From Selaginella moellendorffii (lineage: Eukaryota; Plantae; Lycopodiophyta), in NCBI RefSeq assembly GCF_000143415.4, contig NW_003314278.1:822371-886370 (forward strand): a stretch of 64,000 bases of DNA. The letters run 5' to 3'. The notes under the pieces were generated by a model. It was not told the DNA's origin. It searched no databases and was given only the letters and a program-made list of their open reading frames with translations. Numbering within the stretch: the first letter of the stretch is position 1; every line of letters begins with the position of its first letter. This document shows, one piece after another, positions 1 through 64,000 of this stretch. Both the position numbers and the translations under genes were made by a program.

Positions 1-735
1 GTCGTCCATGGCATGTCCAGCACTACCGTTGTGCCCGTTGGCAATCGCAGAGGCTGAACGAGGCATACCGAGCATACTTAAAAGAATCCGAGCTATGTTC
101 GATAAGGTGATTTGTCTTGTTGTGTTTCTTGTGTTAAATCTTTGCTCTCTATTATTGCTTAGGTGGGCCTCAAGGAGGCGGATTCGATGGTGGTGCGAGT
201 CACCGGGTGTCCTAATGGTTGTGCGAGGCCATACATGGCAGAACTTGGACTGGTCGGAGATGGAGCAAATAGTTATCAGGTAATTTTCTGTGGTGCTTTT
301 TCAATTTACACGTTTATGTCAATGGTAGATTTGGCTCGGAGGCACGGCAAACCAGACACGGTTGGCTCAAACTTTTATGGAGAAAGTAAAGATTCAGGAC
401 TTTGAAAGGGTTTTAGAGCCTCTCTTCTACCTGTGGAAAGCACGACGAACATCTGAAGAGTCTTTTGGAGATTTTACAATGAGAATGGTATTGTTAATCC
501 AAATGCCTGGTACGGTTGCTGAATGATGTTTTCGATGCAGGGATTTGATGTGCTAAAAAGTCACATCGAAACGTACAAAGGACCTCGTACTGGAAGGTCA
601 CGCATTCTTCTGGACTCTGATGTCCATGCTGCATTGGAGAAGCAGGCGGATGAGAAGGGTCTTAGCGTGCACAAACTGGCGAGTCAAGTTTTGCTGGACT
701 ACCTGAATGGAAGTCAAGACAGCGATAGCGATTGA
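1..735 (+). CDS. SIR: Ferredoxin-dependent sulfite reductase, 3' part (5'-truncated by the window); exons <1-106, 163-279, 329-487, 541-735
   Basis: Siroheme/4Fe-4S motifs [18 protein letters not shown] and [21 protein letters not shown]; IWLGG and ESFGDF exons; GT-AG introns of about 50 nt restore a single frame; C-terminal RHH-like tail. Confidence 0.95.
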
Positions 736-963
736 GGAGAGGTTCTTGTTGTTTTAGATTTCGAGATTTCTAAAAGTTTTGATGGTGTGTGTCAAGCTGC
801 AGATGAAATAAATAGGCCGCCTCCAATGAAGGTTGTTTCTTGAAATTCTGGTTGCATGACACGTACGCAAGACACTTGTCTCTATCTTATACTAGCAAGT
901 GAAGGGTCCCGAGGACAGGGGCAAGTAGGGGCATTCTTCTTTCTGTTCCTGACAAGAAACAAC

Positions 964-2211
964 ATGGAGAAATTGCAGAACCGAAGTGATTTGGAAGTGT
1001 CGGTATGTTACCACGATTTGCTTATGTTGACACATACGTCGAAACATTGGCAGGAAATAGGGGAGATTTTCTTCTTTTACCGCCCGAAGATTGACGTGGA
1101 GCATCCACATTCAGCCGGAGAGGTACAGCGTCTTTACATGGTTCTCCGCCCAGTCGCAGCCGATAACAGCCTGGAAGTGAAGCAAGATCCACATTCGGAG
1201 AATGTGAAGGAGAAGCTGGAAGAGTCCGAGGACGCTGTCGAAGGAAAGAAAGAAGCTGACGACATCCAGCGCACAGTTAACGTGAAGGGGACACCTAAAG
1301 AAGGTGACAAGGATGGCAACAGAGATGAGAAGTCTGCCGGGGAGCTACGGGGGAGATCAAGGATGATAAACCAGGGGAGCAGGGCATGCAGGTGTGTTGA
1401 CCTGACCATCTTTTATGTTATCCATGGTTCCTGATCGATCACTTCGTGCAGGAGGTGGATTTGACAAAGCGCTTGCTGATGAGACTGATAATAGTAGGAC
1501 GGAAGGTCTTGCCTGATCCCGCTGCAAAAGGTCGTCCGGCGTGGAGCTACGTGGATCTCGTCACGACTTCCATCCAAGCGATGAAAGACAGCCTTTCGGC
1601 TTGTAAGCTACATTTTCATTATTGCGTTCTCTTCTGAAACCAGATGCCAGATGAATATGACACGAAGACTCGCGGGCACCGGGTTCAGCCAGGAGCCCGT
1701 CCGGCAGGGGAAGGCGTTTACTGCATTCTAAAGCACAAGAATCACACACACCTCATATACAAGCTGGACAAACCCAAGGAGGAACACACTGCTCTGCAGG
1801 AGGAATTGAATCTCGAAAAGGAGGCCTCCTTTATTATCTCAGTGAGATTCGACTCGAAGTTCGTAGGTAGATAGATGGATGCTAAGGTTGAGTTTCTTTC
1901 AGGCAAAGAATCCTAGTGCTGGAGCACCGCCGAATGCAGGCTTGGGTAACAAGAGAAAAGCAATGTACCCCGCCAAGCTGCAAGCGCTCATGGGGTCCTA
2001 CAGGTTTGTGCCGGTCCATCCTCCAGATCTTCTTAATTACGAAGGCTGTGAGTTCATCCTCGTACCAGCATCAGATGACATTGACAAGGAGCTGGGAGTG
2101 GAGCTACAGCCCGAGGATTACGACACCAAGCTGTGCGCAGACATCGCTAAGATGGTGGATATAGAATCGGATGTTATTAGAAAACCACTGTTTCATGGTG
2201 AGTGGGCCTAG
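964..2211 (+). CDS. Conserved uncharacterised protein (At1g16770-like); exons about 964-1002, 1054-1391, 1452-1602, 1651-1841, 1903-2211; apparent 1-nt frameshift in exon 2
   Basis: Blocks GEIFFFYRPK, EVQRLYMVLRP, LMRLIIVGRKVLPDP, EYDTKTRG, ARPAGEGVY, THLIYKL and PPDLLNYEGCEFILV recalled from a plant/fungal/bacterial family of unknown function; canonical short introns. Confidence 0.8.
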
Positions 2212-2235
2212 ATACATACCATCCCGGTAATCTGA

Positions 2236-3414
2236 TCAAAGAAACTTTCTTCTCCCTTTCTCTGCGGTGAGAAATCTAGCCGGGTCGAAGGGCTTGAGAT
2301 CCACTGTCGTAGAGTGGCTTTCGACAATGAGCTCCGCTAGACTTGCACCGGTCGCCGGTGCATTCAGGATTCCCCAGCAACTGTGCCCGGTTGCCAAGTA
2401 GACACCGGCTGCGTGAGGAAGCTTTCCAATGAGAGGAACACCGTCAACCGAGAGCGGCAGGAAGCACGCCTGCTGAGCCTTGACTTGGCAGCCATCCAGC
2501 TGACTCGACACGGCCCCAGCAACTCGCTTCAGCATGTCCATCGCTTCGGCCTTGGGCTCGACGTGGTCCGCATCTGGAGGAAGTTCCACATGCTCCGACA
2601 TACCGCACACGTAGACTTCCCCGGTGGGACGTGGATACACTTCTGGATCCATGGTTTCACCCTCCCTAGAGGTGAAACTGAGGAACAAAGCGTGCGGGGA
2701 GATGTCCCGTCCCTCACGAGGCTGCAGGATAATACTGTGCGCTTTCAGCCCCGAAATGCTTGTTAAGTCGGTCACAAGCTTTAGCTTTCCACACCAGGGC
2801 CCGAGAGCAATCACCACCGTCTCCGCTTCCACAAACTTGTCATCAACCACCACCCCTGAAACCTGGGCCGTCTCGGGGTCGACTCTGATCTCTCGCACAG
2901 TACCCTTGAGGAACTCGGCTCCAAAGTCAGACTCGGCACGGGACATGACGGTCCGAGTGAAGAGCTGAGGATGGACCTGAGCTGTAGTTGCCTGGCTCCC
3001 GATGGAACTGGATTTCCTGATTGCACCATCGATCCACGATGGAAGAGAGGCGGAAGCTCCTGCACCTGCTGTCCCTGTAGGCTCTTTGACCGTGACACTC
3101 AGCGCATCCAGCCTTCTGTACCCGTAATTTGTTTCGCCACCAAGCTCGTCTGCAAGCTGCCGGTGCAGGGCAAAGCTTGCTCGCGCCAGGTTCCCGACCG
3201 GAGAACCATCGCACCAGTCGAGAGCAAGGAAGCCACCAGCCTTACCCGATGCTGCCGTAGCCACGCCACAGCTGTCCACGACCGTCACCTTGACGCCCCT
3301 CTTCCCCAGGAAGTAAGCGGTACAGGAACCGATAACGCCCGCACCGCACACCACTGCACGAGAAGTGCCACTCCCGGCGCCTGTGCTGCCGCTGGAGCAA
3401 ATCGCCGCCGCCAT
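2236..3414 (-). CDS. FAD-dependent oxidoreductase, DAO family (TDA3-like), intronless, 392 aa
   Basis: Rossmann motif VVCGAGVIG, ASGKAGGFLA, TAQVHPQ, DPEVYPRP and C-terminal ATGHSCWGILNAPATG. Confidence 0.92.
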   Translation of the reverse strand: MAAAICSSGSTGAGSGTSRAVVCGAGVIGSCTAYFLGKRGVKVTVVDSCGVATAASGKAGGFLALDWCDGSPVGNLARASFALHRQLADELGGETNYGYRRLDALSVTVKEPTGTAGAGASASLPSWIDGAIRKSSSIGSQATTAQVHPQLFTRTVMSRAESDFGAEFLKGTVREIRVDPETAQVSGVVVDDKFVEAETVVIALGPWCGKLKLVTDLTSISGLKAHSIILQPREGRDISPHALFLSFTSREGETMDPEVYPRPTGEVYVCGMSEHVELPPDADHVEPKAEAMDMLKRVAGAVSSQLDGCQVKAQQACFLPLSVDGVPLIGKLPHAAGVYLATGHSCWGILNAPATGASLAELIVESHSTTVDLKPFDPARFLTAEKGRRKFL

Positions 3415-3513
3415 CTACTGAATCGAAGTGTCTCTCGCTACCTAGGTAGTAGTTTACACGCGCCCCTGTCGCCCGTTGTGGTGGGAAAAGAATGGAGGCC
3501 TTCCGTCTCGTTG

Positions 3514-4087
3514 CTAAACAGCTGCCGACAAAAGAAAAGCTTAGGGAACGAGAAGCACCAAAAGAGGCCAGGCGCCGTCTTACTTGCACGCGCCGTTCTA
3601 ATGGGGATGTCCCTCAATTCGCGCCTGAGGCAGAGCCACTCGCCAAGGAGGGCAGTGACGGCCAAGCACGTCCCCATGAGCAACCACCACGTCACAGTTA
3701 GCGGGAATCCCCCGTAGATGGAGCTCAAGATCAAGTGAATAATGTAGACAGTGGCCGAGAAATCCAGGCACTTTTTGGCCCTCTCCACCAGCACGAACAG
3801 GTAGGCAGCTCTAAAAGGGAGAATGAGAGATTTGTTTGCGTGGATCTGGAGGGGAGGACTTACACTAGGAGCGAGTTGAGGATGAAGGCCGAGATGAGGC
3901 ACCAGCCGGTGGCGGAGGAGAAGGAGAGCAGCGTGTGGTCGAAGAAGAAGAGGAGCGTAAACTTCGGTACCTGGACTCCCACGAATGCCCACAGCAGCGC
4001 GCCAAGGCTGACATAGCTCAGGCACTGGATGCAGACGATCTGCGACACAATGAGCCACGGATCCCACACCGCTGCGCCATAGAACAT
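3514..4087 (-). CDS. SYS1: Golgi integral membrane protein SYS1; exons 4087-3864, 3810-3584, 3521-3514
   Basis: MFYGAAVWDPWLIVSQIVCIQ start; ERAKKCLDFSATVYIIH and LLGEWLCLRRELRDIP signatures; two GT-AG introns splice in frame to ...RATV*. Confidence 0.92.
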
Positions 4088-4152
4088 GGTGTGTGGGTGC
4101 GCCCTAGGCACGAGAAGCCGGGAGGGAGCCCTAAAAAAGCCCGGGCCTCGGG

Positions 4153-4883
4153 CTAGCAGTCGGCGACGCCGCGGGCGCAACAGGTGGCGAACACGAACCA
4201 TGCCGCCAGGAGCGAGGAGATGAGCGCCCAGCCGACGAGGAAGGGCCAGCCGGCGGTGAGGAGGCCGATGCAGAGGACGAGGACGAAAGGCGCGAGCGAC
4301 CTGAGGAGCGCGGCGGGGCCGATCCAGTGGCCGCGGCAGTGCACCAGGGCGACGATGTGGATCATGTTCCAGTCGGTGCGGCCCTGGTACGCGGCGCGGT
4401 TGAGGCAGGTGGAGACGAACGAGTGGCAGTTGCAGGTGAAGAAGTTGTACGTCTTGTGCTGGAACTTGTGCATGCAGCTGCGCAGGGCGTCGTCCCAGTC
4501 GCTGGCGGTGCCCAGCTGCGAGTGCCGGAACGCCTCCCGGCAGCGGTGCCCCGACAAGGCGAATGCGGGGAAGCAGCACTGCGCAGCAACCAGTGTCATG
4601 CGGTTAGCTGCAACATGTCACTACGCACCTGGTCGGGGTCGAGGCGGAGGAACTTTGCGGGCGAGCCGAAGGCGAAGCCGTCCACGTTGACGAAGAAGGG
4701 GCCGGCGAAGTCGAGGATGACACCGTCGGCGCGACAGATCCCTACGTGGCCGATGAGCGGCGACAGCCACGAGACGATGGGCAATGGCGTCCACACCACG
4801 CAGTGCGGGAAGCGCGCTCGCTCGGCATCCACCGCCGCCGCCGCATTGCCGCCCACGGTGAGCGCCACCGCATCCATGGCCAT
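4153..4883 (-). CDS. RTE1: REVERSION-TO-ETHYLENE SENSITIVITY1-like (RTE1/TMEM222, DUF778); exons 4883-4629, 4578-4153
   Basis: [31 protein letters not shown] and [12 protein letters not shown] motifs; C-terminal transmembrane segments; one 50-nt intron. Confidence 0.92.
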
Positions 4884-4908
4884 GCCTGCGCGCGACCTAA
4901 AGCGGGGC

Positions 4909-4916
4909 TAGGGTTT
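4909..4916 (+). promoter_or_regulatory. Telo-box (TAGGGTTT / AAACCCTA) in the 41-bp spacer between the RTE1 and RRP4 start codons
   Basis: Exact match to the plant telo-box, 8 nt upstream of the RRP4 ATG; telo-boxes are common at ribosome-biogenesis genes. Confidence 0.55.
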
Positions 4917-4924
4917 CGACAAGG

Positions 4925-6055
4925 ATGCGGGCGCTGGTCGCGATTGGTGATGTGATCCAGGTGGATCACCAGGACGGAATCCTGAGGTAAAAGGAGGCGG
5001 CCTCTTTCCAGCCAACCCTTCAAGCCATGCTTGTTCTTTTAGAGGGCACGGAACGCAGCTTGTAGACGGGGAGCTGGTAGCCACTGTTTGCGGCACTGTC
5101 GAGCGGGTGAACAAGCTCGTGTTTGTCAAGCCGCTTCGTTCCAGGTAGGGCGCTCTTGTATTGTAGAGAGGCGATGCATTCTTTGTCAACCTTTGCAACA
5201 CAAGGTACGAAGCACGGGTTGGAGATGTTGTCATCGGCCGAGTCACCGAGGTTGGTTGAACCGTTGGAGGGGTGATCGGCTGACTCGTACTTGTTTCCAG
5301 CTTGCCCAAAAGCGATGGAAGGTGGATGTCAACTCCAAGCAGGACGCCCATCTCATGCTGTCCGCGGTGAATTTACCAGGTGGAATCCAGGTAAATCATC
5401 CGCATTCCGCACTGCTATATGCTACATTGCGCATCTCCTGCAGAGGCGGCGGACGGCCACCGACGAGCTCAATATGCGGTCTGTGTTTGTAGAAGGTGAC
5501 CTCATCAGTGTATGTGCTAGTTTTGTCTTGTGGAAACTTATCGATGCATGCAGGCTGAGGTGCAATCTGCGAGCCAGGACTCCATCCACCTCCACACCCG
5601 GAGCTTGAAGTATGGCAAGGTAAGCAAGAAAACAATGGCTGTGTCTGGGGCTGACGTTCTATCCGGATTGGCAGCTGCAAATGGGCCAGCTTGTCAAGGT
5701 TGAGCCTTACCTCATCAAGCGCTTGAGCCAGCACTTTCACAGCTTTGGGCAGTACCAGGTGGAAGTTATCTTTGGGTGCAACGGCTACGTGTGGATATCA
5801 AGCGTTGCACAGCGTGAACAGCAGCAGCAGCAGCTGGAGGAGGATGGGGCGGCGATCCCGATTCCGCTGGCAACCAGGGAGAGGATTTGCCGGGTGGGCA
5901 ACGCTGTGAGAGCGCTGGCCTCGCAGGGGCTCGTCGTGTCTCCAGACTCGGTGGTGGCGGCGTACGAGGCGAGCGTGGGGTGGGGGATTGAGCCCAAGGA
6001 CATGCTTGCGCGGGCCTTTGGTGAAAGGCTTGTTGCGCGGGAGAATCACAAATGA
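4925..6055 (+). CDS. RRP4: Exosome complex component RRP4 (about 7 exons)
   Basis: Spliced product MRALVAIGDVIQVD..LRGHGT..VCGTVERVNKLV..YEARVGDVVIGRVTE..KRWKVDVNS..LPGGIQRRRTATDELNMR..LHTRSLKYGK..IFGCNGYVWI (S1 and KH domains). Confidence 0.93.
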
Positions 6056-6073
6056 AATAATTTAGGGCTTGCG

Positions 6074-9000
6074 ATGGCGCGGTGCCTGGCAGCGAGGGTC
6101 TCGTCCAGGCTTGTGTTGCCGAGGTTGCGCGTCGAGACTGGATCCTTCCATACGATTGTTAGACCAGCCAAAAGAGACGCGGTGCATTTTCATGGGAGCC
6201 CGCGGTGGATGCAAAGGCCGCCCGCGCCCCGCTCCGTCCCTCTCTCCCGCCTCACTGACAACTTCCTCGACGGCACCAGCAGCGTCTACTTGGAAGAGCT
6301 CCAGTGCGCGTGGGAGGCGGATCCCAGGAGCGTGGACGAGTCGTGGGACAACTTCTTCCGGAATTTCACGGGCAAGGCGGCATCCAGTCCCGGCCTGTCG
6401 GGACAGACGATCCAAGAGAGCATGCGCTTGCTGCTGCTGGTGAGAGCGTACCAGGTGAATGGTCACATGAAAGCGCAGCTGGATCCCCTGGGGCTGGAGC
6501 AGCGCGTGCCCCCGCAGGATCTCAACCCGGCTCTGTATGGATTCACGGATGCCGACCTGGACCGGGAGTTTTTCATCGGGGTGTGGAGGATGTCGGGCTT
6601 CTTGTCCGAGAATCGCCCTGTCCAGACGCTGAGGGCCATTCTCAGACGTTTAGAGCAGGCATACTGCGGGAGCATTGGCTACGAGTACATGCACATCCCG
6701 GACAGGGACAAGTGTAACTGGCTGCGGGAGAGGATCGAGCAGCACGTCCCCAGCAACTACTCGCGGGAGAAGCAGGCCATCATCCTGGATCGCCTCATCT
6801 GGGGGACGCGCTTTGAGAACTTCCTGGCGCAAAAGTGGACTGCTGCCAAGCGCTTTGGCCTCGAGGGTTGCGAGACGCTGATCCCGGGAATGAAAGAGCT
6901 CATCGACCGGGCCGCCGACCTGGGCGTGGACAGCATTGTCATTGGCATGCCTCACAGGGGTCGGCTCAACGTGCTGGGTAATGTGGTGAGGAAACCGCTG
7001 AGGCACATCTTCAGCGAGTTTAGTGCCGGGATAAGGCCCGCCGACGTCGAGAAAGGTGGCTACACCGGGAGTGGTGACGTCAAGTACCATCTGGGCACTT
7101 CCTACGACAGGCCAACGCGCAGCGGTAAGAGGATTCACCTCTCGCTCGTTGCAAACCCAAGCCACCTGGAAGCCGTGGACCCGGTTGTCATCGGAAAGAC
7201 GAGGGCCAAGCAGTACTACTCGCAAGACGTCGAGCGCAAGAGAAACATGGCCGTCTTGCTCCACGGCGACGGCAGCTTCTCGGGGCAAGGTGTGGTGTAC
7301 GAGACGCTGCACTTGAGCGACCTTCCCAACTACACAACTGGCGGTACCATTCATATCGTCGTCAACAATCAGGTGGCCTTCACCACCGACCCCAAGAGCA
7401 GTCGCTCCTCTCCTTACTGCACCGACGTTGCCAAGGCCTTGAACGCTCCCATTTTCCACGTCAATGGCGACGATGTGGAGGCCGTTGTCCACGCCTGTGC
7501 GATGGCGGCGGAGTGGAGATGCCACTTCAAGGCGGATGTCGTCGTTGACATCGTTTGCTACCGCCGGTTTGGTCACAACGAGATCGACGAGCCGAACTTC
7601 ACTCAGCCTAAAATGTATCAGGTACGTCTGCCGTATCTTGCATGCACATGTCCCTTGACGTGTGTGCGTACTCTGGCAGGTCATCAAGGGCCACCCCACT
7701 TCTCTCGACATCTACGAGAAGAAGCTGGCCCAAGTCGGGCAGCTGAAAAAGGAGGACATTGCAAGGGTGCACGACAAGGTGATGGCGATCTTGAATGAAG
7801 AGTTTCAGAGCAGCAAAGACTATATCCCAAAGACACAAGACTGGCTTGCAGCATATTGGACGGGATTCAAAAGCCCGGAGCAGCTGTCCAGGCTACGAAA
7901 CACGGGGTAAGGGTGGATTTGTGATCACACCCGCATGTGATGACCACTCCAGTGTCAAGCCGGAGATTCTGAAGAACTTTGGCAAGGCGATCACCACGCT
8001 ACCTCCAACTTTCACGCCACACAGAGCGATCAAGAAAGTATACGAGCAACGTGCGCAGATGATTGAGACGGGAGAAGGTGTTGACTGGGCGACTGCAGAA
8101 GCCTTGGCCTTTGCGACGCTGCTTGCCGAAGGCAACCACGTCCGCCTGAGCGGTCAGGACGTTGAGAGAGGCACATTCAGCCACAGACATGCTGTCATAC
8201 ACGACCAGAAGTCTGGCGAAAAGTATTGCCCTCTGAACCATGTGGTGAAGAATCAGAAGGACGAAATGTTTACAGTCAGTAACAGGTGGGCTTGTACTTC
8301 TACCTTCCGTAGGTACTGATAACATGTGGCGCATGCAGCTCACTGTCGGAGTTTGGAGTGCTTGGGTTTGAGCTTGGGTATTCGATGGAGAACCCAAACT
8401 CGTTGGTTTGTTGGGAGGCCCAGTTTGGAGATTTTTCCAACGGTTGCCAGGTGATCTTCGATCAGTTTCTGAGCAGTGGGGAAGCAAAATGGTTGCGTCA
8501 GACGGGCCTGGTCGTCCTGCTGCCACACGGTTATGACGGGCAGGGACCAGAGCACTCGAGTGCGAGGCTGGAAAGATTTCTACAGGTTTCGTAATACAAG
8601 CTTTCAATGCATCTTGGGATTGCTAAATATGACCGCAGATGAGCGATGACAATCCATTCGTCATTCCTGAGATGGAGGTGTCCCTTCGCAAACAGATTCA
8701 AGAATGCAACTGGCAGGTGGTGAACGTGACAACTCCTGCCAATTACTTCCATGTACTCCGCCGGCAGGTAAGCACTAGGTGTTATGATCGTGAGCTATAT
8801 CACTCACTCTTTTTGTTCGCCGCTTAGATTCATCGGGACTTTAGGAAACCTCTTGTCGTCATGGCGCCAAAGAATTTACTGCGCCACCAGGCGTGTCGGT
8901 CAAGTCTGTCCGAATTTAACGATGTTGAGGGACATCCTGGGTTTGATAAGCAAGGCACCCGATTCAAGCGACTGATCAAGGACCAAAACAACCATGCTGA

Positions 9001-9491
9001 GGTGGAGTCGGGGGTTCGTCGCCTCGTTCTCTGCTCTGGAAAGGTAAATTTTGCGAGGCCAGACGGTGAGACTATAGCGTGTGCTTGTCTAGGTGTACTA
9101 TGAGCTGGATGAGGAAAGGCAGCGTGTTGGTGCCAAAGACGTAGCCATTTGCCGCGTGGAGCAGCTTTGCCCGGTTCCTTACGACCTCCTCCAACGAGAA
9201 CTCAGGCGATATCCAAGTAAGCCAGCCAGTTTATCTTCTTTTTCAAACTCGGGTGTGTGCGTAGATGCGGACGTTGTTTGGTGCCAAGAGGAGCCGATGA
9301 ATATGGGTGCATTTCCCTACATGGCTCCTCGCTTGGCAACTGCCATGGTTTCCGTGGAGCATGGCAGCTTCGAGGACCTCAAGTACGTGGGAAGGCCTCC
9401 CTCTGCAGCAACTGCGACGGGGTTCGGCAGTGTGCATAGCCGTGAGCAGAAGGAGCTTGTTCAAAAGGCGCTCCAGGAAGACAGGATGTGA
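6074..9491 (+). CDS. OGDH: 2-oxoglutarate dehydrogenase E1 component, mitochondrial (about 9 exons)
   Basis: Arg/Ser-rich presequence; [28 protein letters not shown], ThDP motif [67 protein letters not shown]. Confidence 0.98.
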
Positions 9492-9555
9492 CACCAACAT
9501 TCCATTCCGTTCTGCAGATATACATTGTATCATCAAAAAATAGACTTCCCAACTT

Positions 9556-10505
9556 TCAGTAGAGGCCAAGGCGTTTGAGCTCATTGACGTGCACGGGATC
9601 TAAGCTAGGCGGTGCCTCTTCGCCATCGTTGATTGTTTGCACCACGTATTCCTGCTTGAAGTGAATTCAGCAAGTGCTATAACCTTGTTATAGATGACAA
9701 GTTACTCACTTGAGACAGCTCGCGCTTTGCAAGGACGTGGTAGTGCCGGTTGCTGATTCGTTGGCCGCAGATTATGGAAACGAAGAACCCGTACGATAGT
9801 CCCGAGAGGAGGGCCACGACAACTGAGGGAAGAAAAGCTAGATTTTGTTTCCCTTGGAGTGGCAAGCACGAACGAACCTGCAAGTGAATAAAAGCCGTAA
9901 GGATGCCGCGAGTATCCAAACATCTCCTTAAGCTCCCTCCCATACAGCAGGTACACCACCAGGCCCAGAAATGCCACAACCTGTTGCAAGGAGTGTAGGC
10001 TATCAAGCCTCGGGGCATGCATTGTCCAAAGGCTTACCAGCTGAGCAGCCAGGACGATGGCGGCGTGATCTCTCATCACCAGCAGCTGGAACTTGAGCCT
10101 CCGCCACCATCTGTCGTGTGGCACATTGGCTCGCAGGTGGAACGTCGCTCGGCATTCCGTGCAGCGTGAGAATGCGGATCCTTCCTGCACTGCACGCTCC
10201 GTTTGAGTGACGATTCAGGAATGAAAATGGTGAGCGAGGCTTCACCTTGGCGGCTCTCCAGCTATCGAGGCAAGACCTGTGGACAAACTTCTGAGTCCCT
10301 CTGCAGCGGCAAGGTGCGATTAAGTCATGGCCTGATCAAAATTTGAACGAAATGAATAATTTGTATAACCTAGATCGCGACTCGCTCGCGCTCACTCACC
10401 TGTCGAGTCTAAGCAGATCCGGCACAGCACCTGCTCGGAGCTCTGGGCGCTGCGAGAAGTTACCAGGGGCGATGTGTCAGTGGAAGAGGAGGAGGAGGCC
10501 ATCAT
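9556..10505 (-). CDS. RING-variant (C4HC3, MARCH-like) zinc-finger membrane protein, 6 exons
   Basis: CRICLDS-GHDLIAPCRCRGTQKFVHRSCLDSWR-FSRCTEC RING-v; transmembrane helices; C-terminal HVLAKREL..EYVV..ELKRLGLY*. Confidence 0.9.
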
Positions 10506-10569
10506 AAAGTATATCCTTCCCCTTTACTCTGCCCTAGAGCTAGGGCTATGGCGGGAATAGTATAGGACA

Positions 10570-11704
10570 ATGGCTACTGCTGTTGGCCTTGTCGTAAAAT
10601 CGGAGTCTGCTGCTACGGCCATGGCCAATGGAGCTCGCACTCATCCCCCTCCTCCTCCTCCACCATGCGCAGCACCAACGCCCGGAGATTCCAAGCACCA
10701 ACTTCTTCACAATCCAGGCCTGGCTGTTGAGTGGAGCGCCGAGGAGCAATCCATTCTGGACGAGAGCCTCCACACGTCAGTCCCTCTCTCCATGTATCTC
10801 CTCCTCGTAACCTCTGTCTGTGTGCTCTCCTTGCAGCTTTGGGAGTGAGGCAGGCGTGTGGAAGTACATCAAGATCGCAGCCCTTTTGTCGGACAAGAGC
10901 GTGAGGGACGTTGCTCTGCGATGCCGATGGATGGCCGTGAGTTGTTTTCTTCCTTTGTCCGGGGAGCTCACACTGACTTGTGGGGGCTTTGCAGAAGAAG
11001 GAGGTCGGCAAGAGGAGGAAGGCCGAAGAACAACACAACGCTTCCAAGAAATCCAAGGACAAGAAGGTGAGCATTTGTCTCTTTTCTTTGGCCCTCGTTG
11101 GATCGTTGGTTGGTCGTTGGGCAGGATAAGACTGTAGACGTGAAGCCATCAACAGCAGCTCTGGCCAAGACCGGCGGCAACGGCAACAGCAACAACAACA
11201 ACACCAGCACCAACACCGGCTCCATGCCCATGTACTCTACCACGCCCCTTCCTATTGATGCCGACGATGGTATTTCAAACGAAGGTTCGTCCGCTTTGCT
11301 TCACTCTCGATGCCTGACGTTGTGCTTGTTTCCCGCAGCAATCGGTGGCACCGCCGGGGAGCTGTTTGACCAAAACCTCCAAGTGGTTGTGCAGATACGA
11401 GCCAACCTGGCTGCTGGCAAGGTATGTCGCTGTTGTTTTTGACGTCCTGGTTCTTGACAAGGGCGGTGCGATGCAGGCCCAGGAGAACACGGATCTCTTG
11501 GCCAAGTTCCGGGACAACCTGGAAGCGCTCCTCGACGGGTACATAAATACATACACGCTCTGGCTTGAAAGAACTTAATCCAGCTTTTCTTTCCATGGCA
11601 GGATGTCTAATGTATCGGGGATCATGAGCCACATGCCCCCGCTCCAGATTGCAATCAACAGGGAGCTGGCGGACACCATCCTTCCCACAAAGTCGCAGCC
11701 GTGA
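10570..11704 (+). CDS. DUF3755 family SANT/Myb-like protein (about 7 exons)
   Basis: HNPGLAVEWSAEEQSILD, YIKIAALLSDKSVRDVALRCRWM, KKEVGKRRK, ENTDLLAKFRDNL, IMSHMPPLQIAINRELADTIL. Confidence 0.85.
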
Positions 11705-11796
11705 TAAAGTGGGGGGACTAGCTAGGCTTATTCTTGTACAGAGATTTTAGGAGGAGCTAGGGCTTATAGGTAGGCGTGCGCGAGGTGGGCGGCGCC

Positions 11797-12074
11797 ATGG
11801 TGCAGGCGATCAAGGGCGTCCTGGTGAGCTGGTGCGTCACACTTGCCCGCTGCTTTTTGCGCTTGATGGCCGTGGCCGTGGTGCGTGCAGCGACATACCC
11901 ATGGCGCAGTTTGTCATTCACATGAACGAGCAGCTCCCCGCGGCCCAGCAGTTTATCATCTACGTGCTGGATGACACTAACATCTTCGTGCAGCCCAATG
12001 TCGTGGACATGATCCAGAAGCGGCTTCAGGAGTTTAGGGACCAGAACACGTACGAGAAACCACTCCAGGCTTAA
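11797..12074 (+). CDS. TFB5: TFIIH subunit 5 (p8/TTD-A/TFB5), 2 exons
   Basis: MVQAIKGVLVSC|DIPMAQFVIHMN..FIIYVLDDTNIFVQP..RDQNTYEKP; one GT-AG intron. Confidence 0.95.
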
Positions 12075-12116
12075 GCACTTTTGTAACCCCCTCCTCCCCT
12101 CTTTCCCACCACCGCC

Positions 12117-14341
12117 ATGAAAGGCCTCCTGCCCGACAGCAGGAGCATTTTCCTCAACCTCGCCGCTCGGTGCTTTGTCAAGGGCCTCCCATGCAAACGC
12201 AAGCGAGCGGACCACGCTACCAGCAAGCAAGACCGGACGAGAAGGCGCACGGTTTCCCCGGCCGCGAGCAACGCTCACCCCATCAGTGAAGAGGCCGTCA
12301 GGTTGGTACTGGTGCTCTGGTTGTTCTCCACCTCCTAACTCTACTGCAGCGTTCAACTTGTGGACGACAACAAAGCCATGGTCCGGCTTGCGGCCAACCA
12401 GGTACGCAAGCAACGAGAGACGCTCCCATGATCGCTTGTGAATCTGGCAGACTCTTGCGTTTGATGGATGTGCCATGGTGTGCCTGACCGAAGGAAGTGC
12501 TTCCATGCATGGTTACTCCCTTATTCGGGCCACGGAAGTTCTTGTGAAATCTTGCTCGACGCTATGCTCGGCTTTAACATTCCAGACGAGCCAAGGCGGG
12601 TGCGTCCTCCGTTTCAGCTCCTGCAGCCTCGAGCAGCCGGATGACGACTCGCTGTCTTTTACTCTCGTAAGTTGTGTTACATAGACCGGCACACCTTAAG
12701 TCTTCTGTTTGCAGGAAATTGTCGATGACTCCCGCTCATCTTCTGACCAAAATGCTGAATCCAGGAAAAGGAAACAAATAAGCAGTGACGTTGTGGAAGG
12801 AGCTCAGAAGCGCATGCGGCCGACCATTATACCTTGCGAGTGGTCGTCCACTGCCGACTTGATAATGTCCGTATGTGACAGGCTTCCACCTGTTGTTCCA
12901 GTCTGCGGAGGGAAAGGCGTGGGAAAGTCGACTTTTGCTCGTTTCCTCGTCAACAGATTGCTGACCAGGTGGATTCTTGATTTGTCTTAGACCTGGCTCG
13001 CTCATGCTCATGCAGGTACAAAGCTGTTGCATATCTCGACGCCGACGTTGGCCAGCCAGAGTTTACAATCCCAGGATGCTTATCACTTCACGTTCTTGAA
13101 GAACCGATCACTGGCAAGGATCAGCGCTTCTGGAATCGTTCCTTTTCTCATGTTTTTCATTGCAGGCTCTCCCGTCTCACACCTACGTGTCCCGCAAAGG
13201 TTTTATGATATTTTCCGACTTTCATGTTGCGTTTCCGACCCGCATACCCGCATCTTTCAGGTGCTTCTTCTACGGTGACATAACTCCACAATCGGATCCA
13301 AAGGCATATGTCAAATACTTCAAGGATCTTTACGACTCTTTTCGACGGGCCGCTCTTGAGATTCCGCTGGTCATCAACTCGCTTGGATGGCGGGCAGGTC
13401 CAGGATTTTTCTCGCTTGTCATGTATTCTAACTTTGCGTTCCAAAGGTGTCGGATACGACCTCTTGGTTGATATACTGCGTTATTCGACGCCCACGCATG
13501 TGGTAGAGATCCACTCTGCAGACCATGAGAGTGTTCCGCCGCTGCCTGATGGCATTGCCTCCGTCCTTCATCTAGAACGCGCTTTCTCCTGCTCGACTGA
13601 GCCTGACCGGTATGCCACTCAGCTTCTTTCGCATTCACCATCATGTGGAACTAATTCTTGCCTAGTGCTGTCAGGACGGCTGCTCAGCTTAGAGCTCTCA
13701 GAGTGGTGCATTACTTCCATGATTACGATAGAATCGATTCTTCGCTTGGCCTTCGATTTGAGGAAGTTGCAAGAACACTAGCCTGCCAGGGTCCTTATCA
13801 AGTTTCAGCGGATGATCTCAACATCGTGCATCTTCATGTCCAGGTTGAGACTTCCAGACTGGTCTTCCATGTAAACTCAACTCTTGTATACGATTTGGAC
13901 AGGTCCCACTATCTCAGAAGTTGTTCGGCTTGAATGCTCAACTTGTTGGTTTGGCTACCAGCTCTCACACTGGAGAAGAGCAACCCCCATGCGTTGGTTT
14001 CGGTGAGTGGCGTTTCTTCAGCTAGCATTCGAGTGAGCTGTCCGCCTTTTTCAGGTATTGTCCGGGCTATCGATGCTGACCGGCGCATCTTGTACATTCT
14101 TACGCCATGCTCGCCAAACGTCCTCGAGGGAGTGGACACTATACTGCAAGGTCGCGTGGACGTTCCTGCTACTCTACTACAGGTTCGTTGTAGCTTCAAC
14201 AAAGAGAATGTTGTTGTATAATTAACAAACCAGGTGGAAGGATACATGTGCCCCTATCTGAGCACAAGTCAAGTAGTTGAAGGCACCGGCTCATCTATTT
14301 TACGAAGACGACTGCCCAAGAGGAAGATTTCTTTGTCATGA
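12117..14341 (+). CDS. NOL9: Polynucleotide 5'-hydroxyl kinase NOL9/Grc3 (Clp1-type P-loop), multi-exon, one GC-AG intron; start codon tentative
   Basis: Walker A VCGGKGVGKSTFARFLVN, YLDADVGQPEFTIPGCLSL, PLVINSLGW.GVGYDLL, GIVRAIDADRRILYILTP, and C-terminal PY motif ending RKISLS* at 14339-14341. Confidence 0.88.
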
Positions 14342-14347
14342 TCGTTG

Positions 14348-15860
14348 TTATCTCACCGCTGCGAGTGTATTCTTTACCTTTGGAATACTAAACGAGGCTG
14401 AGAAAAAGCTAGTGTTTGTGGCACTGCCACTCGAGTCTCTTGCTCTTAGAACCCTTCCGCCACTGGAGCTTGAAGTCTTGTTCTGTAAATTAAATAGTCA
14501 GATGAGTGTTTCATGCGCATTTCTCACTACCTGGCGTCGCTTTCCAGTGTTCTCACCACGATTGGTGCGCTTTGCAGTCTTCTCCTGCATTTTGTGTTAG
14601 AAAAAGTATAACTTTGCTTGAAGGGAGGTGTACCCCTTCTCCTCTGGCTTTTCGAGAGCGCGAGCGCAAGCGCTTGCATTGCCCAGACTCTCCTGCGGCG
14701 ACGGCCTCCATTTCCGACGATAAGTTGCGAGTAGTGACGTCCTTCTTTCCAGTTTTCACGGGTTTGTCCAGCCTCTGGAAGAAACAGAACAGTAAGAAAA
14801 GCAAGCAGAGAAATTAAATCTGCGAACCCTTTTTTCGTCATGCTTGGCCTCCAGTTCAGCATACAACTCCTTCAGGTTCCTATTTTCCAGCCTTACCTCC
14901 TCCAGCCTTCTGTACGCATTTTGTAGCTCATCGCTTGCGCTTGTTTGCACCTTCTCTGACATGAGTTCGGCAACCATATTTTTCATCTCCAGGGACTCAT
15001 CTTCTGCTTTCTTCAATTCCATCTTCGTTATCGTCAGCTCCACTGCTCTTTCATCACCAACTCTCTGCGCCAACTCGTTACACTCTCGAAGCTTCGCGAT
15101 GTCCTCTTGACTAGCGAGCACTACCGCTTCTTTTTCTTTCAGGCGGCAGCAAAAATCGGCCTCCAAGCATTTCAGCTGATTCCACACGAAGTCCCTTTCC
15201 CTGAGAAGAGCTTGCAACTCCTTCGAAACTTTGGTCATTTCTGTGGCATGGCCGAGTTTCAACCCCTGGATTTCCAGCCGAAGATCCTGAATCTGCTGTG
15301 ATGCATCATGCAACTTATCCACAAACTCCGCTTCCTTCGTTGCTAAGACGGATTGTCCACCGAGGGACTGCTGCTGCTTGAGCCGCTCAACCTTTTCCTG
15401 CGTAATGTATGGCAATTAATCTTACAGCGAAGGAGTAACCAGGCAAGCACCTTTTCTAGTCGAACTTGGCTCTCCAGTAGTGTCACTCGGGTCTGGAAAT
15501 GCGTAAGATCGTCCACAGCGCTATCTGTCATTGCAAGGTTTTGAGCATGCGCGAAGGATGTACGTCGTTAACATACCCAGCTTGAGCTTGGTCAGAAAAA
15601 GTTCGTGCTGCTGAAGGCCCAGTGTGAGGGCAAGCTGCGCATTTTCATAGCTTTGAAAAGCCTCCGTATGCCTGTGAGCTCTCTCTCCCTGCAAGAGAAG
15701 CCCCTAAGCCCTAGCATTCGAATGAATCGACAAAACATACCACCAGAAGTCGATTCTCCAGCTGCCATTTCTCCGCTGCCCAGTAATCCAGCTGAATGTC
15801 GAGCTTGCGCGCAAGGAAATCCTCCTCTCTCACCATACCAAGCGTCGATCTAGCATCCAT
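14348..15860 (-). CDS. Coiled-coil protein of unknown function (about 7 exons)
   Basis: Spliced frame MDARSTLG..LENRLLV|GERAH..LGLQQHELFLTKLKL|..ERDFVWNQLK..|..FFSASFSIPKVKNTLAAVR*; heptad-rich middle and basic tail; short GT-AG introns. Confidence 0.7.
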
Positions 15861-15965
15861 CCTCTCGAAAGCAAAATAAAGCCGTTGGGCTAGGGCGAAT
15901 GGGCAGGACCCCATTTTAAACCTCGAGCCAGGCTTAGGGCGGAAGGGCTAGTTTGATCGGCGTCC

Positions 15966-17413
15966 ATGGAAGCGCATCAGCCTCCGCCAATCCAGAGGGC
16001 CCTTGACAAGGTGAGCGCCTCCTTCGCCCGCAAGGCTCTAATCTGCGGGTCGCGCAGGTGGATGAGATTGTAGCTCGGCTGCAGCAGCTGCAGACCGCGA
16101 TCGAGGTCACCAGGATGGCTGTTTCTTGCAAAAGCCCCAAAAGCGATGGCGCGCGACTCCAAAGGTAGCGGCTTTTCTGTGCTGTATAGGATTTCCCAGT
16201 GTTCTCTGCTGCAGAGTTGGACTCGATGACGATGCGATGGCGAAGCTATCCAATGCAGGTTTGTCGCCAAAATGTTTGTCTGGGATCCATTGGTTTACAC
16301 TTCTCTCCTTCGTGATGTATGTAGCTGAGTGGACGCAGTGGTCAGAATCGGCTGAGTCTGTGCATCGGGTACTCTCGGATCTTCTCGCGGCTGCCAAGAA
16401 CGCAAAGGAACTCTCTGGTGGGGTATCGCAAGTGTTTGAAGCAAGGCGGGGTTCTGCAAGTATACAGCGTGACAGGCGTCATGCAGATAGCCAAACCAAA
16501 GGGGATGCCTCGGCTACTTTGCATAGTGGAGTGGGCATCCAGGAGTTCGACAAGATTGAACAGCTTCAGACCTTCAACGCCCTGCCAGTAGCGTCACCGG
16601 CACCGGTACAGGCACCAGCACCAGCGGCGGCACCATCCATGAAGGTTACAAAGGTGAAACAATCTCAGAAGAGTTGGAAGTTGTCGCAGATGAAGTCCAC
16701 ACAGTCGAATGCAGTTATGTTTCCAAACCCTGCATACGAGACGACAAGCCCGCCAAGCTCGAAGCATTTCAGGGTATTAGCTCCGTTCAAGCATCCAGCT
16801 GCTAAGAAGACTGGAGTGGACAAAGCGCAGAAAGTGCCATTGCTTCGTGGTAAGAAGGGACAGACATCTCCTGTCAAGTCGCTTCCGGCACTGATTGACC
16901 GCTTGCCCTCAAAGAACAAACCAGTTACTCGTCCACGGCTCGCGACGGAGACAGTCACTTATTCCCTTGGTTCTCGGCTACCGGTTCCTCCAGCGCACTT
17001 TTCTCGTGGAGACAAGCACTCCGAGATCGCTGCCACAGGCCATAGCTGGAAGCATAGTAATCCGCGGCCTTTGAAGGTGTTAGAGGCAAGCAAGAAGACG
17101 TGCAAGGATGCTACTCAGGAGAAGAGGCAAGGTGTTGGGCGTGGTCAACACTACTCTAAACTGTCCAAGAACGCGAGTAGAGCGAAGTCGACTTCACCCA
17201 AGCGGCGTAAGCACTCGGAGAAGGAAAACCTCCTTACTAGCAACACCAGTTTGAGGCGGAGTTGGTCCGCGGGCAACGGATCCCTTGGAGCCAAAAACAA
17301 CAACCCAGGTACGCAGGCCGGTGTTGAGCTGTTTACCTCTGACCATTTGTTGAGCAGGGCATTCCATGCTAGAGCGTGCCAAAGGCTGGATGCTCCGAAA
17401 GCAACAGGTTTGA
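15966..17413 (+). CDS. Divergent TANGLED1-like microtubule-binding protein; probable last intron 17309-17357 (unspliced ORF would end at 17463)
   Basis: N-terminal exons IQRALDK|VDEIVARLQQLQ and |EWTQWS..VLSDLLAAAKNAKEL resemble TAN1 K|VDxCMxRLQELQ and EWRxMSLPAMLLGETVxEILQAS; internal VMFPNPAY resembles TAN1 VLFPNP; basic Ser/Pro/Lys-rich remainder. Confidence 0.6.
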
Positions 17414-17457
17414 ACCAAAACTCGTCTTTCTGGATTTGTACAAAAGCGTGTCCCGTG

Positions 17458-18381
17458 CTATGAAATGGTAACGTCGTCGACTTGATCTACGAGCGCGCGA
17501 GAATCAGCGAAGTTCAAGTACTGCTCCGACGTTTCCGGGATAGCTGGCTTCTCATGCAGCGTTCGGGAGATCTTGCCGTACGACTTGGCGTACAAGTGCT
17601 GCAACGGAAAGGGGTAGAGTCTGAGCGGCACGCACACAAAGCGAGGATGAAGACGCGAACCTGTGATGCATGGACGTGCCCGGTGTATCCCGTGACATGG
17701 TGCTTGCCTTCCATCACTTGTCGAGTGTCATCAAAGATTTTCAACCTCACCCTGTAGTCGGGCCTCAGCTCAAACATGGACGGCTGCATGGATCCCACAA
17801 GAGAAATAAAGGAGCACGCTATATAATCTTGCTTACCCTGGTCGTTTTCTTGTCCACTCTTATATAGTTGGGCCTAGGCTCCACTTCGAAGAAGCGCTCC
17901 TGACTTTGTGCGTAGAGGTCGACTTTCCCCTGGAGGAAGGAACAAGCAGAGTTAGACGCTTGCCCCATGCATGCCTCACCTGTGGTGGATTGTCGACAAG
18001 CTCGTACAGGCTGCCGGCATTCTTGCGCTCTCTCAAGGTATTTTCAGCCAAGGCAGCCAAGTTTGAGGCCGCTCCGGCCGTCTTAGCAAAGACGTGGTTG
18101 CTCTTGCTGGGAATATACCCCTGCCGTAGAAGCCAAAGTTGCTTGATGATTGCACTACGTAACATACATATCAGACCTGGTAACCGGGTATCCTGTGCTT
18201 GTCGGCGGTCTGCTTGCCTTGAGGCCGCGTGTCCCAATAGTAGAGGAGCTCCTTGACAGTGGGCTTGTCTGGGACACAGTGGTCCGTGATGATTTCTCGT
18301 CTGCTTGAGCCATAAGATTTGCCGAATATGTGTTGGGACCCATGCTGCATCACAAAGAGGTGGAATCCATGTTGTGTTGAT

Positions 18382-18418
<37 letters not shown>

Positions 18419-19019
18419 GTGACCTGTGTAGCCCGGGACCGTGGGGATCTCGGGCTGTTCCAAGCTCATTTTGTGGAAGGACTTGCGCAGCTGCAGGGTG
18501 GGATCTCTGTATGGTGCAACGGGAAGTGATGCAGATTTGACGGTCTTGGTGACACACTCTTCAGTGGTTCCTGCCACTTTCCTGTACACGAAACATGTCC
18601 ATTATAAACATGACTTCCCGTGCTCGTTACTCACTCCATGCCGCGCACATCCAGGCGCCCCGTGGCATGGAAGAGCGCACCGGATGGCCGCTTCTTGCTG
18701 ATGCGAGGCTCCAGCGCCCTCTTGTCCAGGAGCTCGTATCCCGTCTTTGCGGTCTGGGCGTAGAGAAAGTCCCTCCCTTGCGGCCGGGACTCGACAGTCT
18801 GCCACAGCACCGGTCTCCGTGCTAAATTGTGCGTGATGAGCGGCCGACACATACCAGAGGCGCCACACTCGCATAATCATCCCGCCGAAACGCCTTCTCG
18901 CACTGCGACGCACGGACTGTGGAATCCGAGAAACTCCTCCCCACAATGTGGTTGCGCATGCAGGGCACATGGCCGCCGTAGCCAGGCATGGCCTTGACAT
19001 ATTTGTCGCGCCGCACCAT
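17458..19019 (-). CDS. PGYxG-repeat protein, ciliary microtubule inner protein-like (FAM166/CIMIP2/FAP129-type repeats), about 8 exons
   Basis: Four repeats MPGYGGHVP, VPGYTGHQ, IPGYQGYIP, VTGYTGHV, each followed by H-x-F/Y-G/A-K/R-S/T; internal A-B-A-B duplication (RPQGRDFLYAQ / PPQGKVDLYAQ; QHIFGKSYG / QHLYAKSYG); canonical introns. Confidence 0.7.
18386..18414. repeat. (AG)n microsatellite in an intron, directly after the splice donor of the minus-strand gene
   Basis: About 14 perfect AG units. Confidence 0.95.
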
Positions 19020-19152
19020 CCTGATGTGCTGCGCTAGTTGAGAGCCCTAAATCTGTGCCAGCTGAACGCACGGCAGTTGCGAAGGGGCAAAAGTTTAAGG
19101 ACCGCCCATTCGGACCGCTGGGATCTAAAGGTCAAATCTTTTTCTTTCTTAA

Positions 19153-20448
19153 TCATCTCGTGACAACCTTGTTAATTTGGTCCAAATGTGAGAGGTGCGC
19201 ACCGGCAACATGATCTGGCGACGGGGCGGCGCAACAACAGTCCTCTGGATCGACGACGCGGTCCATGAGCAACTGGTAGCAATCCCAAGACGATATCTGT
19301 TTCAAGAGGACAGTGAAACAAGAGCCAAGAGAGGTGAAAGAGGCGTTTGGTGGCAAGGTAGGTCCTTTTAATTCTTTGATTTTATTTTGTCCGGTTTTGT
19401 TGTTATAAACGGTACCAACCATGTCAACCGCCAGCGTTGTCCGAAGACGATCCATGAAGTCGGCTGATTGCACGGGGATGCTCTCATCCAGCACACACTG
19501 AAGAATGCAGCTGCCGATCACAGATGGCTGGTACTGTAAGAAGGCTGCCTCTGCGCAAGACAAGACAAGGCGGTCGAGATTAGCATATATGTTCGGACAT
19601 TGCACGCAGCCATGCCTGGAAGGAGCCCAGCCACGAGCTCATCGGCCCTGGAGAAGAAGTAGTGGAGTGTGTGTGTGGGAAATGCGGCGCTACTGGCAAG
19701 GTGCCGGATGGCGTTGAAGATGAAGTCGTGGGGGGTGAGCGTGACTGCCGACCATCCCAGCGACCTGAGCACAATCAGCTCCATGCGCCGGATGCTGGCA
19801 GCATCGAACCCAACCTTGGCAGCAGCACCCTGCGCTCCAACCACATCCAGCAATCTTAGAGCAGGGGGACGCACTGGGAGGGAGGGGGTACCTTTAGGTG
19901 CCAGAAGTCGAGCACCCGGCTGCCACTGTACTTGGCAGCCAGCCACATGCAAGCCAGGCCCGCCAGATTCAGGTGCAGCGGAGAGTGACTCGATTGCACT
20001 TGACAAGAGCTCGAAGAAACAAACCGATCCAGCATTGATACCGCGCTGGCAGCCACAGAGACATCCAAACGCAGGAGACTTCGGAGCTGAAACAAGCTCC
20101 TGGTTATCTCAATTCCGCGCTTCACAATGCTGCACACAGTCTCACCTCAAGTATCCACACAACAGTTGCACGGCGGAGCTCCACGAGGGGCGATCGCTCC
20201 AGGAGCAGCTGTCGCACAAAGAGCTTGCAAGGCAGATAGCGTCCCACACTCTCCTGGCTGACGAGGAGTGCCATGCATTCCCCGAATTGGAGCGCGCAAT
20301 CTAGCTGGCACGGCTGGTGAAAGTCTTCACCACGCTCCCCCGACATTGCCAGCCGATCCAATCCCAAGATGGCGGTGCCATCGTCGCTGTGGGACATGGA
20401 TTCTTCACACAGGAGCAAACTGGATGAAGCCACGGCGGCCACCGTCAT
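19153..20448 (-). CDS. CYCD: Divergent D-type cyclin (about 5 exons)
   Basis: LxCxE retinoblastoma-binding motif (LLLCEE); cyclin box RRATVVWILE, AVSMLDRF, LACMWLAAK, IRRMELIVLRSLGW, LTPHDF, FLQYQPSVIG. Confidence 0.8.
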
Positions 20449-20692
20449 TGCTCCTTTGCTGCTGCTGCTGTTGCTATTACAACTTATAATGTTGTGTGAG
20501 AGAGGCTTTCCTTTTCTTTGCACTGCTACTAGATACGGCTCAAGATCCCAGGCACCCAGGAGCAAGTAGGCCTTCTTGGGGGTTATCTTTCTTCCGTTTG
20601 TGCGCAGGGAATATCTCAGTGCGTTTCTTGAGGGGATCCCGTCGCCATCACAGAATATCTCTCTTGTCCACACCGCCAGCCCTAAAAAAGCC

Positions 20693-22318
20693 ATGGTTCT
20701 AGCAGCAGCCACCGCCGCCGTCGGGATGGCAGCGGGTAGCAGCAACACCTCCTTGTTTCTCCCCTGGCACAGCGGCGGCTGGAGCAAACCAAGGATTGCA
20801 GCAGCTCAGGCGAGAGGAGGTATCAGTCTCAGATGCTCTGCCCGATGGTCATGCGAGCACCAAGAGGAGCAGCCCATGCTGGCGGCGGCGGAGCGGGCGT
20901 GGGGGGAGGAATGCGGCGTGGTGGGCATCTACGGCGACAGCGATGCGAGCAGGCTGTGCTATCTGGCGCTGCACGCGCTGCAGCACAGGGGGCAGGAGGG
21001 CGCGGGAATTGTGTCGTGTGACGGTGGGCAGCTCAAGGGGATCACCGGGCTGGGGCTGGTGTCGGAGGTGTTCAATCACTCCAAGCTGAGCAAGCTCCCC
21101 GGCTTATCGGCGATCGGGCACGTAAGGTATGGTACCGCCGGTGATTCGGTACTCAAAAACGTCCAGCCCTTTGTCGCCGGCTACCGCTTCGGCTCTGTGG
21201 GCGTGGCTCACAATGGCAACCTTGTCAACTACAACGAGCTCCGCATCATGCTCGAGGACAGCGGCTCCATCTTCAACACCTCCTCCGACACCGAGGTTGT
21301 GCTGCACCTCATCGCCACCTCCAAGGCGCGCCCCTTCATCTCTCGCCTCGTCCACGCCTGTGAGCAGCTCGAGGGTGCCTACTCGCTCGTCTTTCTCACC
21401 GAGGACAAGCTGGTGGCGGCCAGGGACCCCTACGGCTTCCGCCCGCTTGTCATGGGCCGCCGGAGCAACGGCGCCGTCGTCTTCGCGTCCGAGACGTGCG
21501 CCCTGGGCCTCATCGAGGCGGAATTCCAGAGGGAGGTGAACCCAGGGGAGGTGATCGTGGTTGACAGGGACGGCGTCAGCTCCCTCTGCCTCATGCCACA
21601 CAAGGAGCGCAAGGCCTGCATCTTCGAGCACATCTACTTTGCGCTGCCCAACTCGGTCGTCTTCGGACTGTCTGTGTACCAGACCAGGTACAGGATTGGC
21701 GAGGTGCTGGCCGAGGAGGCACCCGTGGATTGCGACGTAGTCATCGCAGTCCCAGACTCGGGGATGGTGGCGGCGCTGGGCTACGCCTACAAGTCGGGCG
21801 TCCCGTTCCAGCAGGGGCTCATCCGCTCGCACTACGTGGGACGGACTTTCATCGAGCCGCACCAGAAGATCCGGGACTTCGGGGTCAAGTTGAAGCTCTC
21901 TCCGGTCAAGGAAGTCCTCGAGGGCAAGAGGGTGGTGGTGGTGGACGATTCCATTGTCCGGGGTACAACGTCGTCCAAGATTGTGAGGCTCATCAAGGAG
22001 GCGGGCGCCAAGGAGGTACACCTGCGGATTGCTAGCCCCCCTATCACGGGCTCCTGTTACTACGGCGTCGACACGCCCTCCAGGGAAGAGCTCATATCGC
22101 ACAAGCTGAGCATTGACGAGACGTGCGCCTTCATTGGGGCCGACTCACTCGCCTTCCTGCCACTTGAGAGGCTGAGGGGAATGCTGGGCCACAGCGCACC
22201 AACTTTCTGTGACGCTTGCTTCTCTGGAAATTATCCCATCCTGCCCAAACATCTGGACCTCCCTCCATCTGGGGTGGACACCCGGATCAAAGAGCCCGTT
22301 GTGCTACCCGTTGCTTAA
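20693..22318 (+). CDS. ASE: Amidophosphoribosyltransferase (glutamine PRPP amidotransferase), plastid, intronless
   Basis: Transit peptide, then EECGVVG (Ntn Cys), LQHRGQEGAG, AHNGNL, CIFEHIYF, PRT motif VVVDDSIVRGTTS, CYYGVD, FCDACFSG. Confidence 0.98.
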   Translation: MVLAAATAAVGMAAGSSNTSLFLPWHSGGWSKPRIAAAQARGGISLRCSARWSCEHQEEQPMLAAAERAWGEECGVVGIYGDSDASRLCYLALHALQHRGQEGAGIVSCDGGQLKGITGLGLVSEVFNHSKLSKLPGLSAIGHVRYGTAGDSVLKNVQPFVAGYRFGSVGVAHNGNLVNYNELRIMLEDSGSIFNTSSDTEVVLHLIATSKARPFISRLVHACEQLEGAYSLVFLTEDKLVAARDPYGFRPLVMGRRSNGAVVFASETCALGLIEAEFQREVNPGEVIVVDRDGVSSLCLMPHKERKACIFEHIYFALPNSVVFGLSVYQTRYRIGEVLAEEAPVDCDVVIAVPDSGMVAALGYAYKSGVPFQQGLIRSHYVGRTFIEPHQKIRDFGVKLKLSPVKEVLEGKRVVVVDDSIVRGTTSSKIVRLIKEAGAKEVHLRIASPPITGSCYYGVDTPSREELISHKLSIDETCAFIGADSLAFLPLERLRGMLGHSAPTFCDACFSGNYPILPKHLDLPPSGVDTRIKEPVVLPVA

Positions 22319-22366
22319 ATCACCTTGGAAACACTTTCAACAAGAAAGAAAAACCAGTAGATTCCA

Positions 22367-23671
22367 TCACCTGCGACTTTTCCAAATATACTTGTTTGTG
22401 TCCTCTTCATCATCGCTGCTGCCGCTGATCTTCTCGTCGTCAGGGTCCGAGTCTTCTAGCTCGTCCTCGGAACAATCTCCGTCTTCTTCGTCAGGATAGT
22501 CGCACTCGGGGCGATCCTCACCTGTAACGTATCTAGAGGTCAGGCGCTCCTTAAGGCATGGCCACACGAAACATTACGGTTTGAGTCCTCGCTGTCATAG
22601 TCGGAATCGACTTGTTCCTCTAATCCAAAGGCACACGAATCGCTCACTTGCAACCTGCAATTTGTCCCCGTGGAAATCTTCAAACCGAGGGTAAGGAAAT
22701 GGCTCACGTTAGTAAGTCATCTTCTTCGTTCACATCTAGTTGTTCGTGCCCCGCCTGCTGTGCATACACGTCGTACACGAACTCCTCTGCAAGACAAGCT
22801 TGGCACATGTGAGGCCTCGTATGCATGGACGCTAACCGGTGGAGGCATCGGCGGGAGGAAAGTTTTCAGGGCAAAATTCCTTAAGGAGTGGCATGTACTT
22901 CATCAGCAGCTCGTTATCCTCGCGATCCCTGTCTTTTCGTGCTGGGTAATCCTGGTTGGCATTAGCGCCAGCTTACCTCTCTCTCGCTTCCTGATCACCT
23001 GTTGTTCGAACTACATCGTAGAGGTGAAAAAACTGGGGCATAACGTCCTCGCTCTCTAGACCCAGTCGATTCTTCCACACCTGCTTGTAGCGCGCGGCTT
23101 TGGCGTCTCTCTGCAAACAAGCTGTAGCACAGGCAGCAGCTTTGGGCCGGCGGAAGTACCTCGTGCTGCTCCCTGGCAGCCGCAGATGCAGATGGCGTCT
23201 TGGCTCTTTTGAAACCGCTCTTCCTTGCCTCTTGCCTGGTTGCAGAAAGTTCGGACTGCAAGCATCCATCCACAGCCATCAGTTCGGATCAGATGGTGCG
23301 CAGCACACTCACCATGAGAGACTCTGACAGGGACGCATCCTTGACTTGTGACGCCTCGACAGTTTGAAGCCGGCAAAAGAGAAGCTTTCCTCCTCCTTGG
23401 CCACCTGGGGGGAAGGGAAGAAAGAAGCGACATGTGCACGTAGCAAGTAGCTTGGCTACCTGAGGGGTGGGGAGCGTCCAGCAGTGTCAAGTTGGCGGCA
23501 TCGGCATCAAGCCCGCGACGCTTTGTAGCACTGCGCTCCAGCCCTGCGATGCCTTTGGTTGGGAGCGGCAGAGCAATGCGTAGCTAGCTGAGACTTACAT
23601 AGGAGGTCCACGGGCTCATGGCAGCGCTTGCGTTTGATGCGCACCAGCGTCGGCTTGCTGCTTCCCGCCAT
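22367..23671 (-). CDS. RDM4: RNA-directed DNA methylation 4 / DMS4 / Iwr1 homologue (multi-exon)
   Basis: LVRIKRKR start, ARYKQVWKNR, HLYDVVR, YMPLLKEF, EFVYDVY and the Iwr1 signature YDSEDSN|GED.PECDYPDEE. Confidence 0.85.
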
Positions 23672-23713
23672 ACCCTGGGCACCTAGTGACACTAGTAGCA
23701 CTAGGACTAGGGC

Positions 23714-26700
23714 ATGCCAATGTCGGTGGTGGCATGGCATTGGCATTGCCTGCCAGTGGTGCCCGGCGGGAGCAGCAGGCAGTGGGTGGCGTCCACCAGG
23801 AGCAGCAAGAGCACGGTGAGAGCCGCGTCGTTGGTGGTGGTGGCGGAGGAGGGCAACAGCGCCAAGGCCCTGGCGTGTAGCGCCGAGGAAATAAGCAGAT
23901 TCGTCAAGGAGCAGCATGAGGTGCGAGGCGACATGGAGTCCCTGGGCGCCAGGTACGATATCAGCACAAAGCTGGTTGCCCGGGTGCTCCAGCAGCTCAG
24001 CGCCCACGTCCAGGCCGCTTATGCCTTCTTCCAGTGGGCGGGCACGCGCGCCACCTTCAGGCACACGAGCACCGTCTACAACCTCATGCTGCAGCTGCTG
24101 TGCCGGGACAAGCAGCTCACGCTCTCGCTCCGCCTCGTCAACCAGATGCAAGCTCAGCACGTCCCCCTCACCAAGGACACGTTTGGCAGCTTGGCCCAGA
24201 TGATGCTCGGCCGCGGTGGCGTGCAAGGTGGCGTGGAAGCTTTCATCAGGCTGGGAGCCTTGGGCTTCAAGTTCAACGCATTTGCCCACGACTGCCTGGT
24301 CAAAGTGATTCTCGAGGAGCAGCGCCTCGACATGGCCTTGGCCACCTACAAGCACCTGCTCAAGGCGGGCCTGCCGGTTGACGCGCACACGGCCACCGCC
24401 ATGGTCAAGGAGGTTTGCAAGCTGGGCAGGACGGAGCTTCTGGCGGAGCTGCTGGCGGAGCTGAGGCAAAAGGGTGTTGGCCTGTCGGAGGTGACGTGCA
24501 CGGAATGCATCCAGGCGTTTGGCAGGGCGGGCGACTTGGACGCAGCCATGGGCATGCTGGATGACATGAGGCGGGGAAACTTCTGCCAGCCGGACACGGT
24601 GGCCTTCACCGCCGCCATGCACTGGCTGTGCGAGGTGCGAAGGGTGGAGCAGGCCATGACACTGTTCGACGACATGAGGGAGACGTGCGACTGCGCCCCC
24701 GACGTTGTCGCCTACAACACCCTGATTGCTGGCTACTGCAAGGCCGGTGACGGGGACCGGGCGCTCGACATGTTTCGGCGGCTCAAGCAGGAGGGCAGCT
24801 GCAAGCCAAACGCCGTTTCCTTCGACACACTCGTCATCTTCTTGTGCAAGATGAGCAGAGCAACTGACGCGCTCGCCGTCTTCCAGGAGATGCTCGGCGC
24901 AGGTCTTAAAGCCGACGTCAACGTGTGCAACACCCTCATCCACTGTACCTGTCGGCTGGGCATGCTGCGGCAAGCCCGCCGCCTTCTCCACCACATGACA
25001 GCGCATGCCTGTGCCCGCGATGCCTTCACCTATGGCATCCTTGTCAACGCGCACTGCAGAGCAGGACAGATGCATGAGGTTGCCTCGTTCATGGAACTCG
25101 CCCGACACGACGGCTGTGCTCTCTCGGCGGTCAACTACAATTTCATCATCCAAGGCTTCATCAGGTGTGGCAGGCTAGCTGAGGCCACCCAGCTTTTCGA
25201 GAGCACTATGACCAAGGAGAGCGTCCCGGATGTCTTCACGTACAACCTGCTCATAGGTGCTCAAGGCAAGGCTGGCAACATGGACAAAGTGTGGGAGCTA
25301 CTGTCGACAATGCAACGAGCAGGCTGCCAACCGGACCACTGCACGTTCAACAGCATCCTGCACGGCATGCGGAGGGCGGCCAGGATTGACGACTTCCACA
25401 GGCTGTCGGCTGAGATGGCCAAGCACGCTGTACTCCCCACGGTGCACATGGCCAACGTTCTCGTCACTTGCCTTGCTCACGCCGGCAAGATGGAGGAGGC
25501 CTTGGATTTCCTGAGGGAATTCCCTGGCGGTGCTATTGAGGTGCCCGGCTACAACACTCTGATTGCCGCCTTGGCCAGGGCTGGCAAATTCGACGAGGCG
25601 TGCAACGTGTTTCTGGAGATGAAGGAGCTCAGTGTGGCCACGTGCGACTTGCTGCTCAGCGGCCTTGTTGACGCAGGAAGGAGCGATGACATAGAGAGGG
25701 TGATCAGCGAGGCCAGAAGCGTGGGCCTTGCGTCAGAGGACGTGATGTACAGCTCCCTCATCAGGGTTCTGTGCAAGAAAGCCGGGGGGCTTGAGGATGC
25801 CCGCAGGTACTTGCGGCTGATGCAAGGGAAGGGGCTCTGCCTCTCATCAGCTGGGCACGGTTCCTTGCTCACAGCTCTGTGCAAGTCAAAGCAGCTCGAG
25901 GAAGCCTTGACCCTTTTTCAAGAGGCGGAGCAAGGAGGAGTCGTTCTGGATGTTTTCACGTACAGCTACCTCATGGATGCTTTTGGAAAGGCAGGGAGAG
26001 CGGCCAAGGCTTTGGAGGTGTTTTATAACATGCAAAAGGCGGGTTGCATGCCCGACACCGTTGTTTACAACGTGTTGATCAGCTGCCTCGGTAAGCAGGG
26101 TAAAGTTGACGAAGCGCTAGAGCTGCTCGAGGACATGAACAGGAAAGGGATCATGCCAGATTGCCGCACCTACAACATCGTCATCGATGTTCTGAGCAGC
26201 TGCGGGAGGTATGAGAAGGCGTACAGCTTCTTCGGCATGATGAAGAGAAGGAAGCATTCTCCGGACGTGGTCACCTACAACACTCTCCTCAACGGCCTTA
26301 AAAAGCTGCGCAGGACCGACGAAGCTTGCGATCTGTTCGACGAGATGCAGGCCAACAAGTGCATGCCAGACTTGACGACCTTCGGAACGCTCATCGATAC
26401 TCTTGCCAAGGCTGGAAGAATGGAGGACGCCCTTGAGCAAAGCGCTCGACTCGTGAAGATGGGCCACGCTCCAAACTCGTACATATACAATGCCCTCATC
26501 TCCGGCTTCTGTAGGAGCGGTCAAGTGGACAAGGGGTACGAACTGTTTCAGGACATGATTGAATGCAGCTGCTTCCCCGACTCCATCACCTATACCATCT
26601 TGGTGCTTGGTTTCAGCCGGCGGGGCCACACGAGCATGGCCATGGAGCTGCTCCAGGAGATGGTGAGGGAGGGGCACACACCTGCCCTTGCCACCTATAA

Positions 26701-26845
26701 CGTGCTCATCCGGAGCTTGAGCATGGCCGGGCAAGTGGAAGACGCGTACACACTCTTCAAGGAGATGATTGCCAAAGGCTTCAACCCAGACATGCAAACG
26801 TACTCGGCGCTTCCCAACCTCAGCACTCCCAACAAAAGCGTGTAG
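23714..26845 (+). CDS. P-class pentatricopeptide repeat protein, 1043 aa, intronless, probably organelle-targeted
   Basis: Tandem 35-aa repeats (PDVVAYNTLIAGYCKAG, PDTVVYNVLISCLGKQG and others); no E/DYW tail. Confidence 0.96.
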   Translation: MPMSVVAWHWHCLPVVPGGSSRQWVASTRSSKSTVRAASLVVVAEEGNSAKALACSAEEISRFVKEQHEVRGDMESLGARYDISTKLVARVLQQLSAHVQAAYAFFQWAGTRATFRHTSTVYNLMLQLLCRDKQLTLSLRLVNQMQAQHVPLTKDTFGSLAQMMLGRGGVQGGVEAFIRLGALGFKFNAFAHDCLVKVILEEQRLDMALATYKHLLKAGLPVDAHTATAMVKEVCKLGRTELLAELLAELRQKGVGLSEVTCTECIQAFGRAGDLDAAMGMLDDMRRGNFCQPDTVAFTAAMHWLCEVRRVEQAMTLFDDMRETCDCAPDVVAYNTLIAGYCKAGDGDRALDMFRRLKQEGSCKPNAVSFDTLVIFLCKMSRATDALAVFQEMLGAGLKADVNVCNTLIHCTCRLGMLRQARRLLHHMTAHACARDAFTYGILVNAHCRAGQMHEVASFMELARHDGCALSAVNYNFIIQGFIRCGRLAEATQLFESTMTKESVPDVFTYNLLIGAQGKAGNMDKVWELLSTMQRAGCQPDHCTFNSILHGMRRAARIDDFHRLSAEMAKHAVLPTVHMANVLVTCLAHAGKMEEALDFLREFPGGAIEVPGYNTLIAALARAGKFDEACNVFLEMKELSVATCDLLLSGLVDAGRSDDIERVISEARSVGLASEDVMYSSLIRVLCKKAGGLEDARRYLRLMQGKGLCLSSAGHGSLLTALCKSKQLEEALTLFQEAEQGGVVLDVFTYSYLMDAFGKAGRAAKALEVFYNMQKAGCMPDTVVYNVLISCLGKQGKVDEALELLEDMNRKGIMPDCRTYNIVIDVLSSCGRYEKAYSFFGMMKRRKHSPDVVTYNTLLNGLKKLRRTDEACDLFDEMQANKCMPDLTTFGTLIDTLAKAGRMEDALEQSARLVKMGHAPNSYIYNALISGFCRSGQVDKGYELFQDMIECSCFPDSITYTILVLGFSRRGHTSMAMELLQEMVREGHTPALATYNVLIRSLSMAGQVEDAYTLFKEMIAKGFNPDMQTYSALPNLSTPNKSV

Positions 26846-26897
26846 CTTACTAACATTATTTTCGCGGAGACGATTACCTTTACAAAATCAGAATCAC

Positions 26898-28438
26898 TCA
26901 GTTGTGCGGCAAGGCTTTCCCGGAGCCAGGATTGGTGAGCAGTTTTACAGTGGATCTCTTCCTCAGGCGGGGTGTCATGAGTCCAGTTTGTATGCGCGTC
27001 TTGATTGCCTTTTCCTGGGAAAGCAAAACAAGCAACAAGGTAAAAAATGGATGGAATTATTGGGAATTCTGGTGCCAAAGGTCTCACTATTCGCATCGGG
27101 TAAGTGTCCGCTTACCATGACGTGGCACCCCTCCTCAAACTTCTCCAGGAAACCGCTGACCCAGCGATCGGCATTCTCCACCCACTCGCTGTGATGCATC
27201 CCAGCGGTCCTGGCAACAGTGTTGAGCTGCGCAGTGCATTGCATGACGGGGATGAGTAGCGGGCTGACACATTCTCGACTTACTCTCTGTCCAACACGTT
27301 CTTGCTGCTCCTTGACCTTCTGGCGCAGCTTCCGCATTCCCATGTTGACTTGCAACTGCTTTTCCTGCGATCCAGCACAGAATCAGCTCCGGCAAAAGGC
27401 TTGCCACCTCGTCTCTCACCTTGACGTAGCTCACCCCCAGCTCCTTTCTCGAGTAGCCGCGAGCGAGGTTGCGCATGACATACTCATTGTAGTCCTTGAT
27501 GATCCGCATGATGAGATCCGAAGTGGAGACACCGTCCGTTCGCTTGGTTTCCATGAACTTCCCGGCGGCTTTAACCTGCACCATGCGGAACTGATCAGAG
27601 ACGACAACCAAATCATGCGCGAGCGCGTACAAAGTGATAGACGTCCTTGCTTGCTCCACTAGTATCAGCGTACCTGTAGCGATTTAGCCAGCTGGTGTCA
27701 GTCAGTCAGGAACACCAAAGCCAAACTTACGGCAGCGCGTCATGGGCCACATAATCAATGCGGTGCTTGTCCAGAAACTCCTGAGTGATAACCCATGGCG
27801 CATCCTCGACCACCTCGTCCACCCACCTGAGAGCAGCATGGAATCTGGAGGTGCTAGCTAGATGAGATATGTACCTGCAATGGCGTAGTGACTCGTATCG
27901 TTCGGCCTCGCTCATCACCGTCTTGCCCTTGTACTTGTGGGTCAGGGCATCGCTGCAGCAGCCGACGAGCAAGTAGGTGTTGGGAAATCTGCCACAATGC
28001 CCCCAACCAGAGTGAAGACACAGAGTGAAGAGAGGGAGATACTACTACTCACAGCTTCTTGGCCTGCTCAAGGGATCGAGCATGGCCGAAGTGGAAGAGG
28101 TCGTAGATGCCATCCGCGTATACCCTTGTGGGACGACTGCTCTCATCCGGTGGCGGTGAAGGGTGCGGCTGGTAGCGTAGCCGATGACCTGCTTTCTCCT
28201 CCTCTTCCTCCTCCTCCTCCTCCTCATCGTCATCCTCCTCCTCCTCCTCCTCCTCCTCCTCTTCCTCCTCGCTAGTGCCGCTCACTGCCTGCTCGCCGTC
28301 CCCATTCATTCCGGGCTCTTCCAATTCCTCGAATTCCTCCTCGTCCGTCGCGTCCTCGTATGTGGTGGCCTCCTCCTCGCCCATTGCCTGGCTCGCCAGC
28401 CTCTTCTGCGTGCTACTCACCCGCGACCGACTGCCCAT
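26898..28438 (-). CDS. CCT: CTP:phosphocholine cytidylyltransferase with acidic N-terminal extension (8 exons)
   Basis: [24 protein letters not shown] (HxGH), [41 protein letters not shown]; stop at 26898-26900. Confidence 0.96.
28196..28270 (-). repeat. (GAG)n trinucleotide tract encoding a poly-Glu/Asp run in CCT exon 1
   Basis: (CCT)n on the plus strand; encodes E12-D3-E10. Confidence 0.95.
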
Positions 28439-28655
28439 GCCGCTACTGCTACTCTGAGTCAATCAATCTTTCGCCTCGCCTGCCCCACCAAGCTAGGGCC
28501 AGGGTGCCTGCCGCAATTCCACGTAGCCTCCCACGTGCTCCATCGCCACCAATCCTCCCTCGTATACCTGACCTAGGCCTGGGTGCGGAACACCTGAAAT
28601 CTCAAATCGTAACTCTCTCTCTTTCTTTACATGGATCTGAAGCATGTAAATATAT

Positions 28656-31087
28656 CTATCTTGGCCCCGATAGGTCCACAGCTTCCAGGTCGGAGTTGGA
28701 ATCTTCCACGAGCTCGTAGTACCTGCGTGGTATGAGCTGAGCCTCGCGGCTTCGTCGAGTCTCCACCTTTTGCCATTCCTCCCATCTCTCGGCCAGGCCG
28801 TCGCCTTCGAGCATCCTCACCACCTCCGACATCTTGGGCCGGTCCGCTGGAAACATCTGCGTGCACAGCAGTGCCACCTGCACCATCTCCTCCAGCTCCA
28901 CTGCGTTGTAGTTCCCCTTGAGCTCCGCATCCACCAATCGATCCAGGTTGTTGGCGTGTTGCAGCTGCTTCACCTGTTGCAGCCACTTAGAAGACCAAGG
29001 ACAATAGCACTCGGTGACAGGCTCACCCAGTCGAGAAGCATCACGTCCTTGTTGGTGAGGAGGCGGTTGAAGTCGAACGCTCCCTGCCCGGTGATTAGCT
29101 CCAGCAGAAGAATGCCGAAACCAAACACATCGGTCTTCTCCGATGACTGGCCCGTCGACAGATATTCTGGCGCAATGTGACCCACCGTGCCGCGCACAGC
29201 CGTTGTGACGTGAGATTCTCGGTGGTCTAGCAGCTTTGCCAGGCCAAAGTCCCCCACCACAGCCTCAAAATCTTCGTCCAGTAGAATGTTGGCAGCCTTG
29301 ACGTCCCGGTGGATAATCTTAGGATCGCAGTGCTCGTGAAGGTACAACAGACCCCGTGCCGACCCCAGGGCGATGCGCTTCCGAGTTGGCCAGTCCAATG
29401 CTGGCTTGCCGCATATTAAGTCTGCCAGCCCCCCACCCTTGAGCACCGCAAACATTTCAAAGGCTACGTACCGCGGAGACGTGACGCCACGCTGCCATTG
29501 GGCATGTACGGGTACACGAGCAGCCTCTCGGTTGGCGTCATGCAGAAGCCTTTGAGGCGGAGAAGGTTCCGGTGCACAGCTAGGCTTATCATCTCCACCT
29601 CCATTTGGAACTGATACTCACCACCGTTGCTGGACCCCTCCTTGAGGCGCTTGACGGCGATAGGGGTCCCGTCCGGCAGTGTCCCCTTGTACACAATGCC
29701 AAACCCGCCCCGACCAAGGATGTTTTTCATGTCGAAATTATCGGTGGCCGTCTGGAGCTCCCGGAAGGAAAACTTTTTGAGCTGCCCCAAGGCAACCTCG
29801 GGATCCTGTTGTTCTGAGCAAGCCAAGTATGTATACACACGTGTGAGGGCCGTCACATGAAGGCAGGGCTCACCATTCACGTCGAAAAAGACCTGACGGT
29901 TGTGGTGGCGTTTCCACCACACCGCTCCAAATGCCAAGAGAGACGCGAGCAGAAATGCAGCAACCGCCAGTCCCGACGCCAGAGCTCCCCGGCTTGCACT
30001 CCCACCCGATCCAACTGCAAGCTAAAAGCTGAAATGAAGCGATCATTTGAGTGGCCTACCTCTTTGGCTCAATGGCTCCAGGTGCCGAGGAGGGTCTCCT
30101 GGACATATCCTGCTCGTCTTGGAGCCACACAGCAGAGGGTTGCCTTTGACACTGCAGCGAGCGAATGAATAGAAGGTTGCTTAGTGCTACAGTCAAGACT
30201 TACTTGAGGTTGGCTGTTGTCGCATTGGGCACATTCCCACTGAGGTTGTTGAAGGACACGTCCCTGTGCGCACCACACTCACAAACGGCTGTCAAAGTCA
30301 AAAGGAGGCCTGGGCCTGGTTTCAGTCATAGCTAAAACGTACAGGAAGTCGAGAGCCCTGATGGTGGCCACCGAAACGGGGAAGGCTCCGCTCAAGCTGT
30401 TGTTGTTGAGCCGCCTTGACACCAACAAAGTTAGCCGCTAAACACGAGGCATCAAGTGACTCTGACTCACAGGTACTGCAGCGTCTGTAGCTTGCCCAAG
30501 GTGGAAGGAATGGGGTCGCTAAGGTTGTTGTTGGAGAGGTCGACACTGATGATCCTGCTCCAGTTTCCAAACTCGGGGGGAATAGGCCCGGACAGGTTAT
30601 TGTTCTGAAGCATCCTGCGATCAATAACACAGGGTAAGATGGAAAGTTTGGTGCTTGCACAAGCTTACAGATACTGCAAGTTAGCGAGGTCGGCGAGGCG
30701 AGGCGAGAGCTGCCCCGATAGCTGCAACCCCGGGAGTTCACTGCAGGCAAGGAACAAAGGGTTGGAGACCAGACAAGGCAAGCACACATACACCCTGGAG
30801 ACGTTTTGCTCGGAGCAAGAGACGTGAATCCAGGAGCAAGGATCAACGGCGTTCTTATCCCATCCCGACATTGCGTTCTGCGGATCCACCAGGCTCTGCT
30901 TGAAGGCAAAGAGAGCGGACACTGGGGACACACACACGAGCGAGGGTTGTACCCCAAGCAAGCAAAAGAGAGCGCGTTTACCTTCGATGTTGAATCCATT
31001 CTGGTTGAGGGCCGCCTCAACGGCGGGGTGCAGGTGCAGCAGCTGACACAAGAGGAGCAAGAGCACAGCGGCAGCGTCTTGTTCCAT
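28656..31087 (-). CDS. LRR receptor-like kinase, subfamily II (NIK/CIK-like, SERK-related)
   Basis: Signal peptide, [11 protein letters not shown] cap, LRR exons, TM followed by [61 protein letters not shown]-terminal LSGPR*. Confidence 0.95.
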
Positions 31088-31177
31088 GAAAACTCCCCCA
31101 CTTTCCTCTCTTTATTAAAGGCTATATAGGGCTTTTATTTGGAGCATTTTATTCACTTCATATTCCAGTGTCACACA

Positions 31178-32371
<1,194 letters not shown>

Positions 32372-32802
32372 TCAATCAATTCACGTACTTATCCATACAT
32401 CATCCCCGCCGATGCAACAACGGGGTGCTTCACCCCTAGTGTGATGAAAAGAGTGAGGAGCCGTGCCGTCATTTATATAACTAAAGTGCAAGGAGATCCT
32501 TGTGAGCAAGTGGATAGGTTTCAGCCACACGCAACTCACCCGATCGTTCTCTGTTATCATTAAGTCTTCCATGCGGTTGGCTTGGGATAGGTGTGTAGTT
32601 GGAAATTTCAAAACCAATTCAGCTTATATTTTTATTGGCCAATTCACTAGCATTTATGGACAAAGATAGAAAATTCATGTGGATTTTTATATTGCTTTTG
32701 CTTTACTTGAGATTCTGTAATAAGCTGCATTGCAAGATCCTACCAGCTTGGCACTTAGCATAGATCCATGAGGAGACAGCGTCAATCATCGCTAGCGGGA
32801 AG

Positions 32803-32805
<3 letters not shown>

Positions 32806-32838
<33 letters not shown>
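32806..32838. repeat. (CT)n microsatellite
   Basis: About 16 perfect CT units. Confidence 0.95.
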
Positions 32839-32841
<3 letters not shown>

Positions 32842-32855
32842 CTCGCAATCTCGCA

Positions 32856-34082
32856 AGCCTGTGATGAAAGGAATGCACCCTTCTCCTTGGGACAGCCACA
32901 GCTCCATGGCCGTCGGGTCTAAGCTCTATGTGTTTGGTGGTATTGATGGAACCAGCATGCTCGATGGTCTCTTTGTTTTGGATAATGGTAAGCTCTGAGT
33001 TCTATCATTTTGTTTTTCTCGTTCTTATCATCCAATGCAGCTACCAACACCTGGGGGAAACCCGACGTTTTTGGTGATGTTCCTGCTCCAAGAGAAGGAC
33101 ATAGCGTGTCTCTCATCGGTGACAACCTGTTCGTGTTTGGGGGATGTGGGAAATCCAGCGATCCCTCAGAGTAGGAGTACTACAACGTCCTCCATGTTTT
33201 GAACACGAGTAATATTCTGTTATCTTTCTTTGTTTTCTTCTAAACTTTTTTTTTTCTTATAGATACTTTTGTCTGGAAGAAGATTTCTACCATTGGAGTC
33301 TCACCTATTCCTCGGGATAGCCATACCTGCTCTTCCTATAAGAACTGTTTCGTTGTCACAGGTGGCGAGGACGGTGGTAATCCAGAAACAATGGCATGGT
33401 GGGAGGTAAAGACGACTGGTGCCGAGCTGATGCCAGGAGCTGGGCACACAACAATCAGCCATGGAAAGTTTCTCACTTGTAGGTAGATTTGTTTTCTGTT
33501 GGTCTCTCATGGGGCTTTTACGTATTTTGTAGCGACTGGTGTTTGGGCGACTTCGAATCCCTCTGGTCCCTGGCCTTCTCCACGTTTCTCCCTTGCAGGA
33601 GATTCCGTGGATGCAGAGTGAGGCATATTATTCTTCTATGAGGGATGTAACGAAAAGCTTGAAGCTCTAGATGACATGTATTTCCCTTTTATTGACATTG
33701 CTGCCATTCTTGACAATATGGTTGCTGTTTTTATGTGAAGAGATGCTGAGGGAGAAAGATCCATCAGAACCAAAGCTATCCATGCGTAAGGAACTTAAGA
33801 GAAGGCGGCAAAAGTATCGTGCCACGCCATTCGTGCTAGACAAGCAACGGGATGCGGACAAGATCTCACGGAGGTATCTGTGGAAAACCTTGGACCTCTC
33901 CAATTTTTCCCTGTCAAACTCATGCTACAGAGTTTTAAGCTCACGTTCAGCCGCTAGGCGAGAAGATGTTCGAGGCTAGAGAAAGCGATGTATTCAACTA
34001 CGGATACACGCTAGAAGCGTCCATCGATGGGAAGCTCTTCTGTGGGCTGCTCTTCTCGTACAACCCTGGCTTTGCTCAGGCT
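32856..34082 (+). pseudogene. Kelch-repeat protein fragment (At1g18610/At1g74150-like), intron-containing, 5'-truncated, with nonsense codons
   Basis: Kelch blades PSPWDSHS..LYVFGG and PAPREGHS..LFVFGGCG; C-terminal FEARESDVFNYGYTLEASIDGKLFCGLLF; in-frame stops at 33172 (TAG) and 33619 (TGA); damaged splice sites. Confidence 0.8.
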
Positions 34083-34169
34083 CCTCAGTTACTCTCTAAA
34101 GCCAGGAAGGAAAAAATCACAGGAGGAAACCACAGGACGTCCAAAAGGCCGTAGTAAAGGCCAAACCGT

Positions 34170-34325
34170 GTGTATGCAGCTGCATTGGAGGATTTGGTTG
34201 GGTCGCTGACGCAAGGAAAGTTTGCCGACTTTGTGGTGTTGTCCGAGTCTCCTTTTGGACAGGGCACGGGCATTTTTCCTCGAGTGGTTACGTTCGTTGG
34301 TGGAAATATTGCCTTCCTTTCTTAA
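34170..34325 (+). pseudogene. C-terminal fragment of an amidohydrolase-3 (LAF3-like) gene
   Basis: Translates VYAAALEDLVGSLTQGKFADFVVLSESPF..RVVTFVGG..*; GSLxxGKxADFVVL is the family's C-terminal signature; no upstream exons. Confidence 0.65.
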
Positions 34326-34368
34326 GGCGTTATTCCATAATTATTTGGTCTTTTAAATATAGCATATT

Positions 34369-34530
34369 TGTGAGAAGATTGGTGAGGAGAAAGCAGCCAG
34401 AATCATCAAGCAGCTGGTAAAGACCTTCAAATAGATTTATTTGAGGGGCGTGGTTCACCAGGATCTCAAGCTCGACAACATTCTTTCCAAGCTAAACATG
34501 TGTGACAAAGTGGTGATCAGCACCTTTAGG
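34369..34530 (+). pseudogene. Fragment of a CAMK-group Ser/Thr kinase (subdomains VIa-VIb)
   Basis: EEKAARIIKQLVKTFK*IYLRGVVHQDLKLDNIL; internal stop and HRD changed to HQD. Confidence 0.65.
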
Positions 34531-35132
34531 AGATATCACCACAGCAAAGTACATGGCAGCTTGGTGGAGAACAAGGATTGGAGCTCTACATGGCAGCCTA
34601 CTCTACTTTCTTACAGACAAAGCCATGAACTGTTTTTAAAAAAACCATTTCTGAAGGAATAAGACAGCATTAAATAAACTGTTGTGTATGTATGTGTTTA
34701 TAGACACAACTTTGAAGCCATGAGCTTGGTTTGATTTGGTACATGATATTTGTACATTAACTCAGGGCATAGAAATGATTTTCATGTTTGATTTTATTTA
34801 GTGTTTTGCTCTCTCTTGTAAAGGTTTTAGGTAAAAAACAAAATGTCTATATGTCGTTCCAGATCACGATCCTAAAAACGCTTAAAACATTCAAAAGGAA
34901 GCGTGCAGGCAGAAAACAGTTCAGAAGAGTGACCTGCACATACAAGAATCTCTATTCTATTGTGCTATTGCTATGTTTGCTTGAATACAAAACAGAAAAA
35001 AAAACAAAAAAACTTATCTATAAGAAACTGCATCATTGCATGATGATCTAAACAGAACTAACACCTACCAAAGCTATTCTACTTTGCTGAAATCTACTAG
35101 CCTAATATACAAATTGAAATAACTAGCTGGAA

Positions 35133-37644
35133 ATGGGCCGCAAAAGAAAGCAGAAAACTGTGGATGCCATTTTAGAAGGGGATGTAATTGTAGCAAATGC
35201 TACTGGAAATCAAGAATTCATACCTTTTACCACTAATGTGGAGATTTTTTTGGAAACTAATATGGGCAAAAACAATGTTTGCAGAATATGTGAAACCGGA
35301 GATGTTATGCCAACTGGCAACACCCATGGATTTGTCAAAAATTGCAGCATTAAGATCGACAAGCTGTGAAGGAGTGGTGTAAAAAAGAGTGCTCTCGGCC
35401 TTGAGAACGACTTGGGCATGAAGAAAGTTCGAGTGGCTTAAAAGAAAATGCCAGCAGTAAGTTTCTATTTCCTTTTCACCATTACTAACTTCATTTGCTT
35501 GCGTTTTTCTTTTTTGTATTCTCTGGACATCAACATCTCTTATGTCTATGGCTGGAAAACATTTTTGGTGGCTGCCGAGAACAACTGTGGAATGAAAACA
35601 AGTTGGAAAGAAAAGGAAAACGAGGGAGTTGAAATGTAAAGAAAGAATTGTAAAACATTTATTGCTATATAAATAAAGACCAAAGTTGAATCGAGATCTT
35701 TCGCTAATCATCCAATATATTTAAACGAAAGAGCCTCATTGATCATTGCAGTAGGTGGCCCTAATTATTTTAATCTATATATATAAATTTAATATAATAT
35801 TGGAAGTTTCAAACCAAATAATGAAAAATATGCAGCTTATTCACAATGAAATATTTTAGAATACTGCTCAAGAAACGGAAATAAATTTTTTATAAAAAAA
35901 AAACAATTATAAATGCAATGAGCAACTAATGGGTGGTCTTGATAAATTATTAAAAGAGATAAATCCCTATGCTAATGCATTCAAAAAATGGTAAGAAATA
36001 GAGAATGAAGAGTTAAATTCAACAAATATTCAAGGAGGCATAAGTGATATTGTAATACATATAAAAGGCAATTGGAAAACTGATCCAAGATGATATAATG
36101 CACTAGGTTCAAATGATTTTAAACATTTAGTTGTACAAAGATGGTATTCATTGATGAACTTTTTTATTATGTCTACTATATACGATATTTTAAAAACAAA
36201 AATATGTTCAAATATGTTTAAAAATATAGTATCGAATCAATAAAATACTCTTTCTTCTATAGAACAAAAACTTTATAGAACAAAGAGTATCTGATTAACT
36301 CAATACTACATTATTAAAATTAAACATTTTTTAGTACGAAGATGGTATATAGTACACAAAAGAAAAGATGTACTAAAATATGATATTTTATAGCTTAAAA
36401 TAGAGGAGTAAATATTTCTAGATATTTGTTGTGTAAAATATTTTCTTATTAATAATCTTATGGTATTTATTAATATAAATATAAATGAAATTAAACATAT
36501 TGAGATGTCAATTGGCTAAGATGTAGCTTAAGATTTATATAATATCATAAATTTTCTACCACTTTATCCTACATTTCATTTATACATGAAAAACATAATA
36601 AGGTATAAATATGATTGAGACAACATTAGTACATGGACCATATAAAGAAATTTAATTATATTATATTAAACCTTCTATATACCATTCATGAATTTTCTGA
36701 TATATTATAGTTCTAGCATAAAGAAAAGTTTATATATCATCAAACTCTACTCTACCCCAGTATAGAGTAAAACATTACCATTCATTTATCATCATAAAAT
36801 TTCAGCATTCATAACAGTGTTATAAAGCCTTAATTTTAAATATAAATACATGAATATAGGGAGATAATAATCTTATTTCAGATTTATAAAAACAACTACA
36901 GAAATAATGTTTATGGTATTAATAGAATAATTTCTATTTTAAATATTACTCTCAAAATATGAATATAAATATTAGGTAAAAAGGGAATATCAATGATAAA
37001 TATGTAAAATATTATAATTTTATAAAAGAAAATATAACACATAAAGCTAACATCTTTCACTTATTATCATGCAATTCCAAAACTTTCAGTCTGAAATGAT
37101 GAAAAGAGAAACTCCATAATAATGTTTATATTTTTTAAATTTAAAAGATGTATGCACTTTAGATGAGTTTTTAAATATATATTAAATATATTTTTAACAT
37201 CATTATATTTGAGTGAAATTAAGTAACACATATTTTATTAAGAGGAAAAATTATAGAGTTTAATAAATCATCAAATAAAAATATTTTTATCAATTATATA
37301 GAGATTTCAAATAAAAGAAAAACTTAGTTATTAAACAAATGACTCATCTGGCCATGGGATCCCACAGTGAGAAATTCCATTTATAGAATATCCAAGACTT
37401 CATTCAACAATCAGAATTTTAAATATGATATAATGTACTGAGTTATATTTATTATGTTATGATGTGTGTTGGTGATAGAATCAATTGTAGAAGAGAATTT
37501 TAATATAAAGATTATGTTATGTTTAACTATATATCTTATAATTATAATTGTGTTAAAAATTACAATTACACTTACAACTCTTTGAAATTATTAAAATATA
37601 AAAAATAAAGACAATGCTCCCAACGTAGCTGGGACTTTTGCTAG
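35133..37644 (+). mobile_element. Decayed Helitron: RepHel N-terminal remnant plus intact-looking 3' end (5' end not located)
   Basis: About 35750-36115 translates, with stops, as GGPNYF..IGSFKP..AYSQ*NILE and CNEQLMGGLDKLLKEINPYANAFK..DPR*YNA, matching the Helitron pattern GPxxFRIxGQxYHxIGSL..YAQLYIxD..LxxxNPY..FK..DxRRYN; hairpin TCCCA-n7-TGGGA (37618-37634) followed by CTAG (37641-37644) and T. Confidence 0.72.
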
Positions 37645-40622
37645 TCCTTCGATATTTAAAAGAGCAAGGGCGACATATTCAATCAAGATTCTTTTCGAGC
37701 TTAATGGTGGAGATGAAGACACGTGGGAAAAATGTTTTTATTTTTTTAGGGTAAACTAGTTTTTTCGATGGTAAACCTGTTTTTCTGAAGCATTTTTCCA
37801 GAAGCACTTATGTAATTCAGCATTTCACCGCGGTTGCACACCATGAGGTTTGCTGCTCTCATCAACCAAGTATGAGATGAGTTTATCAAATTTATCTTGT
37901 GGTGATGTTTCTTCTTTTTTTGCTGCCAGAAATGCCATGTGGTCCGTTAATGGCAAGGGTACTCTTGAATAGTATTTGATAAACTTTCGGTAATAGTTGC
38001 ATAGCCCCAGGAATGCCTTTAACTCGTGTACATTCAATGGTCACTCCCAATCCTGGATCGCTTGGACCTTCTCAAGGTCCACCTTGAGCCCGTCCTTGCC
38101 CACCACATGTTTGAGAAACTTTACCTCTTGTTGAGCAAAGTCACATTTGCTCTCTTTAGCATACAGCTGGTGTTCCCTTAGTTTCTCAAACACCTTTGTC
38201 AAGTGTTCGGCATGCTTTTCTAGCGTTTTGCTATAGATCAAGATGTCGTCAATATAGACAACCACAAAGTGATCCAGATAAGGTACAAAGATGTGGTTTA
38301 TTAACGCCAAAAACGTTGCCAACACATTGCATAGCCCAAAGGGCATCACTAGAAACTCAAAGCTCCCATACCTTGTTCGACAGGTTGTCTTCTTGACATC
38401 TTCTTCTACTACCCTGATTTGGTAGTATCCTGACGTTAGGTCAATCCTCGAGAAGTATTTTGCCTTTCCCAACCTATCAAACAGGTCCTCAATCCTTGAT
38501 AAAGGGTACTTGTTCTTTTTGGTATACTTGTTGAGCAACCGATAGTCTATGCACATACGCATAGATCCATCTTTCTTTTTCACAAATAACACTGGCGCCC
38601 CATACGGCGACTTGCTCAACCTAACATACCCTTTGTCCACCAACTCCTTTAGTTGGCGTTTGAGCTCCTCGAGTTTTTTTTCGTTCAAATAGTAGGGGGG
38701 ACGAACCACCGCCTCAGCACCCTTGACTAGCTCAATCTTATGTTCTATCGGTCGTGTGGGGGGCAACCCCGTTGGTAGCTCCTCTGGCATGGTATCCTGG
38801 AATTAATCCAACACCCGCTAGATCACTAAAGGTACTTCTTCCGTTCTCATCTTTTTGTCACTCTTCACTGAGAGTAAGCACAAAAATGCTACCTTGGTTC
38901 CTTCAGTGAGTTGTCCTTTTGTGGACACCAGGTTTAGGCAGGAATTTTTGACCTTGCATTGCCCTACCTTTAGATCCTGGGCCTCCACCTTGGATCTTCT
39001 TCCTTGGGCATTCGCTAGTACCTTTCCATGCAGGGCTACCACGAACTGATTGAACCAATCCATCCCGAAGATCATGTCAAATCCCGCCATGTCTAGTACG
39101 GTGAAATCCATGTCTACTTTCCATGTCCCTACTTCGACTCTTGCTTGTCGAAGTACCTCATTAGTGCTTTGGCTACTTTGAACAAACTCTATAGTCTTTG
39201 GTTCGCCTAGCTACTGCACCATTAGTCTGGCTTGCCGGACTATGTCTGCAGCCAAAAAATTATCCGAAGCACCCGTGTTAATAAGGATCTTAACAAAGTT
39301 ACCTCCGAGCTTCCTTCAGAGGGCTAGTAGATATCGCAAATGACTCTTTACCAAAGTTGCTCGTGTAATGAATAACTTTGAGCTAGGGACTGGATCACAT
39401 ACCTTAATTTGGATTTCACCCGACTTAATGTCCATATTGGCTCTGGCCTTCTTCGGGTAGGGACATTCCCTTGAAAAGTGTCCCGCTTCACCGCAGTTGT
39501 AATGTTTCCCACGCTGCTAAATGATTTAACTTTCTTATCTGTGGGTTTGTCTCTTTTCGCTTGACTCCCCTACGTACTTGCTCGCAGGCCCCGGATTTGT
39601 TTTTCCGGAACCCAGAGGACTCATTCTTAGAGAAACTCTTCTTGAATTTCCCTTTGCTATACGTTCCCCTTGGTTTGGCCCCTTTGTTAAACGTGGACCC
39701 TGACCCCGTCGTGTTCCCCTTTCGTAGGTTATCATTGAAATGCACTTTGATGGCCGCATCCAATGCTTCCTTGTAGTTGGTCGGGTTCTAGCGCATCACC
39801 TCACCTCGAGCCCAGGTTTGCAAGCCTGATATGAAGGCATGGAACGCATCCATATCCCCTATATCTGTGACAAGTATCTTCTTTGCCATAAACCAATTCA
39901 TATACTCCTAAATGGTTTCGTCTGCTTTAGCCTACTCAGCTTGTCTCTTAGATGCAGAGTAGCATTCGGAGGGATATAAATCGCGTGGATCCTCACCTTC
40001 ATCATTTCCCAAGTGGGCATTGGTCCTTCGTTGGCCTCTGTCGTTCTCCACCAAGACTTGGCATTATCTCCAAGTATAGTTTTGCACATGGGACCTTCTC
40101 CGAGCTCGGTAACTGCAATGCTCAGAAGTAGTCCTCCATATCGTAAAACCAATCCTCCACCACTTTATAGTCGTTCACTCCTTTGAAGACCGGTGGGGGC
40201 TTTGGTTTGTACTTAGGAATTGCCTAAGGGATTGATTCCACTTCGGTTTGTTCGACCTTGTTTGGTTTTGCCTTAGTCTCTGCCGAAGGGTCTGCAACTT
40301 CTGCGCTGCCAGCATCTGCCATCTTTTGCCTTTTCTTCCGCTTCTCGTCACGCTTTAGCCTGCGTACGAGAGTCTCCAGCAGAAACATCCAATCAAGCCT
40401 TGGATGACCGAACCTTACCACCGGACTCCTGTTTGGAAGTTTCCTCATTGGAGTCCTCTTCATGCAAGGATTCCTCATCCATAGCCTCTCATTCGACCAG
40501 AGGCTCCAGCTCTAGAGGAGGTTCTGTCTCTGCCTTGGTTCATTTCCGCCCTGCATTTGCCATCTCCCAGCAATCCGCCTCTATCCTCCGCTAGAACTGA
40601 GGAAAAGACTCTGATACCAAAT

Positions 40623-41738
40623 TATAAGCCACAAATTTTTCCTTTCTAATTTGCCAGTTTACCTCATCTATCCATCCAACACTGTTTTGGTTTTTGCTAA
40701 GTTCCCTCGCCAAGGTTCCCGCCTATGGTACCAGCTCCTACTTGGTCCTACTTGGTTTTAGCTACTCACTGCACGAGCAACAAAGCATTACCCATCCATG
40801 GATTCCCAAATCTTTCCCAATCCCTCTCCCTGGTTAGACTGGACTTAAGGTTCGGCTACACTCCCCGCAGACACAAACAGCCAAGCACACAAAGCCTCTA
40901 GGTTCCTAACATTTCTTGGTACCACAAGACTTGATCATGGGACCCTCTAAATCCCAAGTCTTGGGTGCAACACTTGCTTCGGGACGCTAGGGCGAAACAC
41001 TTTGGCCTAGCAGCCCGGTATGGGTACCTCTACCCCCCCACTTCTATCTTCAAGGGAAGGCCCAAGCCCCTAGGAAGGGCAAGGACCAATGAGCCGCAAG
41101 GTACTCAAGTGGGGCACCACTTCACATGAGCTGGGAGCACCGTGGTCGGTTTCCCTTTCAGGAGTGGGAGTTGCTCTTGAGCACTTTCTGGGGTGGCCCT
41201 TCCGATACCACCCAAGTCCATGCTCACTCCCACCCAAGGCCCCTCGGCCCCAGTCTCAACCTCAAGTCAGTTTGGAAGCACCACTGGAGAGTTCCTTCAA
41301 GACTGGTTCCTGGACCTCACTATCCCTACTATACTTTTGGAATCCCCCACATCCCCCCCCCCCGGGAGATGCACGCTTTGGGCTTTCACCCCTTGACCCG
41401 TATTAGTACTGGGACTCGGTCTCGGACTCGATCTCGGACTCAATCTCAGACCTGACTTTGGACTCGGTCTCAGACTTGATCTCGGACTCGATCTCAGACC
41501 CGATCTCGGACTCGACTTCGGACTTGACCTCGGACTCGGTCTCAGACCCGATTCAGATCTCGAACTCGGTCTCGAACTCGGTCTTAGACTCGATCCCGGA
41601 CTCTATCTCGAACTCGGTCTCAGAGTCGGTCTTGGACTCGATCTTCGACTCAGTCCCATCCGATAAACTCTTTGTCATTTCGGTCATGCTTTCGAGGATC
41701 CTTTAGCCTACGACACCTCGAGGAGTTGGTTTCTTACA
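40623..41738 (-). repeat. 5' LTR of element 1 (about 1.1 kb)
   Basis: Begins TATAAG (from TGTAAG) next to the PBS and ends CTTACA, forming an inverted terminal repeat. Confidence 0.75.
41410..41655. repeat. 12-bp tandem array (consensus CTCGGACTCGAT) inside the element 1 LTR
   Basis: About 20 imperfect units. Confidence 0.9.
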
Positions 41739-41745
41739 AAGTTAG

Positions 41746-41973
41746 TGTAAGCAATAAATTTTCCTTTTCCAATTTGACAGCTTACCTCATCTATCTAACC
41801 ATCTTTGCCTTAGCCTCAGTTAAGTTCCCTTGCCAAGATTCATACCTATTGTACCAGCTTCTACTTGGACCTACTTGAATTCAACTACTCACTTAAAATT
41901 TGGCTATACTCCCCCTAGACATAAACAACTAAATATACCAAGCCTTTAAGTTTTTAACATCCCTTGATACAAC
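41746..41973 (-). repeat. Left piece of a second, older element-1-family LTR split by element 2
   Basis: Starts TGTAAGC and aligns by eye to 40623-40925. Confidence 0.75.
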
Positions 41974-42898
41974 TGTAGCGCACCTGAATTTTGGAGCCGA
42001 ACTCCAAGCCTGTTGCGCTACGAAATGAGGGTCCGGTACAATCCTACGAGCACCAGCTCCCCGTATCCAGCACCTGCACGCAAAATGGTGTCAGACGGAG
42101 TCTGGCACGATTTTGGCATACCGGTGGCCTGACACGAGAAGGAGGGTACTCCACCGACTAGAGTAGCGTGGAGCTTGGGCTTAGACCCAAGCCGGACGCA
42201 GAACAAGGAGCGACACAGCCCAGCGGGAGCCAAACTAATGTCTCAGGTGGTCGGACATGCATTCCAACCACTATCCCTACTATACATTTGGAACCCCCTA
42301 CAGCCCCCCCCCCCCCCCTTGAGGAACACACGCTTTGGGCTTTCACCCCAAGCCACCCTTAGTACCAGGAGTTAGTCTTTAGGACAAGTACGAAACTTAC
42401 TAAATATGGAATGGCCTTAGATTGCGAATTTGGACACGGGACGAACACCATTGTGTTCAGGCCGACCTCTACATTCCGTAGACATGCCAAATGAGCGAAT
42501 CTAGACACTTTCCATAATTAGCACTTGGGACCAAAATGAGACTAACACAAAGGGCGTGATAGCGAGGGTGTTTGGCAGACACGGTAAGTTATCATCCGGC
42601 GATATTGAGGGACTAGTCTCAATACGCGAGGGTTCTTGCCAAGCCAGTGCAAGATAGAGCAAAAGAGAACTAAAAAGCCGGGCCAAGTATGCTTGGCCAA
42701 ATAGACACTTAGGAATTCCGTCCTTATGCTCATCCAGCCAAGTACAGATGCTAAGTCTAGTTTACTAACACTTGGACAATTGGGGCCAATAAAGGGAACC
42801 AGCAGTACCGACCTCCTGCCGTCATGGCAGTAAGGAAAGAGTGCCCGTAAGGACTGGTCGACAAGTATCTTTCGATACCCGAAGTCACATTCGCGACA
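41974..42898 (-). repeat. 3' LTR of element 2 (925 bp, TG...CA)
   Basis: Direct repeat of 48413-49343; adjacent to the PPT. Confidence 0.95.
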
Positions 42899-43511
42899 CT
42901 CTCCCCCCCTTGGGGAAAATCGACGTCCTCGTCGATGTATACCCGAGTCTAGCAAACTGTCAAGGAAACAACTCCAAAAGTTAACGGAAAGCACACTATG
43001 TGGGAAACACACCGACTTAAATGAGTTATGGAACGACCTCTCCTCTACGTCCAAAGACGTTAAGACTCAGACACCCTCCAGCCGTCACCGACAAGGAAAT
43101 GACTAACAGAGTTAGCCACCCTTGCTGCTCCGAGTACCACTCGGCTTACAAAGGAATGATACATCCCTGGCCGCAGGGATATAGGGAGAAGGCCAGAGGC
43201 GCAACTTCCCCTGAGCAAGAAATCAACCCCATCGGGAAGATTTAGACAACTATTATAAACTGGCAGATGAAGTTGTTTACACGACCATGCCCCTTTGTTC
43301 GAAAAATGAGTCAACGAGAGAGAGGCAGGGACTTGTGATCAGTCTATAATAGTTATCCCCATGGTTATGGATTGGACCCATGCACTGAAGTGCCGAAGTC
43401 AGCCTGCCAAAATTGACCCAAGTATTATCGAATGAGAGAAATGACACTTTGAGTTATAGAAATATATATTTTATTGATTTGCAAGATTTATTACAAGATT
43501 TTTTACAAAAG

Positions 43512-46500
43512 CTAGTGTTTATTACTATTCTCATACTCCGTGACAAGCTCACGAGCATGGGTAAGATTACTAAGAGGCTCCCAAGTTGATTCACAAGTTG
43601 GGTAACCTTTCCACTTAACTAGATACTCCCGACGTTTGGCACGTTTAAGCCGCGTGAATCCAAAATAGCTTCTACTTCATATTCAGGTTCACCATCCACA
43701 ACGTCTGGCGGTGGACGAATCTCCCGTTGACATGCAACATCCATAGTGTAAGGAGCCAATAAATTGGCATGAAATACATTATGAACATTGGACATCTCCA
43801 CAGGCAGATCCAACCGATAGGATACATCACCAATGCGTTTTAGCACCTGATAGGGTCCAACATATCTCGACAAGAGCTTCCGAGACAAAGAACCCTTAAT
43901 GTTCAAGTTTCGGGAAGATAGCCACACCTGATCTCCCACTTGATAGGATACATCCCGACGATGCTGATCCTTATCACGTTGATACCTATCCTGAGCCTTG
44001 CCCATCGCCTCAGTAGCTCTAGACCAACCTTGGCGTAGCTACTCTGCATAAGTCTCAACGGCTGGGACCAACACTTCGGTCATTGGTTTTGGTACAACGA
44101 TTTGTTGAGGAACCCCATGAGCATTCCCTTGCAGCATCTCCCATGGAGAACAGCCTATAGCGCTATGAAATGTGTTGTTATAACAAATTTCTGCTATATC
44201 CAAATGCTCAACCCAGTCGCGTTGGTCCGCCGCAACATAGTACCGTAGATAATCCTCAACTTGAGCATTCACGTGTTCGGTCTGCCCATCAGTCTGAGGA
44301 TGATAAGCCGTACTAAACTTCAACTTGGTACCGAACAGCTGGAACAGTGTGCCCCAAAACTTCCCCGTAAACCTCGAATCTCTATCCGAGATCATCTCTT
44401 CAGGAAGACCACGAACTCGCACTACTTCATGGAAAAAGAGCTTTGCTGCTTGTTTCGCATTCACTGTTCCTACAGTTGGAATGAAGTGTGCAATCTTCGA
44501 CAACCGATCCACAACCACCATCAAAGTATCATGACCCTTAGACTTCGGCAAGCAAGTGACGAAATCAAGTGTCACACTCTGAAATGGCCATGCCGGTGCT
44601 GGAATGCACTGCAACTTTCCAGCCTGCTTCTCAGTTCTGCGCTTACATTGCTGGCATATAGGGCAGGAACGAACATAATCCGCTACATCACCTTCCATAC
44701 CAGACCAGAAAAATCCCTTTTTCAATGAAGCCAGAGTCTTTCGCTTCCCACCATGTCCCACTGCTGGAACATCATGATGTTCCCTCAAAAATAACTGTTG
44801 AAGATCCTTAGAGGGAAGATACAATCTTTCTTTCTTATAGAATATAAGCCCGTCTCGAACTGAGAAGTGAAGCTTTGCATTAGTGCGACTAGCAACTTTT
44901 GCTGCTTCGCTACCAGGGCTCTGCTTCAACAACCCCACACGGCATAAGATTGCCTTCGCCAATGGATCACTTCCATACGAAGCCCGGACGTCCTTCAACC
45001 AATCTGGACTGATTGCCGATATTGCCCGGAATTGAGCTTGACGACTCAACGCATCCGGAACAATATTGTCTTTACCAGGTTTATATATGATTTCAATATC
45101 ATATCTGGCAAGCTTCTCTTGCCAACGAGCCTGCTTCGGCGTAAGCTTAGGCTGCGTAGCAAAGTAGCTTAGTGTGTTACTATCCGTATAAACCTTGGTA
45201 TGTCCACCCAAGTAGTGTCTCCAGTGTTCCAGGGCCGACACTATAGCAAACATCTCTTTCTCATGCGTTGGCCATCTTTGTTGGGTTTCATCCAATTTCT
45301 TGGAATAGAATGCAACGGGACAACCATGTCGCCTTAGCGTAACACCAACCGCTTTGTCACAATCTTGCTGTAACACGGCACCAATAGCATAACCAGATGC
45401 ATCACAATGCACTTCGAAGGGTTTATCAGGATCTGGGATCCTGAGAACAGGAACTGTAGTCAAGATCTCCTTCAACCGTACAAAAGCACGCTGACAAGCT
45501 GGTGTCCAATGAAACGGAATACTACTCTTCGTCAACTCAGTCAACGGAAGAGCAATTCTTGCAAAATTGCGGACAAACTTGCGATAGTATCCCGCCAATC
45601 CGAGAAAGGAACAAACATCTGACACAGTGGTCAGGACTTCCCAGGACTTCACCGCTTCCACCTTCTTTGGATCGACCTCAATCACGCCACCACCAACTAT
45701 ATGTCTGAGAAAGTTTACGTGCAATTGACCAAAAGCGCATTTACTTTCCTTAGCATATAGTTTGTGTTCGCGCAACTTCTGAAACACCAGCTCCAAGTGT
45801 TTCAAATGATCCTCCAACGTTTCGCTGAAGACTAGAACATCGTCGATATATAGGACAACAAATGTGTCCAGATAATCTCCAAATATTCTATCCATCATAG
45901 TGTTGAACGTTGCCGGAGCATTGCATAACCCGAACGGCATGACAAGGAACTCATAAGATCTGTACCGAGTTTTAAAGGCTATCTTCTCCACATCTTGATC
46001 CACCACCCGTATCTGATGATACCTGGACCGCAAATCAAGTCGTGTAAAATACTTAGCCTTTAAGAGTTGGTCAAACAAGTCATCAATGCGAGGCAATGGA
46101 TAACTGTTTTTAACCGTGATCTTGTTGAGTGCCCGATAGTCAATACACATCCTCATGGTTCCATCCTTTTTCATAACAAAAAGGATCGGCGCTCCATAAG
46201 GTGACTTGCTTGGTCGGATATGACTTTTGTCAAGAAGCTCCGTGAGTTGCTTCTTGAGTTCAGCCATCTCCTTGATGTTCAACCGATATGGAGCTTTCGT
46301 AGGTGGTTTAGAACCCGGAATAACTTCAATCCGATGATCAACCTCACGGCTAGGTGGTAGCCCTGGTGGCAAATCCTTCGGAAAGATATCCTGATTCCAC
46401 GTCAACAACTCCAATATCTTCTTTGGTACAGGATCAACCCCGTCGCCAATTCGAATTGAGTCACCAACACCCTCAGCTTCCATCACTTGAACCCATAAGG

Positions 46501-48221
46501 TCTGACATCCCCTCTTAGCTGCTTTTTGAGCGGCCCTCACAGTCAGGAACTTTGCATCCCAATCCTTTGAGGAACGCTTTTGCAACTGAAAGGATACATC
46601 AGGACGTCCTTCTGACTTCAACGTGATATGACTTTGTCCAGCACCATAAATCCCTTTTATATACTTATTGAAGAAATCCATACCAAACACCATCTGAAAA
46701 TCTGATATCTTCAACACTACCAAGTCCACTCTTTCTTTCCACTTGGATATCTTTATTGGAACATCACTCACAAACTTTCTGCCTACTTGCCCACCTTCCA
46801 CAAACCGGAAGTGCATAGGCGACATTTGCTCAGCATTCAATCCTAACAACTTAACTAAGTCATCGGATATCACGCTGTGCGTAGCTCCCGTGTCAATCAT
46901 CACTCGGATTCAGTGTCCACGGACAAAGCCTACCAGATACATCAACGGATCAGTGTTTGCATTGACTGCAAGAAAAGCTTGAGGAAAGCAACGAAAGTTA
47001 CTCACCTCTTCTTCCTCATAGTCTGCATTGACCAACTCGTCAACCCCTTCAGCTTCATCACCACCGTCTTCCCTCATGACATTAACCCGAGACCTTGTCT
47101 TATGCTTGTTGGGACATTCCGAGGACCTATGTCCCAACTCTCCACAATGGAAGCAATGACCCACACTACCCATTCCGCTAGGAGCAGGTTTTGCAAGTTG
47201 TTGCTGCTTGTACCGGGAGAGGAACAGAGGGCCTAGGACCAGAAGAGGCTGCTGGTGGTCTCCAACCACCACCACCTTTATTAACCGTAGGTTGTGAGCC
47301 CCCAGGGCGGTACCTACTTTCCACCCTTTGTTTCCGATCACCTTGCTTATTCCCAGAATTCCTATTCTTATCCGAGTTACCAGCATAAGGTTGCTGATAT
47401 TGTTCCATGAGCGAGTGACTAAAGGCAACTTGCTGTGCTGCCTCCTTACACTCCAAGTACGTCTTTGGCTTAAACTTCAAAATCTCATTACGAGAAAGTG
47501 AACTTAAACCCTCCAGGAAATAACTCCGAGCATCTTCGTCACTCATATTTGCAATCATAATGCGCTTCTGAGCAAACGCATTAACATAATGCATGAGATC
47601 CCCTCGCTGCTTTAACCGCTGCAGCTCCGCGCGAAGTCTCAGACCAAGATCATCAGGCAAGTATTCCTTACGGATACGAGACCGCATCTTGGTCCAACTT
47701 CTAGTTTGCCCCTTTTCAGCACACACTTGGCGCCACCAAGTTTTGGCATGATCGGTGAGAAAGGATTGCACACACACAACTTTCGTACGATCATCTACGT
47801 CTACCGCTATGAAATAGTTTTCCATATCGTAGACCCAGTCTTCCAAAACCTGATAGTCCCGCATGCCTCTGAAGTTGGGTGGTTTCGGAGGCTTGAACTT
47901 TGAAACTCGTGCAACCGGGGGCGGCTGCAGAACTTCATCGTCCTCAGAACTCGAAGAGGAGTCCGGTTGCTTAGGCTTAGCTGGTTTAGCTGCCTCAGCC
48001 TCTTTCTTCCTCTTCTTGTTCTCCTTTTTCAATTTGCGAACCTCCTTTCGCAAATTCTCGATCTCGACTTCCTGAGCCATTCGTTGCAGCGCCGCAGCAT
48101 TTGGCTCTTCCTCTTCTGACTCAGCCTCAGCCTCTTCCGCAGCATCTTTAGCAGGAGTTTCCTCCTCTCGATTCGCCCGTCTAGAGGTTTCAGCGTTATC
48201 AGCACGGTTCCTCTTCACCAT
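43512..48221 (-). pseudogene. gag-pol of element 2 with about four lesions
   Basis: Frameshift near 47200-47250 before CFHCGELGHRSSEC; TGA at 46910 before IDTGATHS; RT LYIDD; RNase H HCDASG; integrase HHCC and core; TAG at 44039; 1-nt frameshift near 43650 in the chromodomain. Confidence 0.92.
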
Positions 48222-48412
48222 CCTGCTAGCTGCATGCATGCCTCTATCAGTAACTGAACATGCATACAACGTTCTTACCAAATGGTGCTATCCAACTAAT
48301 CCTACACAGGTCGCTTCGGATCTACTAGAAAAGTCTCTACGTATGCAACTTAAGTCAGAAAATCTGACAAAAGTTGGATAGAAATCGCTAAGACAATTCC
48401 TCTGATACCAAA

Positions 48413-49343
48413 TGTAGCGCACCTGAATTTTGGAGCCGAACTCCAAGCCTGTTGCGCTACGAAATGAGGGTCCGGTACAATCCTACGAGCACCAGCTCCC
48501 CATATCCAGCACCTGCACGCAAAATGGTGTCAGACGGAGTCTGGCACGATTTTGGCATACCGGTGGCCTGACGCGAGAAGGAGGGTACTCCACCGACTAG
48601 AGTAGCGTGGAGCTTGGGCTTAGACCCAAGCCGGACGCAGAACAAGGAGTGACACAGCCCAGCGGGAGCCAAACTAATGTCTCAGGTGGTCGGACATGCA
48701 TTCCAACCACTATCCCTACTATACATTTGGAACCCCCTACAGCCCCCCCCCCCCCCCCCCCGCTTGAGGAACACACGCTTTGGGCTTTCACCCCAAGCCA
48801 CCCTTAGTACCAGGAGTTAGTCTTTAGGACAAGTATGAAACTTACTAAATATGGAATGGCTTTAGATTGCGAATTTGGACACGGGACGAACACCATTGTG
48901 TTCAGGCCGACCTCTACATTCCGTAGACATGCCAAATGAGCGAATCTAGACACTTTCCATAATTAGCACTTGGGACCAAAATGAGACTAACACAAAGGGC
49001 GTGATAGCGAGGGTGTTTGGCAGACACGGTAAGTTATCATCCGGCGATATTGAGGGACTAGTCTCAATACGCGAGGGTTCTTGCCAAGCCAGTGCAAGAT
49101 AGAGCAAAAGAGAACTAAAAAGCCGGGCCAAGTATGCTTGGCCAAATAGACACTTAGGAATTCCGTCCTTATGCTCATCCGGCCAAGTACAGATGCTAAG
49201 TCCAGTTTACTAACACTTGGACAAGAGGGGCCAATAAAGGGAACCAGCAGTACCGACCTCCTGCCGTCATGGCAGTAAGGAAAGAATGCCCGTAAGGACT
49301 GGTCGACAAGTATCTTTCGATACCCGAAGTCACATTTGCGAAA
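48413..49343 (-). repeat. 5' LTR of element 2 (931 bp; terminal CA mutated to AA)
   Basis: About a dozen substitutions plus a 6-nt longer poly-C tract relative to the other LTR (counted by eye). Confidence 0.95.
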
Positions 49344-49348
49344 CCAAC

Positions 49349-49755
49349 AAAAATTAATCATGGGACTTATAAATCCCAAGCCTTAAATGCATCTTTTACT
49401 TCGGGACGTCAAGGGGAAACACCATTGCTTAATAGCCCAACATAGGTACCCTACTCCCCTACCTCCATGGTAAATGGCCTAGGAAGGAGTGAGGACCAAT
49501 AAGCCATATGATACTTAAATAGGGCATCACTCCACATGAGCCAAAAGCACCATAATTGATTTCCCTTTTGGAAGTGAGAATTACTTTTAACACTTCCTTG
49601 GGAGGCCTTTTTGGCACTCCCAAGTCCACATGCTCACTCCTACCCAAGGCCACTAACTTTTAATCCTAACCTTAATTCAATTTGGAAACACCACTGAAGA
49701 GTTCCTTTAAGACTAGGTTTTCAGCCTCATTACCCTTCTATACTTTTGGAATAGG
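49349..49755 (-). repeat. Right piece of the split element-1-family LTR
   Basis: Continues the alignment to about 40926-41342 from the point where the left piece stops. Confidence 0.75.
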
Positions 49756-51113
49756 TTGACAAATTAAGTCCTTTAAACTCTTTATATTCTGGGAATGATA
49801 CAAATAATGCATCATAATTTCACTTTGAAGGCCATCAATGAAGTAGAACTTATTTTAACATGGATCATGTGTTGAAATATAGGTAATTAAGTGAGTAAAC
49901 AAAATCTTTATCCTAAGGATGAGTTGTACTAGTGATCATCCTTTCTAGGAAACTCTACTGAAGCTCTTGGTCCATCATCTATAGCTATATACATCAAAGA
50001 GTCATTAGGATCTTCACTCTAAGATAATACACCTTTGAATTGAGTAACACAAACACTAGATGAGTTTTTAATTTTATCTATTAGTCACACTTGATAAGTT
50101 TCTTTACCAATGTCTTTGAAGACTATATATAGCTTAGCATATTATAAGCTTTAGACTTTTCTGAATGGGGTGCATTCTTCTAGCATTAGTATCAGTATAT
50201 TCTAAAATTTGGACTTTATAGAAGGTCACCCAACCCAGTACTATTCAAATTAAAATATACTTAACCCTAAGTATCTCAATTAAAAACAAAAAAGGGTGCA
50301 CTCTTGTTCATAAACCTTGTCCCTTTATATTTAAACCTCTATATTTTGTCTTTTGGGTCATTCTTTTTAGTTTTTACATATATTTATGAGAAAATTTATC
50401 ACTTTTCCCACTTGATATAGGCATTAAGTTATTCTATAACTCACTTGGTGCAATTATCACTCACACAAAGATAAAATCTCCTATATGATATTTCTAAAAT
50501 TGGCAATACTTATTGGTAAATTTCTCAACTCTATCATAAGCCACATATAAATTCCATCACTACTAGAATCTCATTAATTTTGTGGTAAATTAATTTCTTT
50601 TGAATCAAATTTGTCTTGAACATCCTTGGTCAAATGTAATCCCAACTCCAATACTACACTTTGAGGAATAGGGTTTAGGGTTTAGGAAAAATGTTATAAA
50701 AGTCCATCTAACTTCTACTATGATACTTTACCTACTGATAGAGTATAATTTGTAATACTTAAGGATATCAATCAATTTTCATATTCTCCTAATAAAATTT
50801 ACATTTAATTAGCTCATATGTCTTCTTCCCCCTAAATTAACTAATCTCTAAACAATTATGATAGTGGAATAGAACCTAATTAATCACCTCATCCACTAGA
50901 GCAATAAATACAGCCATTGTAGTAAAGAATCTCATCTATCAAAGTGAAAAGGGCTTCTATCAAAAAGATAACTTTAGCATCTTGAGCATAAGCAAACTCC
51001 CAGACACTTACTTAAATGAATAAAATATGTTTATAGATTTGACACATGACAAAGCTTCCTCTGTCACATAATCGTCGTACCGGCTCAGTCTGCTTCTGTC
51101 TCCCAAGTCCATT

Positions 51114-52098
51114 NNNNNNNNNNNNNNNNNNNNNNNNNNNNNNNNNNNNNNNNNNNNNNNNNNNNNNNNNNNNNNNNNNNNNNNNNNNNNNNNNNNNNNN
51201 NNNNNNNNNNNNNNNNNNNNNNNNNNNNNNNNNNNNNNNNNNNNNNNNNNNNNNNNNNNNNNNNNNNNNNNNNNNNNNNNNNNNNNNNNNNNNNNNNNNN
51301 NNNNNNNNNNNNNNNNNNNNNNNNNNNNNNNNNNNNNNNNNNNNNNNNNNNNNNNNNNNNNNNNNNNNNNNNNNNNNNNNNNNNNNNNNNNNNNNNNNNN
51401 NNNNNNNNNNNNNNNNNNNNNNNNNNNNNNNNNNNNNNNNNNNNNNNNNNNNNNNNNNNNNNNNNNNNNNNNNNNNNNNNNNNNNNNNNNNNNNNNNNNN
51501 NNNNNNNNNNNNNNNNNNNNNNNNNNNNNNNNNNNNNNNNNNNNNNNNNNNNNNNNNNNNNNNNNNNNNNNNNNNNNNNNNNNNNNNNNNNNNNNNNNNN
51601 NNNNNNNNNNNNNNNNNNNNNNNNNNNNNNNNNNNNNNNNNNNNNNNNNNNNNNNNNNNNNNNNNNNNNNNNNNNNNNNNNNNNNNNNNNNNNNNNNNNN
51701 NNNNNNNNNNNNNNNNNNNNNNNNNNNNNNNNNNNNNNNNNNNNNNNNNNNNNNNNNNNNNNNNNNNNNNNNNNNNNNNNNNNNNNNNNNNNNNNNNNNN
51801 NNNNNNNNNNNNNNNNNNNNNNNNNNNNNNNNNNNNNNNNNNNNNNNNNNNNNNNNNNNNNNNNNNNNNNNNNNNNNNNNNNNNNNNNNNNNNNNNNNNN
51901 NNNNNNNNNNNNNNNNNNNNNNNNNNNNNNNNNNNNNNNNNNNNNNNNNNNNNNNNNNNNNNNNNNNNNNNNNNNNNNNNNNNNNNNNNNNNNNNNNNNN
52001 NNNNNNNNNNNNNNNNNNNNNNNNNNNNNNNNNNNNNNNNNNNNNNNNNNNNNNNNNNNNNNNNNNNNNNNNNNNNNNNNNNNNNNNNNNNNNNNNNN
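51114..52098. other. Assembly gap (985 N)
   Basis: Run of N. Confidence 1.
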
Positions 52099-53569
52099 CC
52101 TTATGTATATCATTCCTCTCCTCCATATATGTCTTAGTCTTTCAAGTCACGAAAAAACATCTCTAAAGCACCTTTCCATTATAACAAGCATATTTCAAAA
52201 ATGTAGTAAAAAGCATACTAGTAGAAGGTTGAACTCTCTCTCTCCCAACTACACATTGTTGATGGCACCATACTCTAGCAAAATACACTTAATGCTTGAC
52301 TTTATCTTTAACTCTTGAAGTTCATATAGGCTAGTCTTCCACCAAACCACTATTTTTTGGATTTGTCTTGACAACTGTAGATGTTATAATATGGCCTAGA
52401 TACTCTACCTACAAAAGTGCACCCTTTTTTCCAATAGATTAAGAGTTTTACAATATTTGGGATTAAGCAACTTTAGATTTAAATAGTATTGGGCTGGGTG
52501 ATATCCTATGAAGTCAAAATTCAAGAGTTTATACTTATATATACCACTCTAAGCATAAAGGCTCTTGTACTTTTTTTTTTTACAATACATAGCCATTTGG
52601 AAGCTGTGTTGTCCTTGACAAATGTGAAAAACTTGCATCCTCAAATTATAGCTTGTGTTGCATTTATCTTGCAACTATTTTGCCTTATTCCTCATAAACC
52701 AAGGGCTTGGGTGTTGACAAACACTATAATCCTAAGCATGGTAAAGATTATGGTTCTTCTCATGATTGCCTCTTCATGTTTTACAGTGTTGGATTTCAAA
52801 GGTTTTGTCAAGCAAAGGATGGAGTTTCACTAATTTTTTTGGAGCTTTATAAATTCCATCATCACTATATTCTAGGTGCCCATTTGTCTCATAAGTTGGC
52901 AAATCTTTACTCTTCTATCTTACAGGTGATAATTACTGATATTTTTCCTTGCATTATGATTAATATTATGGTCCCAGCCTACAATAACAACTAACTATGG
53001 TTTTCGAGTAGTGGGCTTTGTTTACTTTATAGTGCTCATTATTGTTGCAAACATTGTTATTATCTTGGATGTGAACACTTGATGAAGAGGTAAATGTTTT
53101 ATTTTGTGTATAATCCCAGGCAAAGCAAAATAAGAAAGCTTAAGCGAAATGGAGTTACACTAAACTTAGGCATCTAAAGAAGAAAGACTTGACTTAGACA
53201 ACACTTATCATAGAAAAACATAAAGCAGTTAGGATTGGTTATAAAATCATATAGTAAATATATAGCACTTAAACATGCTAGAAAACAGCCCCCACTCATT
53301 TTTGTATGCCATTGTATTAAATTAACCATCTTTTCTCCCACTTATAACTGTTTGTGCAAAGTAAAGTTAACATATGCTCCCATTGACTTATTCAGGCAAG
53401 GACCCTCTTGTAAGTGATTAAATTTTCCATTTTACTTTTGTTACTTAACCATGCTTTTGACCTCTTGGAAGAGTCTATAAGAAACTAATTTTTCCATTAT
53501 AGTTTAATCATTTAATCACATCTTTGACCACTTAGAGGAGTCTTACTCACAACTTCTATAAATCTTATT

Positions 53570-54732
53570 TGTGATTTAAGGACTTGCTAGCCCATAAATG
53601 GCCTCTATGCCATTCTACCTTTGCACTTGTTCCAACTGCTCCACATGTCCAATCCTATTATAAACACCTAAAAGTACCACTAATATATCAACCCATTATG
53701 CTAAGGCCATATCCATTTGCCTTTATCTCATTGGTAGTCCAAGACTACCCATATTATAGTCCTATCTCCTAAAGACTAAACTATCCATCTATGAGTGGTC
53801 ATCCCATAACCATATCTTAGCATCCTTAGGATGCTTGAGGATATGGGGAATACCTTTCCCCAATATGCTTTCTTTTGTCCTTATCAAATCTCTCTTCATC
53901 CATGGTAGTGCTCACTAATAATGCCATTAGGTTAGGGCTAAGTACTATTAACTTCTGAGACTTCCTCACTATATGACTATACCTTTGGTTATTATGGAAG
54001 AGGATTTCTCCTCTTCCTTTCCACAATTTAGGACTTTGGGATGATATTTTAAAATAGCATTTCAAAATATACTAACCTTTCCTAGCCAAATTGATTCCAC
54101 TATAATTCAACCCCCACACTCTCCCTACTATCCTTTTAGAACCCTCTGTAGCCACCCTCCCCTTGAGGAATGATCACTTTGGGCTTTCACCCTATGACTT
54201 GTATTAGTATTTGAACATGGTTTCAGACTCAGTCTCAGACTCAGACCCAGACTCAAACTCAGACCCAGACTCGGACTCAGACCAGACCTGAACTCACACC
54301 AGACCTGAACTCACACTTACATTCAAGCTCAAACTTGATCTTGGTCTCAATCTTGGTCTCGGTATTGGTCTTAGTTTTGGACCTAGACTCCATCTCAAAC
54401 TCTATCTCGGACTCCATCTCAAACTCCATCTCGGACTCCATCTTAGACTCTTTCTAAGACTCCTTCTCAGACTCCATTTCAGGCTTTGTCTCAGACTTGG
54501 TTTTGATACTTGCCATGTGTCAGTCACTCTTGTGTCCCTTTCTAAAGACATGTTCATTGACCGCTTTGTGCTTATTCCTCAGGCACTTCTTTAGGAATTC
54601 CACTCCTACTCTCGACTTTCTGAGTTGGAACCTTTAGTCCAAATGTGTTATGCTTATTAGACTCCTGCTTTGACCACTGCTATATGGCACACTTTTGGCT
54701 CCACTTTGTGGCTTAGGGACTTGTGTCTCAAA
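53570..54732 (-). repeat. Old, CpG-depleted LTR remnant; inverted homologue of the LTR at 62441-64000; left boundary approximate
   Basis: Reverse-complement similarity, e.g. 53683 ATATATCAACCCATTATGCTAAGGCCAT versus the window end; terminus TTGTGTCTCA; contains the shared box and a 12-bp array (about 54225-54500). Confidence 0.75.
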
Positions 54733-56769
54733 ACTCCACCACCTATAGATGAAGTTTAATGTCCTCATCGAATGATAAACCATTTTAAAAACCCCATCAT
54801 GGATTATTATCTTCATCCTCGGCACCAAAACACTAGTCATCAATGGCTCACCAAGCCTTACCCATCCTCTAAAGAACATAGCCTCCCCATCTTAGAGACT
54901 TATTAGATCACCTTTGGTGCTTTTCTCCCTTTATTAGTTTAGATCCTACTAAATCCACTAAAGGCTCTCTACCTCTATTTTACTATTCATTCTAGACTAG
55001 TCTTGAACTTTATCCACATAACTAATGCATTTTGAATCTTTATTATTGACTTCTTATGTCAATTTCCTAAGTTTCTTCAACACTTTATATTACTTATGTT
55101 GTATGAACTCCACTTCCCCATTCTAGAAAGGTATTTACTTGAGTGCACTATTACCCCCTCCTTTATTTTGGGCCACCTTGGGCATTATAATTCAATTATC
55201 CATAATTTGTGCTAAAGTTGTCTATAGTCTTATTATTTGGCTTCCTTACCACTCCATCTTTAGAAGCTTTTGCCTTTTGCCAAATTAGAGCATTTGGGGA
55301 ATCCCATCTTTGGATACATATTTCCTTTCTTACAATTCGTTAACATCCAGCATATGGTGGTTTTCTACCTAATTTATTTTTTCTAACAATTTTCAATGCC
55401 TATTCCTAGCCATTAATCTTTTGCTTTTATCCTTTGAGTGTTACACTAAACAATTGTCCTTGATTTTCTAGCTATGGAATCACTAAATGATCCCACATAG
55501 ATATCTTAATAGGTTTACCAATAGATACTCATGCCCTAGTAGGTTCGGACTCAAACACAAGCACTAGAGGGTTGGGACTTGAATCTAACCTTTGTATGTA
55601 CATCTATGAATGGTATTACTTAGGATGTCTAGCATAACTCCCCAATTGATAACCATGCTAATTAGCTTTTTTTATATATATGTGGTATCGTCACAACTCA
55701 AGAACTTAATTCCTCCATGCCCTTTTACTTGACAAAATAGTTGATCAGCTTGTGATCATGTATGGACTCCTTCATGCTTGGTTCTTTATAGGCCACCTTT
55801 TGTCAAGTTAACACTTTCAACTAGGTGTACGCTTCTGAATTTGGATTTCTCAAAAGGTCAAATAACCCAGTATTATTTAAACTCAAGAACATTTAACCTC
55901 AAATATTCAAGACCCTTAATTGATTGGAAAAGAGGGTACATTTTTGTTCATGAGCTATTTCCCTCTATATTTAAACCCTTATAAACTATCTCTTGAGTCA
56001 TTCTTTTGGTTGCTTACACTATGGTATTTGTTCCTCTAATTTGCCAATCCCACTTAACAAGTCACCTAACTAATGTAACATAGTTTTTTGCATAAGTGTG
56101 AAAGTCCTCAAATATTGATTTTCGTTCAAAACCATCTCTCTAAACACACAGCAACTACTTCCCCAACTTTGATAACATTACCTCATGACAAACTTTAAGA
56201 CCACACTTCTACTACACCATTTTAATTTTGCACATTCCTATGAACCATTTACACTATCTTTCTAGGTACCAACCTACCCAGAATTATTTTTAAGAATATT
56301 GAAAGGACTCTATACCTTAGTTTGTTAAGGCTTCTCCTTTCGCAAGCTTCCTAATCACTATATGGTTTAACATTGACAATTCTACATTTTATAGTCTCCA
56401 TGGTAGCATAATTACCAATAGCAACACCCTTGTGCACCCACTTGATTCTTCATTCCCAATTTTTATAACCACCATTGGATATGCCTTTCAATTCTTATAA
56501 TTTGGTTTTATCATTTTACTACTTACTTTTAGGCTTATAAATTTCCTTTTGTTATCCTCCTCCAAACTAGAAGGGTTGTTTTATACTTTTTATCATGCCT
56601 TAGCAAACATTTTTAAGGATGAATCTACTAAATAGCCTAGAGAGTGGTTTCTCAATTTGGATATGCTCATCTTATAATTATATATACCAGGATTAACATT
56701 TGCTACTTATAGGCATTTATATATCCGTCATTAGCCATGCCAAAATCCTTTTGGATTTATCCACTTTAA

Positions 56770-57470
56770 ATAGTCAGACTTACTCTGTCTTTAGCTTTTG
56801 TTAACTTTGGACATTGGATAACACTTTCTATCCATTATTCTCCTAGGTCTTATTTAATGCCCCCATAATACTTAAACACCACCTTTTTTGTGTTTTAAGG
56901 TGTTTATAAATTTCAGTGATGGACTTCCTAAGTAATGAGCATTTCTTATTTATTACACTTACCCACTATATTGCAATATAAGCACAACATCCCTTAAGGG
57001 ATGTATTTAACTTCTTTTTTATCCCACTAAGAAGTTTCAAAAAGTTAGCTCCCACTTTTCAAACTAATTATTCCAAACCTTGGTTGCCTCATAGTTATTA
57101 TGTTTTACAACTCATTGGATTTATTCATTTGGATAGTCAGACTTATCTTGTCTCTAGCTTATGTCAAATTTTGATATTGCACCTTTTATCTATTATTTTC
57201 TAAAAAGTTATTTCCTTGGGCTTTATCTAATGCCCCTATAATGTAGTTTATGGTGCTTATATGTTTCAGTGATGGAGTTCTCAAGCAATGGGTATTTTCT
57301 ATAATAATACTAACCCACGATATTGTAACATAAGCACAACATTTCTTAAGAGATATATCTAACCTTCTTATCGTACCAAGAGGTTTTAAAAAGTTAACTC
57401 CTACTATTTTAACCAATTATTCTAAAGCTTTACCTAGTTGCCTTATAGTTATCATGTTGTACAATTCATT
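56770..57470. repeat. Degenerate tandem duplication of about 360 bp
   Basis: ATAGTCAGACTTA..TTTCAGTGATGGA..AAGCACAACAT..AAAGTTA.CTCC..TAGTTAT.ATGTT recurs at about 56770 and 57133. Confidence 0.7.
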
Positions 57471-60415
57471 GCCAATGCTTCTACACCTTCATTAATATTC
57501 AATATAAACAAATTAATTCTATGTCTACTAGCTTTAGATATGCTAATCCCATTTATATTCCTTTGGCAAAGGGTTCTCATGAACCAACCAACTTAACCTC
57601 AAGGCATCATCCTTTGATATATTTGATGTCTTCACACCATTAGCTCTATGAGCCTACCTTCACAACACTTCCCACTTTTATCTAGGTCTTGACAAGACAA
57701 TAATAGTCATTTTTTATGCCAAATATTAGTTAGCACTACTCTATAGTGTTTATATACAACTCTTTGCTAAAATTACTTTCTTCTGTAAACACCTTTTCAC
57801 AACTTTAGTATGGCACCTTCCACCTCAAAAATAGTCATGAGGCTAAGACATTACAAGATGTTAGATTAATAAAGTCCAAAAGCTGGATGCCTTGATGCAT
57901 CAATAAGATACCTATTGTTTTTATACTTAGATCTCATAATCTCCAATCATTCACTAAGTATAGCACATTTCTGTCTAAATATGTTTTCCCAAGTTTTTAG
58001 GACCATCCTTTGACACTCACACTTGAATACAAGTTCTTGTATTCATGTGTTATTCATAAAACTATCTTTATAAGTGTTACTCCAACACTTAATTATCCTT
58101 TGTTCTATATAGGTTACTTTTGCCCTTTAGAACTATCCTTCCATATGATGAGAACACTAACTTATCCTTTAAATACACCCATAACTCTTTGGGTTATGTC
58201 AATACTTATTAAAGGTAACCCCATTTACCATTTCAAAGATATATATCATCATCCATATTTGACCTTCCATACCCAAAACACATGGTCTTTGTGAATGTTA
58301 GAGAAGTATCCCACATTTTGTAGGGCATGTTTTGGGGCCCAAAATGCGGTCTTCATGAATTGTTAGGGAGGTACCACATATCCCACATGTGTGTTTTTTG
58401 GCGCCCAAGAACACAGGATTGTGAAGGTACACTACAGCTTTGGATCACACCAATTTTATCAACAACGATCTAAGAAGTGAAGAATACAACTTTGAGACTC
58501 AAGAATCTAACACTAAAGAAAATCAACAATTCAAGAACACATAACACAAGACTCAAGACTTCAACAAAAAGGCAAATTAACTTAAAAAATCTCAAGAAAT
58601 CAAGGTTAAGATCCAAACTCAAGAAATTAACTCAAAAAAAAACCTCAACAATCAAACACAAGAAAACAACTCCAAGAAGACTCTTGAAAATCAAGCTCGA
58701 AAACTCAACTCAAAGAAAATTTTCAAACTCCAAGTTCAAGAAATCAAGAAAAGATACCACTACAATAAAAACTCATCACAATCCATTAAGATTCAATAAC
58801 AAATGAACACAAGATCAATAGAAAATAAGTTCCAAGAAGGAAACAACATCAAGAAGGAGAAAATTCAAACTAGAGAATTGAACCTAAACCACTTGACACT
58901 TAGTCAAATTCTGAGAAAGGGTAAATGCCTAACCCTAGTGCTTTTGGCTATAGTACTGTATGCCAAGATCAAGAAACAAGATGGGAAAGCAAGGCACATA
59001 AGCACGTGGCATCATCAAGGATTTCATCTTTGATCCCAAGTTACTTAGCACGATTGGGGTGAGTCTCCTCTCACCTTGCAATCCTACTTGGAAAAGGATT
59101 AAGGAGCTCAACACTTGACTACACAGCCTTTATGAATTCTCCAAGATCATGGAAAAGTATATGACATCAACATTGCTAAGAAGATTTTCCCAACATACAA
59201 GGAAGACTTCGTGCAAACCAACGACTTTGAGTTTATCTTGAGCACCAAGTACTTCGCATGTGCATTCTAACTTCCCACTGGTGGAGAGTGAGTAACATTG
59301 ATTCCATGCACGAAGGGGATTTTACCAAAGTGTATCAAGGTACTTGAGAACTACAACAATAGAAATTCTTTATAAATGAGCAATGTGATTGATGAAGCCA
59401 AGCTGTGACTCAAGTTTTTGATCTCCACACTAGAGATGTGCAAGTCCATAACTTTCACTAGCAAAGCAATCATAAGTCTTTATAATGATTTGTAGTAGAA
59501 GACACAAGTTGACATTGTGAGCTACCTCTGTGACAAACTCATCAAGGAACCCTATGTCATGATGACAATGATGAGTTCTAATAGAAGCTCAACAAGTTCA
59601 AGAATGAGCTCTCTAGAGTTGCAGTAGCAACAAAACAAACTGATGCTCTAGAGCAGTGAGAGCTTTGAGACAAAGCTCAACTCAGTCATGGAGGAAAAGT
59701 GGAGTATAGGAAATCAACCTTGAATTTATAAGCATCTTCTTGAGTCTCGAGACACAAACCTTGAGACTCAAGAATAGGAGGTAGTTGCCACTACGTAGGA
59801 CTAGTTAAGGGGGTGAGTTAGCATTCAAACCCTATCCCTATCTCTTTTGTACTTTAGCCTTCAATCATCAATGCACATTTACATACTCAAGATATAGACT
59901 ACTCAAATGATGCCATGCCTATCCTTACTTATGATTACGCATATGAGCTTTCTTAGGGATTGAAGGTCTTAGGTTAGTTCCTAACTTAATCGTGTGTCTG
60001 GAAGCTTATATTCAAGATAGGAATTAGTAGTAGTGGTGCACAATCACAACAATAAGTACAAGTATAACATCAACAAAGCCCTCTATTTTTCCTGTAACAA
60101 ATTCTATCTCATACCTACACATAATTGTTCATTTAATAACAAGCAACTCTACCTAGTTTTTATGTGCACTCTTTTTAACCCTTATGGATCATCTTTCAAA
60201 TTATTCACTTTAATTTTTTACAATCCACCATACTTCTTTGGAAGTCTATGCCCTTGTGAATGGAAGCTAAGAGTTACAGCTCTCCCAAGAGCCCACTCTC
60301 TTGAAACCCTACCCCTTGGGTCGAGTCCAGCTAGAGGCAATTAAATCTACCAAATATCAATTTCAACATGTGGTGTCATTCCCCTAGCCAACCAACAAAG
60401 TCAGACTTGAGACTT

Positions 60416-60525
60416 CTCTAATACCAAATTGTAAGCTTCTGAATTTGAACTTCTTGAGAAGTCACCCAACCTAGTACTATTCAAACCCAAAGATATTTAA
60501 CCCCAAGTATCCCAAATATCTTAAT
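60416..60525 (-). mobile_element. Degenerate PBS (TGGTATTAGAG) plus LTR terminus of a further Gypsy family; related pieces at about 50200-50400 and 55826-56010
   Basis: CTCTAATACCA-AAT-TGTAAGCTTCTGAATTTG; the downstream GTCACCCAACC.AGTACTATTCAAA block recurs at the other two sites. Confidence 0.55.
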
Positions 60526-61699
60526 AGTTAAAAATTGACTCAGAATAATATTACTGTAAATCCAAAAGGTCAACACATGTGAGTGCTAATGGATATATGG
60601 GAAATGTGATAGGTTTCCAAGGGTATCAAATTCCCAAGTGCCCCAATTTCATGAAAGATGAAAAGTATAAGAGATGGAGTGGTAATGTAGTCAAATGATA
60701 GAGCAATGAGCAACCTCATTACAAATTATAGATCTAAGAGAAATTTAGTCACTTATAGTCATTGTCATTCCTAAAAAAAATCAAATACTCAGAAGATTGA
60801 GAAGACTTTGTGACACGAACCACAAGAATATTCCAAGAATATTTTATGGCTTGTGGGATTTAAGGTCATAACACCTTAAGGGTTGGGAGGTTGGCCTAGG
60901 GTTTTCTCCCTTGTACATTTCAATAGGATCATTGTAAGATGAGTGGGATATAGATCTTGATGAGAAGTATGGCATTACTGATGATGGCCATGATGATGAC
61001 GAAGAGACTCTTGATGATGTTGTGCTACAAGGATGCCAAATTTCTGAGGTTTAGAGCAATATTAAGGAGGTTAAGGATTCCATCAATCTCATTAAGGATT
61101 TCTTGCTTTTCATGGATCCTCAAGGGTTGAATCAGTATCATATCTGTGATTACAATTGGTATATCAAACATACCAAGGATTATAGTATTGTGGAATAGAA
61201 GTCATCACCAAATGTTTATGATAGGTAGGAGGTTGATTCTTGGTTTGAATTGTGGGAAAGTTATTGGTCTCACAACCTTATGAGGAGAAGGTGAAAATTG
61301 ATTTGTTGTGATGAAGCTTACAAGTCATGTTTTTTGTGGTGAAAGAACTATATCAAAGCTAATCCGAAGCTGACTTTATAAAGTGATTTGACACAAGTTT
61401 TCTACGCTTTATTTGTCAAGAGGTTTCCTTCAAATCTATAGAGGCATCCCTCAACAAAACTTGCATGCAAGTATTAATAATAAAGAAGTTAACAAACTCC
61501 TTAAGCTTATCCAAGAGATTGCTGGATAGCTTCATGAACAAAGAAAGAAAAAATCAGGTACATCAGAAAAGAACTAACTATCTCATGCATATATATCACT
61601 AACTTTAAAGCATTAATCAATAGAGTATCACTATTGTTTTTTTTTGACAATCTCTTTCATAATGTTACCAACTTTGATATGCAAATCATTATCCTCCCA

Positions 61700-62260
61700 A
61701 GTGATCTCTGATTTCTTGTCATAAAACCATTACTTCCTAAGAATAACATTTGTGTAACCAAGATTCATAACCTGGAATAGAGGATGGTCGAGAATCCCTT
61801 GAACCATCAAAGGAACACTCAAAGCTCATTCACCATAAATATGAGTGCTACATCTAATTGCCATAACCACCTCATAAATTACTAAACTCTTTTCCATATA
61901 CAAACCAAATCTCTTCACCACCTTGGAGCTCAAAAAGTTGTGTGTAGCACCTAGATCAAAAAGAATACTAATAGCACTACCCTGAATGTCCCCTTTGGCC
62001 TTCACAAGTTGATTGCACATAAAACCATTAAACCCTACAAATTTGATATGAACTTGAGATTTAGATTCTTATACTTTTGCCACATGGTGTGGAAAAGCCA
62101 CCATAACAGATATTTGAGCCATATCCACAATAGATTCCACAACATTCTCCTTAGCATTCTTTGATCCCTTCAAAAAAGGACAATCCTTACCATGATGTTT
62201 AACCCTATGACAATGAAAACAATTGCCCTCTACCTTATCCTTCTCTCACTAGTCCAAATG
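61700..62260 (-). mobile_element. Decayed retrotransposon gag zinc knuckle and aspartic protease
   Basis: CFHCHRVKHHGKDCP-like knuckle near 62180-62225; ISILFDLGATHNFLS protease motif in ORF 61826-62020. Confidence 0.7.
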
Positions 62261-62440
62261 ATTTCTTTCAACCTTATTGCCATCTCCACTCTTCGAGCCA
62301 CGATGGAACAATGACTATTTCTTCCTTGAATATGAAGCATTAGTAGGCTGGTCAGCATGTTGACTATGCCATAAACTATCTTATTAGCTAGAGTTGACTG
62401 ATAGTTTAGGCAAAAATATTTGAGTCTTAGTGATAGCATC

Positions 62441-64000
62441 TGTGAGACACAAATCCCTAAGCCCCAAAGTGGAGCCGAAAGGGTGCCACGAGGTAGTGGC
62501 TGAAGCAAAAGCCAAACGAGCGTAACACGTTTGGACTAAAAGGCTCCGATTTGAGAGGTTGAGAGCGGGAGTGGAACTCCCAACGGAGTGCTCAAGGAAC
62601 GAGCATGAAGCAAGCAATAAGCGAGGCTCCAAAAAGGGACCCAAAAGGACCAACACATGACACATGGAAGTGTCTGAGATGGAGTCCGAGATGGACCCGA
62701 GATGGAGTCCGAAGTGGAGTCCGAGATGGAGTCCGAGATAGACCCGAGTTGGAGTCCGAGGTGGAGTCCGAGATGGACCTAAAGTGGAGTCCAAGATGGA
62801 CCTAAAGTGGAGTCCAAGATGGACCCGAGATGGAGTCTGAAGTGGAGCCCGAGATGGAGTCCGAGATGGAGTCCGAAGTGGAGTCTGAGATGGAGTCCGA
62901 GATGAACCCGAGATGGAGTCTGAGATGGACCCAAGATGGAGTCCGAGATGGAGTCCGAAGTGGAGTCTGAGATGGAGTCCGAGATGGACCCGAGATGGAC
63001 CCGAGATGGAGTCCGAGATGGAGTCTGAGATGGAGTCCAAGATGGACCCGAGATGGAGTCCGAGATGGAACCGAGACCGAGACCAAGACCGAGGCCAAGA
63101 CCGAGACCGAGACCGAGTCCGAGTCCAAAACTGGGACCGAGACCAAGTCCGAGTCCGAATTCGAGCCCGAGTCTGAGTCCGAATACTAATACAGGCAGTT
63201 AGGTGAAAGCCCAAAGCAATCGTCCCCCAGGGGGGGGGGGGGCTGCGGGGGGTTCCAAAAGTATAGTAGGGAGAGTGTGGGGGTTGGAGCCTAGTGGAGC
63301 CAGTTTGGCCAGGAAAGGCCAGTTTGGCCCAGGAAGGCCATACCCAGTGTTGGGTGATGAACTGACCACTGGGAAGTCCAAGATTAGAGTGAATATGGAC
63401 CAACAAGCGGGGTAGCTTGGTGAAGTGTTCAAGAGCCGGCTCTAGTTCCCCCGGGAGATCGACTGGCCGATGCTCCCAGTCCAAGTGTGGGTGGCACTAC
63501 CTACTTGGATACCTGGTGTGGCTCAACAGAACCTCGCTCTAAACCCATGGCTAGAGCACCCAAAGGCGAAAGGCGGGGAGAGTACCCATGAGGCCCTCGT
63601 AGGGCCACGGTGTTCCGAAATGTTGTCCCGAAGGTCTAGACTGTGGAAAGGAAGAGGAGTAGTCCTCTGGTGTAGTGACCAAGGATGCAATCAAGTGGTG
63701 AGGAAGTCCCAGAGGATCGTGGGACTTAGTGGTGGGGCCTGTGGGCCTCGATCCAGTGGCAGTGTTGGTGAACACGGCCATGGGCAAAAAGGGACTTGGT
63801 GAAGACCGGAAAAGGGATGTTGGGGAAGGCTATTCCCCATGTCTGTGGGCATCCTAAGGATGCTAAGGAGTGGATCTAGAATGATCACTCATGGACAAAT
63901 GGCCCAGTCCTTGAGAGATGGGACTGTGATGCAGGTGGTGTTAGACCACCGGTGTGACCAAGGTAAAGGGGCATGGCCTTAGCGTAACGGGCTGATATGT
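62441..64000 (+). mobile_element. Younger LTR (starts TGTGAGAC) running off the window end
   Basis: Abrupt switch to CpG-rich sequence at TG; contains a 12-bp array and the conserved LTR box; homologous to the remnant at 53570-54732. Confidence 0.75.
62675..63182. repeat. 12-bp tandem array (consensus GAGATGGAGTCC) grading into 6-bp CCGAGA/CCGAGT units
   Basis: More than 30 imperfect 12-mers. Confidence 0.93.

Follow-up and report, generated by a model that had tools for sequence, protein, structure and literature searches.

In the gene-dense genomes of nucleomorphs, microsporidia, and prasinophytes, untranslated regions and promoters lie inside neighboring genes. Selaginella moellendorffii is a vascular plant with a genome of about 100 Mb and ordinary spliceosomal introns. 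Among the closest described systems to a pair of nuclear genes on one strand with almost nothing between them are the green-algal bicistrons, in which the mature mRNA is exclusively bicistronic and carries a short ORF 1 (medians about 300-600 nt) that is poor in AUGs and weak in its start context; in plants and algae, the known route of bicistron translation is leaky scanning through an ORF 1 that is short and AUG-poor (PMC11892635). The same paper also cites a land plant bicistron, CDC26_TTM3. In cotton, read-through "polycistrons" are reported to be widespread and to coexist with the start and end signals of the individual genes (PMC6797763). The statement in an earlier note on the present DNA that polycistronic mRNAs are not a recognized norm in vascular plants therefore needs softening in view of CDC26_TTM3, as cited in PMC11892635, and of cotton (PMC6797763). 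For Selaginella, literature searches returned no paper that deals with nuclear genes of the polycistronic or overlapping kind.

Here we describe two genes of S. moellendorffii, those for the exosome subunit RRP4 and for 2-oxoglutarate dehydrogenase E1 (OGDH), whose coding regions are 18 nt apart. Coordinates refer to the window, a stretch of 64,000 nucleotides. The locus is on v1 scaffold GL377582.1, and the other haplotype is represented by GL377571.1.

Data

The RNA data comprise two stranded raw-read runs of a single study (X23 and X24) and contigs from two other studies (X1 and X2). Binned stranded depth was adjusted for the fraction of exon sequence in each bin. Cap-based transcript data are public (PMC10557634).

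Results

RefSeq annotates RRP4 and OGDH as two separate genes with 18 nt between them; the end of RRP4 reads aaa TGA at 6050-6055, and OGDH begins on the same strand with the ATG at 6074-6076 (Table 1). This spacing, which the earlier note had reported, is borne out by the window sequence and by both gene models, and the assembly deletion that the note had named as a possible source of error is countered by the identity of the spacer in the two v1 haplotype scaffolds and in RNA contigs from two studies. The OGDH ATG shares its reading frame with the RRP4 stop (6074 − 6053 = 21), the TGA and six sense codons part the two ORFs, and the spacer contains no further stop. Scanning 3500-10500 for Rfam families and tRNAs gave no hits, and a dicistron of the tRNA or snoRNA type is therefore excluded.

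Each of the six GT..AG joints of RRP4 is covered by 25-41 stranded reads per run; a Pfam KH_6 domain lies in the last exon, and the RefSeq model comprises S1_RRP4 and KH_6. For OGDH, Pfam places 2-oxogl_dehyd_N and E1_dh in exon 1, and the 1016 residues equal the length of XP_002971476.2, whose gene at this locus has identical coordinates. Older JGI models of 971 residues start at Met46 and would be without a presequence. The residues following ATG 6074 align with the canonical plant OGDH N terminus, its invariant Arg included, and two indels that distinguish the haplotypes in the N-terminal region (12 and 6 nt) are in frame. As judged from the alignment and the indels, ATG 6074 is the ancestral OGDH start and is coding-constrained.

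Table 1. Features of the RRP4-OGDH region (window coordinates)
Feature	Position	Strand	Details
RTE1-like gene	4153-4883 (exons 4629-4883, 4153-4578)	-	CT..AC joint 4578/4629
RRP4 (exosome subunit) CDS	4925-6055	+	7 exons, 270 aa, complete; stop TGA 6053-6055
RRP4 exons	4925-4986, 5043-5144, 5205-5250, 5301-5390, 5444-5509, 5554-5619, 5675-6055	+	RNA-read splice joints
Upstream AUGs 6002 and 6052	6002-6060	+	Sole AUGs over the 230 nt that precede ATG 6074
AT patch AAATGAAATAATTTA	6050-6064	+	93% AT; AT-richest 15-mer of 4400-10300; last RRP4 codon, stop, and half of spacer
RRP4 mRNA 3'-end zone (estimated)	6055-6130	+	Crude fragment-end model on binned stranded depth
Spacer AATAATTTAGGGCTTGCG	6056-6073	+	18 nt; same letters in both haplotypes
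2-Oxoglutarate dehydrogenase E1 CDS	6074-9491	+	8 exons, 1016 aa, complete; stop 9489-9491
OGDH exons	6074-7621, 7680-7906, 7953-8285, 8339-8585, 8639-8767, 8828-9043, 9093-9216, 9265-9491	+	RNA-read splice joints
Mitochondrial presequence	about 6074-6250	+	OGDH N terminus
RINGv gene	9556-10505	-	Annotated at 13483-14432 of locus L010; minus-strand reads and CT..AC joints

The pair is part of a 20-kb island in which the gaps between coding regions measure 6-120 nt for nearly every pair of neighbors, with tandem pairs 42, 65, 92, and 120 nt apart, whereas the gaps at a control locus range from 113 to 2800 nt; the island holds 15 genes in 21 kb and the control locus 7 in 21 kb. The 18-nt gap is the extreme of this local norm. 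Upstream, the start codon of the RTE1-like gene is 41 nt from that of RRP4 in divergent orientation. Plus-strand RNA with a depth of 6-8 covers 4400-4793, antisense to the RTE1-like gene, and one RNA unitig links this gene with spliced RRP4; RRP4 transcripts overlap the RTE1-like neighbor too. Downstream, RINGv converges on OGDH with 64 nt between the stop codons, and X2 record 9 reaches from the last OGDH exon to 9621. The window also contains DAO and PPR ORFs.

In the two stranded runs, the exonic depth of RRP4 is about 45-70 in bins 4991-5778, drops to 16.5 and 31.3 in 5779-5975 and to 1.0 and 3.9 in 5976-6172, the bin with the stop and the spacer, and is 0-3 over OGDH, where the bins hold a few reads each. 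Filtering may remove reads of conserved genes from such raw-read depths, whereas contig k-mer depths are independent of the read filter, and these agree, being 250.9 for RRP4 versus 19-27 for OGDH in X1 and 256 versus 3-9 in X2. RRP4 thus has a 10-50-fold excess of RNA relative to OGDH, the OGDH:RRP4 ratio being about 2-10% in all four runs with a spread of about five-fold between runs. The X2 record 5 contig spans 5850-6259 with zero differences, so that RNA is continuous over the spacer, and the X1 record 1 contig runs from spliced RRP4 through the spacer to 6594; it should be noted that contigs merge overlapping transcripts and do not resolve single molecules. A haplotype-specific X2 unitig at 5850-6259 has a mean depth of 77, compared with 256 upstream and about 7 downstream.

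Given the drop in read depth and in contig depth at the junction, most RRP4 mRNA is likely to end no more than some tens of nt past its stop. The fragment-end model places the end at 6020-6130 in X24 and at 5980-6060 in X23, and the lower bound of the estimated zone, 6055, was imposed on the grounds that the mRNA has to include its stop. The AT patch that covers the stop codon is likely to be a near-upstream poly(A) element (AAUAAU) of RRP4, a function for which it is a candidate by sequence. The second-ranked AT patch, at 9528-9542, is situated about 40 nt past the OGDH stop, which suggests that AT patches mark 3' ends here. A role of the first patch as a TATA element was considered and rejected, since the corresponding start would fall downstream of ATG 6074; transcripts from a TATA-type start past 6074 would have AUG 6192, which is out of frame, as their first AUG and Met46 as the earliest one in frame, giving a protein without a presequence.

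No read or contig end in the RNA runs analyzed at the locus marks an OGDH start site. A dip in depth at 6173-6566 was discarded as the mark of a separate OGDH start, the counts being too low and such dips unreliable. The last RRP4 exon is GC-rich, and a search of it gave no recognizable core promoter element. If the OGDH start site falls in this exon, two AUGs become relevant: AUG 6002, in the RRP4 frame, opens 17 codons that end at the RRP4 stop, and AUG 6052 reads AUG AAA UAA.

The telo box, AAACCCTA or its complement, and site II (TGGGCY), usually located upstream of it, are promoter or 5' UTR modules of plant housekeeping genes (PMC3022908). The RRP4-OGDH junction resembles these in having one telomere unit, TTTAGGG, in the spacer at 6061-6067, 7-13 nt before the OGDH ATG, and AGCCCA, site II in reverse orientation, at 5991-5996, 80 nt upstream; the OGDH transcripts of another plant have a perfect TTAGGGTTT 5 nt before the ATG. 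It differs in that the spacer sequence TAGGGCTT is a 7/8 match that misses the canonical 8-mer by one base, and the motif is not enriched in the window (8 found versus 8.4 expected). The motif is absent upstream of the OGDH starts of Marchantia and of locus L009. A role of the telo box at OGDH may be regarded as a weak lead.

Discussion

On balance it is probable that RRP4 and OGDH E1 are two separate genes with overlapping transcription units in a hyper-compact island. The earlier note had reasoned that 18 nt are too short for a 3' UTR, a terminator, a promoter, and a 5' UTR, so that either the units overlap or one mRNA serves both proteins. The reasoning holds, and of its two outcomes overlap is favored, whereas one obligatory mRNA for both is ruled out for RRP4 by the excess of its RNA and by its end near the stop. 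With a start at 6074 that is ancestral and coding-constrained, OGDH RNA must overlap RRP4, and the RNA contigs that cross the spacer indicate that the overlap is real.

In such an arrangement, RRP4 mRNA would be cleaved and polyadenylated roughly 0-75 nt past its stop, the putative signal being the A/U-rich patch that covers the stop codon and part of the spacer, and its 3' UTR would be very short, ending at or just inside the first OGDH codons. OGDH transcripts must begin upstream of 6074, most likely at a promoter without a TATA box that lies within the final exon of RRP4, and the OGDH leader would consist of RRP4 coding sequence. Translation of OGDH would then require only ordinary cap-dependent scanning past at most two tiny upstream ORFs.

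It is possible, but we consider it unlikely, that OGDH is promoterless and that a few percent of RRP4 transcripts escape cleavage at the poly(A) site, with splicing continuing through OGDH; we are just as doubtful that these RRP4-OGDH mRNAs are the sole OGDH template here, translated by termination-reinitiation over 18 nt. Minority read-through might also occur alongside a promoter of OGDH itself, an arrangement reported in cotton, where read-through polycistrons accompany the signals of the individual genes (PMC6797763). The assembled RNA is unbroken from spliced RRP4 exons into OGDH (X1 record 1 and X2 record 5), but contigs merge transcripts, and the same unitig even joins the RTE1-like gene on the opposite strand. 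The 2-10% of RNA over OGDH would be seen equally if the RRP4 poly(A) site leaked at a constant rate, but the roughly five-fold shift of the ratio between runs speaks against this reading. The gap between the ORFs is short, as in algal bicistrons (medians 40-183 nt), but reinitiation after a 270-codon ORF is inefficient, a matter discussed for those bicistrons (PMC11892635), and the first ORF of 813 nt has 12 AUGs, several in good context, against 12.3 ± 3.3 expected from shuffles, with A at −3 of the RRP4 start. Leaky scanning to OGDH is thereby excluded. In plants, a long 3' UTR with spliced introns is a classic target of nonsense-mediated decay, and an RRP4-OGDH mRNA is on general grounds expected to be one. 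If translation began at the RRP4 AUG, the 3' UTR of a read-through mRNA would measure 3.4 kb and include seven spliced introns, which makes an independent OGDH mRNA the more likely template.

A further proposal concerns the importance of the gene and fits either model of transcription rather than replacing one. This OGDH might be a minor paralogue maintained on spurious or leaky transcription, with another OGDH bearing the metabolic load, which we think improbable; that the tight spacing would then be without regulatory meaning is improbable to the same degree. Reads anchored in the 33 nt at 8547-8579 continue into a different OGDH (20 reads in run X23), and since the depth for the present gene is about 3 or less, expression of some paralogue is higher. 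Between the haplotypes, the OGDH coding region shows 14 non-synonymous and 18 synonymous changes; the dN/dS of roughly 0.3 is high for this enzyme. However, the gene is intact in both haplotypes (1016 and 1014 residues) with all introns spliced, the indels in the presequence keep the frame, and divergence is three times less in exons (1.3%) than in introns (4.0%).

Translation of the green-algal type is excluded at RRP4-OGDH, and there is little probability that a spliced bicistronic mRNA with its long first cistron is the working OGDH template by way of termination-reinitiation. If it were, the mechanism would be unlike green-algal leaky scanning, and the locus would be one instance of a genome-wide class. 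Recoding or read-through of the RRP4 stop to give an RRP4-OGDH fusion protein is very improbable: the shared frame and the spacer without a stop would permit it, but a shared frame arises by chance one time in three, the mitochondrial presequence would be internal, and RNA depth drops at the junction. UGA-AAU is not known to be a context for read-through. An artefact, in which the spacer was deleted or the OGDH start misplaced (for example, from Met46), can be dismissed almost entirely, because, although the start in the original JGI models lies 135 nt downstream of 6074, the spacer recurs unchanged in two haplotype scaffolds and the RNA contigs of two studies, and the N terminus from 6074, presequence included, is homologous to those of other plant OGDHs.

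The preferred reading, that of separate genes with overlapping units, can be set against the known systems. RRP4-OGDH is like the green-algal and CDC26_TTM3 loci in its very short spacer and in having two ORFs on one strand, each with its own start and stop. It differs from them in the 10-50-fold excess of RRP4 RNA with no predominant joint mRNA, in the length, usual AUG number, and start context of the RRP4 ORF, and in that the two genes are not linked in Marchantia: RRP4 is not within 10 kb of the Marchantia paleacea OGDH. OGDH transcripts of two other plants (about 71% nucleotide identity) have ordinary leaders and no RRP4. With the cotton polycistrons, it shares same-strand genes that are separately annotated, RNA over a gap shorter than usual, and the apparent retention by each gene of its own expression level, but with a gap of just 18 nt any OGDH promoter must be located in an RRP4 coding exon. 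The genomes of nucleomorphs, microsporidia, and prasinophytes resemble the island in the near-absence of intergenic DNA and in transcripts that start or end inside neighbors; Selaginella differs in that the crowding is regional, the introns are ordinary, and the organism is a vascular plant.

Taken by itself, the evidence on RRP4-OGDH favors a normal outcome of local compaction over an operon-like unit. If correctly interpreted, the locus provides a clean natural example in which the promoter and 5' leader of a plant gene lie inside an upstream coding exon and a poly(A) signal is superimposed on a stop codon. The junction sequence would have a triple duty, as RRP4 C terminus, RRP4 3'-end signal, and OGDH promoter or leader, by which the evolution of both genes would be constrained. 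The layout would also tie OGDH initiation to transcription coming through from the more active RRP4 (transcriptional interference). With neighbors 6-120 nt apart, S. moellendorffii may be suited as a vascular plant model of initiation and termination by RNA polymerase II where intergenic DNA is lacking.

Gene models and the OGDH start

The 18 nt that the earlier note had placed between the TGA of the exosome subunit gene RRP4 and the ATG of OGDH (2-oxoglutarate dehydrogenase E1) are confirmed by the sequence and by both gene models (see table), and RefSeq annotates two separate genes at this spacing in both haplotypes. The Pfam domains are KH_6 in RRP4 and 2-oxogl_dehyd_N and E1_dh in OGDH. 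The six RRP4 introns (GT..AG, 44-60 nt) are defined by splice joints in stranded RNA reads; four of the seven OGDH introns coincide with listed RNA joints and one more with a break between contig pieces, and introns 7907-7952 and 9217-9264 were placed from sequence and reading frame. The RefSeq products are 1016 aa (XP_002971476.2) and 1014 aa (XP_002966013.2) for OGDH and 270 and 271 aa for RRP4, the latter difference arising from a CAG insertion polymorphism in the RRP4 poly-Gln tract at window 5818 (9/24 and 11/39 reads; fixed in the other haplotype).

Features of the RRP4-OGDH junction and RNA depth across it (window positions; depth corrected for exonic share; X23 and X24, two stranded raw-read runs of one study)
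Feature	Position	Strand	Depth X23/X24	Basis or remark
RRP4, 270 aa, complete	exons 4925-4986, 5043-5144, 5205-5250, 5301-5390, 5444-5509, 5554-5619, 5675-6055	+		RNA splice joints
RRP4 end, aaa TGA	6050-6055	+		sequence
Spacer, AATAATTTAGGGCTTGCG	6056-6073	+		sequence
OGDH ATG	6074	+		sequence
OGDH E1, 1016 aa	stop 9489-9491	+		seven introns, 46-60 nt
Bin, RRP4 exons	4991-5778		about 42-70	
Bin, last RRP4 exon	5779-5975		16.5 / 31.3	
Bin, stop, spacer, first 33 OGDH codons	5976-6172		1.0 / 3.9	
Remaining OGDH bins			0-3	

Three lines of evidence in the sequence indicate that ATG 6074 is the real OGDH start. The residues that follow it align with the canonical plant OGDH N terminus, M-A-W-F-R...A-A-R-x-A-x-R, including the invariant Arg; the mitochondrial presequence claimed earlier is borne out, the first 30 residues being Arg-rich with one acidic residue, as such presequences should be; and the two indels (12 and 6 nt) that separate the haplotypes within the first 45 codons are both in frame. 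Met46 (window 6209) is the first residue of the GenBank JGI models (EFJ27225.1 and EFJ33433.1; 971 aa), which lack the presequence, whereas the RefSeq XP models begin at 6074; UniProt entries based on the shorter models are probably truncated at the N terminus.

RNA over the junction

In X23 and X24, plus-strand genes are represented by first mates on the minus strand, an assignment backed by GT..AG joints. The depth over RRP4 collapses at the junction (see table) and, although reads from conserved genes may be filtered out, the drop lies in non-conserved sequence. Contig k-mer depths from assembled RNA of two other studies concur: in X1, the RRP4-bearing unitig has 250.9 versus 19-27 for OGDH contigs, and in X2 RRP4 has 256 versus 3-9 for OGDH, the window-haplotype unitig 5850-6259 being in between at 77. 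In a simple fragment-end model, RRP4 transcripts end at 6020-6130 in X24 and at 5980-6060 in X23; because the mRNA must include its own stop codon, the 3' ends were taken as roughly 6055-6130. The depth drop, the k-mer depths, and the fragment-end model therefore show that most RRP4 mRNA does not include OGDH.

RNA is unbroken over the spacer, which X2 record 5 spans with zero differences and X1 record 1 crosses from spliced RRP4 exons through to 6594, but such contigs are no proof of single molecules, as the same unitigs also connect the opposite-strand RTE1-like gene. X1 record 1 follows the GL377571 haplotype until ~6125, and in window 6457-6562 it has ~20 changes in 105 nt, almost all in third codon positions and matching neither haplotype; it is possibly a paralogue-chimeric unitig, a gene-conversion tract, or from a different accession. 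Cap-based libraries of Selaginella moellendorffii publicly exist (PMC10557634).

Overlapping units or a single mRNA

The earlier note had left a choice between promoter and UTR overlap and one mRNA for both proteins. The first is favored by the collapse of RRP4 depth at the junction together with the RNA over the spacer, and RRP4 and OGDH are probably, though by no means certainly, overlapping transcription units. A shared mRNA is contradicted for the bulk of RRP4 transcripts by the depth drop; what survives of it, a minority of read-through RNA, whether productive or unproductive, is rather unlikely. The OGDH:RRP4 ratio is low and fairly alike over four runs (2-10%), as a leaky poly(A) site would yield. 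However, reinitiation following a 270-codon ORF is inefficient, and a read-through mRNA would have a 3.4-kb 3' UTR with seven spliced introns, so that degradation is expected, since plant nonsense-mediated decay should destroy an mRNA with a long, intron-bearing 3' UTR. In cotton, read-through RNAs can occur even where each gene has start and end signals of its own (PMC6797763).

Only bicistronic mRNA is made from green-algal bicistrons and the plant CDC26_TTM3 locus; their ORF 1 is short and AUG-poor with a weak start context, and translation is by leaky scanning (PMC11892635). In contrast, RRP4 as ORF 1 is 813 nt, has A at -3, and shows no AUG depletion (12 AUGs ahead of the OGDH AUG, several in good context, versus 12.3 +/- 3.3 in shuffles); leaky scanning to the OGDH AUG is therefore excluded. 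The two ORFs share a reading frame, with the TGA and six sense codons between them, but a fusion protein through stop read-through is highly improbable.

The locus L001 (GL377571.1:2944856-2966034; 98.3% identity to window 3-13407) is, judged by sequence, the other haplotype; L010, the locus on GL377582.1, the scaffold to which the window itself belongs, has no difference from the window over the 7 kb compared, and the neighboring FAD-oxidoreductase ORF matches SELMODRAFT_270535 of S. moellendorffii at 99% identity. From the final 200 nt of RRP4 through the spacer, the haplotypes differ at a single base, 6047. Since the spacer is identical in two scaffolds and in RNA contigs of two studies, an assembly deletion there is excluded, and an assembly or annotation artefact behind the spacing is scarcely conceivable.

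Candidate signals at the stop codon and spacer

The AT-richest 15-mer within 4400-10300, AAATGAAATAATTTA (6050-6064), lies over the RRP4 stop codon and spacer; the runner-up lies ~40 nt past the OGDH stop. The former may serve RRP4 as its near-upstream poly(A) element (AAUAAU) and would direct cleavage some 10-35 nt downstream, at or barely inside the OGDH start. A TATA role for this patch is unlikely, because RNA would start downstream of ATG 6074 and its first AUG (6192) would be out of frame. The last RRP4 exon contains only four ATGs (5681, 5844, 6002, and 6052), and an OGDH start site in its final 230 nt would entail at most two upstream ORFs, of 17 codons and 2 codons.

The spacer contains one telomere unit, TTTAGGG, missing the telo-box 8-mer by one base. 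Plant 5' UTRs are enriched in telo boxes (PMC3022908), and in the OGDH leader of another plant a perfect one, TTAGGGTTT, lies 5 nt upstream of the ATG; the window shows no enrichment of the motif, which is also absent upstream of the OGDH start in Marchantia and at locus L009. The unit is a weak hint that the spacer may be part of the OGDH leader.

The OGDH copy and its linkage

Some reads (20 in X23) share only 33 nt (window 8547-8579) with this OGDH and then continue into a different OGDH sequence; therefore, a second OGDH paralogue exists and is expressed more highly than the window copy. Protein searches limited in length did not find it. Between haplotypes, OGDH has 18 synonymous and 14 non-synonymous changes, and divergence is 1.3% in exons versus 4.0% in introns; the copy is constrained, though perhaps loosely. 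In Marchantia paleacea, 7 kb of DNA lie upstream of OGDH and RRP4 is absent within 10 kb, and two other plants have OGDH transcripts with ordinary leaders; on these sequence comparisons, the RRP4-OGDH linkage is not ancestral.

A dense gene island

L010 and L001 hold 15 genes in 21-23 kb, with nearly all adjacent coding regions 6-120 nt apart, whereas at a control locus of this genome 21 kb contain 7 genes, spaced 113-2800 nt apart. Tandem pairs are separated by 42 (TFB5 to NOL9-like), 92 (DUF3755 to TFB5), 65 (RTE1-like to SYS1), and 120 nt, divergent pairs by 41, 64, and 105 nt, and convergent pairs by 6, 24, 64, 96, and 102 nt, so the RRP4/OGDH spacing is the extreme case of what is normal locally.

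On the minus strand, the spacer that follows the RTE1-like stop (4153-4155) and precedes the SYS1 start (4087-4085) also has TTTAGGGCT; SYS1 is present in the GL377571 haplotype annotation and missing in that of GL377582. A pyrimidine-patch spacer separates the TFB5 stop (12072-12074) from the NOL9/CLP1-like start (12117), and TTTAGGG occurs inside the TFB5 coding sequence, 85 nt upstream (window 12033-12119 region). An intronless P-type pentatricopeptide repeat ORF of 1043 aa (window 23714-26845) has no exact match in the protein collection. Window 34000-62000 has patches with GC down to 17-38%, and a Ty3/gypsy-type pol ORF (RVT_1, RNase H, integrase) lies on the minus strand at 44039-46903; the dense island thus gives way to a block rich in retrotransposons.

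Convergent stop codons lie 6 nt apart at L010 18268/18275 (window about 14341/14348) and 24 nt apart at window 2211/2236, so 3' UTRs must overlap in antisense. The divergent start codons of RTE1-like (4883) and RRP4 (4925) have 41 nt between them, and a single RNA unitig links the two genes. Plus-strand RNA at 4400-4793 (depth about 6-8, ~20% of RRP4), antisense to RTE1-like and 5' of the RRP4 ATG, may come from a distal RRP4 start or be an antisense RNA. At its 3' end, OGDH overlaps or directly adjoins the converging RINGv gene. Together with the plus-strand RNA at RTE1-like/RRP4, this contact indicates that overlap of transcription units is general in this island.
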